A DNA stretch of 64,000 nt, from positions 3,410 through 67,409 of the IMG/VR virus record IMGVR_UViG_3300045988_143165. The stretch is one strand, 5' to 3'. Positions 1-64,000 of this stretch are shown in pieces. Both the position numbers and the translations under genes were made by a program. The notes under the pieces were generated by a model, which ran no database searches, had not been told where the DNA came from, and saw only the letters and a list, made by a program, of their open reading frames with translations. The stretch's first letter is position 1, and the number at the start of each line of letters is the position of its first letter. This DNA is from a virus.

Positions 1-218
1 ATAAAATAATCAAAGTTGCCACATATTTCGATGTGTCAGTCGATTATTTACTCGGTAGAACAGATATAAAAGGTTCTGCTTCTGAATTGCTTGGAGATGA
101 TGATATTATATCTTTTCAAAGAGCAAGACAAAAAATGTCTCAACAAGATAGAGAACGAATGATGCGAATGCTTAAAGTTGGTTTCGATTACGCCTTTGAG
201 GAGGATAATAACACTTAA
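1..218 (+). CDS. XRE-family helix-turn-helix regulator, C-terminal fragment (5' end lies outside the window)
   Basis: The frame is open from position 3 and translates as ..KIIKVATYFDVSVDYLLGRTD.., which is a typical HTH_3 C-terminus. Its stop overlaps the ATG of the ImmA gene (TAATG). Confidence 0.6.
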   Translation, partial: KIIKVATYFDVSVDYLLGRTDIKGSASELLGDDDIISFQRARQKMSQQDRERMMRMLKVGFDYAFEEDNNT

Positions 219-829
219 TGGTTAGATATATCTATATAAACAATTTGGTGTTGAAAATATATTCTATGTTGCCACAAATCACATTTCCTTTAGATATTCA
301 AGAAGTAATTAAACTCATTCCGAATTGTAGATATATGTCATATCGGAAATTCGCTAAAATAAATAATTGTTCAATAAATGATGTTATCCAAATGTGCGAA
401 AGCAAGTCCGGTTGCACTCATTATGATATTTCACAGGATAGATATTTAATTCTTTGCAATCAGTCAACACAAGGCAATAACAATGTCGGTCGGCAATTAT
501 GGACTTGTAGTCACGAAATAGGGCATATTCTTTGCAAACACCACTCTGCATCTGCTTATTCAAAATTATCGGAGAATAGTTTTATGTGCGCAGAAAATTC
601 TGAATTTGAAAATGAAGCTGATTATTTTGCCGCAACAATATTATCTCCGTTTCCTCTTTATGAATATCTAAATGTTCAATCGCCTTTAGATGTTCAAAAT
701 GTTTTCGGGTTATCAACAGAAGCCTCTCTTTATCGTTATAAAAAATACTTAAAATGGAAACAATATCATCGCAAAACTGCCTGGGAAAATGATATTGTTA
801 AACTTTATAAACAAAAAGGTAGTTATTAA
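218..829 (+). CDS. ImmA/IrrE-family zinc metallopeptidase (anti-repressor protease)
   Basis: HEXXH motif HEIGHILCKH and a downstream EADYFAATILSPFPL segment typical of DUF955/ImmA. It is translationally coupled to the preceding XRE gene. Confidence 0.7.
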   Translation: MVRYIYINNLVLKIYSMLPQITFPLDIQEVIKLIPNCRYMSYRKFAKINNCSINDVIQMCESKSGCTHYDISQDRYLILCNQSTQGNNNVGRQLWTCSHEIGHILCKHHSASAYSKLSENSFMCAENSEFENEADYFAATILSPFPLYEYLNVQSPLDVQNVFGLSTEASLYRYKKYLKWKQYHRKTAWENDIVKLYKQKGSY

Positions 830-854
830 CAATATAATATATTCGTTATATTTT

Positions 855-891
855 ACACCTCATAGGGAACAATCTCTATGAGGTGTTTTTT
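855..891 (+). terminator. Rho-independent terminator
   Basis: Perfect 11-bp inverted repeat acacctcatag/ctatgaggtgt with an 8-nt loop, followed by a T6 run. Confidence 0.5.
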
Positions 892-1326
892 ATGACAAAA
901 CAAGAATATAAACATATACGAAATTTAGCGTGGGATTTACTCATTGATGCAAATATTTCACGGTTGCCAGTTGATATAAATGCTATTGCTACTCTTTATG
1001 ATTTACAACACTTAATTGACAATTCTAAATCTTTATATGATAATACTCTTTCCGTTGCCGAATGTATCTTGAAAATCTTTGGAATGGCGAATCCTGAATT
1101 TCCAAGATACCTTGCTATTAGAATTCTTGCGCCTATGATTATTTTCAAAGAATTAGGTGTTAAATCTGCGGAAGAAATGAGTAGCCTTTCCGGGCTTCCT
1201 ATTGATTTAGCAAATCAGCGATTTAAGCGTTTTGAAATGCTCTTGTCAAGAAGAAATACTTTTCAAACTTCTCGTCTTGAAACAATCGTATTATCACAAT
1301 TCCGTGAATGGATAGATAGCCGTTAA
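892..1326 (+). CDS. hypothetical protein
   Basis: ATG directly after the terminator T-run. The ORF track begins at a GTG inside the hairpin (883). Weak ImmA-N-terminal-like segment LPVDINAIA. Confidence 0.4.
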   Translation: MTKQEYKHIRNLAWDLLIDANISRLPVDINAIATLYDLQHLIDNSKSLYDNTLSVAECILKIFGMANPEFPRYLAIRILAPMIIFKELGVKSAEEMSSLSGLPIDLANQRFKRFEMLLSRRNTFQTSRLETIVLSQFREWIDSR

Positions 1327-1961
1327 TCCTTATTCAAAAGAACCGAGATAGAAGATTCAAGATTCAAAAATGGGCGCACACCGCAGGCACAGTCACAGCC
1401 ATTCTGGTCAAGAATGCCGCTGGAACCGACATAGCAAACGCGACGAGCGTAGTTATTACTCGGAGTGGATGCGGGAGTAATAAGCCACCACCAATCAGGA
1501 TAGATGGATTTCAAACCAAGAATCTTATGATACTTTGCATATTCCATAGCGGTTAAAAGACTTACCTTATCGGTGCAAGTTCCGTAATCATCCAAACCAT
1601 CGAGAGAAGTAAGGTCTCTATCCATAGAGATAATATTGTTTTCTCCGCCGATGATAGCTGCAATCTTCTCGAAATACTCATTATTGAGCATTCTACGAAT
1701 AGGAGATGTATTCCAATTTGAATTATCGCCGAATTTTACTTCTTTATAAGCAAACTCTTTTGAAATAACTCTTGTTCCTTTATCAGTATGTTCCATTACA
1801 ATGAATACTTCATCTCCGAGCTTAAATTCATCTCCTGGTTTTAGTGTTGATAATTCAACTTTATTAGAACAAGTTAATGCTGCAAGTTGCTCTGGATTAA
1901 GGTCAATAGTAACCTTTCCATTTTCAATTTTTATATTTGCACTATCAATGGTAATCTGCAT
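1323..1961 (-). CDS. DUF6273-like protein (paralog A)
   Basis: Carries SPIRRMLNNEYF, TDKVSLLTAMEYAKY and WWWLITPAS...GVRPFLNL motifs. RBS aagggaagaagaaaATG at Met28 of the track ORF. Paralog of 34219..34827. Confidence 0.55.
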   Translation of the reverse strand: MQITIDSANIKIENGKVTIDLNPEQLAALTCSNKVELSTLKPGDEFKLGDEVFIVMEHTDKGTRVISKEFAYKEVKFGDNSNWNTSPIRRMLNNEYFEKIAAIIGGENNIISMDRDLTSLDGLDDYGTCTDKVSLLTAMEYAKYHKILGLKSIYPDWWWLITPASTPSNNYARRVCYVGSSGILDQNGCDCACGVRPFLNLESSISVLLNKD

Positions 1962-2232
1962 TTTCTTCTTCCCTTTTATTTTTAACAATGTACTTGTCCT
2001 TAAATTCATAAATCTCATATCCTTCTTTTGCCCAAAAGTCAAGTTTTTCTTGTGTGCATTCTACTTTGTCTATTCTCTTGACTTGTGTTTCGCTTCGATA
2101 CAAATATTCTCCCATAGTATGAAAAATATCTTTAGTATTCACACCAACGATAAAAAGTTCATAATCATTGGTAATGATAGAATATTTTCTAACATAAAGA
2201 AGATGTGTATAAGGTAACTTTATTTCAGTCAT
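1945..2232 (-). CDS. hypothetical protein
   Basis: ORF with RBS aaaggataaaATG (MTEIKL..) directly after the stop of the methyltransferase. Confidence 0.35.
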   Translation of the reverse strand: MTEIKLPYTHLLYVRKYSIITNDYELFIVGVNTKDIFHTMGEYLYRSETQVKRIDKVECTQEKLDFWAKEGYEIYEFKDKYIVKNKREEENADYH

Positions 2233-2233
2233 T

Positions 2234-2959
2234 TTATCCTTTAATTCGTTCCTGTGCAATATTGTAGTATTGTTGGTCTATTTCTATACCTATGAATTGT
2301 CGGTTAAGCTCTTTACAAGCAATGCCTGTACTACCTATACCCATAAATGGGTCTAATACTATACCGTTTTGTTGAGAAGAATTGTCAATCAATATTTTCA
2401 TCAACTCAACAGGCTTTTCAGTATCGTGTAAATTCTTTCCGTCAATACTTTTTAATTTGATGTTTGGTATAGATAAAATATCGCTCGTTCCACAATGGTT
2501 AATTCTTACGCCACGACCTTTGCGGAAAAATAATATGTATTCAAACTGTGACATATAGAATTGACCCATTATTTTGTTTCCTTTATCCCATATCAAAGAC
2601 TTAATAAAATGGAAACCATAGGGCTTAACGCCATTGTCTTTTTCTTCCTCTGTCGTTAAATCAGTAAAAGTGTTCAACATATGAATAAGATTGATATGAT
2701 TAGTCATTACATAACAATGACTGCCATCTTTTAATATTCTATAAAACTCCGATGCATATTCTGAACAATCAATGTTATTATGCTTAAATACTTGACCTTG
2801 CATATTGATTTTCTTTTGTAACATACCACCTGAATTTCCGGCGTTCCCACGAGAAGTAATTTTATAAGGTGGGTCTGTTACAATTAAATCAATGCTCTCG
2901 TTTGGTATTTTACTTAATTCTGTTAAACACTCTCCACATATAAGATTTGGCAGGGGGTG
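2234..2959 (-). CDS. DNA N6/N4 methyltransferase (beta class). The N-terminal DPPY motif is only reachable through a -1 shift at a C5 tract
   Basis: Motif I DPFMGIGSTG lies near the C-terminus. The catalytic LIVTDPPY motif lies upstream of the first ATG (2824) in the same frame, bounded by a stop at 2960-2962. A TTG start with RBS aaaggaag becomes in-frame if the C5 run (plus-strand G5 at 2954-2958) were C6. Confidence 0.65.
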   Translation of the reverse strand, partial: HPLPNLICGECLTELSKIPNESIDLIVTDPPYKITSRGNAGNSGGMLQKKINMQGQVFKHNNIDCSEYASEFYRILKDGSHCYVMTNHINLIHMLNTFTDLTTEEEKDNGVKPYGFHFIKSLIWDKGNKIMGQFYMSQFEYILFFRKGRGVRINHCGTSDILSIPNIKLKSIDGKNLHDTEKPVELMKILIDNSSQQNGIVLDPFMGIGSTGIACKELNRQFIGIEIDQQYYNIAQERIKG

Positions 2960-2969
2960 TTAATTTTAA

Positions 2970-4169
2970 TCAATATATTGTACTTCCTTTGTTGGTTCTC
3001 TTTATATCTTCTGAAAATTTTGTATTAGATAAATATATATTATCGAAATGTTTTAACAAATCTTGAATTTTACAATTACCTGCAATTTCATTATCCGTAT
3101 AATTCAAATGAGTAATCATAACAGAAGTTTTTGTTCCGCTGATTTTTTCTCTTGCTCTTTGTATATCAGCTTTCACTCTATTGATAAACTCATCATAATC
3201 AAACATTCCATACCTTATTGTTTGCTGGTAATCGTTATAACAGTTTGTAAGGTCAGTTATATCTTTATTTATATCCGACTTATCACATTCTGTTGGTAAT
3301 GTTCCTGCTCCGTGTCTGGTAAAATAAGACCTTGTAATATAACAAATTTCAACATCGCAATCAAAATCATTAACTCTTTGAATGGGTGTATAAGAAGTAG
3401 TATTACTTGCTGTGATGTATGGCAATGCTTTTAGATTATTCTCATCAAGTTCAAGACCTTGCGCACCCTCAAATATAATGGTATTATACTTATTTCGGAT
3501 TCTATCGAAATCACACATAAAAGTTATATATTGCATTTCTCTTAAATCACTAACGAAATGTTCAATTAACCCTTTAGACTTTATCAGCTCTTGATATTCT
3601 TGTGGAATTTCTGTTATTCCGTATTCAAATAATTTTTTAGGTAAATAAACATTTGCTATATTATGTAGATAATCTACAACATCTTTATCGTTCATATGAG
3701 ATAGTTGGTTATAATCTAATGCAAAAACACCATCATCATACCTTTTTTGTGTTTCCCAAATACCATAACCACAAGAACCGTGTCTTTTATTCTCTCTATG
3801 TATTTCAACAATTTGATTGATAAACATATCATACATAGTGCTTACTCTACATTTAGGAGAAATCATACATATAGGTTTGATGCCATATTTTTTAAGCTCA
3901 TTATATTCTTGAATGAAGATTGCAGGATTAACCATAAAGTTTTGGTCAAAGTATGTATGAGCATTATCAAATGTGCCACTTCCAAAATGATGGAAAATAT
4001 GCCTTGTGCCATCTTTAAGTTCGACAGTATGACCTCGTTGACATCCTCCATTAAATAAAACATTTAAGCACTTATTTTTCGCGGATTGAGAGAAAAAATG
4101 TGTTGCCAATCCTTTTCCTTCATCTCCATAATTACTACCTATTACTACTTTGACCTTAACTTTACTCAT
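2970..4169 (-). CDS. adenylosuccinate synthetase family protein (PurA-like; PurZ candidate)
   Basis: P-loop GDEGKGL and GGCQRGHT, FEGAQG, TASNTTS, TRHGAG motifs align with E. coli PurA along the whole length. Confidence 0.8.
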   Translation of the reverse strand: MSKVKVKVVIGSNYGDEGKGLATHFFSQSAKNKCLNVLFNGGCQRGHTVELKDGTRHIFHHFGSGTFDNAHTYFDQNFMVNPAIFIQEYNELKKYGIKPICMISPKCRVSTMYDMFINQIVEIHRENKRHGSCGYGIWETQKRYDDGVFALDYNQLSHMNDKDVVDYLHNIANVYLPKKLFEYGITEIPQEYQELIKSKGLIEHFVSDLREMQYITFMCDFDRIRNKYNTIIFEGAQGLELDENNLKALPYITASNTTSYTPIQRVNDFDCDVEICYITRSYFTRHGAGTLPTECDKSDINKDITDLTNCYNDYQQTIRYGMFDYDEFINRVKADIQRAREKISGTKTSVMITHLNYTDNEIAGNCKIQDLLKHFDNIYLSNTKFSEDIKRTNKGSTIY

Positions 4170-4175
4170 TATTTA

Positions 4176-5033
4176 TCACCAAGAAATTTCAGTATTTGTA
4201 TTTGCAACTTCCTCATCTTTTGCATTGGTTATAATATTAACAATAGTGCTTGCAATATTATTCAATCCAACAGTAAGGAAATGTTTGTTATCAAGATACT
4301 TGCTATAAGTATTGTTAATACCATCTTTATGCCAAGAATAACTTGTAGCAGTATCATCAATAGCCAAGTGGTAAATATCAAATTTTTCACTTGCCGCCTT
4401 ATAAAGTGTTTCTGTTTCAACATCAGTCTGCAATGAATCTCCGGTTACGGCACTTAATCTATTTGCAGGAAGATAAGGATTTAATGATTCATCTCCCATT
4501 GTAATGATAATGCCTTTCTTACCACGCTTCCAGCAATCGAGGTCGGTGTGTTTTAATCCAAAATACCACGCAGCAGTATATGACTCAAATGAATTACCGC
4601 CACCACCTCTTTCAAAATAAATTTTATCAAGCTGCTCGGCAATACGAACATCTGATTCAAACTGTGAAGCCTGAATAGGTGCATTATCATAAGCCAAATC
4701 GCCAATACCCATAACAAGGAATTCCACGTCAGTTACTTCCTCATAGAGTCTTGTCATAACCTCATTGAGTTTCTTTGCGACTTCTGCGGCAGCACTACCC
4801 ATACTACCCGTAACATCAAGAGCAAGAATAACTGGGATTGTATTAGGATGTTCGTCTGAATCACAACACTGACGAACTACATTATAAGGGTCTAATTCAG
4901 GTTGAATACATCTTGACTTAAATAAATCCTGTGCAGAATAACTCTTATCTAAATTACCGTCATCAAGAACAGTTCTACCAACAGATTTTGAGTAAATTGT
5001 ATAATCACTTGTAGTCCAAATTCCGCAACCCAT
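4176..5033 (-). CDS. von Willebrand factor A domain protein
   Basis: MIDAS-like VILALDVTGSMGS segment and a beta-rich vWA-sized body. Confidence 0.55.
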   Translation of the reverse strand: MGCGIWTTSDYTIYSKSVGRTVLDDGNLDKSYSAQDLFKSRCIQPELDPYNVVRQCCDSDEHPNTIPVILALDVTGSMGSAAAEVAKKLNEVMTRLYEEVTDVEFLVMGIGDLAYDNAPIQASQFESDVRIAEQLDKIYFERGGGGNSFESYTAAWYFGLKHTDLDCWKRGKKGIIITMGDESLNPYLPANRLSAVTGDSLQTDVETETLYKAASEKFDIYHLAIDDTATSYSWHKDGINNTYSKYLDNKHFLTVGLNNIASTIVNIITNAKDEEVANTNTEISW

Positions 5034-5629
5034 TATTCTGCCTCCTTATCTTCTGTTACTTCTTCATCATTGTTATCGGAATCGAACATACCATCAAATA
5101 TATCGGTAAACCTATTTCCGCCACCAAGCAACATAAATGGAAGCATTGAAGCCATACCATTATCACCCATTGTTCCGCCATTGCTGCCCTTCATCATTTC
5201 AGACATCATCATATAGGACATCATTTTGCCCATACCTTTTTTACCCTTCATCAAGTCGTTTCCGAACATTGAAACAATCTTGCCGTAAAAATATGTATTA
5301 CCCATAAAAACGTGGCGTTCTGGAAGAATGTCCTTAACAGTTGAATCCTCATAATCAATGACCTTAATTGTATCATTATTTACTGCAATAACACACTTTG
5401 GCTTGCCTGATACAAGAATAATGTCGCCAGCTTCAACTTTATTAGTAGGAATTACAAAGAAAAATTCCTCACCAAGATTGAAAACGAAGTTATTGCAATT
5501 TGTAAGTCTATTTTTCTTGATATTATAAGTCTTATAACCATCACTTGTCTTTACGGCAACCTCACCGTTCATTGAAAGTCTGCACATTCCGTTGGCTACT
5601 TTGCCAAACATACCATTGAACATATTCAT
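5033..5629 (-). CDS. hypothetical Gly/Met-rich protein
   Basis: ORF with a Gly/Met-rich low-complexity C-terminus. Confidence 0.4.
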   Translation of the reverse strand: MNMFNGMFGKVANGMCRLSMNGEVAVKTSDGYKTYNIKKNRLTNCNNFVFNLGEEFFFVIPTNKVEAGDIILVSGKPKCVIAVNNDTIKVIDYEDSTVKDILPERHVFMGNTYFYGKIVSMFGNDLMKGKKGMGKMMSYMMMSEMMKGSNGGTMGDNGMASMLPFMLLGGGNRFTDIFDGMFDSDNNDEEVTEDKEAE

Positions 5630-5646
5630 TTCTTAATCTCCTTTAA

Positions 5647-6417
5647 TTATTTCTTTTTATCTTCAAGCCACTTATTATCAACGACATAAAAACCTACTAC
5701 CAATCCACCTATAAGTAATATCCAAAAAATCCAAAAAACTATTATCTGCCATTCGGACTCAAGGTTTTCGATTGTATCTTCAATATTCTTATCATAATAA
5801 AAGTGAACATTAGAAATTGTATTATCTTTAAGTACAGCGTATAGTGTTCCTTTACATTCGGCAGGAGCAGCATAATACACATATCTTATATCTCCTGATG
5901 AATGCCACCAATCACCATCTACATATATCGTTTTTATTTCTCTTTCACTTGGTAAATGAATTGTATCATAAGGAAACTCAACACCAATAAAATCAATCTT
6001 TGTAGAGCTTTTTGATTCTTGGCTAACATAATCCCAAGTATAATATTCTTCTGTTTCCGTATATGTTTCGGTTTTGCCTTTTGAGTTTGTTCTCGTTTTT
6101 GTTACCGTGCTTGTGTGTCTTGTATATTTCTCTTTGACTTTCTTTATATAGGAGAAGTCTCCTTCAATTTCATCATAAGAAACTGTATCAACAGCTTTAA
6201 GTTCACCATATACGAAAGCATTACCTATGTTTGTTCTCATACCGTGTTGAAATACATCTTTGTTATTATCTATCTGCAATGCCGTGTTGTATTCCTGATA
6301 ATCATTCATTAAAGAATTACTTATTCCGGATGAAATCATAAAACCAAACACAAGCATTACAGCAATAATGATAATACTAAAAAGGACTTCGCGCTTGGTT
6401 ACTAACCTCTTATCCAT
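5647..6417 (-). CDS. membrane protein (DUF2207-like partner of LemA?)
   Basis: N-terminal and C-terminal transmembrane segments, and adjacency to LemA. Confidence 0.4.
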   Translation of the reverse strand: MDKRLVTKREVLFSIIIIAVMLVFGFMISSGISNSLMNDYQEYNTALQIDNNKDVFQHGMRTNIGNAFVYGELKAVDTVSYDEIEGDFSYIKKVKEKYTRHTSTVTKTRTNSKGKTETYTETEEYYTWDYVSQESKSSTKIDFIGVEFPYDTIHLPSEREIKTIYVDGDWWHSSGDIRYVYYAAPAECKGTLYAVLKDNTISNVHFYYDKNIEDTIENLESEWQIIVFWIFWILLIGGLVVGFYVVDNKWLEDKKK

Positions 6418-6420
6418 AGG

Positions 6421-6987
6421 TTAATCTCCGAAAAGATTTGTTGGTGCATCTTCCGATACATCATAATTTAAGTATGAATATTCAATTACCTCATAGCCGA
6501 GCATATCAAGAATATTACTGTTCGGAAATTGCCTTACATACTGATTATAAGATTTAACAAACTTATTAAAATTACTTCGATAATTTGCAATCAAATTTTC
6601 TGTGGTTGTAAGTTCCGACATCAATTCTTTGTAGTTTTCATTGCTCTTTAATTCTGGATAAGCCTCTGCAACTGCGTTAATCATAGTCTGAATCTCATTC
6701 ACAGAATTATCAGACGATGTGCCTCTTGCTTCAACGACAGCCATTAGGGTTTCATATTCGTGCTTATCATACTGTTTAACACAATCAACAAGGTTAGGTA
6801 TAAGGTCTGCTCTGCGCTTTTCCTGAACCTTAATGTCAGACTGCGCCGTACTGATTTGTTCCTCATAAGAAATCGCCTTGTTTTTAACGCCATTGAAACC
6901 GAATACAAACATCATCGAAACAGCAACAATAATAGCAAGAATAATTGCTGCTAATTTCAAACTAAATTTACCTTTTTCTTTAGCCAT
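6421..6987 (-). CDS. lemA: LemA family protein
   Basis: RRADLIPNLVDCVKQY ... AVAEAYPELKSNENY ... TENLIANYRSNFN pattern of LemA. RBS GGGAGGattaaaaATG at MAKEKGK (the track starts at an upstream TTG). Confidence 0.7.
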   Translation of the reverse strand: MAKEKGKFSLKLAAIILAIIVAVSMMFVFGFNGVKNKAISYEEQISTAQSDIKVQEKRRADLIPNLVDCVKQYDKHEYETLMAVVEARGTSSDNSVNEIQTMINAVAEAYPELKSNENYKELMSELTTTENLIANYRSNFNKFVKSYNQYVRQFPNSNILDMLGYEVIEYSYLNYDVSEDAPTNLFGD

Positions 6988-7005
6988 TTTTAATCCTCCC
7001 AACGT

Positions 7006-7398
7006 TTAATCAATGTATGGCAATTCTCTATATATATCAGCAGGAATGTTATTCTGCCATATATAATCATTTTTAAGAATATAATTGTTATATGTATTTG
7101 CTGTCTTATTAGCCCTCATCTTTGCTTGTTCAGCCCAATTTTGTTTTTCTTCATCATCAGAATCTTTATATTGCTCATAAATGAGTTTATCTGAATTATA
7201 AGAAGAAATCATAGAACGACAAGTATCTTCAACCCTTTTTAATGTTTCATAGTTGGTATCATCATCTGCTTTTTGAACTGTACCAAACCAATTATTCCAA
7301 GCTGAAACACCACTTGGAGTTGCAGTAAAATATATAGGCAATCCGATAATAAGAATACAAACCAAAACTATCAATGCTGCAATTACCGATTTACGCAT
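7006..7398 (-). CDS. membrane protein, hypothetical
   Basis: N-terminal TM helix. Directly follows LemA. Confidence 0.4.
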   Translation of the reverse strand: MRKSVIAALIVLVCILIIGLPIYFTATPSGVSAWNNWFGTVQKADDDTNYETLKRVEDTCRSMISSYNSDKLIYEQYKDSDDEEKQNWAEQAKMRANKTANTYNNYILKNDYIWQNNIPADIYRELPYID

Positions 7399-7985
7399 TA
7401 TTTACTTCCTCCATCAATAGATAAAACAGGGTCATCAACTTCAAATGGAATGTCACTAAATAAGAAATCTCCAGTCCATTCAATATATTTTCCATCGGTA
7501 GTAAAGAAGAATATTCCCGGCACATTTTCGCCATAACATCCATCAATACCTGCGATTTCAACCAAGTCATAATAACATTTTCCATTTCCATCTTCATTAT
7601 GGATATGCTGTGGATATTCGGCAGGGAATAGGTAACTGTTCAAACTTGATACTTTACCATCAACAACAAATCTTCCAACAACAGAGCCATTTTCAGAGAA
7701 CAAAACAATATAGCCAAGAGGTTTTTCAACTTCACAGGGTAAAGACATTGCTTTTTCTCTTTGACCATTTACCCAATAGGCTCTTTTAATGACATTATAT
7801 CTTTCGAGAGAATAAGATAAATCTATTGGAGCAGGTTGATTATCAACAATTTCTCCAGAACTTTTCATAGCTGTTTTAGTATTTTCTGATTCACTTGTGT
7901 TATCTACACATCCAGTAAATAAACAGCAAACAGAAAACATAACAAGAACAACCATTAAGATTGAAACAATTCTTTTCTTTTTCAT
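7398..7985 (-). CDS. lipoprotein, hypothetical
   Basis: Signal peptide with lipobox LFTGC. Confidence 0.45.
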   Translation of the reverse strand: MKKKRIVSILMVVLVMFSVCCLFTGCVDNTSESENTKTAMKSSGEIVDNQPAPIDLSYSLERYNVIKRAYWVNGQREKAMSLPCEVEKPLGYIVLFSENGSVVGRFVVDGKVSSLNSYLFPAEYPQHIHNEDGNGKCYYDLVEIAGIDGCYGENVPGIFFFTTDGKYIEWTGDFLFSDIPFEVDDPVLSIDGGSK

Positions 7986-8001
7986 AATAATTTCCTTTCA
8001 T

Positions 8002-8418
8002 TTATACAAATTGTAAGTATATTGGTTTTGGATTGAGCATTGCATTTCCATCTCCGAGAACATATTGGTCGATTTTCGGCTTAATAACTTCTTGAATATA
8101 TGTTTCTCTTATTCGAGAATCCATAAAAATAACTTGTGAACAAATTTCAGAAATCATATTCTCTTTGGTTATTAGATTGATAATGCTACCATTGAAAAAC
8201 TCAATCTTAATTTGCTCACCTTCAGCAATAGATTTTATCTCACAGTCATAAGTCACCTTCTTATAGTATTCAATGATTTCGTCAAGCATTGTTTTAGCAG
8301 AAACCATATCCTCAATATAAAAAGTAATTATGTAGTTCGATAAGGTAATGCACCTATCGAGGAATTTATAACCTCGAATTTTCGATTGTTCAAATATTGA
8401 CATTATCTTGACTCCCAC
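8002..8418 (-). CDS. hypothetical protein
   Basis: ORF in the operon. No motif recognised. Confidence 0.35.
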   Translation of the reverse strand: MGVKIMSIFEQSKIRGYKFLDRCITLSNYIITFYIEDMVSAKTMLDEIIEYYKKVTYDCEIKSIAEGEQIKIEFFNGSIINLITKENMISEICSQVIFMDSRIRETYIQEVIKPKIDQYVLGDGNAMLNPKPIYLQFV

Positions 8419-9440
8419 GGAAATTCAGAATGACCAAAGTGACCAAACTTTGCAGTATCATTAAACTTAAATGTTCCATCTATCAAATGCAAATCTTCGA
8501 TAATCCTTTTTGGTGTGCATTCATCATAGAAACAGTCCGGTATATCAATTACTTCCTTGTTTGTCTTTGCATAAATTCCAAGAGGCTTATCCATACCTAT
8601 TGCATAAGAAATCTGAATTTCGCACCAGTTGACATCGGGTAATGTATCAAGACATTCGATTGCAAGCTGTCTTGCCTTATACGCTGCCGAACGGTCAACT
8701 TTTGTTGGGTCTTTACCAGAGAATGCACCACCTCCGACATTTGCAAAAGATTGATAATTGTCAACTACAATTTTTCTGCCGGTTAGACCTGCATCTCCAT
8801 CAAAACCACCGATTAAGAATTTACCCGTCGGATTGATGTGAAACTCTCTGATTGCAATTCCATAATTTGAACAAAGTGTCTCACAGTAGTCAGTAAGAAT
8901 TTTATCTGTCTCTGCTCGATTTGTTTCTTTGTTCTGATATGAGATAATAAAATCCTTTATATACTCCAATTTGTTATTTTCATCATAGAACCCTGTTATC
9001 TGTGCCTTGCCATCAGGAAGAAATCTGTCATCAATTTTGACAAGTCTATCATAGAATGCCGATAAATCTTGAAGGATAGCCATTGCCGTAGGAATGTAAT
9101 CCACTGTATCTCTGCACGCATACCCGAACATCATTCCTTGGTCTCCAGCACCTCCAGCATCAACGCCCTGCGCAATATCAGGTGACTGTTTACCGATGTT
9201 ATCAATAACTTCATATTTATTTGGGTCATATCCAACATCACGAAGAGCTTCTTTAACAATGTTTGTTACATTGACTAATGCTCTTGAAGTTACTTCACCT
9301 GTTACGAATATTTTTCCTTTGCCGCCGACAGTTTCAATGCCGCATCTGCTATGTTTATCCTGCTTCAAAAAAGCATCAAGAAGTGCATCACTTATTTGGT
9401 CGCAAACTTTGTCAGGGATGTCCTCTAAAAACAATTTCAT
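8403..9440 (-). CDS. metK: S-adenosylmethionine synthetase
   Basis: GAGDQGMMFGYA and GGGAFSGKDPTKVDRSAAY signatures. The N-terminus MKLFLEDIPDKVCDQISD aligns to the E. coli MetK start, so ATG at 9440 is preferred over the track's TTG at 9467. Confidence 0.85.
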   Translation of the reverse strand: MKLFLEDIPDKVCDQISDALLDAFLKQDKHSRCGIETVGGKGKIFVTGEVTSRALVNVTNIVKEALRDVGYDPNKYEVIDNIGKQSPDIAQGVDAGGAGDQGMMFGYACRDTVDYIPTAMAILQDLSAFYDRLVKIDDRFLPDGKAQITGFYDENNKLEYIKDFIISYQNKETNRAETDKILTDYCETLCSNYGIAIREFHINPTGKFLIGGFDGDAGLTGRKIVVDNYQSFANVGGGAFSGKDPTKVDRSAAYKARQLAIECLDTLPDVNWCEIQISYAIGMDKPLGIYAKTNKEVIDIPDCFYDECTPKRIIEDLHLIDGTFKFNDTAKFGHFGHSEFPWESR

Positions 9441-9615
9441 TGCTGTAATAGAAAGACATATAATCAACTCCTTTCATTTTCAACGAAGCGCCAAGTATAT
9501 CCACCTGCGCTTTACGCTCATATTTATTATTACAAACATCGCTTATTCGTTTATAATTTGTTCCTGTTATTAGTTAAACACCTAACAGATTTTCTTCGAT
9601 AAGTTGATTATTCAT

Positions 9616-10551
9616 TTATGTATCTCCTTGTTTGACATACTTTTTATAATTACAACATACATTTTCAAAAAATCTTTCCCAATCACCATTGCTCAAATCG
9701 TATTGTGATATTGAGTGTTTAATACAAAAATCACTATTTGAAAATGCTTTAATCATATTTTGAATTGGTGGTTGTCTATCTCGGCGTATTACCTGACCTA
9801 AATTTCGGAATACAATCCACGCTTCATTTCGTAATATGATTTCGCCCCAACAATCTGAATAACAAAACTTTTCTTTGTTACTTAAATCAATGCCAAAATA
9901 CTTTTTGGCACGATATACCAAGGGTGTTCCATTGTCACTTGGGTCAGATGGTCTATGTAAGGGTGAAAAGAAATCCCTGTGTTTAATCCAAAGGTCATCA
10001 CCTTTTACAACACATTGACACTTGCACTTGTTTAGAATCCAATCCGCTGAAAAACTTTGCTTTACTCCTTTTAATTCTGCTGGTTTTGATAATTTTGGCT
10101 GACCGTAAAATCTATATGAAACCACTTCGCAAAAAAGCGGTGCTGTAAAAAATAATTCGTAAACTTCGGCAGGATTAGAATAAGTAAATGTTATAGGATA
10201 AACTAAACTATCGTTTGACATAAACTGATATTCAACAATGTCATAATACAAATCATCAGCATTGTCTTTATATAGCCTAAATCGTAACATACCATCTTGT
10301 AATTGATACTTATACCATTCTCTTGTTCTATTTTGAGGAATTTTGTGTATTACTAAAAGTTCAGATTTGCTTTTTAACTCTTGAATAGTATCAAGATAGG
10401 ACATATCTGTATATGGTTGAATATCTGTAACATTTTCAGAGCTAAAAACCTGTCTTGCTTTTTCAGCAGTTTCAGCATAAATTAAAGGTTTTGCATTAAA
10501 TTCCTCTATTGTTAAAATCCAGCGTTTCATAGTTTGTAATAATGACTCCAT
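9616..10551 (-). CDS. hypothetical protein
   Basis: 311-aa ORF. No motif recognised. Confidence 0.4.
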   Translation of the reverse strand: MESLLQTMKRWILTIEEFNAKPLIYAETAEKARQVFSSENVTDIQPYTDMSYLDTIQELKSKSELLVIHKIPQNRTREWYKYQLQDGMLRFRLYKDNADDLYYDIVEYQFMSNDSLVYPITFTYSNPAEVYELFFTAPLFCEVVSYRFYGQPKLSKPAELKGVKQSFSADWILNKCKCQCVVKGDDLWIKHRDFFSPLHRPSDPSDNGTPLVYRAKKYFGIDLSNKEKFCYSDCWGEIILRNEAWIVFRNLGQVIRRDRQPPIQNMIKAFSNSDFCIKHSISQYDLSNGDWERFFENVCCNYKKYVKQGDT

Positions 10552-10626
10552 TTATGTAATCATTAGACAACCAATTTTGTGAATGGTCGTTAATGTCATC
10601 ATCTGATATTTCATTTCAAAAACCTC

Positions 10627-10962
10627 TTACTGAAATAATTTTCTGCAATATCCCATTTGAGCTAAATATCTTTTGAAATAAATATTTATACCATTGTGTG
10701 ATTTCTCTTTGAATGTAATAATTTTATACGGGAATCTATCAAGTGATACTACTAAATACTCAAAACCATTTATTGCAATATTCACACTACCATCTGTATT
10801 AAAATAAGCCAAAATAGGATGTTTAATTGAATGTTTTATATTTAGGTTGGGGCATCTTTTGTCAATCATTTCTTTTGCGTGTTTTGTTAATATGTAATTA
10901 TTCGCAATCTCGTTAAGCTCATTATGTTTTAATAATTGTCCTCTATGTCGAATCTGAATCAT
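10627..10962 (-). CDS. hypothetical protein (start uncertain)
   Basis: ORF overlapping the 3' end of the Dam-like methyltransferase in another frame. An internal Met was chosen as start. Confidence 0.3.
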   Translation of the reverse strand: MIQIRHRGQLLKHNELNEIANNYILTKHAKEMIDKRCPNLNIKHSIKHPILAYFNTDGSVNIAINGFEYLVVSLDRFPYKIITFKEKSHNGINIYFKRYLAQMGYCRKLFQ

Positions 10963-11478
10963 ATGTAACCTTCTTTTCAACAGTACATAATGTGTCATTC
11001 TTGCTGCCGCCGTGGGCAACAACAAGAATTTCAATTATTTCAAATCCTCTTTTCTTGCCAACACCATTTGTATTCCAACCAAAAGAAAGACAAACTCCAT
11101 TCGGTTTAAGAATACGAGCAATCTCATCAAGATGTTTTGCTCTCCAAGATGCTTTTGTATGTTCTGCGGTTACTTTGATACCAACACCCTCATAGCATTC
11201 TTTTACTTGACGAAGCGAATATGGTGGGTCATATAAAACCACATCAGCAGATTCACTTTCTATCAACTTCAAAAAGTCTAAAGCATCTAAATGATATGTA
11301 GTATCAAATTTTGGATTTAAGTCATTAGTAATCGTTCCTATATGACAACCATTTGCAAATGGGTCAACAATTACTTTGTTTTTATCCCCCTGGCGGTGTA
11401 TCTCACCACAAGTTCTTTTATTGGAGGAATACTAAATGTTTTGCAGTTAGGCATAGCCCATACTCTGTTTACAATCAT
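10943..11478 (-). CDS. phage Dam-like N6-adenine DNA methyltransferase. Needs a -1 shift at a G5 tract to join the N-terminal ATG to the DPPY frame
   Basis: The frame carrying VIVDPFANG...VVLYDPPYS...ILKPNGVCLSFGW has no Met anywhere (163 codons from stop to stop). The upstream frame has RBS gagggtataaaATG with MIVNRVWAMPNC.. (W-x-x-P like the family N-terminus). The two frames fuse if the G5 at 11387-11391 (minus sense) were G6. Confidence 0.55.
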
Positions 11479-11490
11479 TTTATACCCTCA

Positions 11491-11676
11491 TCACAAGCCA
11501 AACTTCGTTTTGAGCTTTTCCCACAATGTCGGCTGGTGTTTATTACAATGGCAGGGATAATGACGGATTGAACCGTCACGTCCACACTTGATATATTTCT
11601 CACCAAGATTTGCTTTTTGTTCATATTTACATTTCATTTTCATTATCCTTCCTTTGGAAAAGAATATGGTTTGCAA
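11491..11676 (-). CDS. small Cys-rich protein
   Basis: KCKYEQ...KCGRDG...CHC zinc-ribbon-like pattern. Confidence 0.3.
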   Translation of the reverse strand: MQTIFFSKGRIMKMKCKYEQKANLGEKYIKCGRDGSIRHYPCHCNKHQPTLWEKLKTKFGL

Positions 11677-11960
11677 ATTATATAATTACTCATTGCCAAT
11701 AAATCCATAAGTTCTCCTTTTATGTATTTCTCAATATTATTTCTTAATAATAAAAAATTATTGCATTTCTATCAATTTATATGAATTCCTTAAAGCACTA
11801 TGACCTATCGTTGAAGTTATTGTTCCAATCGTTGTTTGGTCTGCTCTAATATTACAATTATAGTTATCATAAAAAATAGCAATATAGGGAGTTTAAGGTA
11901 CATTATGAGTAATAAAAATGATATTTTATGTATTTGCTTTTGTGTTGCTCAATAATGTTT

Positions 11961-12251
11961 TTAAGTAACAACAAATTCGCTAATTGCCGAATAAATATCC
12001 TTTTCGCAAACACACCATATTGTATTCCAATCTACTTCGTGAGCAGTATGCTCTCTTTCAGACTGTTCTCTCTGTGCCATAATCAAAGAACAAAGTAATG
12101 ACTTCGCGGATATATCCCAATCATTTCCATTTTCATCTTTGCCTATGAGTCGCACATCACAATCAATTGTGCTTACTATATTGGTAAACTTTTTAACAGC
12201 AGTAATATTTGATAGCTCAATTTTTGCTTTCATATTTCCACCTCTTTTCAA
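11961..12251 (-). CDS. hypothetical protein
   Basis: ORF with RBS. No motif recognised. Confidence 0.4.
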   Translation of the reverse strand: MKRGGNMKAKIELSNITAVKKFTNIVSTIDCDVRLIGKDENGNDWDISAKSLLCSLIMAQREQSEREHTAHEVDWNTIWCVCEKDIYSAISEFVVT

Positions 12252-12319
12252 CTTTATCTAAAGTATATCATAGGATTTAATGTATGTCAATCGTTTTTCT
12301 CAAAATTATTTCTTATTTT

Positions 12320-14269
12320 TTAGAAATTTCCCATTATATATTCAAGTTCAGAAATAATCTTTGTTCCATACTTCTCAGCAGCTTTATTTTTAGAGCTGCC
12401 AGAAGTCTTATCATTTGTAATTAAATATTGTGTTTTAGAAGTCACGGAAGAAACTACCGTTCCACCTTTTGCTTCAATATCATACACAAGAGCATTACGG
12501 TTGTCAAATTCAACTAATTTTCCTGTAATACAAAATGTTTTGTCTTTGTATCTTTGGCTTAAATCGGATTTTTGTGGTTTTTTAATGTGAAGAATATTAA
12601 CAAGAGGTTGAATATCTTCATAATTATCTACAACATATGAATTGATATTATCACTTGTTGCCTGTCCGATTTCCTGCAATACGCTCCAATCAAATCCTGA
12701 CATTGCAAAATTGATAAACTCTTGAAATGTATTTTCTACTCCTGTTTCTTCACAATATTCAGCTATCGTTCTTGCTGCTGATTTACCAATTCCCGGAATA
12801 CCAATAGCAATAATAATATTGATTAACTGACATTTTTTACTAACTTCAATAGCATTGATAATCTTATCAATGCTTGATTCACCAAAACCTTTTGCTTTTG
12901 CAATTTCATTACGATAATCTTTAAGGTGATAAAGGCTCTCAAAACTTGTAATATAACCCATATCCATAAGGGAGCGTAACCTTTCTTCTGATATGCCTAC
13001 AATATTCATTGCTTCCCTTGTAGCAAAGTTTGAAATTTTATCGTGAAGAATTGCTTTACAATGTCTGTTTGTGCAGTAAAGCATTTCTCTACCGTTATCA
13101 TTCTTTATCGTCACAGGATTTCCACAAGACGGGCATACTGAAGGTATTTGGTATGTATTACTTCTTGTAAGATTTTGTGTGATTTTCGGGATAATCTGAT
13201 TTGCTTTAACAACGGTTACAATGTCACCAATACCAAGTTCAAGCTCTTTGATAATACTTACATTGTTAAGAGTAGCACGAGATACAGTAGTTCCATCAAT
13301 CTCGACAGGCTCAAAAATTGCAACAGGATTTACAAGACCAGTTCTGCTCGTTGACCACTCAATGTTAAGCAAAACCGTTTCGTTTTCCTCTTGATAGAAT
13401 TTATATGCAAGAGAATGTCTTGGGTGATGTCCTGTTCTACCAAGAGAATTTCCATACTCAATATCATCAAACATTCCTACTATTCCATCAATCGGAATCT
13501 GTTTGGTTTCGCATTCATCTTTAATCCATTCAATAGTATTAAAACTATTGGTATAATAAGGTACTACATCAAAACCAAGATTTGATAGAAAATCAAAACC
13601 TTCAGAATGATACTGAATACCAACATTTTCTGCTTCGTGAAGCCTCCAAGCTATAAACTTGATATTCCGTTTTGCAGCAATTTCACTATTCAACTGACGT
13701 ACTGAACCACTTACAAGATTTCGTGGATTTTTATATTTTGTATTTTCTCTTGCTTTAATACGTTCAAATTCATCATAAGTAATAATACACTCGCCATCAA
13801 TTTCGAGTTTACCCTTAAACGGAATTTCTGTTGGAAGATTAGAAAATACTTTTGCATTGTGGGTAATATCTTCTCCGGTTTCACCGTCACCACGACTTTC
13901 GGCTCTTATGAGTTTGCCATTGTCATATGTCAAGGAGCAAGTAAGCCCATCAAGTTTTGCCATAATAAGAAAATCTTTGTTACCGAAATACTTAATAAAC
14001 TCATCAATATCCGTTGTCTTACCAAGAGATAATAAAGGATGGCTATGTTTGACTTTCTGTAACTGACTCAAGCTCATATAACCAACAGATTGTGTCGGTG
14101 AATTTGAGAATATACATCCTGTCTCTCGTTCTAAAACAATTAGTTTATCAAAGAGTTCATCATACTCTCTGTCAGAAATGATACTATTATTATTGTTATA
14201 GTATTCATCTCTGTACTTATTTAACTTTTTGACGAGGGATTTAACTTCCTCTACTCTATTTTCATTCAT
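12320..14269 (-). CDS. ligA: NAD+-dependent DNA ligase
   Basis: Adenylation motif KLDG, an OB/zinc/HhH architecture and a C-terminal BRCT-like segment. 649 aa, typical LigA length. Confidence 0.9.
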   Translation of the reverse strand: MNENRVEEVKSLVKKLNKYRDEYYNNNNSIISDREYDELFDKLIVLERETGCIFSNSPTQSVGYMSLSQLQKVKHSHPLLSLGKTTDIDEFIKYFGNKDFLIMAKLDGLTCSLTYDNGKLIRAESRGDGETGEDITHNAKVFSNLPTEIPFKGKLEIDGECIITYDEFERIKARENTKYKNPRNLVSGSVRQLNSEIAAKRNIKFIAWRLHEAENVGIQYHSEGFDFLSNLGFDVVPYYTNSFNTIEWIKDECETKQIPIDGIVGMFDDIEYGNSLGRTGHHPRHSLAYKFYQEENETVLLNIEWSTSRTGLVNPVAIFEPVEIDGTTVSRATLNNVSIIKELELGIGDIVTVVKANQIIPKITQNLTRSNTYQIPSVCPSCGNPVTIKNDNGREMLYCTNRHCKAILHDKISNFATREAMNIVGISEERLRSLMDMGYITSFESLYHLKDYRNEIAKAKGFGESSIDKIINAIEVSKKCQLINIIIAIGIPGIGKSAARTIAEYCEETGVENTFQEFINFAMSGFDWSVLQEIGQATSDNINSYVVDNYEDIQPLVNILHIKKPQKSDLSQRYKDKTFCITGKLVEFDNRNALVYDIEAKGGTVVSSVTSKTQYLITNDKTSGSSKNKAAEKYGTKIISELEYIMGNF

Positions 14270-14293
14270 TATTATATCCTCAAATATTCAGTG

Positions 14294-14578
14294 TTAATTG
14301 TTCCCATTGCTCACTACTATCGGTTCCCCCGAATATAAGTCATCTTTTACCTTAATAACTTCCTCAACCTCAACAGCTTGGTATTCATTGCCTATTTTAC
14401 GATGCCAACTTCTTTCAAAACCAGCAATAGCCTTTTTCTCGCTTGAATAAGTCTTAATCTGTGTATCACCTATATCATCAATAGGCTTGAAATAATATTG
14501 CCTCGCAAGTCCACACATTATATGTGTACCATTACGGACGATTATGTATCTTTTTCTGGTAATAACTTTACTCATCAT
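14294..14578 (-). CDS. hypothetical protein
   Basis: ORF. No motif recognised. Confidence 0.35.
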   Translation of the reverse strand: MMSKVITRKRYIIVRNGTHIMCGLARQYYFKPIDDIGDTQIKTYSSEKKAIAGFERSWHRKIGNEYQAVEVEEVIKVKDDLYSGEPIVVSNGNN

Positions 14579-15306
14579 AATCCTCCCACGGAATCCTTAC
14601 CTTATATTTACCCTCAAAATATGTTGTACCTACACCGCATTCTTTGCACCATTCATTAAGGTAATCCTGTAATTCAATGATTTTTTTGCTTGGAATATCA
14701 TAGAATGCATCCTCATACAAATCCTCTGTTGCATTTTCAACTATTCCTTGTGCATCAATGTTAATTTTAACAGGCTCGGTTGACCATACAAATTCAGGTC
14801 TTATATCTGAAGGTTCGTGTTCTTCTGCCCAATACTCAAAGAAATCATCCCAATCCATAAAGAAACCGTCATTTCTTCCATACTCGTCAGAAAAGAAATA
14901 TTCCATATTTTTAATCATTTCGGATGGTGCAAGTTCTGCATCATTTAATTCTTTGGCTCTCCGTTGATAAAATTGCTTTCTGTCTAACTCCCTTTGTTGT
15001 TCACAATTATGTTTTGTATATCCACGCTCAATGATACCACCGCAAAGATTACAACGGTGGATAATACCATTAAAACAATGTGGGCAAAAAAGTCAAAATC
15101 TGATGAGAGTAAGGAAACATTCTGCTTTTGTCAGGGTCATCACTTAATCCATAAGGATTTTCACGAATGACAAGTCCTGTGCCGTGACAAACTTGGCAAA
15201 TTTCCTCATCTCCGTGTAAATCCTTTTTCAAATGAACATTAACAAGTTTCTCAACATAATTCTTGTCTGCAACATATTCTGTTTTAGGTTTTACAAATTC
15301 ACTCAT
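14568..15306 (-). CDS. zinc-finger protein with four CxxCxG motifs (DnaJ-type Zn-finger-like), apparently requiring a -1 frameshift at U_UUU_UUG
   Basis: The upstream frame (MSEFVKPK...CQVCHGTG...) stops at 15070. The downstream frame is open from 15092 with 58 start-less codons containing CPHCFNG and CNLCGG, then CKECGVG. The slippery heptamer T TTT TTG (plus-strand A6 at 15086-15091) links the two frames. Confidence 0.5.
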
Positions 15307-15319
15307 TGTTTTGTTCCCT

Positions 15320-15928
15320 TCAAATCTGAAAAAATTTTTTGAAAATATTATTGACTTCTTCTTGTCTTTCCTTAACAAAATCTCTGTCTTTTGGTCTCTT
15401 GCCATAGAACATCTCTTTGAAATCATTTTCAAATTGATTTATTACATTTTTGTCAGCGAGGCTAATTCTGCCCCTTATTACACAAAATTTCTCTGTTTCA
15501 AGATTGAAACAATAGTTTGCTGAACGCTTACCTATTGTCCTCATATATACTTTGTTCAACCTGCGAGATGTAATAATCAAATTCCATCGTGACTTTGGAA
15601 GCCATTCTTTGAATTTTGCATATTTACCATCCAAGTGAGCGTATTTCTTTCTGGTTGCTGCGGCTCGTTTGGCTTTCATACTTCTCTCATATTTTCTTTG
15701 ACGTTCTTCCGATTCTTCCCAATCAATACGCTGACTTTCAAGCATACCATCCCAAATCTCGTCATCGTCATTCCAAGAAGTGCAAGGTGGTTCTATGGGA
15801 TTGCCAGAACCATCGGAAGTCCATCCACCCGGACATTCACTCTCATACAAAGGACACTTTGAGCAATCGTCAATATCTTTGGCGAGAACTACACTATCCT
15901 CATTTTCCATATTATCCATATCTTTCAT
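15320..15928 (-). CDS. hypothetical protein
   Basis: 202-aa ORF, acidic at the N-terminus and basic at the C-terminus. Confidence 0.4.
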   Translation of the reverse strand: MKDMDNMENEDSVVLAKDIDDCSKCPLYESECPGGWTSDGSGNPIEPPCTSWNDDDEIWDGMLESQRIDWEESEERQRKYERSMKAKRAAATRKKYAHLDGKYAKFKEWLPKSRWNLIITSRRLNKVYMRTIGKRSANYCFNLETEKFCVIRGRISLADKNVINQFENDFKEMFYGKRPKDRDFVKERQEEVNNIFKKFFQI

Positions 15929-16130
15929 TTCATCTTTCTGCTACTTCTTTTTATTGTGCAATATCACACTGACTCTGCTTGATTATGTTTTTTAATTCAT
16001 CTGGCGTATAACCCAAATCTTCATACTTTCCGAGGGCGTTTCTCAATGCACATCTTTCCGAATATTCATCTTCAAATGCTTTTGCAGAACCATAATCTCC
16101 CATAAGTGATTTATAAGTTAATCTATCCAT

Positions 16131-16718
16131 TTACATCACCTCTTTTATAGACTCAATGTATTCTTCCGAAGCGTAAAATGGAACACTCATTAACTCTCTC
16201 CGAATTTCGTCATACATCTTGTGTAATTTTGGATTAACCCATTTTTGCCATTCTCTGCGATTATCGGCAACCATTAAGGCTCTTACTTGTGTAGCCGAAA
16301 TAGGTATTTTTCCACGGCTTACAATAATTTCTGTAACATCCTTAATATCATCTGGGTCAAACCATCGAGACCGGCTTTCATCATTACCGTATATCATAAG
16401 TTCAGGCGTCTTATAAATATAACGGTCAATATTATCAAGTAAGTATCGACCCCATTCAGGTCTAATATCATTTTCATTCGTTAAATCAGAAATACCCTTA
16501 ATAATAATTGAGCCATCATCACCGTAAATAGCTCTCAACATTCTTATTCTTGTGTCAATGTTTAGTGGATTTCTTTCTGTTCCACATTCCTGCGAAGAAC
16601 CGACCAAAATTAACACCCTATCACACAGTTTTAACGCCGTATCAACAAGTGATTCGTGACCGATATGAAAAGTTTGAAATCTGCCACAAATAACACCTAC
16701 ATCATATGGTTTGCTCAT
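16131..16718 (-). CDS. nadM: nicotinamide-nucleotide adenylyltransferase (NadM/NadR-type NMNAT)
   Basis: ICGRFQTFHIGH, the (H/T)xGH motif, and a C-terminal ISATQVR (ISSTxxR) motif. Confidence 0.75.
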   Translation of the reverse strand: MSKPYDVGVICGRFQTFHIGHESLVDTALKLCDRVLILVGSSQECGTERNPLNIDTRIRMLRAIYGDDGSIIIKGISDLTNENDIRPEWGRYLLDNIDRYIYKTPELMIYGNDESRSRWFDPDDIKDVTEIIVSRGKIPISATQVRALMVADNRREWQKWVNPKLHKMYDEIRRELMSVPFYASEEYIESIKEVM

Positions 16719-16732
16719 ATTTTATCTCCTTA

Positions 16733-17023
16733 TCAGAAAAAGTTGAATAATAAACTACCCTCAGAAGTTCTTATATCAACGATAGCATTTTCAATTTTAG
16801 TTGTTTCTTTTGTCTCTTTAACCTTTTGGTTGGAGCAAGCGGCAAATGTAAAACACATTATAATACCCATAAAGAAAGCAATAATCTTTCTCCATAAAGG
16901 CATTTTCTTTATTTTAATAGTTTGCTCTTTAGCCTTTGCCTCACAACTCGGACAAACCATTCTGCCTTCGGGAACATAAGCTCCACAACTCACACATCTA
17001 TCATACATTTTCTTTATCCTCAC
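16733..17023 (-). CDS. zinc-ribbon membrane protein
   Basis: CVSCG...CPSCE followed by a TM helix. Confidence 0.4.
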   Translation of the reverse strand: MRIKKMYDRCVSCGAYVPEGRMVCPSCEAKAKEQTIKIKKMPLWRKIIAFFMGIIMCFTFAACSNQKVKETKETTKIENAIVDIRTSEGSLLFNFF

Positions 17024-17579
17024 TATGAATTATTTCTTCAAATGTTCTCGGCGTATAATTCATATAAGGAATCATACAACCAACATTAAACATATTGCAG
17101 GGCTTGTCGTAGAGAGCAACCATTTCATATTTAACTCTCTGCATCATATTCCACTCAAATGAATTATGAACGTGTCCGTAAAAATGGTAAGCACCATAAT
17201 AGTGTCGGTTAAAACAAGGTATAGGGTAGTGGGATAAAATAATGTCATTGCCGTTAATTTTGATTTCTTTGTAATCAACGATTTCAATGAACAAGTCTCT
17301 GATATTCTTGCTTTTAAGTAGTTTTCTATCGTGGTTTCCTATGCAAAGATGTTTGTTTCCATTTAATTGACTGAATACCTCAATAGTCTTTGTTGTGTTA
17401 CCCCAACAAATATCTCCGAGAATCCATACATCATCGTCAAATCCGACAGTTCCATTCCATCGTCTTATAAGTTCGGTATCGTGTTCTTCAATCGTCTTAA
17501 ATGGTCTATTGTCAAATGAGAGACAATTTTCGTGGCTGAAATGCTAATGCAAGTCAGCTATAAAATACATCTGACTCAT
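17001..17579 (-). CDS. calcineurin-like metallophosphoesterase interrupted by an in-frame TAG (pseudogene or readthrough)
   Basis: RBS GGAGGT plus ATG gives MSQMYFIADLH, then TAG (17544-17546), then HFSHEN..GDICWG..GNHD..GHVHN in the same frame with no internal start. Deleting the 6 nt tagcat restores the family motif DLHFSHEN. Confidence 0.55.
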
Positions 17580-17749
17580 ACACTCAACACCTCCAATCTA
17601 TTCCATTTTCTTTTCGTTAGAAATATATTTAAGATTACGAAACCAATCAGCTATGCACATAATTCCAAGTATTGCTCCAATCATTACACCTATTCCAAAT
17701 CCTACCCAAAACATTTAACCGACCTCCTATTATGTCATCATTCTTTATT

Positions 17750-18379
17750 TTACCAGCTTACATAAATATCTATGGTATCACTTGCACAACCGGTATCATA
17801 TACTTTACCACTCTTACCAAATGGCGTGGCTATCACTGTACCTTTGCTTAAAGACGAAGAAGATAAACAAATATAATCATTCCCATCGCAAATGTAACCA
17901 CTTGAATCTGCGTGTCTGCCTGGAATATTCAAACCACTGCCAGGGAGAACTCTTTCGCTATACCAAGTCCATCTCCATCCATTCCAATAAATGACGCCCA
18001 TATTCATAAATTTTGAAGCTGAATATAAAGCCTCACTTGTTTCTGATTTTTCTATTTGTGCTTCTGTTTCTTTTGGTTTCGTAGTTTCCACAGGTTTTAT
18101 TGTCGGCTTAACTGTTGTAGTAGGTTTAACCGTTGTAACTTCTGTCGGTTTTTCTGTTACCTGCTCCGTTGTTACTTCTGTTATTTCTTCTGTGGTTTCC
18201 TCGACCTTTTTAGTAGTTGTAACTTCTGTTGTTAATTGAGTAGTTACAATTACTGTACTTTCTTTGGATTGGTTTTCGCTTTGTTCAATCTCTGAATCTG
18301 TTGCTATAATTACTATTGTGCTGATAACAGCCAGCACAGCAACTAAACAAATCAATCCTTTGATTTTCGCTACTCTCAA
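17750..18379 (-). CDS. membrane-anchored Thr-rich protein with a C-terminal 3D domain (cell-wall hydrolase-like)
   Basis: N-terminal TM, a TTEVTT repeat linker, and a C-terminal GWRW...ICDGNDYICLSS...YDTGCASDTIDIY 3D-domain pattern. Confidence 0.5.
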   Translation of the reverse strand: MRVAKIKGLICLVAVLAVISTIVIIATDSEIEQSENQSKESTVIVTTQLTTEVTTTKKVEETTEEITEVTTEQVTEKPTEVTTVKPTTTVKPTIKPVETTKPKETEAQIEKSETSEALYSASKFMNMGVIYWNGWRWTWYSERVLPGSGLNIPGRHADSSGYICDGNDYICLSSSSLSKGTVIATPFGKSGKVYDTGCASDTIDIYVSW

Positions 18380-18399
18380 ACCTACCTCCTTTGTAAAAT

Positions 18400-18792
18400 T
18401 TACTGGAGTTTTCTACCACAAGTCGGGCAAAAATAAGCAATCTTTTCTTTGCCTGACTTTGTATATAAGACATATTCTCTATAGCCCGAACAATCAATAC
18501 ATCCTTCTTCTTGTGGTACAAACGCCATTTGACTGCCTGATAGATTAGGCAGTGAGTTTTCTTTAATTCTGTAACCATTTTTATTGCAGTAAATATTTAC
18601 CGCTTTAAGTGCAAAATCTGCACTTTCAGCATCAATATTTAATCCGCAGGTTACTTCTACTTCTAAATTGCTGTTAGCCATTTTACACCTTTTCAACAAT
18701 CTGAATACATTGGTTTTCAAACTTTTTGTAGGCATCAAAATATATTTCATTTTTGTCGCCGTTATATGTAAGCTCGTAATACATTCCATCAA
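18400..18792 (-). CDS. hypothetical zinc-ribbon protein
   Basis: CIDCSG...CPTCGRK motif. Confidence 0.35.
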   Translation of the reverse strand: MMECITSLHITATKMKYILMPTKSLKTNVFRLLKRCKMANSNLEVEVTCGLNIDAESADFALKAVNIYCNKNGYRIKENSLPNLSGSQMAFVPQEEGCIDCSGYREYVLYTKSGKEKIAYFCPTCGRKLQ

Positions 18793-18958
18793 GGAGTGTA
18801 GTGCTTAATAGGGCTTTGTTATTTTGCAGAGTCTTACAAGACCATACAACATAAACATCATTTTCTGTAATTTCAGCATTATCACTCTTGTCTAAATGCT
18901 TATTTGCGTAATCCATTACGATTTGCTTACAAAGAACTTCAAACTTTGCCAAATCCAT
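18683..18958 (-). CDS. hypothetical protein
   Basis: ORF. No motif recognised. Confidence 0.3.
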   Translation of the reverse strand: MDLAKFEVLCKQIVMDYANKHLDKSDNAEITENDVYVVWSCKTLQNNKALLSTTLLDGMYYELTYNGDKNEIYFDAYKKFENQCIQIVEKV

Positions 18959-18971
18959 AGGTAATCCTCCT

Positions 18972-19853
18972 TTACAATTTTCTTAACACAAAGTCAGGGC
19001 TACTAAATCCTGCTGCACCCTTATGACCGCCACCACCATATTTCATAGCAAGCACTGCACAGTCAACCTTTGTGGAACGCAATGAATAATTCCAATTATC
19101 TCCATCATATGAGAATCCAATTAGAATATCGTAATCGTTTATATTATCAATGACAAAATCATCACTGCTAACCATAGCCATATTGATAGCAAAACATTTG
19201 TAATCTTCAAGAATTGCTTCAAATCCCTTATTTTCACAATACTCTGCCATCATACATTTTCTATATTCAATAATTATCTTCCCTGCTTCTATAATCTGAT
19301 TCATTTCATCTGATTCACAGAATATATTGCTCCATAAATTATCCCAGATTTTATCCTCTGGTTCGTGTGGATATAATTCAAAGCCTTTTTGAAATCTTCT
19401 TGTCTTATCTCCAAACTCAAAAGTCCAAACATCATAATCCGCAATTAACTTCGTAAACATCGGAGCTGACACAACCATTTCAGGTGTAAATCCTTTAGTT
19501 CCATCAGTAAGAAATGAAAGATAACAATAAGTAAGCATACAACCAGCAATACCGTCATACCTTAACCCTTTAACTTCTTTATCATAATTCTTATATTTTT
19601 CAATTGCTGATTTATGATGGTCAATCCAAATGACATTACTCGTAATTTCAAGTAACTTATCCATTTCTTCCGGAGAAATAGAATAATCTACAATATATAC
19701 AATTTCATTCTTTCCAATAGAGTCAAATGGGAATTCTATCCCATAATTTATTTTGATATATTCATCGGTAAAGTTGTCAGTTAATTTATTTAAGGTTTTT
19801 ACCCAATAACCCGCACATTTACCATCATTGTCTGAATGATAAAATACTTTCAT
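18972..19853 (-). CDS. DHH-family phosphoesterase (NrnA-like nanoRNase / pAp phosphatase)
   Basis: YHSDNDGKCAGY, WIDHHKSA (DHH) and a C-terminal GGGGHKGAAG (GGGH) motif. Confidence 0.6.
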   Translation of the reverse strand: MKVFYHSDNDGKCAGYWVKTLNKLTDNFTDEYIKINYGIEFPFDSIGKNEIVYIVDYSISPEEMDKLLEITSNVIWIDHHKSAIEKYKNYDKEVKGLRYDGIAGCMLTYCYLSFLTDGTKGFTPEMVVSAPMFTKLIADYDVWTFEFGDKTRRFQKGFELYPHEPEDKIWDNLWSNIFCESDEMNQIIEAGKIIIEYRKCMMAEYCENKGFEAILEDYKCFAINMAMVSSDDFVIDNINDYDILIGFSYDGDNWNYSLRSTKVDCAVLAMKYGGGGHKGAAGFSSPDFVLRKL

Positions 19854-19862
19854 AAAACACTC

Positions 19863-20153
19863 CTAACTATAATCAAATTGACCGTTTTTCCAAAAATCTT
19901 CGGAAAACAATTCATTATGTAATTCTTTAGTTTGTCCTGATTCAAAAGCAATTTTAGCCGCTTCTGTTCTATTAACAAAATGAATTGGTCTTTCATTGGT
20001 TATGAAACCCATTTCATAATTTGTTCTATCATATATAATTCCATCATTTTTCATATTTTGAAAAATTTCTGCGTGATTCCAACCAAAATAAATTCTTTCT
20101 TTATTCGGGTTATCTAATTCAAAAAACTTAATAGCTGCCCTTGCAATTTTCAT
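19863..20153 (-). CDS. hypothetical protein
   Basis: ORF. No motif recognised. Confidence 0.35.
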   Translation of the reverse strand: MKIARAAIKFFELDNPNKERIYFGWNHAEIFQNMKNDGIIYDRTNYEMGFITNERPIHFVNRTEAAKIAFESGQTKELHNELFSEDFWKNGQFDYS

Positions 20154-20158
20154 ATTAG

Positions 20159-20509
20159 TTACTCCAACGCAGTAACCGAATATTTAACTGTTCCATCATC
20201 ATAACTATTCTTTTCAATAGTAGCATTTACAGTTTCACCTACTCGGTCTTTGTATTTATCATAGGTTTCTTTTCCATCAACTCTATATTCAACATCATTG
20301 TAAGAAACTATTACTTGATAAACTGCCGGATGATGTATAAATGTATGTACTTTGCCAGAAACAAGTGGCTGAATCCAAGCACTTCTGTGGTAAGTATCAA
20401 TAACTTCAACTTGTTCTACATTTGTTTCAGTTCCAATACATTTAGCACAACCAACAAAACATAGACCAATCATTATAATAACTAAACCCATTGACATAAT
20501 CTTTTTCAT
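20159..20509 (-). CDS. lipoprotein, hypothetical
   Basis: RBS gagagga plus ATG at MKKIM with lipobox FVGC. The start lies 2 nt after the stop of the preceding gene. Confidence 0.45.
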   Translation of the reverse strand: MKKIMSMGLVIIMIGLCFVGCAKCIGTETNVEQVEVIDTYHRSAWIQPLVSGKVHTFIHHPAVYQVIVSYNDVEYRVDGKETYDKYKDRVGETVNATIEKNSYDDGTVKYSVTALE

Positions 20510-20510
20510 A

Positions 20511-21281
20511 TTAAATAATCCTCTCAATCTTATCATAGTGAAGAATAAATTTATCCATAATGGCTTGTTCATTATGATAATGACCAAAATACCACTTGGT
20601 AAATTTAAGTTCACGAGCTATTTCACCAAGATACATTGTTAAAATATCAGGTTTGTAATATCCGTGAGAAATATATGAAACAATATCTTGAGGCGCACAA
20701 TGAGTAATTACATAATCGACTTCATAATTTACCTTTTCTAATTCCCGTCTGCCTCTCTGCATTTCATAGTACGATGGAAGTTCTTTTTCCCACCAAGATA
20801 TGTGGTCAATTCTCAACATTTGCCCTGCTCTGGTTCTTGTATTATAATCCTTAACCAAATCACTCAATGTTGAATAATCTTCAATTTTTAATATACCGTC
20901 TTGAATATCGTGACTACTTGCTCCGCCAAAAGTAAAGAACTTCTTGCCTTCAAATTCAAATACATAACCTCTCATAAGATGATAGATATTGCTACGTATT
21001 CTATGAGCTTTACCGCCGTGATAATTAACAACCTTAAATTCTTTACTCAATCTATCAAAATTCTCGTGATTTCCATCAACAAATAATATCGTAAATGGTT
21101 TATCTTCAAGCCATTTTAACCAATATGTTTCTGTTTTGTCGGAATAAAGATAATTCCAAATTCCACCAAAATCACCACAAATTATCACAGAATCATCTTT
21201 AGTCATTTCCTTTTGTTCAGGAAAATTCTTTGTAGAAAATCTATTGAAATTTGCGTGAGTATCGCCTGTTATATAAATCAT
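20511..21281 (-). CDS. metallophosphoesterase (calcineurin-like)
   Basis: GDTH, GDFGG and DGNHEN motifs. Confidence 0.7.
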   Translation of the reverse strand: MIYITGDTHANFNRFSTKNFPEQKEMTKDDSVIICGDFGGIWNYLYSDKTETYWLKWLEDKPFTILFVDGNHENFDRLSKEFKVVNYHGGKAHRIRSNIYHLMRGYVFEFEGKKFFTFGGASSHDIQDGILKIEDYSTLSDLVKDYNTRTRAGQMLRIDHISWWEKELPSYYEMQRGRRELEKVNYEVDYVITHCAPQDIVSYISHGYYKPDILTMYLGEIARELKFTKWYFGHYHNEQAIMDKFILHYDKIERII

Positions 21282-21338
21282 TCCTTGCTATTACCTCATA
21301 AATTAAAGGGAGTGATATTTCACACTCCCTATGCTTAA

Positions 21339-21989
21339 TTATTCATTAACAGCAGAATTGCCGCCGAATTCTCTCATTGCACGGAGATATGCTTCTTTTT
21401 GAATTTCAATCTCTCTTTCACGATTCTTGTTGGCTTTCTTAATTCTCTTTGCTCTTGCCTTATCTGCTGCTTTCTTTTCCTTTTCTTTTACAGCCTGTTC
21501 TTCTGCTTTTGCTTTTTCTTCTGCTTTTCGGCTGTTCTCATACACTTTCAAGCAATGGTTAATAAGTTTGTTATATGCCGAACTTCCGTTTCCGTTTGTC
21601 CCCATTGAAAGCATTTTCTTTGTAATGCAAATCGAAATGCCCTGCTCCAAAGAGAAAGTATCGGCACTATCAAGCACAGCTTTTTCTTGCGAGTCATCAG
21701 CAAAACTTACAATGACAACTCTATCTTTGATAACCTGAACATCTTTGATGTGAGGAATAATTACACCAGTTGCAGTACCCGTTCCCCACATACCGTTATA
21801 AATAATACGAATGCCTTTGCTGTAATTCTTATCAATATAAGTCTTTGCGCCATCTTGAACTTTACTAAAGATAAAAATTGGATTATTGACATTTTCTGCT
21901 GATGCAATATTACATTCAATTTCACATTCAATTTCTGCAAATTTCTCATTTGAAACATTGCCTTCTGTTCTCTTTTTATATGCTGCCAT
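21339..21989 (-). CDS. hypothetical protein with a Lys/Glu-rich C-terminus
   Basis: ORF with a charged coiled-coil-like tail. Confidence 0.4.
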   Translation of the reverse strand: MAAYKKRTEGNVSNEKFAEIECEIECNIASAENVNNPIFIFSKVQDGAKTYIDKNYSKGIRIIYNGMWGTGTATGVIIPHIKDVQVIKDRVVIVSFADDSQEKAVLDSADTFSLEQGISICITKKMLSMGTNGNGSSAYNKLINHCLKVYENSRKAEEKAKAEEQAVKEKEKKAADKARAKRIKKANKNREREIEIQKEAYLRAMREFGGNSAVNE

Positions 21990-22035
21990 AATTTAATCTC
22001 CTTTTTAATAATAAAACTGTCATTTTAATAATGAT

Positions 22036-22875
22036 TTATAAGTAATCTCTCATTTTAGTAATTCCGTCTATTAACCATTGATATTTACTTGTAACATCAA
22101 CAACCTTTCCACCATAACAATAATAATGAACTATTGGTAATCTCCGATATTCAGGTGTTAATAGATTTGCATTTCTTCTTAATTTATACCAAATAGCTTT
22201 TAGAATCTTATTTTCAAAGTCAGGCTCAAATCTACTACTTTTACCATCATTTGTTTCTTTTAAGATTTCTTTACCTCTGCTTTTAGCATTAAATCCATAT
22301 AAATAACGTAATTCTTCTCTTTCTCTCACCGAATCATCAATAGATAACCAATACCAATATCCCTCAACTGATAGAAAATCACCGTCATCTGTATGTATAG
22401 GAAACTTATAAAAGTTACTTAACATTTTTCCTAAATCAGTTTTGCCTTTACTATAAATATTGATATGTGTAATTCCGTCATCTGTATCTTTTATAGAATT
22501 CATATCAATATATTCTTTTACACAATATCCATTACGATTTAACCAACCGGAAACAATATGTCTGTGGCAAAAATCTCTTGGAATTTCGTAACACACAAGG
22601 GCAATATCTTTGTTATCATTATTAGAACTAATTTTATTTAGTTCATCAATTACATTTTGTGGAGTAAGACTACTTAATACTTCATCATAAAAATGTTCAA
22701 TATAATAATCGTTATTTTTAGTTTTTTTCCACTCGGAAAAGAAACTCCATTTAGGTGCTAATTTCTTATACTCAATTCCATCCCATTTTTCGGGCGGTTT
22801 TCCAGCTATTGAAACTGGTATAATACTTTCTGGCAAATGGCGAATATTTGCAAAATATGTAGTATAAATATTCAT
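22036..22875 (-). CDS. DUF488-domain protein
   Basis: YTTYFANI...LVCYE...FCHRHIV pattern of DUF488. Confidence 0.4.
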   Translation of the reverse strand: MNIYTTYFANIRHLPESIIPVSIAGKPPEKWDGIEYKKLAPKWSFFSEWKKTKNNDYYIEHFYDEVLSSLTPQNVIDELNKISSNNDNKDIALVCYEIPRDFCHRHIVSGWLNRNGYCVKEYIDMNSIKDTDDGITHINIYSKGKTDLGKMLSNFYKFPIHTDDGDFLSVEGYWYWLSIDDSVREREELRYLYGFNAKSRGKEILKETNDGKSSRFEPDFENKILKAIWYKLRRNANLLTPEYRRLPIVHYYCYGGKVVDVTSKYQWLIDGITKMRDYL

Positions 22876-22909
22876 TGATAAATCTCCAATTATCATTTAC
22901 AATATATTA

Positions 22910-23353
22910 TCAATGATATAATTGATATTTTTTACTTATGTAATGAGCCATATCATCTTTAAGAGGACAAAACCAAATTCCAGTTAGTGTTGTTCCGTTT
23001 TCTTCTGGTGTAAGCTCGGTAAGACAAGCATCATAAATTAAACCATAATGAACATTCTCTATCAGCCCAAGTTCTTGTGCAATCTTGACCGCTTTAAGTA
23101 AATGATTTTTATTCCTTGCTTCACAAATGGTTTTTGTAAATGAACCATTTAGATATTGTTCAAATATTTCTTTATCGATTATTCCTTTAATTTCATATCC
23201 GGCATAATCATCCAAAGGTTTCGCATAATTCCTTAATCCACGAGTCCAATATGCTTCGGCACAATGAGATACTTGGGCTGCAAGTTTGCCGGGAGACATA
23301 TTCAAATCTTTTCGCATTATGAATAATCTTCTCATTAAAATAGCTCCCACCAA
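22910..23353 (-). CDS. PTH2-family peptidyl-tRNA hydrolase-like protein
   Basis: RKDLNMSPGKLAAQVSHCA matches the PTH2 signature (DLxMxxGKxxAQxxHA). Confidence 0.5.
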   Translation of the reverse strand: MVGAILMRRLFIMRKDLNMSPGKLAAQVSHCAEAYWTRGLRNYAKPLDDYAGYEIKGIIDKEIFEQYLNGSFTKTICEARNKNHLLKAVKIAQELGLIENVHYGLIYDACLTELTPEENGTTLTGIWFCPLKDDMAHYISKKYQLYH

Positions 23354-23583
23354 TAATCAAAAATTCTCTTATAATCACAATGTCTCATATCGCCTTTATA
23401 TTTGCGTGCTTTCTTGCTTGATATTTTTTTAAGATACTTTTTATATTTCCTGCCACCACAAGAATATTTTATATATCTTCTTTTTTTCTCGTCATACCAA
23501 GCACCAGCACCATATGAATTCTTGGTTTCATTATAAAGTTTTTTAAGTCTGTGATTTCTTTCCTGACTTCTGCGATAACTCAT
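23335..23583 (-). CDS. small basic protein
   Basis: ORF rich in K/R/Y. Confidence 0.3.
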   Translation of the reverse strand: MSYRRSQERNHRLKKLYNETKNSYGAGAWYDEKKRRYIKYSCGGRKYKKYLKKISSKKARKYKGDMRHCDYKRIFDYWWELF

Positions 23584-24394
23584 ATTGCCCTCCCAAGTAT
23601 ATTAAATCATTGACATACTTTCGACCATCTTCCTTAAAAATAGGAGTTTCATTATCAATAATCCATTTACTTCTCCCTGTTGTTTCATCAATCTTACGAA
23701 TACAACAACTACCTCTCTTGTATTTCGTAGGACAATTATTCCAGTTGACACCTTTTTCGAGCATAAGCATATCCTGAATATCGCTTATAGATTTTTTATC
23801 TAACTGCTTATGAGAAAAATATGCTCTACCAACCATCTGAATAGAATTTCTGGTTGCATCATTCTGTCTCCAAAGCAAATTATTGCAAACCTCATCTTTT
23901 GGAATATTAAATACACGGGCATCAAACATTGCCCCTTTATCTATTGCTCTATTAAGTACCTCAATATATTCTGATTCGGGTGGAATATCTATATCTTGAA
24001 GTTCTAAAACCGAATTTATATAATCATTGGCTCTTTTATTGAAAAATTTATTAAAAGCCATTGTTGCCATACTGGCTGCAACGCTCGCACATTTTTGGAT
24101 ATTATAATCAAACCAAGCAGAAGTATCTATATTTCTGTAATCAACAAGAACAAGAGTAATCTCATCGGATTGTGTATATCCAAGAACGCAACCCTGAATA
24201 TTCTCACAAAGATACTTCATTGTCTCCTGCATAGTTTTAGAAAGCACATCATCAAAAGGTTTTTGAAAACCTCTTGTGAATGTATGAAATGCTTTACCGT
24301 CAATTCGTATAATAACTGGGGTTCGAGTTGTCAAATAGTGTCTCGACACAAATTCATACTTTTTCATTCTTTTATCAAATGCACTGTATTTCAT
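23543..24394 (-). CDS. Thg1-like protein (tRNA-His guanylyltransferase family, 3'-5' nucleotidyltransferase)
   Basis: N-terminal KYEFVSRHYL...VIIRIDGKAFHTFT matches the Thg1 family (FEYVR...RLDGRNFH). Confidence 0.65.
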   Translation of the reverse strand: MKYSAFDKRMKKYEFVSRHYLTTRTPVIIRIDGKAFHTFTRGFQKPFDDVLSKTMQETMKYLCENIQGCVLGYTQSDEITLVLVDYRNIDTSAWFDYNIQKCASVAASMATMAFNKFFNKRANDYINSVLELQDIDIPPESEYIEVLNRAIDKGAMFDARVFNIPKDEVCNNLLWRQNDATRNSIQMVGRAYFSHKQLDKKSISDIQDMLMLEKGVNWNNCPTKYKRGSCCIRKIDETTGRSKWIIDNETPIFKEDGRKYVNDLIYLGGQYELSQKSGKKSQT

Positions 24395-24420
24395 ACTCTC
24401 ATCCTCTTTTTTGAATTATA

Positions 24421-24807
24421 TTATGCCATAGCTGATTGCTCTTTCCATTCTTCTTTTACTTGAACATAAGCATCTACTTGATTTGCATAAACCATATTGG
24501 AAGTTCCTATTAGCTGCCCGTGCTTTGTATAAACCTCGGCAGGAACTTTTGCCTTATTTTCAAGAAACTTTCTACCAAGTTCATTAAGGATATAAACACA
24601 ACCCTCTTTATCAACCAAGCCAAAATAGCGAAGTTTCTGCATATTTGCAAATTCACTATGAGTAAGACCAAGATTATCAATCTTACCTTTTCCGCCGTGG
24701 TCTCTTAATTTGAACAAAGCAGAAATAAGAACCTTATTTAGTTTGTGTTTGTATGTAGCAATTCTCTGTCCGCACATAGGACAAGTTTTTACATTAGCCA
24801 TAATCAT
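24421..24807 (-). CDS. hypothetical zinc-finger protein
   Basis: CPMCGQ motif. Confidence 0.35.
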   Translation of the reverse strand: MIMANVKTCPMCGQRIATYKHKLNKVLISALFKLRDHGGKGKIDNLGLTHSEFANMQKLRYFGLVDKEGCVYILNELGRKFLENKAKVPAEVYTKHGQLIGTSNMVYANQVDAYVQVKEEWKEQSAMA

Positions 24808-24828
24808 AACTTCTTATTATTTTTTTTG

Positions 24829-24904
24829 TGGTTGCAGGAGTGGGATTTGAACCCACGATTTTCAGCTTATGAGGCTGACGAGATAACCACTTCTCTATCC
24901 TGCA
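24829..24904 (-). tRNA. tRNA-Met (anticodon CAT)
   Basis: Full cloverleaf. Anticodon loop CTCATAA, T-loop TTCAAAT, CCA encoded. Confidence 0.8.
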
Positions 24905-24960
24905 ATATTGGCTGTTTTTGAAAGTGTCAGCCACACTTAACAACGAAATAGGATTATCTA

Positions 24961-25054
24961 TGGCTCATATAGGATTTGAACCTATGTCTCCGGCAGTGTG
25001 CCTGATTTACACTACATACCTCCGCCAGTGTCTTAACCACTTGACCAATGAACC
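24961..25054 (-). tRNA. atypical 94-nt tRNA-like gene (anticodon arm irregular or with an insertion)
   Basis: Good acceptor (GGTTCAT/ATGAGCC), D-arm (GTC-AAGTGGTTAA-GAC) and T-arm (ATAGG-TTCAAAT-CCTAT). Between D-arm and T-arm there are 39 nt with a 5-bp stem (CTGGC/GCCGG) enclosing 29 nt that include a 6-bp hairpin with a 9-nt loop. Confidence 0.4.
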
Positions 25055-25056
25055 TT

Positions 25057-25139
25057 TGGTGCTGGTGGCGAGATTTGAACTCGCACGCTTATAGCAACAG
25101 ATTTTGAGTCTGCCGTGTCTGCCATTCCACCACACCAGC
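25057..25139 (-). tRNA. tRNA-Leu (anticodon CAA), type II
   Basis: Anticodon loop CTCAAAA, long variable arm, T-arm GCGAG-TTCAAAT-CTCGC, CCA encoded. Confidence 0.75.
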
Positions 25140-25367
25140 AATTCATTTTTTTCAAAGCAGATGGAATAATCGCACTTGGATAAAAAGAAATAGCCAAATC
25201 ATTAACTAAAAATCACTAAATAAAATTTTATCTGTTTTTTTTCATCAATAATATGATATTTCTCTGCATCGCTTTTTGTTTAATAAGCCATACCATAAGC
25301 AACACCGCTTATAAATATTTCATTTATCAATTCCGCAAATTTATCTTTATTCATAATAGATTTCCAA

Positions 25368-25637
25368 TCAATTACCGACTACAATATAAAGAAACTTCTT
25401 GCCCCATTTAATCCATAAACAATCAAGTTCATTAAGAGTAAAAACAAGTTCGGGCTTATTCTTTCTAACTTCTCCGATTGATTTCACTATTCCGGCTTCT
25501 TTCATAATTGCTGGAAGAAATCTTGTATCGGTAAATAATGTCTTTTCTTTTTCATTGGTTTCCCAATCTATATCATCAAGAGCAATCAATGTTTTAGGTT
25601 CTACAATCGGACTTCCGATTATTACATTATGAAACAT
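25368..25637 (-). CDS. hypothetical protein
   Basis: ORF with RBS aaaggagagaacaaaATG. Confidence 0.35.
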   Translation of the reverse strand: MFHNVIIGSPIVEPKTLIALDDIDWETNEKEKTLFTDTRFLPAIMKEAGIVKSIGEVRKNKPELVFTLNELDCLWIKWGKKFLYIVVGN

Positions 25638-26211
25638 TTTGTTCTCTCCTTTCTAAAGTGATTTCAATACCAGTTAGCAACAGTTCAACTACTCTATGCC
25701 GAAACACTGTGAGTTGGTTTGCATAGCCACACCACATCCTCGCCTCATATTACCATTACTAACTGATATTTAGTCACCGTCATTCATTGTTCATACATTC
25801 ACTCTTGCAGTTCGTTATAAATGCACAATCATTTACTGTAATTCCTTTGAATGACTACTCATTATTCCTGCACTCTCGTATTTATAATTCCCTCACTATT
25901 GTGTTACCCCGAGTTATCGTATCGGTAGAGGGCGTAACGCCATATAAATGTCTAACAGAGAGTTTCTTTCTTCTCATTTATATAGTTGCTGTCAGAAACC
26001 ATCAGCCATAGGAGCAGTTTCCACGGAGTTCGCTAATGAGGATTTTGCGATTTGCATATGAAAGTATATTTACCCCACCTATATTCGCAGCGACAGCAAT
26101 ATTTTAATAACCAACTTTTTCATAATAGTGAGCATTGTTAAGAGGCTTTTATGCTTTTGGTATTGGTCGTGAGAGTCGGTTCTCAACCAACCTGTTGCGC
26201 CAACAGGATGT

Positions 26212-26304
26212 TGGCGGCGAGTGTAGGATTTGAACCCACGGGCGGCTCATCACCGCCGCCTGTTTTCAAGACAGGTGCAATAAGCCGGACTCTGCCAACT
26301 CGCC
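26212..26304 (-). tRNA. tRNA-Ser (anticodon TGA), type II
   Basis: Anticodon stem CCTGT/ACAGG, loop CTTGAAA, long variable arm, CCA encoded. Confidence 0.75.
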
Positions 26305-26353
26305 ATATTGCCGGTCTTTCCCGGCTGTCAATAGAGGTGAAACTTAATGAAAA

Positions 26354-26440
26354 GTGGTACTGGTAGTCGGACTCGAACCGACACGGCTTGCAGCCAACGG
26401 ATTTTAAGTCCGCTATGTCTGCCAATTCCATCATACCAGC
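26354..26440 (-). tRNA. tRNA-Leu (anticodon TAA), type II
   Basis: Anticodon loop CTTAAAA, long variable arm, T-arm GTCGG-TTCGAGT-CCGAC, CCA encoded. Confidence 0.75.
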
Positions 26441-26458
26441 ATATTAAATTTTCACTCT

Positions 26459-26536
26459 TGGCACGCCGAGCAGGACTCGAACCTGCGACCTCTTGATTCG
26501 TAGTCAAGCATTCTGTTCCAACTGAACTATCGGCGC
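26459..26536 (-). tRNA. tRNA-Arg (anticodon ACG)
   Basis: Anticodon stem CTTGA/TCAAG, loop CTACGAA, CCA encoded. Confidence 0.8.
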
Positions 26537-26774
26537 ATATGTATATGGCAAAGACCTTTATCTATCTAACTTTGCCCCTGTTAAACAGGTTTTAATCAGA
26601 CAAAAAAATACTCTTAATTTATCTTATGAAATACACAAAAACATAGAAAGGAAAGAGAGAGGTGAAAAATTCTGATTAGGTTTTGTAGTTATCGTATTTT
26701 GTTTTGCTCAATAATGTTTCTTAATGCTGGAAATTTCGGTCTCTTTGATTTTAGGGCTGCTGCCTTACCTCTTG

Positions 26775-26830
26775 GCGACTACCAACAATGTAGATAGGTG
26801 GGAATCGAACCCACGATTAGCAGCTTGATA
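26775..26830 (-). ncRNA. tRNA 3'-half-like cargo (T-arm plus 3' acceptor-like strand) inside structured-RNA unit (a)
   Basis: GTGGG-TTCGATT-CCCAC T-arm followed by CTATCTA. No matching 5' half was found downstream. Confidence 0.35.
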
Positions 26831-26969
26831 TTATGTATTTGAAGAAGGATGAAACCTTTCAGCCAGCTTATATTCAGAAATTTGAGGTTCTTATAATATA
26901 TAGATTAAAAGTCTATTCCTAATAGGTAGAAGGATGAATCTCAACAGCCGAATATTTATTTAACTTACA

Positions 26970-27035
26970 TTAGATATTATAGCACACATTTTACTATTTG
27001 TCAAGTGTTTTTCTCAATATTATTTCTAATTATTT
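26970..27035 (-). promoter_or_regulatory. consensus sigma-A-type promoter with conserved upstream element (P1)
   Basis: Minus sense: TTAGAAATAATATTGAGAAAAACAC, TTGACA, 17 nt, TATAAT. Confidence 0.55.
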
Positions 27036-27200
27036 GAAATTTATTCGATGCGGTAATTTTAACATCTAATAATACTATTGCACTACCAACTGTGCTACAT
27101 CCCATCTTCGATGGAATGGTGGGAGTCGAACCCACGACACATAGTTCCTTGATATATAGAAGGATGATGTTGGTCAGCCGCATATTTTGTATTGTGGAAA
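27030..27200 (-). ncRNA. Y-RNA-like structured RNA carrying a permuted tRNA-like module (unit c)
   Basis: Order on the minus strand: helix 1, internal loop, helix 2, AUCCUUCUA loop, ACTAT, variable GTGTC, T-arm GTGGG-TTCGACT-CCCAC, CATTCCA, loop TCGAAGA, TGGGATG, TA, D-arm GCAC-AGTTGGTA-GTGC, A, ATAGT, 7 nt, helix 2', loop, helix 1'. Acceptor-like strands pair 7/7 (one G-U) and anticodon-like strands 5/5, but the acceptor is capped by a loop. Confidence 0.55.
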
Positions 27201-27476
27201 TTTGTTTCTCTAAAATCTTAATCCCAAATCAAGTGCCTATTGGCGTAGAAGGATGAAAAACAATAGCCACATAATATTTAGAAAGAAGTGTGGGAATTTA
27301 ATGCTCTTTTTAGAAGAATTTGCAGTTCTTGATATTATGTAGAAGGATGAGCATTACAGCCACAAATTATGAATAGTGGAAATCGAACTTTCTATCTTAT
27401 CATCATTATGTAGGTGGCTTAACCACCGAAATTATTTTCTTGTAGAAGGAAGAAAGCCCATAGCCACAAAATACTT

Positions 27477-29726
27477 TTATAATAACTGACCCATAAAGTA
27501 ATCAGTATCGAAAGCCGTGATAATCGGAACTTCCGGCTTTTCCTTTACAACAGGTTTTGTAGTACCCGTAACCTCGTCAAGCTCATTTACAATTTCATAA
27601 GGTACTGTTGTATCATTGCTGAAAATGATGTCTGCTTCATTTCTATCTGTGACAATACTACCTCTTGCAATAGCATTCATCATTATGAGGTCATAAATAT
27701 TTGCCTTATTAAGATGTGTTAAGCCATAGCAAGTTGCGGTTACACCGTGTAAATTACTTTCAAGATTATTTCCATAAAACCTCGAACTTGCATTCTGAAG
27801 GTTCATATCACACCAAATGAATTTACGCTCAACGCAATCGAATATAACGGGTATAGCAACAGTGCTGTCAGCAGTTAAGTCAATCTTCATTTCAACTGTT
27901 TGCGGCTCGAATATCTCGCCGCTATTTATATCTTCTCTTTCCATCCATCCAAAACGGCAATTAGGAAGCGTAGAAAAATGCTGTCCTGTAAAACTATAAA
28001 CCTGAAATGCAATGTATCTACCAGTGTTTTTAGCAACTGCATCAATCTCTACATCAATAAACTCTGCTACACCATCACCATTAACATTTCCGCCATTGGT
28101 AATATCACCCGAATGATATGCTCTGTACTTTGCAGAGCGAAGTTGTGTGTATGATACACGGTCAACATACTGCCAATTTTCATCATAGATGGTTGCAGAA
28201 AGGTCAATATCAACCCTGCTTTCATCCCAGCTATTTCTCGTCTTATCGGTATTAGTCCACCAAATAAAACCACGAACAGCCGTAGCATCTTCCTTAATGG
28301 GCAATTTACTACCACGAACAATGGTCTTAACAGCCTTACTTGCACTTCTCTGACTAAACGGAACAAGGTAGTTTTTGAAATCCTCATCAATATAAACCTT
28401 TCCGAGAAAATCTTTTTCCTTGTACTGTTCAATTAAAGCCTCACGGCAAATCCTTGCAACATTTTTACATACATTGCTATTGATTTTAGGAAGTTCATTT
28501 CTGATAACCATAGCTTTTGCAAGGTTTCCTTTAGGAAAGAATACTCTTACAGGCTGATTATCATTCTCCATTCTTCCTATGAAATGCTGTCTTACCTGAA
28601 GGAGTACAGGAGTTGAGATTTCTGTTGCAACTTCCTTAAAACAGTTGACAATATAATTCGGATTATCTGCATCACGAACAAGTTTGTCAAGTTGCCTTGC
28701 GAACTCTCCGGGTCTTACTTTTAACAAGGTGGCAGCTTCACGCATATCTTTTGCGGTAATTGCTGCCTGAACCTTTCCTGCAAACATAAGAGGCTTTTTC
28801 TCGTTTCTTAAAGTATTGAATGCAGCGTTGACATTGCTATACTTTGCTTTTTTATATTCAAACGGATGAAGAATTTCTGCAACTCTAATCCATTCATACT
28901 GATAACGGAATAAATCCTCTGTTATGTTACCACAACCAGTAAGCAAGTCCATAATCATACGGCGTTCAACCCTACGAAGATTTCTGTACTTGGTTTTTGA
29001 AGCAAGGCTAATGTCGCCATCGGAAAGTGCTGTTACAAGTCGTAAAACATCCGTTGCGGTCTTGAAGTATTTGCCTATTGAATCGGCGCTTTTGATTGGC
29101 GCTTTTTCAATAATGAGTTTTCCAACGAATGCAACATTCTCTTTAAGAGGGATTGTATCAGGAAGATATGTAGTATAATCAGGACAAGCAAGAATGATAG
29201 TTTCAATGTCCTCTTTGTCCTGCTCCGAGATTGATGTCTTGCTCTCAACAAGATTTGTGAAAATAGTCATCAAATCATCGTGACTTCCTACTGATAAAAC
29301 AGCCATTTTATTGTCATCAATAAGCGGTAAACGCTCATTTTTTTCGTATTCGGGAATCAATGTGCCAAATGACCAGTAATGAACGATTGCATTGATAAAT
29401 AACTCAATGTCACTTGCTTCTGCAACCTGCTGTGGGAAGTTCGGGTACATTGGATTATATGTAACATCCGCACCAACAAGTTCTTTAAGTGCAGGAATAA
29501 GGAAACCATAGAAAGCAGTAAACTCATCTCTTGTAAAATGAAATGCTTTTTCAATAAGTTCCTTTGAAAATGTAAATCCAAGAGCCTGAACATTTTTCAA
29601 GCCGGAAACAACGAGTGCTTTTTCTGTCTTGCTCTGCTCATAAGTCATATTAGCAGGTTCAAACATCACTGAATGCTTACGGCGTAACAAAATCTTATCA
29701 AGTTCTGTTAATTTGAAATTCTTCAT
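27477..29726 (-). CDS. large hypothetical protein (749 aa). Alpha-helical N-terminal ~480 aa plus a C-terminal beta-rich region with a possible vWA-like DxSxT segment. Candidate RNA-binding partner of the flanking structured RNAs
   Basis: Long intact ORF with RBS aaaggagattattacaATG, flanked on both sides by the structured-RNA units. No secure motif recognised. A Ro60/TROVE-like assignment is only a hypothesis. Confidence 0.45.
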   Translation of the reverse strand: MKNFKLTELDKILLRRKHSVMFEPANMTYEQSKTEKALVVSGLKNVQALGFTFSKELIEKAFHFTRDEFTAFYGFLIPALKELVGADVTYNPMYPNFPQQVAEASDIELFINAIVHYWSFGTLIPEYEKNERLPLIDDNKMAVLSVGSHDDLMTIFTNLVESKTSISEQDKEDIETIILACPDYTTYLPDTIPLKENVAFVGKLIIEKAPIKSADSIGKYFKTATDVLRLVTALSDGDISLASKTKYRNLRRVERRMIMDLLTGCGNITEDLFRYQYEWIRVAEILHPFEYKKAKYSNVNAAFNTLRNEKKPLMFAGKVQAAITAKDMREAATLLKVRPGEFARQLDKLVRDADNPNYIVNCFKEVATEISTPVLLQVRQHFIGRMENDNQPVRVFFPKGNLAKAMVIRNELPKINSNVCKNVARICREALIEQYKEKDFLGKVYIDEDFKNYLVPFSQRSASKAVKTIVRGSKLPIKEDATAVRGFIWWTNTDKTRNSWDESRVDIDLSATIYDENWQYVDRVSYTQLRSAKYRAYHSGDITNGGNVNGDGVAEFIDVEIDAVAKNTGRYIAFQVYSFTGQHFSTLPNCRFGWMEREDINSGEIFEPQTVEMKIDLTADSTVAIPVIFDCVERKFIWCDMNLQNASSRFYGNNLESNLHGVTATCYGLTHLNKANIYDLIMMNAIARGSIVTDRNEADIIFSNDTTVPYEIVNELDEVTGTTKPVVKEKPEVPIITAFDTDYFMGQLL

Positions 29727-29821
29727 TGTAATAATCTCCTTTGTTTTAATTTGTCGGTAATCATTGAAACTATTTAGAACCCAATTTCTTTAATAGAAGG
29801 AAGTTTCAATATAGCCGTTAA

Positions 29822-29966
29822 GGGAAATTTGATGGAAATTTTATACTCTATTCTTGTAGGCGCTCTATCCGATTGAGCTAACTACCCACGGGGTAGTGCC
29901 GGGCTTGAACCGACAACCTCCTGCTTAACAGGCAAAAGATTTAGAAGGATGAGTATTTTCAGCCAT
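29822..29966 (-). ncRNA. Y-RNA-like structured RNA carrying a permuted tRNA-like module (unit g), immediately 3' of tRNA-Lys
   Basis: Same architecture as unit c. T-arm GTCGG-TTCAAGC-CCGGC, ACTACCC, loop CGT, GGGTAGT (7/7 complementary), TA, D-arm GCTC-AATCGGATA-GAGC, anticodon-like stem CCTAC/GCAGG (4/5). Clamp helices ttgatgg/ccatcaa and atactc/gagtat covary with unit c. The D-arm and variable region resemble the adjacent tRNA-Lys. Confidence 0.55.
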
Positions 29967-29968
29967 CA

Positions 29969-30044
29969 ATGGTGTGCCAGAGAGGAATCGAACCTCCGAC
30001 CTACCGATTAAAAGTCGATTGCTCTACCGATTGAGCTACTGGCA
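29969..30044 (-). tRNA. tRNA-Lys (anticodon TTT)
   Basis: Anticodon stem ATCGA/TCGGT, loop CTTTTAA, T-arm GGAGG-TTCGATT-CCTCT, CCA encoded. Confidence 0.8.
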
Positions 30045-30052
30045 CATATATA

Positions 30053-30128
30053 TTGGGTGGAAGTAAAGGAATTGAACCTTTTCTTGCAGTGTCACAAACT
30101 GCCGTGCTTACCGTTACACTAACAACCA
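30053..30128 (-). tRNA. tRNA-His (anticodon GTG) with encoded G-1
   Basis: Anticodon stem GCAGT/ACTGC, loop TTGTGAC, extra 5' G opposite discriminator C, two U-U pairs in the acceptor stem, CCA encoded. Confidence 0.7.
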
Positions 30129-30134
30129 CATATA

Positions 30135-30210
30135 TTGGAGCATATGGCTGGAATTGAACCAGCAATGACGGAGTTGCAGTCCGCTGCCTTAACCATTTGG
30201 CTACATATGC
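30135..30210 (-). tRNA. tRNA-Cys (anticodon GCA)
   Basis: Acceptor GCATATG/CATATGC, anticodon loop CTGCAAC, CCA encoded. Confidence 0.8.
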
Positions 30211-30597
30211 GTGTTTTGGCGGCTCTACGTCTTTCGTGTTGCAACACTTAAATTCTACCGCTAATTAGTGTCCTTTAGATAATCGTCATTATCGCACCCA
30301 CTAATAAAGGCTATTCCTTTCTTCATAGACTTACGAGAATTAGGTTTTTCAGACTTCTGGCAATTTCCATCTCTGGTTATTATACGAACACCTTTAACCC
30401 TTTGCCTCTATGCCGATTGTGTACTGAACATCGGGAAACATTTTGGAGATTTTATTTTGAGTCGTTGCTCCAACCCTCGACTTGCGAGTATATGCACCTT
30501 GTACTTCGGCATTGAGACTCGTAACTATGAATAAGAAAACCTTTCTCGTCCAATACAAAGGCTGTACCTTTTAATCGCATATTTATCTCTCACTTAC
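30211..30597 (-). other. 387-nt non-coding spacer between tRNA-Cys and tRNA-Trp (possible structured RNA)
   Basis: No ORF of 60 aa or more on either strand. It sits inside a co-oriented tRNA operon. No tRNA, RNase P RNA or tmRNA signature was recognised. Confidence 0.3.
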
Positions 30598-30673
30598 CTG
30601 GCAGGAGAGGAAGGATTTGAACCCTCATCTACATCGGTTTTGGAAACCGGAGTTCTCCATTAAACTACCCACC
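30598..30673 (-). tRNA. tRNA-Trp (anticodon CCA)
   Basis: Anticodon stem CCGGT/ACCGG, loop TTCCAAA, T-arm GAGGG-TTCAAAT-CCTTC, CCA encoded, one U-U pair in the acceptor. Confidence 0.75.
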
Positions 30674-30787
30674 TATATATTACCTTGCTTGTGGTATAAA
30701 CTCTGCAAGGCATAGAGTTTGTATCGTACCACTCAACCCCTTATTTATTCGCTTTATTTTAGGTATCTAATAATTGCGATTAGATTA

Positions 30788-30878
30788 CTGGCGGCGAGGG
30801 TGAGACTCGAACTCACACACCGTTTTCCGGCTACTAACAGTTTAGCAAACTGCTTCCTTACCATTAGGATTACCTCGC
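30788..30878 (-). tRNA. tRNA-Ser (anticodon GCT), type II
   Basis: Acceptor GGCGAGG/CCTCGCC, anticodon loop TTGCTAA, long variable arm, CCA encoded. Confidence 0.75.
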
Positions 30879-30881
30879 CAT

Positions 30882-30957
30882 ATGGCTGGGGTGGTTGGAC
30901 TCGAACCAACGAAATGCAGGAGTCAAAGTCCTGTGCCTTACCGCTTGGCGACACCCC
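30882..30957 (-). tRNA. tRNA-Gln (anticodon TTG)
   Basis: Acceptor TGGGGTG/CACCCCA, anticodon stem CAGGA/TCCTG, loop CTTTGAC, CCA encoded. Confidence 0.8.
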
Positions 30958-30962
30958 AATAT

Positions 30963-31037
30963 ATGGAGCGAATAGAGAGAATTGAACTCTCACTTCAAGT
31001 TTGGAAAACTTGCGTGCTAACCTTTACACTATATTCG
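30963..31037 (-). tRNA. tRNA-Gly (anticodon TCC)
   Basis: Acceptor GCGAATA/TATTCGC, anticodon stem CAAGT/ACTTG, loop TTTCCAA, CCA encoded. Confidence 0.8.
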
Positions 31038-31186
31038 CAAGTGGTTATTTATAAGGCTGTTTATCAAATTCCATTTACTACTGCTTCTGCCTTATATACG
31101 ATACCCGAAACGAACCCCAACATCAAATTGGGCTTATATATATCGCACATACTTCGTAGCACCTTAATAACCGATGAAATTATGTA

Positions 31187-32791
31187 TTACTCTGTTCCAG
31201 CTTCAACAGATGTTTCGGGTAAAACCTTTACGCCGTCAGAATTTACATTTTCATCTTTAACACCATTAACAGTTGTGTTAGTGGTTGTTGCAAGTAAACC
31301 CTTTACGGGTTCGGAAATGCTTGAAACCAAGCCACGAATTTCATCATTAAATGACTGTCCGTTGAGTGCCTGATTCTCTGTATTCAACTTCTTCATAAGG
31401 GCAGGAACACTTGCCAGAGTGTCGATAAGAACATTTCCTGTTCCGCTGGAAGTATTGCCACCACCGATATTTACGAACTCTGCGTTCTGACCGATGTTAG
31501 CCATAATCTCGGCTGTCTTTGTAGCAATAGTAATCTTTGCTTCGTTCTCAATCTTCAACTTCTCAATCTCAAAGTTGACCTTTTCATTGGATGCACGGGC
31601 TTCTGCTAATGCTCTTTCGCCTTCTGCCTGTGCCATTAACTTCTGTTTCTCAACTTCCGCCTCGGCAAGACCTCTCTGGCGAATAACCTCTGCTTCTGCA
31701 ATACCTTTCTGTTTAGTAACATCTGCAACAGCAGTACCCTCTTTACGAGTTTTCTCTGCGGTAGCTTCTGCTGTAATCTTGGTAGCACTTGCTTCTTTCT
31801 CTGCAACCTCAACGGTAGCATCTGCACTTACCTTACGGACATTTGCATCGGCTTCGGCTTCAATTTGTCTCTTTTGCTTTTCAGCCTCGGCTCTTGTAGC
31901 AATTACTTCTTTTTCCTTCATTGCCGCAAGATTAGCCTGTTCTTGCTCAACAACCTTGATACAACCTTGCTGTTGAGCAATTTCCTGCTGCCTAATCGTT
32001 CTCTGCAATTCACCTGCGATTGCGGCATCGGCATCTGCCTTATCTGTTTCTGCTTTAAATTCTGCAATCTTCAAGTTGTTATCTCTTTGTTTAGCAGCAA
32101 CAGCAAGTTTGGAGTCAAGTTCATTCTGGGAAGCAACCTTTTCGGATTCTGCTTTTTGTGTACGAACTGCCTGGTCAACTACCGCCTTTTTGTTCTCTGC
32201 TTCACGGCGCTTATCTTCCATATCAAGAGCAGCAATATTGTCATAGTAGCCGTTATTGTCTGTAATGTCCTGAATGTTGAGTGATACAAGTTCCATACCC
32301 ATATTTACCATTTCATCAGAAACAATTTTTTTAACATTATCGGCAAAAGCAACTTTGTCACGAAGAACTTCTTCCGGTGTCATTGATGCCACAATATCAC
32401 GAACCGCACCTGTTAATGTCAATTTTACATCGTTTATAATTCCGTCTTGACCTCGTTCTTTGAATGAGATAATTGCTTTCTTCAAATTATCCATATTATC
32501 GGTGTCAGGTCTAATCTGTGCAGTCCAATCAATTACAATAGGCACAGATGTTTTGGTCTTTACTTCGTCTCTGTCTGCTGTAACAGTCAACATACAAAGG
32601 TCAAAATATTGAGCCTTTCGGAAAATCGGGATTACAAAAGAACCACCAGATACCTTAATTTTAGGTTCTTTGCCACCTGTTACGATGAGTGCTTTGTCAA
32701 TACCTGCAACTTTATAAATTAAGCAACAGAATATGACAACTACAATAATTGCTGAGATTGCAATTCCGACAGGAATGAGAAATGATGTCAT
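31187..32791 (-). CDS. flotillin-like SPFH/Band-7 domain protein
   Basis: N-terminal TM, then an SPFH core (GGSFVIPIFRKAQYFDL...), a long Ala/Glu/Lys-rich coiled coil and a C-terminal tail, typical of YqiK/FloA-type flotillins. Confidence 0.7.
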   Translation of the reverse strand: MTSFLIPVGIAISAIIVVVIFCCLIYKVAGIDKALIVTGGKEPKIKVSGGSFVIPIFRKAQYFDLCMLTVTADRDEVKTKTSVPIVIDWTAQIRPDTDNMDNLKKAIISFKERGQDGIINDVKLTLTGAVRDIVASMTPEEVLRDKVAFADNVKKIVSDEMVNMGMELVSLNIQDITDNNGYYDNIAALDMEDKRREAENKKAVVDQAVRTQKAESEKVASQNELDSKLAVAAKQRDNNLKIAEFKAETDKADADAAIAGELQRTIRQQEIAQQQGCIKVVEQEQANLAAMKEKEVIATRAEAEKQKRQIEAEADANVRKVSADATVEVAEKEASATKITAEATAEKTRKEGTAVADVTKQKGIAEAEVIRQRGLAEAEVEKQKLMAQAEGERALAEARASNEKVNFEIEKLKIENEAKITIATKTAEIMANIGQNAEFVNIGGGNTSSGTGNVLIDTLASVPALMKKLNTENQALNGQSFNDEIRGLVSSISEPVKGLLATTTNTTVNGVKDENVNSDGVKVLPETSVEAGTE

Positions 32792-32992
32792 ATTTAACTC
32801 CCTCTTATTTCTTTATATTTCTCTTTATATCTAAAAATCGAGCCATAGGTCTCGCACCTATGGGAGCAATGGCTGGATTAGTCTGCGCACAACGTACCAA
32901 CAATTATCTCTCTTAATTACTTTCTATTTTTACATTGCTTTTTCAAACGCCGATACTTTTAAGGAACTTTCTTTTTGGTCGAACATTCTGGA

Positions 32993-33070
32993 GTCGAACC
33001 AGAGCCGCGACTTCACCGCCGCTATGCTACCGTTACACCATTAGTTCTAATTCCTGCCACCCATTCAGTG
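32993..33070 (-). other. tRNA-like fragment ending in CCA (possible attP core or pseudo-tRNA)
   Basis: T-arm TCTGG-TTCGACT-CCAGA, then ATGTTCG-A-CCA. The upstream part has a GAA-containing hairpin but no canonical 5' acceptor or D-arm. A promoter lies upstream and the flotillin gene follows. Confidence 0.3.
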
Positions 33071-33234
33071 ATTGTACGGTCTTTCTGAATGGTTCGTACA
33101 TTGTGGCATATCCTCGTAAGGCTTTGCTGTTCACTACTCGATTGTTATTTATTTAATTTTGCGTTGCTCAATATTATTTCTTAATGCATTTAGAATTGCC
33201 GACCTTTTAGGTCAGCACTCTTGATTACTTCTAT

Positions 33235-33290
33235 ACTATATCATATATTTAGGTGTTTGTCAAGAGGTTTTGCAAAATTATTTTTTTAAG
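33235..33290 (-). promoter_or_regulatory. consensus promoter with conserved upstream element (P9)
   Basis: Minus sense: TTGACA, 17 nt, TATAGT, preceded by TAAAAAAATAATTTTGCAAAACC. A downstream hairpin GCTGACC/GGTCGGC lies at 33199-33217. Confidence 0.5.
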
Positions 33291-34030
33291 ATTGAAATGC
33301 TACAATTTGATACGGTATATTTCGTTTTTTAGCACTATCAATCATTTGTTTTGTTCCTTTACTCTTTCCATTCCAAAATGCAAACACATATGAATCGCAA
33401 GTAGATACATCTATATAGTCGAGCATTTGAATGTTTCTAATATAACCTGCCCTTTTACCGAATTGTTCCCAATTTGCCGGAAACCTCTTTAATAATATGC
33501 ACTTTTCTCTGGCATATCTTTCTCCGAGTTGGTCTGTACCACGAGCAGCACCGCTTATAATAGTTATCTTATTATTAGGGTGTTCTTTGACAAATTTATT
33601 AAGGTACTTTTCCAATAGTTCGTAGTTATTAAAGTCTCTACTACCAGCAATAATAACCCTTATTTCAGGTCTTTCTTCATTAAATAATTTTTCCACAAAT
33701 AAATCCATTTCATAAATCAACTTGAAACAGTTACCGTGAGATGCGTGATTCTGCCAAGAACAGTAAATCTCATTGAACTTTTCTCGCTTCATTCTTCCTT
33801 GTGCTACTAACTTTGCGTACTTTCTTAAACGCTTTTTAACTTGCCTTTTGTTATCTCCATTAGGAACAATTTCAGTCTTGTTATTAAGCGTTAATTTTAA
33901 GTTAGCTAAATACTCTTTGGTTTTAATAAGACATTCTTTTAGATACTCTTTATCATTAGATAGTAAATAAAAGTCATCCATATATCTACCATAATATTTG
34001 CATCCAAGCTCATCGACAATATAATGGTCA
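33286..34030 (-). pseudogene. reverse-transcriptase remnant (motif C YMDD plus thumb) fused to a SLOG/DUF2493-like domain. N-terminal RT motifs are missing
   Basis: The frame is open from the stop at about 34031: VFVLIFLNGLDHYIVDELGCKYYGRYMDDFYLL..KLTLNNKTEIVP (retron/Abi-type RT motifs B', C and thumb), then RVIIAGSRDF...ISGAARGTD...NWEQFGKRAGYIRN...GKSKGTKQ (SLOG-like). Only about 190 nt separate it from the upstream DUF6273 gene, too short for RT motifs 1-A-B. Confidence 0.5.
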
Positions 34031-34218
34031 AGTCCGTTGAGGAATATCAGGACAAATACTTACGTGTATCAAGTGCATATTCTTGTAATTTGTCGGCAAG
34101 TCTGCGAAACTTAACAGGATAATGTTGTCTATTTGTTGTCAAGTCAAAAACCTCTGTATATAGTATTTCCGCTTTTCGCCTATTAGAAATTTAGTTTCTT
34201 CACTCATTTGAAATCATT

Positions 34219-34827
34219 TCAAGATACTAAGATAGAAGAATTCAAGATACAAAACGGGCGAACACCATGGCAACAGCCACAGCCGCACCAACCGAGAATG
34301 CGGCTGGAATTGACACAGCAAACGCCAAGAGCATAGTAATTATTAAGTGTCGTTACACCTGTTGCAGTCCAGAACCACTTATCAACAGCAGGAAGAAATT
34401 CACGATAACGGCGATAGTTCTCCGTAGTAATGATTGAAACATTGTCTTTGCAACTTGCGCCCTTGTTAGAACCATCATCGCACACGAGTTTTACCCTATG
34501 AGAAATGATGTTATCTTTACCTACAACCCTTGCAAGTTCCTTATAAAATTCTCCATTGCAGAATTCACGAACATAACTCTTTGCATAATCACCGGTTTCG
34601 CCAAAGTCCATTTCCTTAACAATGCTTTTTGTGATTACTGCCGTAGTTTCTTCTGCGTGACCAAGAACAATGTATTCACGGTTGCCGAGTTTTACAGTCT
34701 CTCCGGGTTTAACATCACCGAGCTTTTTGCCTGTCTTTTCAAAAAGAAGAATAGCAAGTGAGCCATCATCATTCTGATTGACTGTAACATTTACATTGGG
34801 AATGTTGTTTGTAATATTAACTTTCAT
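34219..34827 (-). CDS. DUF6273-like protein (paralog B)
   Basis: KPGETVKLGNREYIVLGH, FCNGEFYKELA, KWFWTATG...GCGCCHGVRPFCILNSSI motifs. Its 3' end shares nucleotide identity with paralog A. Confidence 0.55.
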   Translation of the reverse strand: MKVNITNNIPNVNVTVNQNDDGSLAILLFEKTGKKLGDVKPGETVKLGNREYIVLGHAEETTAVITKSIVKEMDFGETGDYAKSYVREFCNGEFYKELARVVGKDNIISHRVKLVCDDGSNKGASCKDNVSIITTENYRRYREFLPAVDKWFWTATGVTTLNNYYALGVCCVNSSRILGWCGCGCCHGVRPFCILNSSILVS

Positions 34828-34992
34828 TTTATCAACCTCTTTTTTGCGTATTTCTCAATACGATTTTTAATGTACTCATATAATAGCATACATATCTCCA
34901 TTTGTCAATAACATTTTTGAAAAAAATCAAAATTATTTCTAATTTTCGTGAAAATTAAGATATGTTTTGAAATTATCATATATTCCAAATTT

Positions 34993-35760
34993 CTAATTTG
35001 AATGATATTCAAAGCACGGCATTAACTGTAACTTGAACATATTTTTTTCGTGCATTTCGTTAATTTTTGCCTTTACTTTTTCGTCATCACATATTCCAGT
35101 TCTTATATACTTATCAAGAACTGCATAGGTGAAGCCAAAACTATCTTCATCTGTCTTTCCACAAAGTCCATCTGTCGGAGTTTTGTGTGCAAGCTCATTA
35201 GGTAAGCCACAATCCTCTGCTATGGCAATTACTTCTGTTTTTGTAAGCATTGCAAGAGGACTAAAATCTCCTGCTGCATCACCGTATCGTGTAGAATAAC
35301 CGATATAATCTTCCGAAAGATTGCAGGTATTCATTACTCTGCCATTCATTGATTGAGATACAGCATATAATGTAGCCATTCTCAAACGAGCAGGAAGATT
35401 GATTTTAGTCTGTTCTGAAATATCAATAGGATAATAACCGTCAAAATTTGGGTCATAGTAATCATCAATATTACAGATTATTCCATTGTATGCTTGTTCA
35501 ATATTAACCTCTGTATATTTGATACCAAGATGTGAAACCAACTTAATAGCAGAATCAATATCTTTCTGCACGCCATTTGGCATAAGCACACCAAATACCC
35601 TGTCTTTCCCAAGTGCTTCAACGCACAAAGCAGCAACCGTGCTTGAGTCTATGCCACCTGAAATTCCGATAATAGCATTACAGTCTTTTCCATTTTTTTT
35701 AAATATATCTCTTATCCATTCAACAACATCATTTTTGACTTTTATTACATCAAATGTCAT
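34993..35760 (-). CDS. nadE: NH3-dependent NAD+ synthetase
   Basis: PP-loop GISGGIDSS. About 255 aa, typical NadE size. Distal part of the NAD+ salvage gene set. Confidence 0.8.
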   Translation of the reverse strand: MTFDVIKVKNDVVEWIRDIFKKNGKDCNAIIGISGGIDSSTVAALCVEALGKDRVFGVLMPNGVQKDIDSAIKLVSHLGIKYTEVNIEQAYNGIICNIDDYYDPNFDGYYPIDISEQTKINLPARLRMATLYAVSQSMNGRVMNTCNLSEDYIGYSTRYGDAAGDFSPLAMLTKTEVIAIAEDCGLPNELAHKTPTDGLCGKTDEDSFGFTYAVLDKYIRTGICDDEKVKAKINEMHEKNMFKLQLMPCFEYHSN

Positions 35761-37220
35761 TAGAACTTACCTCCGTGCAATGTATTTCTTACTTCCGAAA
35801 GAGAGTATTCTTTTATCATCTTACCATCACTGAATATAGGCTGGAGCATATTATTCTCGTTATACGCCTCTGCCCAGGTATGACCATCTGTAAATGTGAG
35901 GTCTGAATTTACAATACAACAACCTTTTTGTGATTTCTTAAATCCACCGTCTTTTGGATTCTTAAAAATCGGCACAGATTTTCCGTTAATCTCACAATAT
36001 GTTGCTTTAATGCAAGAACTAAAGGTATCACGGGTAAAAGGCTTTAGAATACCATCTTCCTCAATGCACTGGAATGAGAAAGAACCAACTCCAAGCGCAA
36101 CGTTTGAGCAAGCAAAACCATTCTGCATAAGGATTTCATAGATTTGCTCACATCTCTGTACCGTAATACTATCACCATAAATAGCCTTAACGTGTGGGTC
36201 AAGTACTTTATATCCCTTGCTGTTTACTGTTCCGCCAAAAATATCCCACAGTTTGAATACTGTCCTTGTAACAACCTCAACACAATCACCGGAATCTCCA
36301 CGCATAAGCATACAACCATTGTGTGACATAATTTCAGGTTTTAATTCAGGAAGAACATTATCAATTATGTTCCAGTAATCATATGAATCAAGCACAGCGG
36401 AAAACGAATTATTGGGATAAATTTCCGCTAAAAGTCTGCGAAGAAGCGTAATTTCATCACCATCGACTGCATAATTACTACACATAACTGAATGCTCTGT
36501 GCTGGGTGAACCAAATGCCACAGGTTCTTTTGTGCAATCGCAATTATACATTGCCTCAAGATAGGGAACTGTCGGAACGGTTGCAGTATTCAAAAATGAC
36601 ATACACCAACCTGCACCAGCTTTAATTGCTGATTCTGTGCATTCCTCGCCTCTGAAATCAAATGCTCCGAGTGCTTTTGACTTTGGAACATCATCATCAC
36701 AAGTCAGGTCGTAATATTTATTTACAATCTGACGATATGTATATCCGACTGTTGCAGCCAACATAGGATGCCAGCTTTCAGCAGAAATAAGGCTTTCAAG
36801 AGCTTGTGGAAGCCAAGCGAAATCAGAATGTGTATTTGTAATTCCAAACATCGGAACGTGCATCGGTACAAGTGTTCCTTCAGGAAGTGCCACAATCTTA
36901 ATCGGAAGATAGCCGAGTTTGTGAAGTTCTTCAATCTTCTTAATACCGTAAACATTCTCTCCAAGAGAAGCATCCATAATTCTCTTATAATTTGCGATAA
37001 CCTCGTCAAAAGGTTTATTGAAAAATTCTTCGTTGAAATAATCAATAAGGTATGTTTTTATAAAACCCTGCAACCCAAACATAACAACCTTATCCCATCT
37101 CTTAACTCTCGTCATTCTCGGAGTAAAATAAGATACTGATTTTGTGATTCCTTTGGGCAACATTTCTGCGTGTACTGCCTTATAAAAATCAATAAGCAAC
37201 ATAGGATTTATCTTTCTCAT
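35760..37220 (-). CDS. nadV: nicotinamide phosphoribosyltransferase (NAMPT/NadV family)
   Basis: Aligns with human NAMPT along its length (IDFYKAVH/TDSYKVTH, LPIKIVALPEG, VLDSYDYWN/VSDSYDIYN, LMRGDSGD/IIRPDSGN, NSKGYKVL). RBS taaGGAGaattgaaATG at MRKINP. Confidence 0.85.
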   Translation of the reverse strand: MRKINPMLLIDFYKAVHAEMLPKGITKSVSYFTPRMTRVKRWDKVVMFGLQGFIKTYLIDYFNEEFFNKPFDEVIANYKRIMDASLGENVYGIKKIEELHKLGYLPIKIVALPEGTLVPMHVPMFGITNTHSDFAWLPQALESLISAESWHPMLAATVGYTYRQIVNKYYDLTCDDDVPKSKALGAFDFRGEECTESAIKAGAGWCMSFLNTATVPTVPYLEAMYNCDCTKEPVAFGSPSTEHSVMCSNYAVDGDEITLLRRLLAEIYPNNSFSAVLDSYDYWNIIDNVLPELKPEIMSHNGCMLMRGDSGDCVEVVTRTVFKLWDIFGGTVNSKGYKVLDPHVKAIYGDSITVQRCEQIYEILMQNGFACSNVALGVGSFSFQCIEEDGILKPFTRDTFSSCIKATYCEINGKSVPIFKNPKDGGFKKSQKGCCIVNSDLTFTDGHTWAEAYNENNMLQPIFSDGKMIKEYSLSEVRNTLHGGKF

Positions 37221-37231
37221 TTCAATTCTCC

Positions 37232-38368
37232 TTATACTGCATAATGAATGTTCTTGGTAGGACATCTTGAAAAACTCAAATATTCAACCTCTGTTGACCT
37301 TGCACAATCAACAACCTCTTTACAATCATCATCCTGTGAATATTTGATTTGAATATTTTCAGGACTAATACAATAGAGAAGTTTTTCAACATTATATTCT
37401 GCATCCGATACATTGAAATCAACTCTTACAAAATCATTACCTTTCTTATCTTCAAGCCATAAATAATCTTCATAATCTCCGAACATATCCAAACCGTAGT
37501 TTTTGTGCTGTGCTGTGAGTCCATTCTTATAATGAAGAACAATATTATATCTTAAATAATTATTAAGATTTACAATGTTCAAATCTTTAATAGCTTCCTT
37601 AAATGAAATTCCTGTGTTAATTTCAAATGCGATAGCTCTTAAACAGTCATAATTCAAATTTACTTTTCTTGAAAAAGCGATAATAGAATCAATCTCACCG
37701 TAATACTGTTCATCAAGTTTATCAATAAGATATTCCCGAACTTCCGTTGGTGTCGGATAATCAAATCTGAAATGATAATGAAATCTTCCCGGTCTGTTTA
37801 TTAGATAATTGTTTAACTTACCGAGGTCATTACAAGTAATAACAAACAATTTTTTGCCACCAGAAACACCATCAAATAAGCTCAAAAGATTTGCCTGTGG
37901 AGAAGCCTCTCCATCTCCTGCCTTTACTTCTCCAAATGTCTTATCGAACTCATCAAACAAAACCATAACCTCTTGGTCAATGCTTTCAATATATGATGCA
38001 ATGCCAGGAATATACCTATCTACAACAATAAGTGGAATATCTTTCTTCTGTGCTTCAATAGATAATAGCCTTGCAAATAAAGATTTGCCAATACCCTTAT
38101 CTCCACTTAAAATAACGCCAAGATTTCTGTTAAATTTGTCAAATGAGTTCAAAACCTTATTTACTTTTTCGATATGTACTCCGTAAACTTTATCTTCTTT
38201 TACTTCAATATCGACATACTTTTCAAGATAAAATCCCTTAAATTGACTAAATCTCACAACATAACTTTGTGTTGGAAATTTTTCATATGTTTTTAATGTA
38301 TCATCAAAAACCTCATATGAATTTCCAGAACTAATAACCTTCACTTTATTTTTCCCCCTAATCAACAT
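37232..38368 (-). CDS. AAA+ ATPase
   Basis: Walker A GDKGIGKS, Walker B VLFDEFD, sensor ITCN, RPGRF arginine-finger region. Embedded between nadV and prs. Confidence 0.6.
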   Translation of the reverse strand: MLIRGKNKVKVISSGNSYEVFDDTLKTYEKFPTQSYVVRFSQFKGFYLEKYVDIEVKEDKVYGVHIEKVNKVLNSFDKFNRNLGVILSGDKGIGKSLFARLLSIEAQKKDIPLIVVDRYIPGIASYIESIDQEVMVLFDEFDKTFGEVKAGDGEASPQANLLSLFDGVSGGKKLFVITCNDLGKLNNYLINRPGRFHYHFRFDYPTPTEVREYLIDKLDEQYYGEIDSIIAFSRKVNLNYDCLRAIAFEINTGISFKEAIKDLNIVNLNNYLRYNIVLHYKNGLTAQHKNYGLDMFGDYEDYLWLEDKKGNDFVRVDFNVSDAEYNVEKLLYCISPENIQIKYSQDDDCKEVVDCARSTEVEYLSFSRCPTKNIHYAV

Positions 38369-39261
38369 AAAATTAACTGGTCAATGCCCGAAAGCAATTC
38401 GGACAATTCTCTTGCAATTTCTGCTTGATATTCAAATACCTGTATCTTATCTGATAAGCCAAGAGAATTTGCATACTCTTTAACTTTATCAGTAAAAATA
38501 CTATTAGTAGTAAATACCTTTTTAATCAAACCACTTTTGAAAATTTCTCCATCAAAGATAGTTTTCTCGCAATGTGATATGTAAAGATATACATTCTTTG
38601 CACCGAGTTCTTTTAATTTCTTTGCTGAAAAATAGAATGTACCACCTCGGCTACTGATGTCATCAACAATGATAATATTGCTGTCATTGATTAAATCTTT
38701 TGCACCTGAAACATCAAGTCCTTCGATTTTTCCTGTTTCCCAATTACGCTTTTTAATTCCAAAAGCATAAGGCATATCGAGCATACCGGAATATCTTTTC
38801 ATTGCTCCTTCGTCTGGATAAAAAGCAATAAGAGGTTCATCATTGATTTCGTTTTTAATTTCCTTTATTACCTTTTCGATATAAGGTTTAGGGCTTTCAA
38901 CTTCGATATTGTTAATTAGAGCCTCACTGACAGATGAATGTGGGTCAAGAACAACAACCTTATCAAAATTAAGATTATTGATAAACTCTGCAAAATACTT
39001 TAATGTAAATACATCATTTTCGCTCTTTACCCTATCCTGTCTGGCATTTGGAATGTAAGGCATAACAAGATTTACTTTGTTAGCTCCAATTCTCCTTACG
39101 TGATTTGCAAGGAACATTATGGCAATCATTTCCTCATTGCTTTCAAAATGCCAACAAATAGTAACTGTATGATTGAAAATAAATTCAACATTAGGATTGA
39201 GTCTTAATGTTTCATCGGGAAACTTATTTATTGTTATTTTTTTTCCGTTAATTAAAATCAT
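38362..39261 (-). CDS. prs: ribose-phosphate pyrophosphokinase family (PRPP synthetase, or an ADP-ribose pyrophosphokinase Adps-like enzyme)
   Basis: MPYIPNARQDR (compare PYFGYARQDR) and IIVDDISSRGGT (PRPP-binding loop). Confidence 0.75.
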   Translation of the reverse strand: MILINGKKITINKFPDETLRLNPNVEFIFNHTVTICWHFESNEEMIAIMFLANHVRRIGANKVNLVMPYIPNARQDRVKSENDVFTLKYFAEFINNLNFDKVVVLDPHSSVSEALINNIEVESPKPYIEKVIKEIKNEINDEPLIAFYPDEGAMKRYSGMLDMPYAFGIKKRNWETGKIEGLDVSGAKDLINDSNIIIVDDISSRGGTFYFSAKKLKELGAKNVYLYISHCEKTIFDGEIFKSGLIKKVFTTNSIFTDKVKEYANSLGLSDKIQVFEYQAEIARELSELLSGIDQLILC

Positions 39262-39263
39262 AA

Positions 39264-39791
39264 TTATTCTCCTATAATATCAATCTGACACATCTTCATA
39301 GTAAGAAGTGCTGCCTTATGGCTTTCAGGTGTAACACCGGCACAGCAAGATACATCAACTGCAATGTGAATTTCTGGATAATTCGCTTTCAATAAAAGCG
39401 CATTGGAAACCACACATATATCTGTGCAAAGTCCGACCAATTCGATATATTCAATATTTTCTCCACAAATAAGTTCGGGAAGTGCCGTACTTCCAAATGT
39501 TCTTTTCTGCACATACAATATACTATCTTTACTTTCAAATAGAGCTTTTTGAACCCTCGTATTGATTCTATGACCATAGGTATTTTTAATACAATGCTCT
39601 ACCGGTAAACACTTACCTTCATTCGTATTCAAATAATCATCGCTGTGGGTATCAAGTGTAGCGATAATATCACCATCCCAATTATTGATTTTTTCAATGA
39701 CATTAGGAATAATTGCGACAGCTTCCGGAGTTCCAAGAGAGCCGTCAACAAAATCATTCTGCATATCGACTACAATCAAAAGTTTTTTCAT
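39264..39791 (-). CDS. pncA: nicotinamidase / isochorismatase-family hydrolase
   Basis: VVDMQNDF N-terminus, metal-site LDTHSDDY..PVEHCIKNTYGH and catalytic Cys in LVGLCTDICV, matching the PncA signature. Confidence 0.7.
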   Translation of the reverse strand: MKKLLIVVDMQNDFVDGSLGTPEAVAIIPNVIEKINNWDGDIIATLDTHSDDYLNTNEGKCLPVEHCIKNTYGHRINTRVQKALFESKDSILYVQKRTFGSTALPELICGENIEYIELVGLCTDICVVSNALLLKANYPEIHIAVDVSCCAGVTPESHKAALLTMKMCQIDIIGE

Positions 39792-39855
39792 ATAAATTCT
39801 CCTTTCGCGTACTATATATTGTATTTACAATTTCATTTCACCTAACTCTTGTGTA

Positions 39856-40059
39856 TCAGGGTCTCCTGCTCCGCCCAAAGCATACTTCCTCTAAACTCAT
39901 AAGAAAAAGTTCGTGTTCCACTGCTGAATCAATATCAGAATGATTCCAAAGATTTCCGTCACTGGTTTGCCAAGTAGCTTCAATCAATTTCATTCTATCT
40001 TTCGCTTTGTTCTTCTTTGTTTTAGAAATATAATCTTTATTGTTAATAGGAAAATCCAT
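39856..40059 (-). CDS. hypothetical protein
   Basis: Small ORF. Confidence 0.3.
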   Translation of the reverse strand: MDFPINNKDYISKTKKNKAKDRMKLIEATWQTSDGNLWNHSDIDSAVEHELFLMSLEEVCFGRSRRP

Positions 40060-40300
40060 CGGAACTAACTGGGATAGCTTAATTTTCTACCATCCATTAT
40101 TTGTTTTAGTATATTGAGAAGTAGAGAATATAGTTGCTATATTTTCCGAAGGGTCAATAGCATATACTCTTACAGTTTCGCCAGTCTTTCGCAATCGCAT
40201 TTCTTCATATAACATTTTATCGTTCTCTTTCTATATATAGTGTTTAACTTTTTACATAATTACTATATATTGTAGTAATTATGGCAATAAAAGACGGGTT

Positions 40301-40954
40301 TTATTCACATTCTTCCGAAGTAAGAGCTTCATATTCGGCAAGAAGTGCTGCAACATCAGGAATATTCTGTGCGATAGTCTTATAAAGAATTAAATCCTGA
40401 TTTTCCTTTACGGCTTTATCAAGTTTCTTCTTAATTTCCACTTTTTGCTTCCTGATTGCCTTTCTCTTTTCAAAAGGTGCAAAATCACATTTGCAAACAA
40501 TTTCTTTTGTTACTGATTTGCCATATTCTTCCTGTGTCATAATTCCGACAACCTTTGCTATATTATAACTATTGTCAAAATCACACAGAACAATGTCACC
40601 TTCCTTGATTTCATCATCAAATAATGCAAAGCCATATTTCCTATTTGTGTTATAACCCTGAATAAAATTAACTGTTGCAATTTTGAAATTTCCTGTGAGT
40701 GCCATAATCTGTTCTCCTTTATATTTTTCTATTAACGTTAATGAAAGTTCATTATAATTTCTCGAATATCCACAGTCGAGATGGACTACTACCACATTGT
40801 TATAACAGTTACAATAACCAGTTACAGTTCCAATTTTGCCAGAAGTTAAACAGCCACTTGTTACTTTAACCCTATCTCCTGTTGAGTATTTTCTTTCTGT
40901 TGTCATATTTATACTCCAATTAAAACCTAAATCGGTTTGTATTATATTTTTCAA
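40301..40954 (-). CDS. hypothetical protein
   Basis: 217-aa ORF. Confidence 0.4.
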   Translation of the reverse strand: MKNIIQTDLGFNWSINMTTERKYSTGDRVKVTSGCLTSGKIGTVTGYCNCYNNVVVVHLDCGYSRNYNELSLTLIEKYKGEQIMALTGNFKIATVNFIQGYNTNRKYGFALFDDEIKEGDIVLCDFDNSYNIAKVVGIMTQEEYGKSVTKEIVCKCDFAPFEKRKAIRKQKVEIKKKLDKAVKENQDLILYKTIAQNIPDVAALLAEYEALTSEECE

Positions 40955-41026
40955 TTATGTATTCTTTATTTCTCCACACCCTGCGGAAGATTATAAATTC
41001 TCGGCTTATTATAGTAAAGCCATAAC

Positions 41027-41671
41027 TTAATTTTCTTTTTCATTCTGATTTCTTTCGTTCCCTCTGAACAATTCCGGGAATGCTCTTGGTCTATAACATT
41101 TATTTTGAATATCTGCTATTGTAGTTGACAGAGCCTCGAGAGACGATTTATCAAATTTACATTGCTTTATCAAATTTAATACTGCAATTTCATTTTTATA
41201 TTTTCTTCTCTGCTGCAAAGTATTTTGCAACATTTTGAAACACATCCACCCTTGATAGCAGTTGAATTTTCCAAATTCTATGTAATGTTGAATATCAACA
41301 ATTTCTTTGTCGATTTCACTTAACTTGGCTACGAGTTCATCTTTCCTTGTATCAGAACCAGATAATACATTCATAATTGTATTAACTTTTTCACGCCAAT
41401 CATCAATATTGCCATCATCAATGGCACGAAAACAAAGTTCCTTTTGTTTACTCATATCGTCTTTCTCGATAATGTTTTCTGTGTCAATAAGTTGCACGGC
41501 ATAATTATTTCTAATTGACTTTGCTAATGAGTTATTCAAAACAGAATGAGCTTTTACTTGGCTATCCCATTGTTGTGCCTGTTTAAAACTTCGGACAGGT
41601 ACATATCTTCCTGTTAAATTGTCTTTTCGGATATAGTTTCCTTGCCCATCTGTTAAGACATAAACACCCAT
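41027..41671 (-). CDS. hypothetical protein
   Basis: ORF with RBS aggag upstream. A promoter-like element lies upstream. Confidence 0.4.
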   Translation of the reverse strand: MGVYVLTDGQGNYIRKDNLTGRYVPVRSFKQAQQWDSQVKAHSVLNNSLAKSIRNNYAVQLIDTENIIEKDDMSKQKELCFRAIDDGNIDDWREKVNTIMNVLSGSDTRKDELVAKLSEIDKEIVDIQHYIEFGKFNCYQGWMCFKMLQNTLQQRRKYKNEIAVLNLIKQCKFDKSSLEALSTTIADIQNKCYRPRAFPELFRGNERNQNEKEN

Positions 41672-41768
41672 TTTAATCTCCTGCTTTCTTGATATTGTAT
41701 TTAGTGTTTCTCAATATTATTTCTAAAAGGATTTTTATATAGGCTGCCGAAACAGCCTATATTTCCTG

Positions 41769-42758
41769 TTAATCAACTTTTACAAAAGGTCTTAAAAATC
41801 TTTTAAGGTGTGAAATATTATCAACCTTTACTCCATAATCTCTGGCGCAATTCATCAATTTTGTTACATCATCTGAATTACGGAATGAAAGCAACATTCT
41901 ATTAGTTTCTTCTTCGCCGTACTTTTTAACGATTGAATCATAAAAACCGAGCCAATAGAGAATGCTAAAGTTAATTTTGGTATTATATGGCTGATTAACA
42001 TATACAGAAATCTGTCTGTTAATCATATTACATATAGACCTTATATCTCTATCGTCAAATTCGGCAAGTTGTTTTTCTTGAACAATAAACTTAAAATATC
42101 CGCCTCTATATGTTGTTAAGTAGTATGTTCTCCATTCGACTAATTCATCAATGCCTTCAAATTTTTGTAATAATTCATAGCATCTATCTGTAAGCTGAAC
42201 TGTTCTGCCTGTCATTGCAACAGTCCTGTTTCTATGATTGATTGCACTACCTTTGAATGTAGCAATTTCTTCGGCATTTTCAAATCCTGAATAATACAGC
42301 AACATTATAAGTTCAACATAGTCCGCTCTATCTTCGGTTGTATCATTATGAACTTTATTTATAATACTTTGAACATAATCAAAACGAAGAGTTTCTTTGC
42401 CTTGTGCCAATCTTTTAGTTGCTTCTTTGCCTTTCATTCTTTTATCATATAAAGGATTCTTGATAGGCTCAACCGTATCAATGTAGAAGTTGAAGATTGC
42501 TCGCAATAATACGGTTAAATGGTCGAATGAATAATGAGCCGTCATAAAAGGTATATCCTTACCATTTTTCTTATTGTTAAGCTCGTTAATCAATCCAAAC
42601 AAATCATCAACATCCATATCAATAAGTTCTTTGCCGATTTTTTCCTCATAATCATATAATTCAGTCTTATCAATAATTGCTCTTTGCTTTTCTGCCGGAG
42701 TTCCTTCAATGCTTTTGAAGTATCTGCTTATTAACTGTTTAGTAGAAATTTTGCCCAT
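41769..42758 (-). CDS. hypothetical protein
   Basis: 329-aa ORF. Confidence 0.4.
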   Translation of the reverse strand: MGKISTKQLISRYFKSIEGTPAEKQRAIIDKTELYDYEEKIGKELIDMDVDDLFGLINELNNKKNGKDIPFMTAHYSFDHLTVLLRAIFNFYIDTVEPIKNPLYDKRMKGKEATKRLAQGKETLRFDYVQSIINKVHNDTTEDRADYVELIMLLYYSGFENAEEIATFKGSAINHRNRTVAMTGRTVQLTDRCYELLQKFEGIDELVEWRTYYLTTYRGGYFKFIVQEKQLAEFDDRDIRSICNMINRQISVYVNQPYNTKINFSILYWLGFYDSIVKKYGEEETNRMLLSFRNSDDVTKLMNCARDYGVKVDNISHLKRFLRPFVKVD

Positions 42759-42837
42759 AATTACACACCTCTTAATATTATGACAATTTAATTATAGCAA
42801 GTTAAGAGTTATCTGTCAAGACTTTTCAATAGTGTTT

Positions 42838-43233
42838 TTAAACTGTTACCAGCACAGGAAATTGAATAGCGATAGCATTACTAATATTACATAATGTTTC
42901 TTTATCGCTTACTTTTCCAATACATTTATCAAGACATTCAATAGTAATTGTTGTAATCTGTTCTACAAGCAATGTACTCGGTGTCTTGAGTCCATACTTT
43001 TGATAACTCCACAACTCAACGTGTACCGGCAACTTTCTTTTATTCATTTTAGAAGTCAACGGAATTATGTTAAGTGTAGTGCTATATGTATTGTTTTTGT
43101 CATTAGAGAGAATAAAAACAGGTCTATATCCACTCTGAATACTACCATCTTTAGAAGTCAGATAGCACATCCAAATTTCGCCGCAGCGTGGGTATTCATT
43201 TAAGTTAGTCTTATTAAGCATAATCCATACCAC
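42838..43233 (-). CDS. MazF/PemK-like toxin endoribonuclease (solitary)
   Basis: YPRCGEIWMCYL...GYRPVFILSN...LNIIPLTSK matches the PemK/MazF fold signature. No antitoxin ORF of 60 aa or more lies adjacent. Confidence 0.5.
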   Translation of the reverse strand: MVWIMLNKTNLNEYPRCGEIWMCYLTSKDGSIQSGYRPVFILSNDKNNTYSTTLNIIPLTSKMNKRKLPVHVELWSYQKYGLKTPSTLLVEQITTITIECLDKCIGKVSDKETLCNISNAIAIQFPVLVTV

Positions 43234-43344
43234 CTTATGGCTTTAATATGTAACTTCATAGGCTGGATTAACTTTATTATAATATGTGTGTAATTATGTG
43301 TGGACTTATAATTCCTATCTTTTAATGCTCCTTCCAGCCCATAA

Positions 43345-43430
43345 ATTATAGTAAATCTGTTACTATAATGATTGTAACATAAGGTGTGTTGTTTGTCAAT
43401 AGTTTTCTCAATATTATTTCTAAAATTAAG
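43345..43430 (-). promoter_or_regulatory. consensus promoter plus palindromic operator (P3)
   Basis: Minus sense: TTAGAAATAATATTGAGAAAACTA, TTGACA, 17 nt, TACAAT, then TAGTAACAGATTTACTA downstream. Confidence 0.5.
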
Positions 43431-43830
43431 AAATATTTTTTATATACTTCTGCTCCAGTAAAATGGGATTATTACTTTTACCAAGTTTAATTGTTTCACT
43501 TTTGTTTATATCATATTGATATATGAAGAAATTATCAACGGTAAGTTCTTTTTTAGTGATGAAATATACAATGTCTGTTCTTGTCTTATAAGTTACACAG
43601 ATTTCCTCTGTCTTTGGAATGTCAACAGGGTATATGCTCCAAGTTTCCTTTGACTTATCGGAATATATAATCTCACACCAATCACCACCACGATTGCCAG
43701 ATACCTTATCAATAGAATTTTTACGAACTTCATCGTATTCATTCCACATAAGGTTTTGAGCTTCTTTATTAACTGCGAAATGTCTTGATATTTCATTATT
43801 CACAGTCTTATGAATAAGAATATAAATCAT
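43426..43830 (-). CDS. hypothetical protein
   Basis: ORF. Confidence 0.35.
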   Translation of the reverse strand: MIYILIHKTVNNEISRHFAVNKEAQNLMWNEYDEVRKNSIDKVSGNRGGDWCEIIYSDKSKETWSIYPVDIPKTEEICVTYKTRTDIVYFITKKELTVDNFFIYQYDINKSETIKLGKSNNPILLEQKYIKNIS

Positions 43831-43832
43831 AT

Positions 43833-44039
43833 TTACACCTCATCCCATAAAATTTCCAAACCCTTTAATAGAATTTCATCAGAACAATAGAATATATCTC
43901 CTTGAGTCCATCCACCCTTTGCTGCTGCATTAACCATTATTTGCCCTATGCGGAGTTCCGGGCAAGCATTACATATACATCCGAGATATTCTCTAATTTG
44001 GGCTTTAACTTCGTGATTTTCATAATCATTTTTATCCAT
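43833..44039 (-). CDS. hypothetical protein
   Basis: Small ORF. Confidence 0.3.
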   Translation of the reverse strand: MDKNDYENHEVKAQIREYLGCICNACPELRIGQIMVNAAAKGGWTQGDIFYCSDEILLKGLEILWDEV

Positions 44040-44992
44040 TACTTTGCCACTCCTTCAATCATACCGATAATTTTGTTGATTGCATCAATGTGAATAACAG
44101 GGTCGGTGTTATCTGCATTTTCTGCTCCGGCTTTATATGCCTCTTTGATAATATCTCTCAAAGAATTAGTATCAATACTTACTACGGGCTGCTCTGCAAC
44201 TTCCATATATGTTTTATCACCTGTGACATAATCATCAAAAAATGAACCCATATCATCATAGTAGGTGTCAATCTTCTTCTTTGTTAATCCGATATAGTGG
44301 TTTGTTGTTTTGGTATCGCTATGATTATAGATAGTCTGAAGGAGTTCCATACTATCATAATCATTTGGATGCAACATCCTACTAATCATACCAAAAGTTT
44401 TACGAGGACTATGAGTTCCAATGTTATACTCAATACCAACTTGAACAGCAGCCTTTTTCAAGCCTTTACGGTAGCCATCATCAGTAATAACTCTACCTTT
44501 ATAGTTTCCGCTGGTCTGCACAAAAACATAATTCTTATAATTGTTTTCGGCAGGATTGATACCTGTTTTTTCAATATAAAGCAGAATTGCTTTTTTACAA
44601 GCTGAATTGATATGAGGATTTGCGAGCTTGTCGGTCTTGTCCTCTACGATTTCAAGCAAGTCATTTCTCATCGCACCAGTTGTCGGATTAAAGAAATGCT
44701 CCCAAGTCAAAGTAAGTGTATCACCAATACGGCGAGCCATATTACAGGACAAAACGAAAATTAAATAATGTTGCCACATTTCATTTTGATAAAAGAAATC
44801 TATTAACTTCTTAATATCAGGAATTTCAATAGCATAAACTTCTGATTTCTTGCCTTTCTTTTTGTTGCACACAATATTTTTTGGTGTTCCATCTTTCTTT
44901 AATTTCGTTGCTTTATCCTGTTGAGGAAATTCAATAATATCAATTCCGACTTCCTGGAATAATGGTGTGATTTTTACTGTGTTTGTATTCAT
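44039..44992 (-). CDS. int: tyrosine-type site-specific recombinase (phage integrase)
   Basis: RIGDTLTLTWEHF (box I Arg), GTHSPRKTFG (H-x-x-R) and LLQTIYNHSDTKTTNHYI (catalytic Tyr region). RBS caGGAGGtagtgaaataATG. Confidence 0.7.
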   Translation of the reverse strand: MNTNTVKITPLFQEVGIDIIEFPQQDKATKLKKDGTPKNIVCNKKKGKKSEVYAIEIPDIKKLIDFFYQNEMWQHYLIFVLSCNMARRIGDTLTLTWEHFFNPTTGAMRNDLLEIVEDKTDKLANPHINSACKKAILLYIEKTGINPAENNYKNYVFVQTSGNYKGRVITDDGYRKGLKKAAVQVGIEYNIGTHSPRKTFGMISRMLHPNDYDSMELLQTIYNHSDTKTTNHYIGLTKKKIDTYYDDMGSFFDDYVTGDKTYMEVAEQPVVSIDTNSLRDIIKEAYKAGAENADNTDPVIHIDAINKIIGMIEGVAK

Positions 44993-45009
44993 TATTTCAC
45001 TACCTCCTG

Positions 45010-45100
45010 TGTAGTAAATCATTTACTATGGATAGTATATCATATGTATGCCAGAATGTCAATAATATTTTTGAATTTTCTCAATATTATTTTTAATCCC
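45010..45100 (-). promoter_or_regulatory. consensus promoter plus palindromic operator (P4)
   Basis: Minus sense: AAAAATAATATTGAGAAAATTC.., TTGACA, 17 nt, TATACT, then TAGTAAATGATTTACTA. Confidence 0.55.
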
Positions 45101-45130
45101 AAAATAACGGATTTGTTTTCATCTGTCCTC

Positions 45131-45499
45131 TCATTTCTTGTGGCTTACCCAGGGTAAATCTTCTTTTGCCCAATCCTTTTTAGCGTAATGTGCCATACAC
45201 TTCTTACACAATCCATAAGTTCTATCCCACGGAATTGTTTTAAGATAAGAACCACAGCAATCACAATAATCTCCGGTGCTTTCTCTTTCGCACAATTCTT
45301 TTAGTTCTCTACATCTTTTATCTCCTGTTCTGATACCCTCGAATTTCGGAATTAAATCACTGTCGTTTTTGGTAATAGCCACTTTTGACATATCCCACGG
45401 TAAACCATATATATGTTTTATTATAAAGTTAAATTGAAGTGACACAGATTCCCGACTAAACATCTCATTTGATGTTAAGTCTATATTTGATTTCATCAT
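45131..45499 (-). CDS. Cys-rich hypothetical protein
   Basis: CDCCGS...CKKCM motifs. Confidence 0.35.
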   Translation of the reverse strand: MMKSNIDLTSNEMFSRESVSLQFNFIIKHIYGLPWDMSKVAITKNDSDLIPKFEGIRTGDKRCRELKELCERESTGDYCDCCGSYLKTIPWDRTYGLCKKCMAHYAKKDWAKEDLPWVSHKK

Positions 45500-46248
45500 T
45501 TCTTTTTCCTATCAAGAAAGTTCTTAATGCTTGCAAAGAAACTTTTCTTTTTCTGTTCCTCAACAACAAATCTTGAATTGACTTTTTTAATGCTGTTCAA
45601 CTGTGCTTTTAATTCTTCAATATCTGTTGGTGTTTTAATAGTATGAACAATGTTTCTCTTACCTACTCGTTCAGTCTCATTGACCATCTTATCAAGTGTA
45701 AGGTCGCAATATTCATCAACCCAATCACCAAGATAATAAAAACGGTCAATAACACTTCTCGTTTCGGCATTCTGAAATGTTCCAAATAAAATAGGGTCTT
45801 TTCTTCTACGTTCTTCTGTTACCTTTCGTTCAATCCTGCCAGTATAATCAGTAAACACTATATAAAGCTGGTCGAATTTATCTTTCACCTGCGAAATAAT
45901 TTCAACAATCTCATCAGGAATTTCTCTCTCATAACTTTGAATATCAATAATTTTGACAACATCAGAGGCAACTTCATTGATATAGAACTCAATATCATCA
46001 CGATATACAAATGTATCAATACCCATTGAAACAATCTCTCTTTCTTTCTCAATGCAATTAAGATGAAATAAGAGTTTTTCCATACCTCTCTGCTGACCTG
46101 TTATATTATATTTATTAAGAAGTTCAAGACAATTATCATATACCGATTTTAATTGTTTATCGGTAATTTTCCTTTTCCTCTCTTTTACAATATCAAAATA
46201 CTCCTGCGGAGACATTTTGTTTTCTTCAACCGTTATATTTTCAGTCAT
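45496..46248 (-). CDS. hypothetical protein
   Basis: 250-aa ORF. Confidence 0.4.
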   Translation of the reverse strand: MTENITVEENKMSPQEYFDIVKERKRKITDKQLKSVYDNCLELLNKYNITGQQRGMEKLLFHLNCIEKEREIVSMGIDTFVYRDDIEFYINEVASDVVKIIDIQSYEREIPDEIVEIISQVKDKFDQLYIVFTDYTGRIERKVTEERRRKDPILFGTFQNAETRSVIDRFYYLGDWVDEYCDLTLDKMVNETERVGKRNIVHTIKTPTDIEELKAQLNSIKKVNSRFVVEEQKKKSFFASIKNFLDRKKK

Positions 46249-46262
46249 TATGATTACCTCTT

Positions 46263-46643
46263 TTATCCTATAGTGAGAATAGCTGGATTGACTACCCCAT
46301 CGCCTTCATAGTTATATTCTTTGTTGTGCCATTTCCTTAATTCCTCTCCGTATTCCCAAAGTTGAGACAAGGCATTAACAGCACAACCATACATAAAACC
46401 AGTAATACCCTCTGTATCTGCTTCACGAGATGTACTATCTGCTATATCGACAATTTTATCCCCCGAAGCAATTCTGGATTCCATAAGATTTGCCCATCTT
46501 TCTGCATACCGCACAACTGCATTTGAATAAGGGTCTTTACTGTTTACTGTAACAAACTGATTATAATTTTCCTCTTGACCTGCTTTAATTTTCATTTGAT
46601 TTTCCTCCAATAATTTTAATCCGAGTAAAGTATTTAGTATCAA
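46263..46643 (-). CDS. hypothetical protein
   Basis: ORF. Confidence 0.35.
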   Translation of the reverse strand: MILNTLLGLKLLEENQMKIKAGQEENYNQFVTVNSKDPYSNAVVRYAERWANLMESRIASGDKIVDIADSTSREADTEGITGFMYGCAVNALSQLWEYGEELRKWHNKEYNYEGDGVVNPAILTIG

Positions 46644-46779
46644 TCCCTACATATTATCCATTTTTGCTCCACAATCAGGACATTCATTAGGTATTATCAA
46701 ATGTGGCAATAATTCATATGGTTCTAAATAATATCCACATTCAGAGCAATAATAATCTTCTTCATAATCTTTTATCCAT

Positions 46780-47142
46780 TCAGCCATTACCATTACCGCA
46801 CTTTCTCTCACCATAACTACAGAAATCGTCTGGGTTCATACAGAAGTGGTTGAATAACCTTGTACAAACCGACTGCCCAAATGTATCTTTTGAGAAGTAT
46901 ATACAGTCCTTACATCTTACAACTTTTTGCGCATCGGTGGCAGGGACTTTTTCAATCACATCAAGAATATCGTTGTTATAGCAGGATATACAATCTTCCC
47001 ACTCACCATAATATTCACAATCATCCATAGCGTTTTCTACAGCATTGAGTAATGCTTCACGCTCTATGTATTCTTTTTCAGCCATTATTTTCACGCTCCT
47101 TTCTTTCAGCAATAAGATGTAAGCCTTTGTAACAATCATCAC
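46780..47142 (-). CDS. Cys-rich hypothetical protein
   Basis: ORF. Confidence 0.3.
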   Translation of the reverse strand: MMIVTKAYILLLKERSVKIMAEKEYIEREALLNAVENAMDDCEYYGEWEDCISCYNNDILDVIEKVPATDAQKVVRCKDCIYFSKDTFGQSVCTRLFNHFCMNPDDFCSYGERKCGNGNG

Positions 47143-47293
47143 ATATCTGGATTTTAATTTTTCTCTTTTTTTCGATAGGAATTACAATCTCGCTAAGGCA
47201 ATCAATATCAACTCCTAAATAGAATTCCTTCATTTTAACTGTGTGCGGATTTGAAATAACTTTGTTACAACAATCGCACTGATAGACTCTCAT
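47078..47293 (-). CDS. zinc-ribbon protein
   Basis: CDCCNK...CDDCYKG. Confidence 0.3.
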   Translation of the reverse strand: MRVYQCDCCNKVISNPHTVKMKEFYLGVDIDCLSEIVIPIEKKRKIKIQICDDCYKGLHLIAERKERENNG

Positions 47294-48122
47294 TTAAACT
47301 CTCATTTCCTTTCCTTTAAAACTTTTAATAACTCCCGCACTTCTTTGTACAGGAACGGCAACAAAACTCCATTCGTAAGCGTCACAAATACCGCAAAGCT
47401 CGCCGTAACACTTTCTGCCGCCGTAGGTTTCGCCTTTTATGTGCGAGCAATGATTAAGGCTTTCGCCGCAAACACTACATTTTACTTCATCTGCGGCACA
47501 GCCTATGCCTACTTCCTTTAAAATACCGCTGTCAATCGCCTGAATAATCTCATCGTTACCCTTGGCTTTCGGAATATATGCCCTTGCGGTAAGTCTGAAA
47601 TAATCATCGCCCGTTGCCGTTTTTTTTGCCGTCAACGCTTTCAACCGAACAGGCAAAAATTCTTGCCGTCTGGTTTTTGGCTGTCGGCGAGTGGTCAAAA
47701 ATACCCGTCTTGCCTACAAAAAGTTTTTCAAGTTCAAAAAGCGACTCCACGGTAAAACGCTCGTTGTCACGGTCAATATCGTTGTCGCACAAAACCACAC
47801 TGAAAACATATACCTCGTCCTTTGTCAGCTTTCTGCGTGAATACGCATTGATAAGCTCCAATTCCTTATCGGTAACCTCGGCGGCTTCGGGTGTTCCATC
47901 ATCACTAAGCAAAGTGTGATGTTCGTCACTCCATTTCTGAATAGCTTCGACTGCTTTTTTAGGATAAATCGTTTCAAAGTCTGAACACAGAACATCTATG
48001 CCATTATTCATACTACCTAAAGGGCAGTCCTCACATTTAATGCGACATACCCCATCTCTTGTTCTTTTCGTCATCCTTAACTTTTCGTTGAAGTAGTTTG
48101 TAGTTTTCGTACAATCAATCAT
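47294..48122 (-). CDS. Cys-rich protein with an N-terminal CxxxCxxC motif (possible Fe-S / radical-SAM-like). Two overlapping ORFs joined by a 1-nt shift at an A8 tract
   Basis: ORF 47604..48122 carries GVCRIKCEDCPL. ORF 47294..47698 overlaps it by 95 nt with no RBS, and the two frames meet at minus-sense GGCAAAAAAAACGG (plus-strand T8 at 47631-47638). Confidence 0.35.
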
Positions 48123-48320
48123 TATTAACCTTCCTTTAAATTATGTATTTATTATTTCTAATGTGTATTGTAATTTGGGTCATCACTTTTAAACTTATCA
48201 ATGTATTTATGCTGCATTATAGTTCCATAAATCCAAATAACTATAAAACAAATACTAAATAAGGCAACAATGATTAAAATTACTAATAGTATAATTTGCC
48301 ACCAAGTCATAATTCCTCCA

Positions 48321-48575
48321 TTATACTTGCATACCTTCCGGATATTTCGTTGTCAAAGGTCTGTAATTTTCACCTGCAACCTTGCCGCATTTAGAACATT
48401 TCATTGTAGGTATAACATTCTGATGATAGTTTGCATCATCATATCCGCTTTTTGTTTCGGTATGTCCGCAGTGTTCACACTCAAATATAGCCTTAAAATC
48501 CCTGCGATGCTGTGAAATAATTTCTTTAATTCTCATCTTTCGTCTCCTCTGCAATTTCTTCTTTAACAAGTCCAA
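48321..48575 (-). CDS. zinc-ribbon protein
   Basis: CEHCGH...CSKCGK. Confidence 0.3.
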   Translation of the reverse strand: MDLLKKKLQRRRKMRIKEIISQHRRDFKAIFECEHCGHTETKSGYDDANYHQNVIPTMKCSKCGKVAGENYRPLTTKYPEGMQV

Positions 48576-48807
48576 TGAACTGTGACATAAAATTAGGATT
48601 TTCCTTCAGTATTTCGTGAAATATTGAAACCATAAACTGCTTTTTGATTTCGCTCCATTCTTCCGCTGTAATATCAGGATTCTGTGTTTTTGCTTCATCA
48701 TAGAGTTTCTGTAAAAATTTCTGACCTTTCTCACTATTAAGTGCAGAAGTTTCAGCTGTAATAACTTTCTGAATGAAATCCTCGTAATTATTGTTAAACT
48801 GTGCCAT
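48526..48807 (-). CDS. hypothetical protein
   Basis: ORF. Confidence 0.3.
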   Translation of the reverse strand: MAQFNNNYEDFIQKVITAETSALNSEKGQKFLQKLYDEAKTQNPDITAEEWSEIKKQFMVSIFHEILKENPNFMSQFIGLVKEEIAEETKDEN

Positions 48808-49312
48808 CTGATTTGCTCTCCTGTTCTTTTAATGATTTTATAAATTCTCTATTAGCTGAACGAAACATCATCAATAATGTTTCAGTCAATGGATATTTCC
48901 TATTTGTTCTTTTGGCTTTCTTGATAATCGTTAGCATTCCACTATCATCAAGAACATACACACCTACATAAGCATTGTATTTGATTTCATCTTTTATTTT
49001 GTCGTATGTATCTGATGTCATAACATAATAATTAAAATCGCCAATGAAATTATGACCGTTCTTTGAACGAAAATCATCTACACACGATTTTATTTCATAA
49101 CAATAAAAATCTCCTTTTTCAATGCCTGAAATAGTGTTATTTAACGGTTTAAAAAGCATATAATCAACTCTTATTGGATGCAAACTTCCATAATCAAAAG
49201 TAACCTCTTTTGACATATATATTCTTGTATCATATCTTGGATTTATATGCTTTTCAAGTGCCTTTGATATTTTTATTGTTGTAGCTTTTCTATCCATAGT
49301 CTTAATACTCAA
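48794..49312 (-). CDS. hypothetical protein
   Basis: ORF. Confidence 0.35.
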   Translation of the reverse strand: MSIKTMDRKATTIKISKALEKHINPRYDTRIYMSKEVTFDYGSLHPIRVDYMLFKPLNNTISGIEKGDFYCYEIKSCVDDFRSKNGHNFIGDFNYYVMTSDTYDKIKDEIKYNAYVGVYVLDDSGMLTIIKKAKRTNRKYPLTETLLMMFRSANREFIKSLKEQESKSDGTV

Positions 49313-50132
49313 CCGTCATCCATCGTTTCTTATCCTCATATTTCCACTGAACCATTCCACCGGACACCCTTGTTTCAACATTTTCAAGTTTATCAATGCA
49401 CATTATTCGTTCTCTGCATTTTGCCTTTTCCTCTGTTGAAATATCATATGTTATAGCCCAACGGTCTATAACTTTATCAATCTGTTCAATAGACCATTCA
49501 AGGTCTGACAAATTTGCCTGTCTTTTAAGTTCAGTTTGATGAATGTCAATCATTTTCTGTGCTTCCTCATAAGTCCTGAAAAGCTCACAAGGTATAAAAC
49601 TCTTGTACTCTGGATGATGTTCCGTCATAGGATATTGACGAATGATTCTCCATCCCTTTTTAGAATCTATCTCTGTACAAAAATGGCAATAATCAATATT
49701 CTGAACCTTTACTAATATTCCTTCTTTGATTGCCGTTAAAATATCATCTGTTTTGGATAGACTTAGAGTTTTAGCAATCGCAGGTAATTCTATATCGCTG
49801 CATTCAAAGAGTTTTGTATTATAACTCCATCCTTTTGGTAACTTCTTCCATTTCGTTGGTGTTACAAATTCATTAGATGGCACACCATTGATAAGCCTTG
49901 TATCTGCAAAATCATAAAGTTGAATACAAATCTCGCTTGTATAATGTTCTTCTACTGTTCCAAAATCAACTCTCCATTCGTGACCGTGTTTTTTAATATA
50001 GTAAACAACTGTACCAATAGGAATTTCCTGTCTATTGATGTTTAACTCGGAATTTCGGGTATAGATTTCCGCTTCCTCCTGTGATACTTCACCTATATTG
50101 TTAATTCGTCTTGGTCTGCCGATTACTTCCAT
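49302..50132 (-). CDS. hypothetical protein
   Basis: 276-aa ORF. Confidence 0.4.
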   Translation of the reverse strand: MEVIGRPRRINNIGEVSQEEAEIYTRNSELNINRQEIPIGTVVYYIKKHGHEWRVDFGTVEEHYTSEICIQLYDFADTRLINGVPSNEFVTPTKWKKLPKGWSYNTKLFECSDIELPAIAKTLSLSKTDDILTAIKEGILVKVQNIDYCHFCTEIDSKKGWRIIRQYPMTEHHPEYKSFIPCELFRTYEEAQKMIDIHQTELKRQANLSDLEWSIEQIDKVIDRWAITYDISTEEKAKCRERIMCIDKLENVETRVSGGMVQWKYEDKKRWMTVEY

Positions 50133-50143
50133 TTATAATAACC

Positions 50144-51979
50144 TCACTTTCTAAATTGTGGTTTATAAGTATTGATAATCGGTTTCAATCCTTGTTCCGC
50201 AAAGTATTCAAGTATAGCATCATACTGCTTTCTATCAAATGATGCCCATTTAGATTTTTGTGTAATACAATGTTCTTTGTATGATATATCAAACAGAACT
50301 GTATCAGGAAGGTCATACCATCCGTTGTAAATGATAACATCTCCATAAAACCACTTATAATAAAGACCTTTCTTTCTATGCGGCTTGAATGTCATTTTCA
50401 CAGAATTATCATACTGTGCGTATTGCCCGATTGTGTAACTATAAAATGTTACTTTTGATACCGACATCATACCAAAGTCGCTATACTTTACGATTGTGAT
50501 TCTCTGTCCTGCCTCAAGGTTTGTATTTTTGAATTGTTCCGCTATACTGTCAACTTCTGTAAGAACCTTATACATAACCGTTTTAAGTTCGGGAATTGTA
50601 ATTGCTCTGACAATGCCGGCATTCAACTTGAATTTATTTGCATAAATCCATTCTTTCATACAAGCCTTATATAAATCAAAATCTTCATCCTGCCAGGTCT
50701 TTTTAATTTCATTTTGGCTGATAATCTCGGTGCTGACATCTTCAATAGTTTCTGCAAGTTCAATATTATGCTGATGTTCTTCTTCACTAATACCATAATC
50801 TGAATGGTAAGTGTCAACCTTTTGGCTCTGCTCATCGTAAACATATACATATCTTGCATAATTGTAACCCTGTGGGTCAACGATAAGTTTCAGCTCACCA
50901 TCACAATATATAGCAACGCAATCAATATTGTACCACTCGACAGTTTCCCTTTCTTCTTCGGTCATCATATCGTAGTCTATTGATGATTGGATTCTACGGT
51001 CATCTGTACGGCTTCCGCCCATTCCATCAAAGAATGAATAATCGCTCATCAACTGTTTTTCAAAAAGTGCATAGACCTCTGTGGTAAAATGTACTTCCCT
51101 GGAAACCTGACAAGTTTCTCTGCACTGTTTTTCGTCATAAATTTCAGTGTGGTCAAGGTTGTCATCTTTGTTAGCCTTTAGAATGGCATTCACGATAGTA
51201 TAATTAACTTTTTTAACTGTGTGGTTATCTTCGATAATCTTTTCATTTGCTTTGCGGATTTCAGCACGCTTTTTAGCTTCGGCTTCTTCGATTTCTCTCT
51301 GCTTCATCTGTTCCTCAAACTCTTTCTGCTTGCGGATTTCTTCGGCTGCTTCAAAATCTACCTTGTTCTGCTGAAACACTTTGCACATTTCTTTATCATC
51401 GTCAGTCATTTCCTTCTGCTCATAATGATGACTTAAAATGCTACTTTCATATACGCCATAGAAATTGACATCAAAGTAGTCCGTCATCGAATCACTATTG
51501 TCATAGTTATAACTCTCTGCAAACTTATAAGCATAATGTATAATGGCTTTAATTTCATCGCTTTCAGAACAAAATGGGGAAGCCAGCAGGTCAATGCAAA
51601 TGCTATTATAATCACTTGTTATTGACCATTTACACATAGGAAATCTCGCTCTTAAATTTTTTCTGATTATAGCTGCGATTTCTTTGGTGCTATAGATATG
51701 ATATTTACTGTAATTATCCTCAATTCCATCCGTTCTTGTCATTTCCCATAAGTTGTATTTTTCGTGTTGCTCAGCCTTGTTTTTAATAGGAGAAGAAAAT
51801 TCTCCGAGACTTTCAGCAAATGAAATTCTATCTGCGCTCTGCTTTGCATACCACATTTTCTGCTTTCCACTCCAACGGAAACCATTCTCTTTAAGTGCTA
51901 CAATAATTGAACTTTCAGGCTTACCGTCAAATCTGATTTCAATTCCGTTCTTTTCGTTATTCATTGTAATAGTTGCCAT
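50144..51979 (-). CDS. large hypothetical protein
   Basis: RBS agaggtatttattATG at MATITMNN. First gene after promoter P5. Confidence 0.45.
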   Translation of the reverse strand: MATITMNNEKNGIEIRFDGKPESSIIVALKENGFRWSGKQKMWYAKQSADRISFAESLGEFSSPIKNKAEQHEKYNLWEMTRTDGIEDNYSKYHIYSTKEIAAIIRKNLRARFPMCKWSITSDYNSICIDLLASPFCSESDEIKAIIHYAYKFAESYNYDNSDSMTDYFDVNFYGVYESSILSHHYEQKEMTDDDKEMCKVFQQNKVDFEAAEEIRKQKEFEEQMKQREIEEAEAKKRAEIRKANEKIIEDNHTVKKVNYTIVNAILKANKDDNLDHTEIYDEKQCRETCQVSREVHFTTEVYALFEKQLMSDYSFFDGMGGSRTDDRRIQSSIDYDMMTEEERETVEWYNIDCVAIYCDGELKLIVDPQGYNYARYVYVYDEQSQKVDTYHSDYGISEEEHQHNIELAETIEDVSTEIISQNEIKKTWQDEDFDLYKACMKEWIYANKFKLNAGIVRAITIPELKTVMYKVLTEVDSIAEQFKNTNLEAGQRITIVKYSDFGMMSVSKVTFYSYTIGQYAQYDNSVKMTFKPHRKKGLYYKWFYGDVIIYNGWYDLPDTVLFDISYKEHCITQKSKWASFDRKQYDAILEYFAEQGLKPIINTYKPQFRK

Positions 51980-52019
51980 AATAAATACCTCTTTCTGTAT
52001 GTGTTTCTTGTTTTTGTGT

Positions 52020-52105
52020 TGTAGTAATTCATTTACTATAATCATTATAGCAAACGCTTTTATATTTGTCAAGCATTTTTCTCAAAATTATTTCTAATTC
52101 TGTGA
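52020..52105 (-). promoter_or_regulatory. consensus promoter plus palindromic operator (P5)
   Basis: Minus sense: TTAGAAATAATTTTGAGAAAAATGC, TTGACA, 17 nt, TATAAT, then TAGTAAATGAATTACTA. Confidence 0.55.
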
Positions 52106-52446
52106 AAAAATCTCCGCCGATTTTGTATGCGGAATTTCCATACAGAATAATATACCTTTATGTATAGTATTACTTTTTATACTATTCATTATTCTTATAG
52201 AAATTAAGAATAGTATTGATTTACATACAATTCCTTATTTAATACGATTCTTATGTACATTATTATATTATATATAAATAAGAAATTGTATGCGATAAAC
52301 CCATTTGCTTCTCTATGGTTAATCGAATAGTAATAATAAACAAATAGGTTTATCTTTATTTGAATAATACTATTATTGAATTGATGAAATTAGGAATTGT
52401 CTTTGCTGAACCGCCGCCAGTTTATCCAACCAAATTTTAACAGAAT

Positions 52447-52968
52447 TCATATCTCTGCACTTATCTCTTTAAGCAATATTTTTACTTTGTTGATTTCTTC
52501 CTCTGAATGTGGAGTACCGCCCTCGTTCATCTCAATATACCATTTCAGAACTTCTTCTCTGGTTTGTAGTTCGTTGATATTCACAAGGACATCAATCTCC
52601 ATCGGAAGTCTATCTTCAAAATCCTTGTAGTAGCATCCGAAGGCAGGGATTTCATTGTTGATAAATCGCATAATGGCTGTGGTTCTTTGCAGACCATCGA
52701 CACACACGAACCAACCATCTCTGCCGCCGTGACTCCAAGTAGGACAGTTGAAATAGATGACTCTGCCGGACTTGCCACGGCGGAGCAGAAATTCAATATA
52801 TGCAATCTGCTGTTTCTCCGTCCAAACGTGACCTCTCTGAAAATCTGGATTGAGTTCAAGACCACATTCTTCTACATTCTCATTGACCCATTTTGCAAAG
52901 CGGTCAAGTGGCATATTTACTTGATATGAGCCAGGTCTTGTGAATCTCGGAATGTTTTTAAATTTCAT
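52447..52968 (-). CDS. DUF262 (ParB-like nuclease fold) domain protein, short standalone form
   Basis: LNPDFQRGHVW and VDGLQRTTAI (DGQQR-like) motifs. Confidence 0.55.
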   Translation of the reverse strand: MKFKNIPRFTRPGSYQVNMPLDRFAKWVNENVEECGLELNPDFQRGHVWTEKQQIAYIEFLLRRGKSGRVIYFNCPTWSHGGRDGWFVCVDGLQRTTAIMRFINNEIPAFGCYYKDFEDRLPMEIDVLVNINELQTREEVLKWYIEMNEGGTPHSEEEINKVKILLKEISAEI

Positions 52969-52980
52969 ACCTTATACTCC

Positions 52981-53259
52981 TTATTTGCCAAGAATTTGTT
53001 CAACCGTTTTATCTTCAAATTCACTCCAATTAAATTCTTCGGTTGAAAAATCCGACTCGGTTGCTTTGTCATCATCATACAAGGAGATTTCTCCCTGCTC
53101 ATACAGTGTTCTCACCGCATAACACAAATTTTCCTCATCGGAAAAAGATGGAAGATTTTCTTCATTGTTTTCCAGATATTTCTTTACCTTTTTTACATCC
53201 TCGTCAGAAAGATGTACGGTATAAGTTACTCTTGCTACAACTTCAAATTTCATTCCCAT
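52981..53259 (-). CDS. hypothetical acidic protein
   Basis: ORF. Confidence 0.35.
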   Translation of the reverse strand: MGMKFEVVARVTYTVHLSDEDVKKVKKYLENNEENLPSFSDEENLCYAVRTLYEQGEISLYDDDKATESDFSTEEFNWSEFEDKTVEQILGK

Positions 53260-53337
53260 TTTTCTATCTCCTTGTTATATTTACACAATATATTGTGGTT
53301 TAATTTTGCGGCAGACACAATATATAGTGTATAAATG

Positions 53338-53568
53338 TTAATAAAATGTCGTTTTTATTGTAGGTTTTATACTAATAATTCCGATGTTCATATTGGCATT
53401 TACTTGTTCTTCTCTTTGTATTGAATGAACCGATAATCTATCCTTGTGTTCTCTAAAAAGAATAATTGCTTTTATAATATCATCGGATATACATTCTCCA
53501 ATAAAATTATAACCGCCTACGCAAGCTATGCCATTAACCACATATCTATGTTTAGTCAAATTTAACAT
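53338..53568 (-). CDS. hypothetical protein
   Basis: ORF. Confidence 0.3.
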   Translation of the reverse strand: MLNLTKHRYVVNGIACVGGYNFIGECISDDIIKAIILFREHKDRLSVHSIQREEQVNANMNIGIISIKPTIKTTFY

Positions 53569-53834
53569 TCCTTTCTATTCTGACATACAAACACCTTATA
53601 ATCATCAATATACATTTGTCTTGCCTGGGCTTTGGTATAACCGTAGTATTGTTTTACTCCGTCTATACCATAAACCACCCACGCACCTCTGATGTTCTTT
53701 TCCATAAAGAACACAATACCACGGTTAATTGTTGCCATCGTAAATGTACTCTCTATCTCCGGTAATATATTTTTTATAATCAACTCTGATGAGTTTCTCA
53801 TTACCGACTGTCTTTGCTCCGCTGCCGAAGGCAA
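53562..53834 (-). CDS. hypothetical protein
   Basis: ORF. Confidence 0.3.
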   Translation of the reverse strand: MPSAAEQRQSVMRNSSELIIKNILPEIESTFTMATINRGIVFFMEKNIRGAWVVYGIDGVKQYYGYTKAQARQMYIDDYKVFVCQNRKEC

Positions 53835-54045
53835 TTCTTCCGTTCATTCCGACAAAGTTAATTGTAATATCACGGTTTACCGCCATAATCTCGGCATAAC
53901 ATCTTTCAGTGGGTTTTGCTCCGTCTGTAAATGTAAATCCTTCAGATTCAGCCTGTTTCATAAACTGATTCCCAGTTTCCGAATCTCCGAGATAAACATA
54001 TACTCTGCCATTCTTTTTTACAAGTTCTTTAATTGTTCTGTTCAT
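53725..54045 (-). CDS. hypothetical protein
   Basis: ORF. Confidence 0.3.
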   Translation of the reverse strand: MNRTIKELVKKNGRVYVYLGDSETGNQFMKQAESEGFTFTDGAKPTERCYAEIMAVNRDITINFVGMNGRIAFGSGAKTVGNEKLIRVDYKKYITGDREYIYDGNN

Positions 54046-54221
54046 AGTAATTTTTCCTCTCTAATTTAATTATTAGAGCGTATAAGAAAATCCCATCGTC
54101 ACCGATAGGATTTGATAATCAATTTTCCTATCGGTCAAGCATTAGCACCTTACCTGTTGGCAGGTTGCTGTGCGGTCATAGGGCTTGCTCCCTCACACAC
54201 TCTTAATAGGGTATTTTTATT

Positions 54222-54285
54222 ATATAACATAATTTTTGATTTGTCAATAACAATTTTGCAATTTCTCAAAATTATTTTTAGTCAA
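54222..54285 (-). promoter_or_regulatory. consensus promoter with conserved upstream element (P6)
   Basis: Minus sense: AAAAATAATTTTGAGAAATTGC, TTGACA, 17 nt, TATAAT. Confidence 0.5.
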
Positions 54286-54577
54286 CTTCAAGAAAATTGT
54301 TCACATTAACATCAAATGCAACAGCAAGCATACATAATTTTAGCAATGGAACTTTTACATTTTCACGGCTTCTATTAAGCCAAGAATAAATTGAATCCTT
54401 TTTGCTTTTGGTAATATCTATTAGCTTATCCATTTTTACATTATATGATTCTTTGCATTCAGGATATTTAGCATAGAGATATTTTTCTACATTATCGGCA
54501 ATAACAGATTGGTTTGTATTTTCCCATTGTGAGTTGAATTGTAAAACTTGTGCTGCAAACTGTTTGCTATATTTCAT
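54278..54577 (-). CDS. XRE-family HTH transcriptional regulator
   Basis: C-terminal HTH-like SIYSWLNRSRENVKVPLLKLCMLAVAFDV. Confidence 0.45.
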   Translation of the reverse strand: MKYSKQFAAQVLQFNSQWENTNQSVIADNVEKYLYAKYPECKESYNVKMDKLIDITKSKKDSIYSWLNRSRENVKVPLLKLCMLAVAFDVNVNNFLEVD

Positions 54578-54643
54578 TCAAACTCCTCCAACATATAATA
54601 GTATGGTAATCTATTTACTATTATACTATGTAATATTCTTTTG

Positions 54644-55258
54644 TCAATTTCTTTCTGTGAATACATTAGCATATTGCACACCAAATTTACGAGCATCTTC
54701 GTGATTATCAAAGTATATATCAATACTGTTTCCTTTAATTGCTCCACCACAATCCTGTGCCTCATATTTGTGACCGTTTATGTAAACAATAGCACCATAT
54801 GGAAGAACCGAAGGGTCTGCTGCAATAGTATAATCTGATTTTGCAATTTTTCCTGATGCAGTATATACAATTTCATTACCGTCTTTGTCTATCGGTCTGT
54901 TACTTGCATACTGTTCACAACAAACTGAACACGAGCAATACACCGCCAAACGAAATTCTCCAAGATTTATATATTCAGGCATATTGCCCTCTGTATTGCC
55001 CCGTGTTGCATTTTCAGGCTCTTTGCTTGTATTTATATTCATAAGCATAGTTTGCACCGTAGGTGTGCCTTTCTGCTCAATCAATGACACATTTATATTG
55101 TCTGGTGTCATTGCCACTACTTTTGAATGTGAACAGATAAAGAATATTCCCATAACAACGGCAAGAATTATAACAAATGTAATTGCTGCCATAGTGAAAT
55201 ATTGCCAAGTCAATTTCCCTTTGTTACTCATTCTTTTTGTAAATTTATTATCTTTCAT
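54644..55258 (-). CDS. membrane-anchored 3D-domain protein (cell-wall binding/hydrolase-like)
   Basis: N-terminal TM and a C-terminal YTASGKIA..DYTIAADPS..YEAQDCGGAIKGNSIDIYFD 3D-domain pattern. Second 3D-domain protein in the window. Confidence 0.5.
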   Translation of the reverse strand: MKDNKFTKRMSNKGKLTWQYFTMAAITFVIILAVVMGIFFICSHSKVVAMTPDNINVSLIEQKGTPTVQTMLMNINTSKEPENATRGNTEGNMPEYINLGEFRLAVYCSCSVCCEQYASNRPIDKDGNEIVYTASGKIAKSDYTIAADPSVLPYGAIVYINGHKYEAQDCGGAIKGNSIDIYFDNHEDARKFGVQYANVFTERN

Positions 55259-55286
55259 TTATTTATACCTCTCTTTTTACTTTTAG

Positions 55287-58200
55287 TTAATCGTTTGTGA
55301 TTTTTTGATGACCCCATAAGATTTTAATATTGCCTTTTTCGTCCTTTCCCTTTGTCATTAACACCTTTAGCATCATTTCGTTAATTCCAAACTTACTATA
55401 TAGGTCATCATCTTCGACTTTTTCATCTTTCATAAAAAGGTTCAATTTTTCTTTACACAGAATCATTTTTAACAGATTTCCTTCTATACTGTTTTCATAA
55501 GTTACAAAATATATTTCCTTCCATTCCGTAGAAGTGAATCTGATAAATCGAAAATAAAACTGACTCATACTTGCATTATTCCAATGCAATTCTGGAATAA
55601 TACACTTATTTACAAAGTCAATATTCATACTGCACGATAATGATTGCTGTGTGCAAATTAAAATACCATTTCTTGTTTTTTTCAGTTCATTACAAATTGA
55701 TATTCTTTTCTTTAATGTCGTGTTATTTCCAGTAATAACAAACAATGGTCTATTCGGATATAATTTCTTAATTGCTGTGGCATAAGAATAAACATTGTCA
55801 ACGTGGCGAACACCTATTACAATTCTTTCATTATTCCACTTTTCAATCATCTCAAATACTTTTTTATATTTACTCGACAATTCAGTTGAAGAATATTCTT
55901 TGAATGTGTGAGGACAAGCACATATTTTAAGCAAAAGAGTTAATTGATTTAAGATTCTCAACATAGCATCTTTTCTGCTGTTTCCTGTTGTCTTAAATAG
56001 ATATTGCATTTTATAAAATTCCTCTATTGCTATTGAATATAGTGCTTCTTCTTCCGGTGTGAATTTACAAGTGACATTTTTGATTTCGTAAATTTTCTTG
56101 CCTGTGACTTCTTCAAATTTCCTTGTGATTATCGTTTTGTCAAGCATTTTTTTTAATGCTTCTGAATTATATATATCTTGTGTCTTTTTAACAACTCCAA
56201 ATACAGTGATTTTATCTGGCAGAAAACATTTGCTGAATAATGAATATCCTTTCTTATATGCTGGGAATGGATTATTATATTGTTCATTAAAATCGGAAAT
56301 AATTTCGCCTTTGGTTTCAGAATCCTTATTTTTATCCACAACATAAACAGTTTCACATTCACACAACATATTAACGCTATTATTGTAAAGCAATTCAAGT
56401 TGAGGGTAAATTTCACAAATATTGTTTCGTGTGCTTGTTCCGGTCATACATACTTTGTATTTAATTTTTCTAAAACAACTTAATACTGCTTTTGTTCTCT
56501 TGCTATTTTGATTTGATATGCTATCACTTTCATCCATTACAAGCATAACTTTTTGAGATTGCATTTTAACAAATTTCTTAATATGTTTTTGTAAAGTATT
56601 GAGTATATCAAGAGTAATTAAAACAATTTGTCCTTTTTTAATCTTCTGAATATCCGAATAACTATTGATTCTTATATAGTCATAATGGTAAGCCTCAAGG
56701 CAATCTTGCCAGTTGTTATTTATCGCGATAGCAGTAGAGACTACAAAAGCATTTCTGATATTGTTGTGTTGGAATCTATAATCCATTTGAACTATGCCGG
56801 CAAAAGTTTTTCCGCTGCCCTGTTCCCACTGCAAGAAAACATATCTTTTCTGCAAAAGTTTATTTATATCTTCTTTTTGCTTTTCCGTCAACTTATAAGT
56901 TTCATTTTTGTTATAATCGTGGATAGAAAAATTATCAAGAAATTTCATTATATCAGAATCTTGTTCCATATCCTTAAATGATACTTCATTACTTTGAAAA
57001 TCTTTAATTTTCTTATCAATAAGTTTTTCATACTTTTTGTTTTCAAATTGATATGAACATTGACCTGAAACAATATCGTTAATAGATACAAATTTTCCAA
57101 AATCTCCATATTGTTTATTCAATAAGATTTTCATTTTACGGCTATATGGTTTTAACTTTAAGCCATAATCAGTTTTTACTAATTCAATCTTATCAATTTC
57201 AACTTTATGTTCAGATTTGATAACTTTTCTTAAATAGGCAAGTACCTTATTAGGCGTGATTTTCCTCTTTTCCCATTCTTCATACTTCATTCCTTCTGGC
57301 ATTTTCTGTGTTTGGTATTTGTAAAGATACTCGCTGCATTTTGCATATTTATCCTGTAAAGCAGGATTTCTCTTAATATCAAACATCATTTTTTTAACTT
57401 TATATTCAAATTGTTTTTGTTCTTGAGTCTTGCCATCGTGTAAATTTTCAAAAAACAACTGATTTTTCAACTTATTTCTCAAAGTGATTGCAGGCTTTAT
57501 ATAATTTTCATAAATGAAATTTGAAGATTCTATATTAAGACAATCAATTACAATGTTTTTCGTGCTAAATTTTACATCTAAAATATGTTCACTTTTCTTT
57601 TGGAAAAACATAATTTTAGTAGAAAAATTAGTAACTCCGAGATTTTTGAATGTATCTGAAGGAATGTCAAACTGACATAATAGATTCCATTCTTTTGAAA
57701 CTTCTTCTATCATTCCTCTATCGGAAAAATCATCCGCCAGAAAACTTGATGGAACTACCAGAGCCATTAAACCACCCGGTTTAATATTCTCTGATGCTTT
57801 AATTGTGTAGTATAGTTGTGAAACATAAGTCGTATCTCCAATTTGCCACTTCAAATTAAATGGCGGATTTCCGACAATAACATCTGCTCTTATTTCAGGA
57901 TTATATACTCTTATATCTGAACACCGGATATTTGCTTTTGGGTATAAATATTTTGCAACCTTATAAGATTTCATATCAATTTCACAACCAAAGAAATTAC
58001 TTTCCTGGGGAACAGAATTTGCAAAAGCTCCGTGACCACAAGTTAAATCCATAATTATATCGAATTTGTCCGGTTTCAAACATTGTATTACAAAATCGGT
58101 AATGGCATACGGTGTAAAAAACTGTCCTTGTTCAAATTCTTTTTTGGCTTCTGAATAATCATAATAATTTTCATAGTTTGAAAATTTTTCTCCACTTAAT

Positions 58201-58349
58201 CCACCGTTTCCGGTGTATGAGCTTGCTATGTCAGTTGCAGTTATTCCGTTTTCTTCCGCTATTCCGTTGTCAATCAAATAAAGAATTTTGTTGTTAATCT
58301 CTGCCCGTTTATCTTGTGGAATTATCAAATTTTCAACAATATATTTCAT
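55287..58349 (-). CDS. N6-adenine DNA methyltransferase fused to an SF2 helicase (DarB-like anti-restriction candidate)
   Basis: N-terminal GQFFTPYAI, DLTCGHGAF and VIVGNPPF (gamma-class N6-MTase). C-terminal helicase motifs WEQGSGKT (I), LVMDESDS (II) and MTGTSTRNN (III). 1020 aa. Confidence 0.75.
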   Translation of the reverse strand: MKYIVENLIIPQDKRAEINNKILYLIDNGIAEENGITATDIASSYTGNGGLSGEKFSNYENYYDYSEAKKEFEQGQFFTPYAITDFVIQCLKPDKFDIIMDLTCGHGAFANSVPQESNFFGCEIDMKSYKVAKYLYPKANIRCSDIRVYNPEIRADVIVGNPPFNLKWQIGDTTYVSQLYYTIKASENIKPGGLMALVVPSSFLADDFSDRGMIEEVSKEWNLLCQFDIPSDTFKNLGVTNFSTKIMFFQKKSEHILDVKFSTKNIVIDCLNIESSNFIYENYIKPAITLRNKLKNQLFFENLHDGKTQEQKQFEYKVKKMMFDIKRNPALQDKYAKCSEYLYKYQTQKMPEGMKYEEWEKRKITPNKVLAYLRKVIKSEHKVEIDKIELVKTDYGLKLKPYSRKMKILLNKQYGDFGKFVSINDIVSGQCSYQFENKKYEKLIDKKIKDFQSNEVSFKDMEQDSDIMKFLDNFSIHDYNKNETYKLTEKQKEDINKLLQKRYVFLQWEQGSGKTFAGIVQMDYRFQHNNIRNAFVVSTAIAINNNWQDCLEAYHYDYIRINSYSDIQKIKKGQIVLITLDILNTLQKHIKKFVKMQSQKVMLVMDESDSISNQNSKRTKAVLSCFRKIKYKVCMTGTSTRNNICEIYPQLELLYNNSVNMLCECETVYVVDKNKDSETKGEIISDFNEQYNNPFPAYKKGYSLFSKCFLPDKITVFGVVKKTQDIYNSEALKKMLDKTIITRKFEEVTGKKIYEIKNVTCKFTPEEEALYSIAIEEFYKMQYLFKTTGNSRKDAMLRILNQLTLLLKICACPHTFKEYSSTELSSKYKKVFEMIEKWNNERIVIGVRHVDNVYSYATAIKKLYPNRPLFVITGNNTTLKKRISICNELKKTRNGILICTQQSLSCSMNIDFVNKCIIPELHWNNASMSQFYFRFIRFTSTEWKEIYFVTYENSIEGNLLKMILCKEKLNLFMKDEKVEDDDLYSKFGINEMMLKVLMTKGKDEKGNIKILWGHQKITND

Positions 58350-58350
58350 T

Positions 58351-59121
58351 TTAATTTCCTGCTTTCAGTTTTTCTATTTCTTCATCGGTCATTTCAATAT
58401 ATCCAAGATATTTCTTTGCAAATTCTAATGCAAATTCAGCAGACAAAAACTTAACTGATATACTTCCATTCTTAAATTCTTGAATAGAATCTATCTTATT
58501 ATGTTTTAATGTCGAACATACTTCTGTTTCGTTGTTATCGTAGAAGTAAAGAAGCGGTTTTTGGTCTGTGATTGAGTGTTGGAATTTAATAGCTCTTCCT
58601 TTAACTGAATAATTCCATTTTTCACACCATTTATTCCATTCTTGCCGTTTGATGTCGTTCTTCTCCATAGCTTGTTTAATTGCACATTCTGTAAATGTCA
58701 ATCCTTCTAATCTTCCGAAAATATATTCATCCAAAACTTCCTCTATTGTGATAACATCTAAACTTAAATCTTTATGATATGTAGTTCCATCAAATTTGTT
58801 ATTGCAGGATAAATTCAAGTGATATTTTCGATTAAAATATCCGACAATTTTACTTATAAAGGATGACTTCAAAGATATTAGTTTATTTCTTAAATCATTT
58901 ATTCCACAATCGCAATATTCCCAGATAAAGCCGCTATATTTTCCGCCATCAAATTGATTTTGCCTATCAAAAGCATTTTTGACACTGTTATAAGCCGTTG
59001 AATATGCGTTGTACGCATTCAAAAACATTTCTTCTTCAATCTTACAATGTTCCATATCTTCCGCCGGTAATCTCTTTGAATTATCTACTTTTATATCTGT
59101 AAATTTATCTAATAAATTCAT
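58351..59121 (-). CDS. hypothetical protein (paralog of 59126..60157)
   Basis: C-terminal KNGSISVKFLSAEFALEF resembles KNGKWEVKFISEEEAQKF of the adjacent gene. Confidence 0.4.
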   Translation of the reverse strand: MNLLDKFTDIKVDNSKRLPAEDMEHCKIEEEMFLNAYNAYSTAYNSVKNAFDRQNQFDGGKYSGFIWEYCDCGINDLRNKLISLKSSFISKIVGYFNRKYHLNLSCNNKFDGTTYHKDLSLDVITIEEVLDEYIFGRLEGLTFTECAIKQAMEKNDIKRQEWNKWCEKWNYSVKGRAIKFQHSITDQKPLLYFYDNNETEVCSTLKHNKIDSIQEFKNGSISVKFLSAEFALEFAKKYLGYIEMTDEEIEKLKAGN

Positions 59122-59125
59122 ATTA

Positions 59126-60157
59126 TTAAGCCTCCAATTTGCAGTACATATCGAAGAATTTCTGTGCTTCTTCCTCTGAAATAAACTTTACTTCCCACTT
59201 TCCGTTTTTATAAAATTTGAATGATTCAACCTTATTTCCGTATGCGGAATGCAAGCCGTAAATACCATCTGTTTCTTGTTTATTGTAATAAATGAATGAG
59301 TAATACCAGCTATCATAAATGGAAATGTTATTTTCTCCGCTATCAAAGAATGATAAGGCTCTCATTATTGCCCTAAATGCTGAATTATCTGTGCTTGCTT
59401 CATATTTTTTCCATATACTGCTAAAATGACTATCAAAACCTGTTTCGATTGAAATTTTATTCTTTTTTAATTCAGCATAACCATATTTTCTATATTGATT
59501 AAAACAAGCAGACTTGCAAGAATCAATGATTTCTTTCTTAACTTTGTCAACAAAAGAATATCCGTCTAATTGGACGAAAATATCATCAATGATAGTATTA
59601 AAATCAATTTTTGCTGTAATAACTTTATCTCTGTATTTATCCAGAGATTTTTCATATTCTCTGTTTCTTTCTTTGATTTTATCAATTTCTTCATTGGTTA
59701 GGTTGCGATAGCCCCAATAATTACCATCAACTTGCTTTGGCTTTTCAATTCCGAGTATTTCATCAACAGATTTTACATTTAATTCTACGCCGTATTTTTC
59801 AATAAAATAATCAACAATAGTTGTGATAAAAATTTTGTGAACTCCAGATATTATTTCTGCAAAATCTTCTTTATTTATTGATAAAAAATGATAATCGTAT
59901 TTTTTATAAGAATATCCGTTTTTAGTAAAAGTATTTTCCATCTCAATTTTTTCAAATTGTGATTGTTCTTTTTGCAGTACCTTTAGCAAGTCACCATAAA
60001 TATTTTGATAATTTTTGAGAACTTTAAGATATAATTTTTGGTTAGATTCACAAAATGCAAGGTCATCTTTTGCAATTCTTGTATCGTTTTTAATTTCAAT
60101 ATTTTCAAATTTACTTAATGTGCATTTTTCCATTTCGTTCATCCTCTTTTTATCCAA
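59126..60157 (-). CDS. hypothetical protein (paralog of 58351..59121)
   Basis: 343-aa ORF with a C-terminus related to that of its neighbour. Confidence 0.4.
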   Translation of the reverse strand: MDKKRMNEMEKCTLSKFENIEIKNDTRIAKDDLAFCESNQKLYLKVLKNYQNIYGDLLKVLQKEQSQFEKIEMENTFTKNGYSYKKYDYHFLSINKEDFAEIISGVHKIFITTIVDYFIEKYGVELNVKSVDEILGIEKPKQVDGNYWGYRNLTNEEIDKIKERNREYEKSLDKYRDKVITAKIDFNTIIDDIFVQLDGYSFVDKVKKEIIDSCKSACFNQYRKYGYAELKKNKISIETGFDSHFSSIWKKYEASTDNSAFRAIMRALSFFDSGENNISIYDSWYYSFIYYNKQETDGIYGLHSAYGNKVESFKFYKNGKWEVKFISEEEAQKFFDMYCKLEA

Positions 60158-60175
60158 TCAATAAGATTTTCAACT

Positions 60176-60397
60176 TTACTGCTTATCATTATGACATACG
60201 ATAAACGGCTTAAATTTTCCAACATCATTTGTATCGCCACGACCTGCGGCTACCTTGTTTGCATATGCGACAGCCTGCTCTCCTTGCAATGCGGAAAAGT
60301 AACTTTCCTTGCAGATGTTCGGATTGTAATTGTATGAGCAGAACATTCCAGTGCCGCCGTGGTTATGACCCAGACCGTCAGCAACGTGCCGGTACAT
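60176..60397 (-). CDS. hypothetical protein
   Basis: ORF. An 18-codon ORF with RBS overlaps its start in another frame. Confidence 0.3.
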   Translation of the reverse strand: MYRHVADGLGHNHGGTGMFCSYNYNPNICKESYFSALQGEQAVAYANKVAAGRGDTNDVGKFKPFIVCHNDKQ

Positions 60398-60448
60398 AAC
60401 TTTCGTGCCACTTAATCCAAGTTTTAATTTTCATAGCAATTTCCTCTC

Positions 60449-60667
60449 TTACTTATCAAGTCTTTTCTTCTCTTTGAACTGTCTGCCGGTTGTGTATGAG
60501 TCATATAGTTCATCAACCACCGCAACGGTTATATGATTTCCATTTGCTTTTTCTGTTTCTCTTGCTTGTGTCACCGCTTCTTCGAGAGAACAAGCACAGC
60601 ACCATTGTATATGTGTTCCTTCAACAACTCCGTTTTCATCTTTATCTACTTGAAGTAGCATATACAT
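60449..60667 (-). CDS. hypothetical protein
   Basis: ORF. Confidence 0.3.
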   Translation of the reverse strand: MYMLLQVDKDENGVVEGTHIQWCCACSLEEAVTQARETEKANGNHITVAVVDELYDSYTTGRQFKEKKRLDK

Positions 60668-60669
60668 TG

Positions 60670-61095
60670 TTAGATACCTCTCTTAATCCAGTTGGCAAGA
60701 TTCTGAACTCTGCCCTCTATCATATAGTAGCCGTCTCTGCTTTCATCGCAGATGGAGACTTGTGTGTGGTCGTTGCCGTTGTCCTTGTAGTAGACCATCA
60801 GTGCCGTGTCGCTCTGGATTTCAACCTTGTAGTTACATAGTCTCAATACCGAAGCAGCATCTTCGATACTGCCGATAATCACGAACTTCGGACTATAAAG
60901 AGTGCCAGCATTGCGAACATAATATCTCTTGCGGTTAAAGGTGATATACTGCTTTGCTCCGTCATCCTGAATTTTGCAGGTCTTTCGGCACTCACCATCA
61001 GAGATAACCAAATCACCATAAGGTTGGATTCTTTTATTTTCATAATATGGAATGGTGTAGTTTTTTAATGCTTCAATCTTAATCATTTTATACAT
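60670..61095 (-). CDS. hypothetical protein
   Basis: ORF. Confidence 0.35.
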   Translation of the reverse strand: MYKMIKIEALKNYTIPYYENKRIQPYGDLVISDGECRKTCKIQDDGAKQYITFNRKRYYVRNAGTLYSPKFVIIGSIEDAASVLRLCNYKVEIQSDTALMVYYKDNGNDHTQVSICDESRDGYYMIEGRVQNLANWIKRGI

Positions 61096-61108
61096 CTTAT
61101 TTTACTCC

Positions 61109-61519
61109 TTACTTTATAAAAATGTAGGCACCGCCATCATAGTAATTAAAATCGAAATGGTAATTTTCCTTTAACCATTGGTGGAAACTATCATCATAAT
61201 ATGTGACTTGTTTTATAGGCTTTATGAATGTCAATAATTCAATAAAGCAACCTCTTACACCGTCAATAGTTGATTCTGAAATTACTTCTAATTTTCCCTT
61301 AAAACTGGAACATACGGCTAAAAACTGTGTCCTACAAATATTCGGATTTGTTTTGCTTTCCGTTCTCTTTACAACTACAACGGAATATTTGCCATTGCCA
61401 CCCATAAAAGCATTATAAAATTTACGTGCGTTATGTTTTCTTTCTGCTTTTGATATTCTCATATTATAAACTCCTATCAATAGTAATATCTCTTTACTTA
61501 AATAATCTTGATGAGTCAA
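61109..61519 (-). CDS. hypothetical protein
   Basis: ORF. Confidence 0.35.
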   Translation of the reverse strand: MTHQDYLSKEILLLIGVYNMRISKAERKHNARKFYNAFMGGNGKYSVVVVKRTESKTNPNICRTQFLAVCSSFKGKLEVISESTIDGVRGCFIELLTFIKPIKQVTYYDDSFHQWLKENYHFDFNYYDGGAYIFIK

Positions 61520-61763
61520 AAAGTATTAGCTTTTTACTGTTAGTTTCTCTTGCAGCTGTAAAATGAAAAGCGCTTCTTGCAATTCCTGATAAGAACTTAT
61601 CATCTCCGAGAATAACCCTTGCTTCTTTATGGCTTATTCTTTTGTTATCAAGTGTATAGTTTGTCTTTGTTACAGCCTTGTCTATTTGTATTATGTCGGA
61701 ATTACTGTAATTCAATGTTTTAAGAACTTTTATGTCTTGTTCTGATAAATTTCTGATTGCCAT
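61494..61763 (-). CDS. hypothetical protein
   Basis: ORF. Confidence 0.3.
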   Translation of the reverse strand: MAIRNLSEQDIKVLKTLNYSNSDIIQIDKAVTKTNYTLDNKRISHKEARVILGDDKFLSGIARSAFHFTAARETNSKKLILFDSSRLFK

Positions 61764-61800
61764 ATTTAGCCCTCCATATATGTGTTTCCCTTACTTGTTT

Positions 61801-62307
61801 TTAGTATTCAAGTTTTAACTTACCGTGGCAGCATCCGCAACGGTAACGGTCTGTATTAGTTATCAATTTGCTCATCTTTGTTCTTGTGTAGATGTGTCCG
61901 CAGTCAAGGCATACAACCTTATGATTGATTTCTCTTTGTTTCACGGGAGGTCTTGTTTCTTCAAGCACACCCTTGTCGGTTGCTGAATTTGTCCTTTTGA
62001 TATTATAACCATAAGCTCTATTAACTTTTTGTGCTAATCGCTTCCAGTTATTGCCGTGATTCATACAGCCTTTGCAACTATGCAGCAACTCGTGATGAAT
62101 TGTCTCCTTGAGTCCTTTTACATCGTTTCTCTCATCAAGCAATACATTACTAATGTTTATCGAATATCCGCCTGGAACAGCCTTGCATTGCCCCCATCTT
62201 TTCTTTGCTCTTGTATTTACTGTGAACTCAATAATATTTCCATACTCAATTCCGATATTATCAAGCTCTGTCATACATTCTATTGCATACGCTGTTAAAT
62301 CTCTCAT
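61801..62307 (-). CDS. SprT-like zinc metalloprotease
   Basis: HEXXH (IHHELLHSC) plus a C-terminal zinc ribbon CLDCGH...CGCCHG. Confidence 0.55.
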   Translation of the reverse strand: MRDLTAYAIECMTELDNIGIEYGNIIEFTVNTRAKKRWGQCKAVPGGYSINISNVLLDERNDVKGLKETIHHELLHSCKGCMNHGNNWKRLAQKVNRAYGYNIKRTNSATDKGVLEETRPPVKQREINHKVVCLDCGHIYTRTKMSKLITNTDRYRCGCCHGKLKLEY

Positions 62308-62312
62308 TGTGT

Positions 62313-62564
62313 TTATCTCCTTTTACCGTGTATGCTTAATTTATCAATATAATATCTATATTCTGATGATTCATAATAATATGGGCTAAACTGCTTTGGA
62401 TTGTCGCCACGACTTTCAATAAACTTCTGTGCCTTTTCAAGTTTGAAAAATGCTTCGTCTAAATTTCTTGAACCCCATTCATCTCGTGCCTGTACTCTGA
62501 CTACATAAATCTTTGTAACTTTCATTTTGTTTTTACTCCTATTCTTTGTGATGTAGTAAATCAT
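62313..62564 (-). CDS. hypothetical protein
   Basis: ORF immediately downstream of promoter P7. Confidence 0.35.
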   Translation of the reverse strand: MIYYITKNRSKNKMKVTKIYVVRVQARDEWGSRNLDEAFFKLEKAQKFIESRGDNPKQFSPYYYESSEYRYYIDKLSIHGKRR

Positions 62565-62635
62565 TTACTATACACATTGTAACATAGGTTTAACCATTTG
62601 TCAAGCGTTTTTCTCAAAATTATTTCTAACTTTTT
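62550..62635 (-). promoter_or_regulatory. consensus promoter plus palindromic operator (P7)
   Basis: Minus sense: TTAGAAATAATTTTGAGAAAAACGC, TTGACA, 17 nt, TACAAT, then TAGTAAATGATTTACTA. Confidence 0.55.
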
Positions 62636-62664
62636 AAGAAAAATCCTGTTGCCAGGAATTTTCT

Positions 62665-62895
62665 TTAATTATGTTCTTTTTGTCTTTTAATGTCTGCTCT
62701 GATTAACTCTTTAAGATAACCGGATTTATTTTTTTGACTTTCAAGCTGCTCAATAATATCCGTCTCGTGTGAGAACACTCGCAAGCCATATGTCTTGCTG
62801 GGATGTGTCTCGTGGTATCGTGCCTGATTTGCATAGCCGTTTTTTCTGTTATATTCTTTGTTATAATCAAGTTTTTTCTGACTGCTCTTTGGCAT
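62665..62895 (-). CDS. hypothetical small basic protein
   Basis: ORF. Confidence 0.3.
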   Translation of the reverse strand: MPKSSQKKLDYNKEYNRKNGYANQARYHETHPSKTYGLRVFSHETDIIEQLESQKNKSGYLKELIRADIKRQKEHN

Positions 62896-63215
62896 ATAAA
62901 GCTCCTTCTTATTTGAATTTTTTTAATTTTTTAAGATATTTTTTCCTTGCCTTTTGATTTGGTAAGCTCTGAATATATTTTAGGTGTTGTTCCATATCCT
63001 CAATAGGAGGATTAGCCGGCTGTGCTGCCTTTATAATGCTATATACAGCCCATACAAGCAATATCAATATTGTAACTAATAGATACACTGTATCACGCTC
63101 CTACCTGTAATGTCGGAGAATTTTCCGGCATTCTCTTTTTGATTTACCCATCATCTGGTCTGTCGTATGTTCCGATTGTGATTTGTTTCTCGGCATATCA
63201 TATCACCTCTTATAT

Positions 63216-63250
63216 ATTATAACATAGGTTTATACTATTGTCAATAACTT
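63216..63250 (-). promoter_or_regulatory. consensus promoter (P8)
   Basis: Minus sense: TTGACA, 17 nt, TATAAT. Confidence 0.45.
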
Positions 63251-63764
63251 AATCCTCAAATTCTCGGTCAAGACAAAAATCGTAACGCTCTATAATATCA
63301 TCCGTGTATGTTGTGTTAGGATTATAAACAAGATAGGTTAATATAATTGTTCCGTCATAGGTCTGAAAATCAATACCGTTATAACTAATATAATCGTAAC
63401 CGTTAATGGCATTTAATATTTTGCCGTCTCCCTGTCTCTCGGCATTTGTAACAATACCGATTGCACGCTCTACAATAATCCCGTTGCCCTCTATGCGGCT
63501 TGCTAACAGATTTTCCGTTATATCCCTTGTATCGTATATATCTATGTTATTATATCCTTTATCGTGCAATTCCAGGACGAAGGAATCCTCAATACCGTAA
63601 TAGTCATTGACCGTGTGATATGTTCCGTTAATCGAAAACTGATTGCCTGTGAATACTGTTGTGCTGATGGTCTCCGGCTCAACTTTCGCTGGTGCTGTAT
63701 CTGTGCAAGCCGTGATACTTAATGCAATTACAAGTGCTAAAATAAATGCGATTATCTTTTTCAT
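63249..63764 (-). CDS. lipoprotein, hypothetical
   Basis: Signal peptide with lipobox SITAC. Confidence 0.45.
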   Translation of the reverse strand: MKKIIAFILALVIALSITACTDTAPAKVEPETISTTVFTGNQFSINGTYHTVNDYYGIEDSFVLELHDKGYNNIDIYDTRDITENLLASRIEGNGIIVERAIGIVTNAERQGDGKILNAINGYDYISYNGIDFQTYDGTIILTYLVYNPNTTYTDDIIERYDFCLDREFED

Positions 63765-63781
63765 AGTTTACTCTCCTTTTG

Positions 63782-64000
63782 TTAAAAATATGCTTTGAAA
63801 TAATGAACATTTCCAAAATGGTCAATGCTTTTAAGTCTTACATAATTTTTTGTTACACGGTCAATAGAGAATTTTTCAAATAGATTTAATTTATTTAATC
63901 CGTTCATTAAATCCTCTGCTGTTTCCGAATCTTCCACAACATCACAAATAGCCATAACAGAACAGTTATTGCCATAATATAGATTGCCTAATGCACAAGG
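63782..64000 (-). CDS. hypothetical protein, 3' portion (start beyond the window edge)
   Basis: The frame is open from the window edge to TAA at 63782-63784. Confidence 0.35.
   Translation of the reverse strand, partial: PCALGNLYYGNNCSVMAICDVVEDSETAEDLMNGLNKLNLFEKFSIDRVTKNYVRLKSIDHFGNVHYFKAYF

What the first reader, a model, noticed from the sequence alone, without database searches (positions are those of the whole stretch)
34993..39791. Unusually complete NAD+ salvage/synthesis gene set: NadE, NAMPT, AAA+ ATPase, Prs-family, PncA, plus NMNAT and LigA elsewhere
Contiguous genes encode NH3-dependent NAD synthetase, a clearly NAMPT-type phosphoribosyltransferase, a Prs-family pyrophosphokinase and a nicotinamidase. 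An NadM-type NMN adenylyltransferase lies at 16131-16718 and an NAD+-consuming LigA at 12320-14269. NAMPT plus NMNAT matches the published phage NAD+ reconstitution pathway (NARP2). A Prs homolog next to a NAMPT homolog is also the signature of NARP1 (Adps plus Namat, which rebuild NAD+ from ADP-ribose and nicotinamide). PncA plus NadE adds Preiss-Handler steps. Such a set is expected to counter NAD+-depleting defences (TIR/Thoeris, SIR2, DSR). The AAA+ ATPase embedded between nadV and prs is not part of any described NARP operon.
Basis: partly seen in the sequence, partly recalled or inferred. Interest (0 to 1): 0.7.

Follow-up and report, generated by a model that had tools for sequence, protein, structure and literature searches.

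The report
Phage NAD rebuilding via nicotinic acid
A large phage of gut Clostridia carries a conserved four-enzyme gene set that most likely rebuilds the cofactor NAD+ from its breakdown products through a nicotinic-acid detour; this looks like an undescribed variant of a known phage counter-measure against NAD-destroying bacterial immunity, and the host bacteria carry it too.

Summary
Five tightly packed minus-strand genes at 34993-39791 encode nicotinamidase PncA, a Prs-family kinase, an AAA+ ATPase, a NAMPT-family transferase and NH3-dependent NadE.

The interpretation needs revising.
- The Prs and NAMPT homologs belong to the Adps and Namat (NARP1) clades, not to cellular Prs or NARP2-type Nampt.
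- The Namat homolog lacks the Asp that binds the amide of nicotinamide (SPbetaL1 D215, human NAMPT D219). It has Ala, plus Ser at the neighbouring A242 position.
- Across 239 related loci this non-Asp pocket tracks PncA and NadE almost perfectly: 146 of 150 loci with adequate flanks have both, against 0 of 33 Asp/Glu-pocket loci.
- PncA-Adps-Namat*-NadE is therefore one conserved module. It probably runs nicotinamide to nicotinate, ADPR to ADPR-PP, nicotinate plus ADPR-PP to NaAD, then NaAD to NAD+.
- The same module, followed by the ADPR-sensing repressor gene nrtR, sits on chromosomes of gut Lachnospiraceae and Ruminococcaceae.
- The ATPase is a lineage-specific insertion and not a pathway component.
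- A Tad4 Thoeris inhibitor lies 6.5 kb away.

None of the chemistry has been tested. I found no prior description of this variant.

The parts
39264..39791 (-). PncA-type nicotinamidase, first gene of the module; predicted nicotinamide -> nicotinic acid
   Evidence: Pfam Isochorismatase, 75 bits. The best PDB hits are nicotinamidases (P. horikoshii 1IM5, E 2e-14), with the catalytic Asp/Lys/Cys and the D-x-H plus His metal ligands aligned. A homolog is present in 146 of 150 non-Asp-pocket loci and in 0 of 33 Asp/Glu-pocket loci.
38362..39261 (-). Adps-clade Prs homolog; predicted ADP-ribose + ATP -> ADPR-pyrophosphate
   Evidence: 167-177 bits to the biochemically verified SPbetaL1 Adps against 80 bits to E. 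coli Prs. It shares the DPHS and DD[IL]SSxGGT motifs and the catalytic Lys (K162 equivalent). The best true-Prs PDB hit scores only 72 bits. An Adps homolog is present in 150 of 150 non-Asp-pocket loci with good flanks.
37232..38368 (-). Classical-clade AAA+ ATPase (phrog_2376), inserted between Adps and Namat*; not part of the conserved module
   Evidence: Pfam AAA and phrog_2376, E 4e-103. It lies between Adps and Namat only in the window and its 98%-identical relatives. The family is widespread in Herelleviridae and other Firmicutes phages without adjacent NAD genes. The AF2 model (pLDDT 68.6) matches Bcs1/FtsH/PAN/p97 at TM 0.3-0.38. No PADLOC hit.
35760..37220 (-). Namat-clade transferase with a nicotinate-type pocket (Namat*); predicted nicotinic acid + ADPR-PP -> NaAD
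   Evidence: 400 bits to PDB 9w5w/9w5x (SPbetaL1 Namat) against about 160 bits to human and Xcc Nampt. D215->Ala and A242->Ser, with the rest of the catalytic core kept: D13, Y15, F189, R192, H245, R306, D308, TRD. Clamp residues R40 and F392 are kept. A 9-residue insertion sits in the SCH motif: GSFSFQ[CIEEDGILKP]FTRD. The ORF extends to 37265, but the M16 start at 37220 is preferred.
34993..35760 (-). NH3-dependent NAD+ synthetase NadE, last gene of the module; predicted NaAD -> NAD+
   Evidence: TIGR00552, 182 bits (cutoff 64), with the SGGIDS P-loop. The best PDB hits are NH3-dependent NAD synthetases. In one cellular subclade it is replaced by a glutamine-dependent NadE (CN_hydrolase + NAD_synthase), so the function is retained.
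16131..16718 (-). NadM/NadR-type (Na)MN adenylyltransferase homolog; loosely linked accessory that could serve a PRPP-dependent side branch
   Evidence: The best NCBIfam and PDB matches are all NMNAT families, with the GRFQxFHxGH motif, but all are below the curated cutoffs. A homolog lies within 10 kb of the module in 11 of 126 viral non-Asp loci, 0 of 80 assembly loci and 0 of 33 Asp-type loci. It also occurs on at least 14 module-bearing contigs, often about 70 kb from the module.
46263..46643 (-). Tad4 homolog (type I Thoeris inhibitor); context that supports an anti-NADase-defence role
   Evidence: PF25186 Tad4, E 4.6e-38, 130 bits against a cutoff of 25. It is also called in the 98%-identical contigs.

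Best explanation
The cluster is a phage-borne 'deamidated' variant of NAD+ reconstitution pathway 1 (NARP1). It has four core enzymes that act in series on the products of NADase defence effectors, namely ADP-ribose (ADPR) and nicotinamide.

1. PncA deamidates nicotinamide to nicotinic acid.
2. The Adps-clade kinase pyrophosphorylates ADPR to ADPR-PP.
3. The Namat-clade transferase joins nicotinic acid to ADPR-PP and gives nicotinic acid adenine dinucleotide (NaAD). Its pyridine pocket has lost the amide-binding Asp (Ala or Ser instead, with a compensating Ser nearby).
4. NadE amidates NaAD to NAD+.

The pair Adps plus Namat* therefore occupies the slot that PncB plus NadD fill in a classical Preiss-Handler operon.

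Other points:
- The NadM-like adenylyltransferase elsewhere in the genome may serve a side branch (nicotinate + PRPP -> NaMN -> NaAD).
- The AAA+ ATPase is an unrelated gene inserted in this lineage.
- The module is shared with, and repeatedly exchanged with, chromosomes of gut Lachnospiraceae and Ruminococcaceae. There it is followed by nrtR, the ADPR-responsive NAD regulator. The phage copy lacks the regulator.

Shown here: gene identities, clade membership, the residue changes and the co-occurrence statistics. Inferred: every substrate and product, and the anti-defence role.
For: (1) Clade membership. The Prs homolog scores 167-177 bits to the verified Adps against 80 bits to E. coli Prs, and it has Adps-type motifs. 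The transferase scores 400 bits to the SPbetaL1 Namat structure against about 160 bits to Nampt.

(2) Pocket. D215->Ala and A242->Ser, with the other core residues intact.
- The equivalent human NAMPT D219 binds the amide of nicotinamide and sets specificity.
- NaPRT has Ser at that position.
- D219S switches substrate preference and D219A abolishes activity on nicotinamide (PMC4442680; PMC7096376; PMC4919578).
- D215A lowers SPbetaL1 Namat activity 8-fold (PMC12774641).
- One phage clade (L137-142) carries exactly Asp->Ser.

(3) Co-variation.
- 146 of 150 non-Asp-pocket loci with 4 kb or more of flank have both PncA and NadE, and 150 of 150 have Adps.
- 0 of 33 Asp/Glu-pocket loci have either gene. 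Fisher p = 3e-27, not corrected for phylogeny.
- After 80% dereplication the split is 24 of 24 against 0 of 28 clusters.
- It holds across three clamp architectures, across proteins only 35-50% identical, and across different gene orders.

(4) The NadE function is kept by non-orthologous replacement. A glutamine-dependent NadE takes its place in one subclade.

(5) ADPR-based rather than PRPP-based chemistry.
- Clamp position 392 is aromatic in 206 of 206 non-Asp proteins, and position 40 is Arg or Lys in 199 of 206. The Vibrio Nampt control has Gly at 392.
- The Phass-1 clade combines a fully canonical adenine clamp (GAYTYQYVTRD) with the Ala/Ser pocket and with PncA and NadE.
- A Poa1p-like macro gene, the Adpp type of NARP1-AP, sits inside 36 of 126 viral modules (preprint 10.64898/2026.01.28.702374).
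- The cellular versions are followed by nrtR, whose effector is ADPR (PMC2330246).

(6) Operon-slot analogy. C. acetobutylicum has nrtR-pncA-pncB-nadD-nadE, against pncA-adps-namat*-nadE-nrtR here.

(7) Defence context. A Tad4 homolog lies 6.5 kb upstream.
Against: - No biochemistry exists for any member of the variant. A reaction of nicotinate with ADPR-PP has never been reported.
- The window's clade carries a 9-residue insertion exactly where the adenine-stacking Y396 sits in the characterised Namat. Adenine recognition could therefore be altered or lost in this clade.
- My structure model of this protein failed (pLDDT 36.9), so the geometry of the insertion is unknown.
- Namat keeps PRPP-dependent activity in vitro, so a PRPP route cannot be excluded.
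- The co-variation is not phylogenetically independent. The non-Asp proteins form at most two or three deep lineages.
- The detour costs an extra ATP and gives no obvious advantage over canonical NARP1.
- The cellular, NrtR-regulated copies show that the module can serve housekeeping salvage, so the anti-defence role in the phage is inferred from context only.
Confidence: 0.55

Rival explanations
1. PRPP-based, fully phage-encoded Preiss-Handler pathway. The Prs homolog makes PRPP. The NAMPT-family enzyme acts as a nicotinate phosphoribosyltransferase (nicotinate + PRPP -> NaMN). The NadM-like enzyme at 16131-16718, or host NadD, adenylates NaMN to NaAD, and NadE finishes to NAD+. Alternatively NadE acts as an NMN synthetase and NadM then makes NAD+, as in Francisella (that pathway is from my own knowledge).
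For: - The Asp->Ala/Ser pocket is NaPRT-like whichever ribosyl donor is used.
- The SCH clamp is interrupted at the Y396 position in the window's clade.
- Namat retains PRPP activity in vitro.
- An NMNAT homolog is present in the genome. In my sample it occurs near the module only in non-Asp-type phages (11 of 126 against 0 of 33).
- The second-best PDB match of NadE is 3FIU, which I recall as the Francisella NMN synthetase.
Against: - The kinase is clearly in the Adps clade, and verified Adps does not make PRPP.
- Clamp residues 40 and 392 are under strong conservation. The SCH region is more conserved than the protein average (0.92 against 0.84).
- The Phass-1 clade has an intact adenine clamp with the same pocket and the same partner genes.
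- Adpp-type macro genes are embedded in 29% of viral modules.
- NrtR, which senses ADPR, is linked in the cellular copies.
- NMNAT is absent from within 10 kb of the module in 115 of 126 viral loci and from all 80 cellular loci.
Confidence: 0.2
2. Canonical NARP1 plus independent add-ons. Adps and Namat rebuild NAD+ directly from ADPR and nicotinamide, as in SPbetaL1. PncA and NadE are separate auxiliary genes that simply boost the host's own Preiss-Handler flux. This is essentially the first reader's view.
For: - The module carries the NARP1 signature.
- Gut phages are already known to carry assorted NAD-synthesis genes (PMC11662467).
- D215A Namat retains some activity, being reduced 8-fold rather than abolished.
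Against: - This view gives no reason for the near-perfect coupling between loss of the amide-binding Asp and the presence of PncA and NadE (146 of 150 against 0 of 33).
- It also does not explain why the genes bracket Namat* in a fixed order.
- A phage PncA would destroy the nicotinamide that a canonical Namat needs.
- D219A abolishes nicotinamide activity in human NAMPT.
Confidence: 0.1
3. On the biological role: the module is mainly a metabolic booster captured from the host. It keeps NAD+ high for phage replication, for example for the NAD-dependent LigA, and is not primarily a counter-defence device.
For: - Near-identical modules (about 80-84% identity) are ordinary NrtR-regulated chromosomal operons in Lachnospiraceae and Ruminococcaceae.
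- Phage and cellular copies interleave in the tree.
- The phage encodes an NAD-dependent ligase.
Against: - An ADPR-based pathway has substrate only when NAD+ is being cleaved (the authors' argument).
- A Tad4 Thoeris inhibitor lies nearby, and Adpp genes sit inside related modules.
- Canonical NARP1 has been shown experimentally to counter Thoeris, DSR1/2, SIR2-HerA and SEFIR.
- LigA yields NMN and AMP, not ADPR (established enzymology), so the module would not recycle its products.
Confidence: 0.25

Closest known systems
NARP1 (Adps + Namat; Bacillus phage SPbetaL1, E. coli phage Bas63; Osterman et al. 2024)
   Same: - Adjacent Adps-clade kinase and Namat-clade transferase.
- The catalytic Lys of Adps and the catalytic His/Arg core of Namat are conserved.
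- Clamp residues R40 and F392 are conserved.
- The genes are phage-encoded, and the inputs are expected to be ADPR and a pyridine base.
   Different: - The amide-binding Asp215 is Ala (Ser in one clade) and A242 is Ser.
- The SCH clamp carries a 9-residue insertion in this clade.
- The module is obligatorily bracketed by PncA and NadE.
- The predicted Namat* product is NaAD rather than NAD+, and the pathway needs one more ATP.
NARP1-AP (Adps + macro-domain phosphatase Adpp + Namat; bioRxiv 10.64898/2026.01.28.702374)
   Same: - It is an extended NARP1 operon with accessory enzymes.
- A Poa1p-like macro gene occurs inside 36 of 126 related viral modules.
   Different: - The window itself has no macro gene.
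- The extension here is on the pyridine side (PncA, NadE), not the ADPR side.
NARP2 (Nampt + Nmnat; Vibrio phage KVP40)
   Same: A NAMPT-family enzyme and an NMNAT-family enzyme are present in one phage genome.
   Different: - The NAMPT-family enzyme is in the Namat clade, next to Adps, and lacks the nicotinamide-specifying Asp.
- The NMNAT gene is 19 kb away, has no Nudix domain and scores below the curated cutoffs.
- The authors found no phage that carries both NARP1 and NARP2.
Bacterial NrtR-regulated NAD operons (nrtR-pncA-pncB-nadD-nadE in C. acetobutylicum; prs-nadV-nrtR in Shewanella and Acinetobacter; Rodionov et al. 2008)
   Same: - The cellular counterparts found here are pncA-prs*-nadV*-nadE-nrtR, a hybrid of the two known operon types.
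- ADPR is the NrtR effector.
   Different: - The hybrid operon, with its nicotinate-type pocket, is not in that paper's tables.
- The phage copy lacks nrtR.
- prs*-nadV* takes the place of pncB-nadD.
Human NAMPT D219S mutant and NaPRT Ser214
   Same: Loss of the Asp, or its replacement by Ser, at the pyridine-substituent position is the documented determinant of nicotinate over nicotinamide preference.
   Different: - Most phage proteins here have Ala, with a second-shell Ala->Ser change.
- The ribosyl donor is expected to be ADPR-PP, not PRPP.

Membership tests
NARP1 | A Prs-family protein of the Adps clade, separate from cellular Prs | tested here: met
   167-177 bits to the verified SPbetaL1 Adps against 80 bits to E. 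coli Prs and 72 bits or less to any PDB Prs. It has the Adps-type DPHS and DD[IL]SSxGGT motifs.
NARP1 | A Namat homolog within 10 genes of the Adps gene (the operational criterion of Osterman et al.) | tested here: met
   The two genes are separated only by the inserted ATPase gene in the window. They are directly adjacent in nearly all relatives.
NARP1 | Adps catalytic Lys (K162 of SPbetaL1 Adps) | tested here: met
   It aligns to the Lys in GIKKRNWETG.
NARP1 | Namat catalytic core, including the nicotinamide-binding Asp215 | tested here: not met
   D13, Y15, F189, R192, H245, R306 and D308 are conserved, but D215 is Ala and A242 is Ser. The D215A mutant of SPbetaL1 Namat loses 8-fold activity.
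NARP1 | SCH selectivity-clamp motif GS-X-phi-X-phi-X-phi-TRD (11 residues, with aromatics at positions 3 and 7) | tested here: not met
   The window has GSFSFQ[CIEEDGILKP]FTRD. Position 3 is aromatic, position 7 is Cys, and there is a 9-residue insertion. The Phass-1 clade of the same variant does meet the motif (GAYTYQYVTRD).
NARP1 | SCL stacking residue (Arg/Lys/Tyr at position 40) | tested here: met
   It is Arg in the window, and Arg or Lys in 199 of 206 variant proteins.
NARP1 | Enzyme activities: ADPR -> ADPR-PP, then ADPR-PP + nicotinamide -> NAD+ | not testable with these tools
   This needs purified proteins and LC-MS.
NARP2 | A Nampt-clade enzyme (prefers PRPP, not associated with Adps) | tested here: not met
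   The enzyme groups with Namat (400 against 160 bits; tree with Vibrio Nampt as the outlier), and it is associated with Adps.
NARP2 | An Nmnat homolog encoded in the same genome | tested here: inconclusive
   The gene at 16131-16718 matches NMNAT families best and has the GRFQxFHxGH motif, but it scores below all curated cutoffs and has no Nudix domain.
NARP1-AP | A Poa1p-like macro-domain phosphatase (Adpp) inside the operon | tested here: not met
   The window has no macro homolog. One is present in 36 of 126 related viral modules, and the L004 protein matches Poa1p (6LFQ family) at E about 5e-8.
NARP3 | A PnuC transporter plus a bifunctional NadR-like enzyme | not tested
   None of the ORFs I scanned matched PnuC or an NR kinase, but I did not scan the whole window for them.
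Classical Preiss-Handler salvage (PncA, PncB, NadD, NadE) | A PncA nicotinamidase and a NadE NAD synthetase | tested here: met
Classical Preiss-Handler salvage (PncA, PncB, NadD, NadE) | A PncB-type nicotinate phosphoribosyltransferase and a NadD adenylyltransferase | tested here: not met
   There is no PncB-type or NadD-type gene in the module or among the ORFs I scanned. The only PRT is of the NadV/Namat type, and the only adenylyltransferase is NadM-like. I did not scan the whole window exhaustively.

The most novel reading that the evidence does not exclude
The Namat* enzymes catalyse a reaction that has not been described: nicotinic acid + ADPR-pyrophosphate -> NaAD.

This would define a fourth, 'deamidated' NAD+ reconstitution pathway (PncA-Adps-Namat*-NadE). 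The pathway is abundant in gut phages. In NrtR-controlled form, it would also be a housekeeping ADPR-recycling route of gut Lachnospiraceae and Ruminococcaceae.

It would also explain the prs paralog in NrtR regulons that was left unexplained in 2008. It may reflect an adaptation to hosts or defences that remove free nicotinamide.
Probability: 0.5. Interest if true: 0.82.

Novelty: new variant of a known kind. Interest (0 to 1): 0.74.

Why it matters
- **New chemistry.** It would add a new reaction and a new four-gene architecture to the phage NAD+ reconstitution pathways. That field currently recognises only NARP1, NARP1-AP, NARP2 and NARP3.
- **Annotation.** It would show that a simple, readable pocket signature (Asp against Ala or Ser at one position) predicts which pyridine the pathway uses. 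Thousands of metagenomic 'NAMPT/NadV' genes could be re-annotated on that basis. The variant saturated an 8,000-candidate search.
- **Host metabolism.** It would link a phage counter-defence module to a cellular operon in dominant gut Clostridia. That bears on deamidated NAD metabolism in the gut.
- **Testability.** Every step can be tested with four recombinant proteins and LC-MS.

Tried and rejected
- **Nucleotide search of the phage collection:** no match.
- **NARP3 as an identity:** rejected. NARP3 is PnuC plus NadR.
- **Prior-art searches:** I searched Namat/Adps together with nicotinate/NaAD/nicotinamidase/NadE. I also checked the Iyer/Aravind survey, the gut jumbo-phage NAD paper, the aRES/NARP1-AP preprint and the RyDEP preprint. 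None describes this variant.
- **The ATPase as a NARP component:** rejected on distribution. Its structure model and Foldseek search gave only generic classical-AAA matches, and there was no PADLOC hit.
- **AlphaFold2 model of Namat*:** it failed (pLDDT 36.9) because the permitted alignment was too shallow (all sequences above 82% identity). I drew no structural inference about the clamp insertion.
- **A first tblastn exception list:** it appeared to show many loci without NadE. This traced to a glutamine-dependent NadE too divergent for the short-NadE query, and to regex failures on Asp-type sequences. I resolved it with Pfam and alignment-based typing.
- **Promoter and terminator scans:** no better than shuffled sequence.
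- **All assembly hits being binned phage contigs:** rejected. The flanks are cellular and nrtR-linked.

Full report
**Observation.** Their family assignments are confirmed:
- Isochorismatase/nicotinamidase.
- Prs family.
- AAA.
- NAPRTase plus NAMPT_N.
- NAD synthase.

PncA aligns best to solved nicotinamidases, with the catalytic Asp/Lys/Cys and the metal ligands in place. NadE is a single-domain NH3-dependent enzyme above the TIGR00552 cutoff. LigA at 12320-14269 is confirmed. The gene at 16131-16718 matches NMNAT families best but scores below every curated cutoff. The genes abut or overlap, and no minus-strand terminator is predicted inside the cluster.

**The genome.** The window is from a phage.
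- It has PHROG families, a primase-like protein and 13 tRNA genes.
- It has a helicase closest to Clostridium phage D-1873 and to human-faecal phage contigs.
- No record in the phage collection is close at the nucleotide level.

**Which Prs and which NAMPT.** Osterman et al. showed that phage 'Prs + Nampt' pairs are really Adps (ADPR pyrophosphokinase) and Namat (nicotinamide ADPR-transferase). Together these make up NARP1. A separate Nampt clade works with Nmnat as NARP2, and no phage was found with both pathways.
- The window's Prs homolog scores 167-177 bits against the biochemically verified SPbetaL1 Adps. It scores 80 bits against E. coli Prs and 72 bits or less against any solved Prs.
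- It shares Adps-type motifs and the catalytic Lys.
- The NAMPT homolog scores 400 bits against the SPbetaL1 Namat crystal structure (9w5w/9w5x), and about 160 bits against human or Xanthomonas Nampt.

Both genes therefore belong to the NARP1 clades, and the NARP2 reading is not supported.

**The unexpected feature.** The Namat structure paper (PMC12774641) names the residues that contact nicotinamide and defines the adenine 'selectivity clamp' (SCL residue R40, and the SCH motif GS-X-phi-X-phi-X-phi-TRD). In the window protein:
- The catalytic core is intact except that D215 is Ala and A242 is Ser.
- R40 and F392 are conserved.
- A 9-residue insertion interrupts the SCH motif at the Y396 position.

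D215 corresponds to human NAMPT D219. That residue hydrogen-bonds the amide of nicotinamide and is the recognised specificity determinant.
- NaPRT has Ser at the equivalent position.
- D219S switches substrate preference.
- D219A abolishes activity on nicotinamide.

So the transferase has a nicotinate-type pocket. It is flanked by an enzyme that makes nicotinate (PncA) and by one that amidates the nicotinate dinucleotide (NadE).

**Comparative test.** I collected Namat-family loci with up to 10 kb of flank from four sources:
- IMG/VR viral contigs.
- Isolate phages.
- Near-identical metagenome contigs.
- GTDB assemblies.

The results for 239 full-length loci are:
- 206 have a non-Asp pocket: Ala/Ser in 199 and Ser/Ser in 7.
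- Of the 150 non-Asp loci with at least 4 kb of flank on both sides, 146 carry both PncA and NadE, and 150 carry Adps.
- None of the 33 Asp/Glu-pocket loci carries either gene.
- Fisher p = 3e-27, not corrected for shared ancestry.
- After dereplication at 80% identity the split is 24 of 24 against 0 of 28 clusters.

The association holds in three ways:
- Across three clamp architectures: the window type with the insertion, the Phass-1 type with a fully canonical clamp, and a Ser/Ser clade with a different insertion.
- Across proteins only 35-50% identical.
- Across rearranged gene orders.

In one subclade the short NadE is replaced by a glutamine-dependent NadE, so the function is kept by a different gene. 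The usual order is PncA-Adps-Namat*-NadE.

**ADPR-PP or PRPP as donor.** Several observations favour ADPR-based chemistry:
- The kinase belongs to the Adps clade.
- Position 392 is aromatic in 206 of 206 variant proteins, and position 40 is Arg or Lys in 199 of 206. The Vibrio Nampt control has Gly at 392.
- The SCH region is more conserved than the rest of the protein (0.92 against 0.84).
- The Phass-1 clade has an intact adenine clamp together with the Ala/Ser pocket.
- A Poa1p-like macro gene sits inside 36 of 126 viral modules. This is the type recently shown to be the ADPR-1''-phosphate phosphatase Adpp of 'NARP1-AP'.

The insertion at Y396 in the window's own clade is the main reason for caution. 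My attempt to model it failed.

**Cellular counterparts.** The GTDB scan returned 80 loci. Most are from Lachnospiraceae, Ruminococcus, Acetatifactor and Oscillospiraceae MAGs, and one is from the isolate Pseudoruminococcus massiliensis.
- Most have flanks unrelated to the viral contigs.
- Two that I examined lie among ordinary chromosomal genes.
- In 65 of 80, the module is followed by nrtR, which appears in none of about 110 viral loci.

NrtR is the Nudix-type repressor of bacterial NAD genes and its effector is ADPR. The 2008 regulon paper lists nrtR-pncA-pncB-nadD-nadE and prs-nadV-nrtR operons. It remarked that the dedicated prs paralog was unexplained. The operon found here is a hybrid in which prs*-nadV* occupies the pncB-nadD slot, which is the nicotinate-to-NaAD step. 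Phage and cellular sequences interleave in the tree, so the module has been exchanged repeatedly.

**The ATPase.** It belongs to phrog_2376, a family common in Herelleviridae and other large Firmicutes phages that have no adjacent NAD genes.
- It lies between Adps and Namat* only in the window and its 98%-identical relatives.
- It is just upstream of Adps in one sister clade (L004, L083-85) and a few kb away in L033 and L139.
- A moderate-quality model (pLDDT 68.6) matches classical AAA unfoldases (Bcs1, FtsH, PAN/Mpa, p97) at low TM-scores.
- There is no defence-library hit.

I treat it as an inserted gene of unknown function.

**Context and prior art.** A strong Tad4 (type I Thoeris inhibitor) homolog lies at 46263-46643. 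This fits a genome under pressure from NAD-depleting defence. I found no description of this variant in the following:
- The NARP1/2 preprint and its discussion.
- The Namat structure paper.
- The NARP3, NARP1-AP and RyDEP papers.
- The Iyer/Aravind survey.
- The gut jumbo-phage NAD paper.
- Targeted full-text searches.

The library does not hold most subscription papers, so a prior description elsewhere cannot be excluded.

**Verdict.** The best explanation (confidence about 0.55) is a deamidated NARP1 variant with these steps:
1. PncA makes nicotinate.
2. Adps makes ADPR-PP.
3. Namat* joins the two to give NaAD.
4. NadE makes NAD+.

The NadM-like enzyme may serve a PRPP side branch. The rivals are:
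- A PRPP-based Preiss-Handler route that uses the NAMPT-family enzyme as a NaPRT (about 0.2).
- Canonical NARP1 with unrelated add-on genes (about 0.1).
- On the biological role, a metabolic-booster function rather than counter-defence (about 0.25).

All of the chemistry is inferred and none has been tested.

Noticed in passing
window 46263-46643 (-): Strong homolog of Tad4, a type I Thoeris inhibitor (PF25186, 130 bits against a cutoff of 25). It lies 6.5 kb upstream of the NAD module. Tad4 homologs also lie near the NMNAT gene in relatives L181, L187 and L194.
   Followed up: partly
window 2970-4169 (-): PurZ-like protein (phrog_1211, '2-aminooxy adenylosuccinate synthetase', E 7e-55). It raises the possibility that this phage replaces adenine with 2-aminoadenine (a Z-genome). 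I did not distinguish PurZ from PurA and did not look for DatZ or MazZ.
   Followed up: no
window 24829-31038 (-): Two blocks of 13 tRNA genes in total (Met, Pro, Leu x2, Ser x2, Arg, Lys, His, Cys, Trp, Gln, Gly). They coincide with the higher-GC stretch that has no long ORFs. A Thg1-like tRNA-His guanylyltransferase gene lies just beside them at 23543-24394.
   Followed up: no
window 33286-33981 (-): A 231-aa protein with a C-terminal YAcAr/SLOG domain (64 bits). Its N-terminal part matches reverse-transcriptase fragments weakly (phrog_1423; Drt5/Drt8 in PADLOC). It sits two genes downstream of NadE, and homologs recur downstream of the module in several relatives. SLOG domains are proposed to bind nucleotide-derived ligands.
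   Followed up: no
window 42838-43233 (-) and 44039-45022 (-): A PemK/MazF-like toxin (73 bits) and a tyrosine recombinase/integrase-family protein lie between the NAD module and Tad4. Both are conserved in the 98%-identical contigs. The phage may be temperate or plasmid-like, as is its nearest isolate relative, Clostridium phage D-1873.
   Followed up: no
L310 8632-14324 (Pseudoruminococcus massiliensis NZ_OLMR01000003.1); L253 8635-13151: A chromosomal operon pncA-adps*-namat*-nadE-nrtR in gut Clostridia, set among ordinary cellular genes. In 14 assembly loci the NadE is the 645-aa glutamine-dependent type. This is a possible housekeeping ADPR-recycling pathway, and it may explain the prs paralog in NrtR regulons that was left open in 2008.
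   Followed up: partly
L004 13063-13686; L015, L029, L047, L061 and others, between Namat* and NadE: A Poa1p-like macro-domain gene (Adpp type, ADPR-1''-phosphate phosphatase) is embedded in 36 of 126 viral versions of the module. It is absent from the window.
   Followed up: partly
L004 9034-9783 and L084 8138-8911: In a sister clade, an Rnl2-like RNA ligase gene sits between the AAA ATPase and Adps genes.
   Followed up: no
L162 (crAss-like phage cr111_1) and L121: These Namat homologs have Glu instead of Asp at position 215. In cr111_1 the gene order is Namat-x-Adps. Neither has PncA or NadE, so they may represent another pocket variant.
   Followed up: no
window 18972-19853, 20511-21281, 22036-22896 (-): A DHH phosphoesterase, a calcineurin-like phosphoesterase and a DUF488-N3a protein are clustered near the NMNAT gene. 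I did not examine any relation to nucleotide or ADPR metabolism.
   Followed up: no
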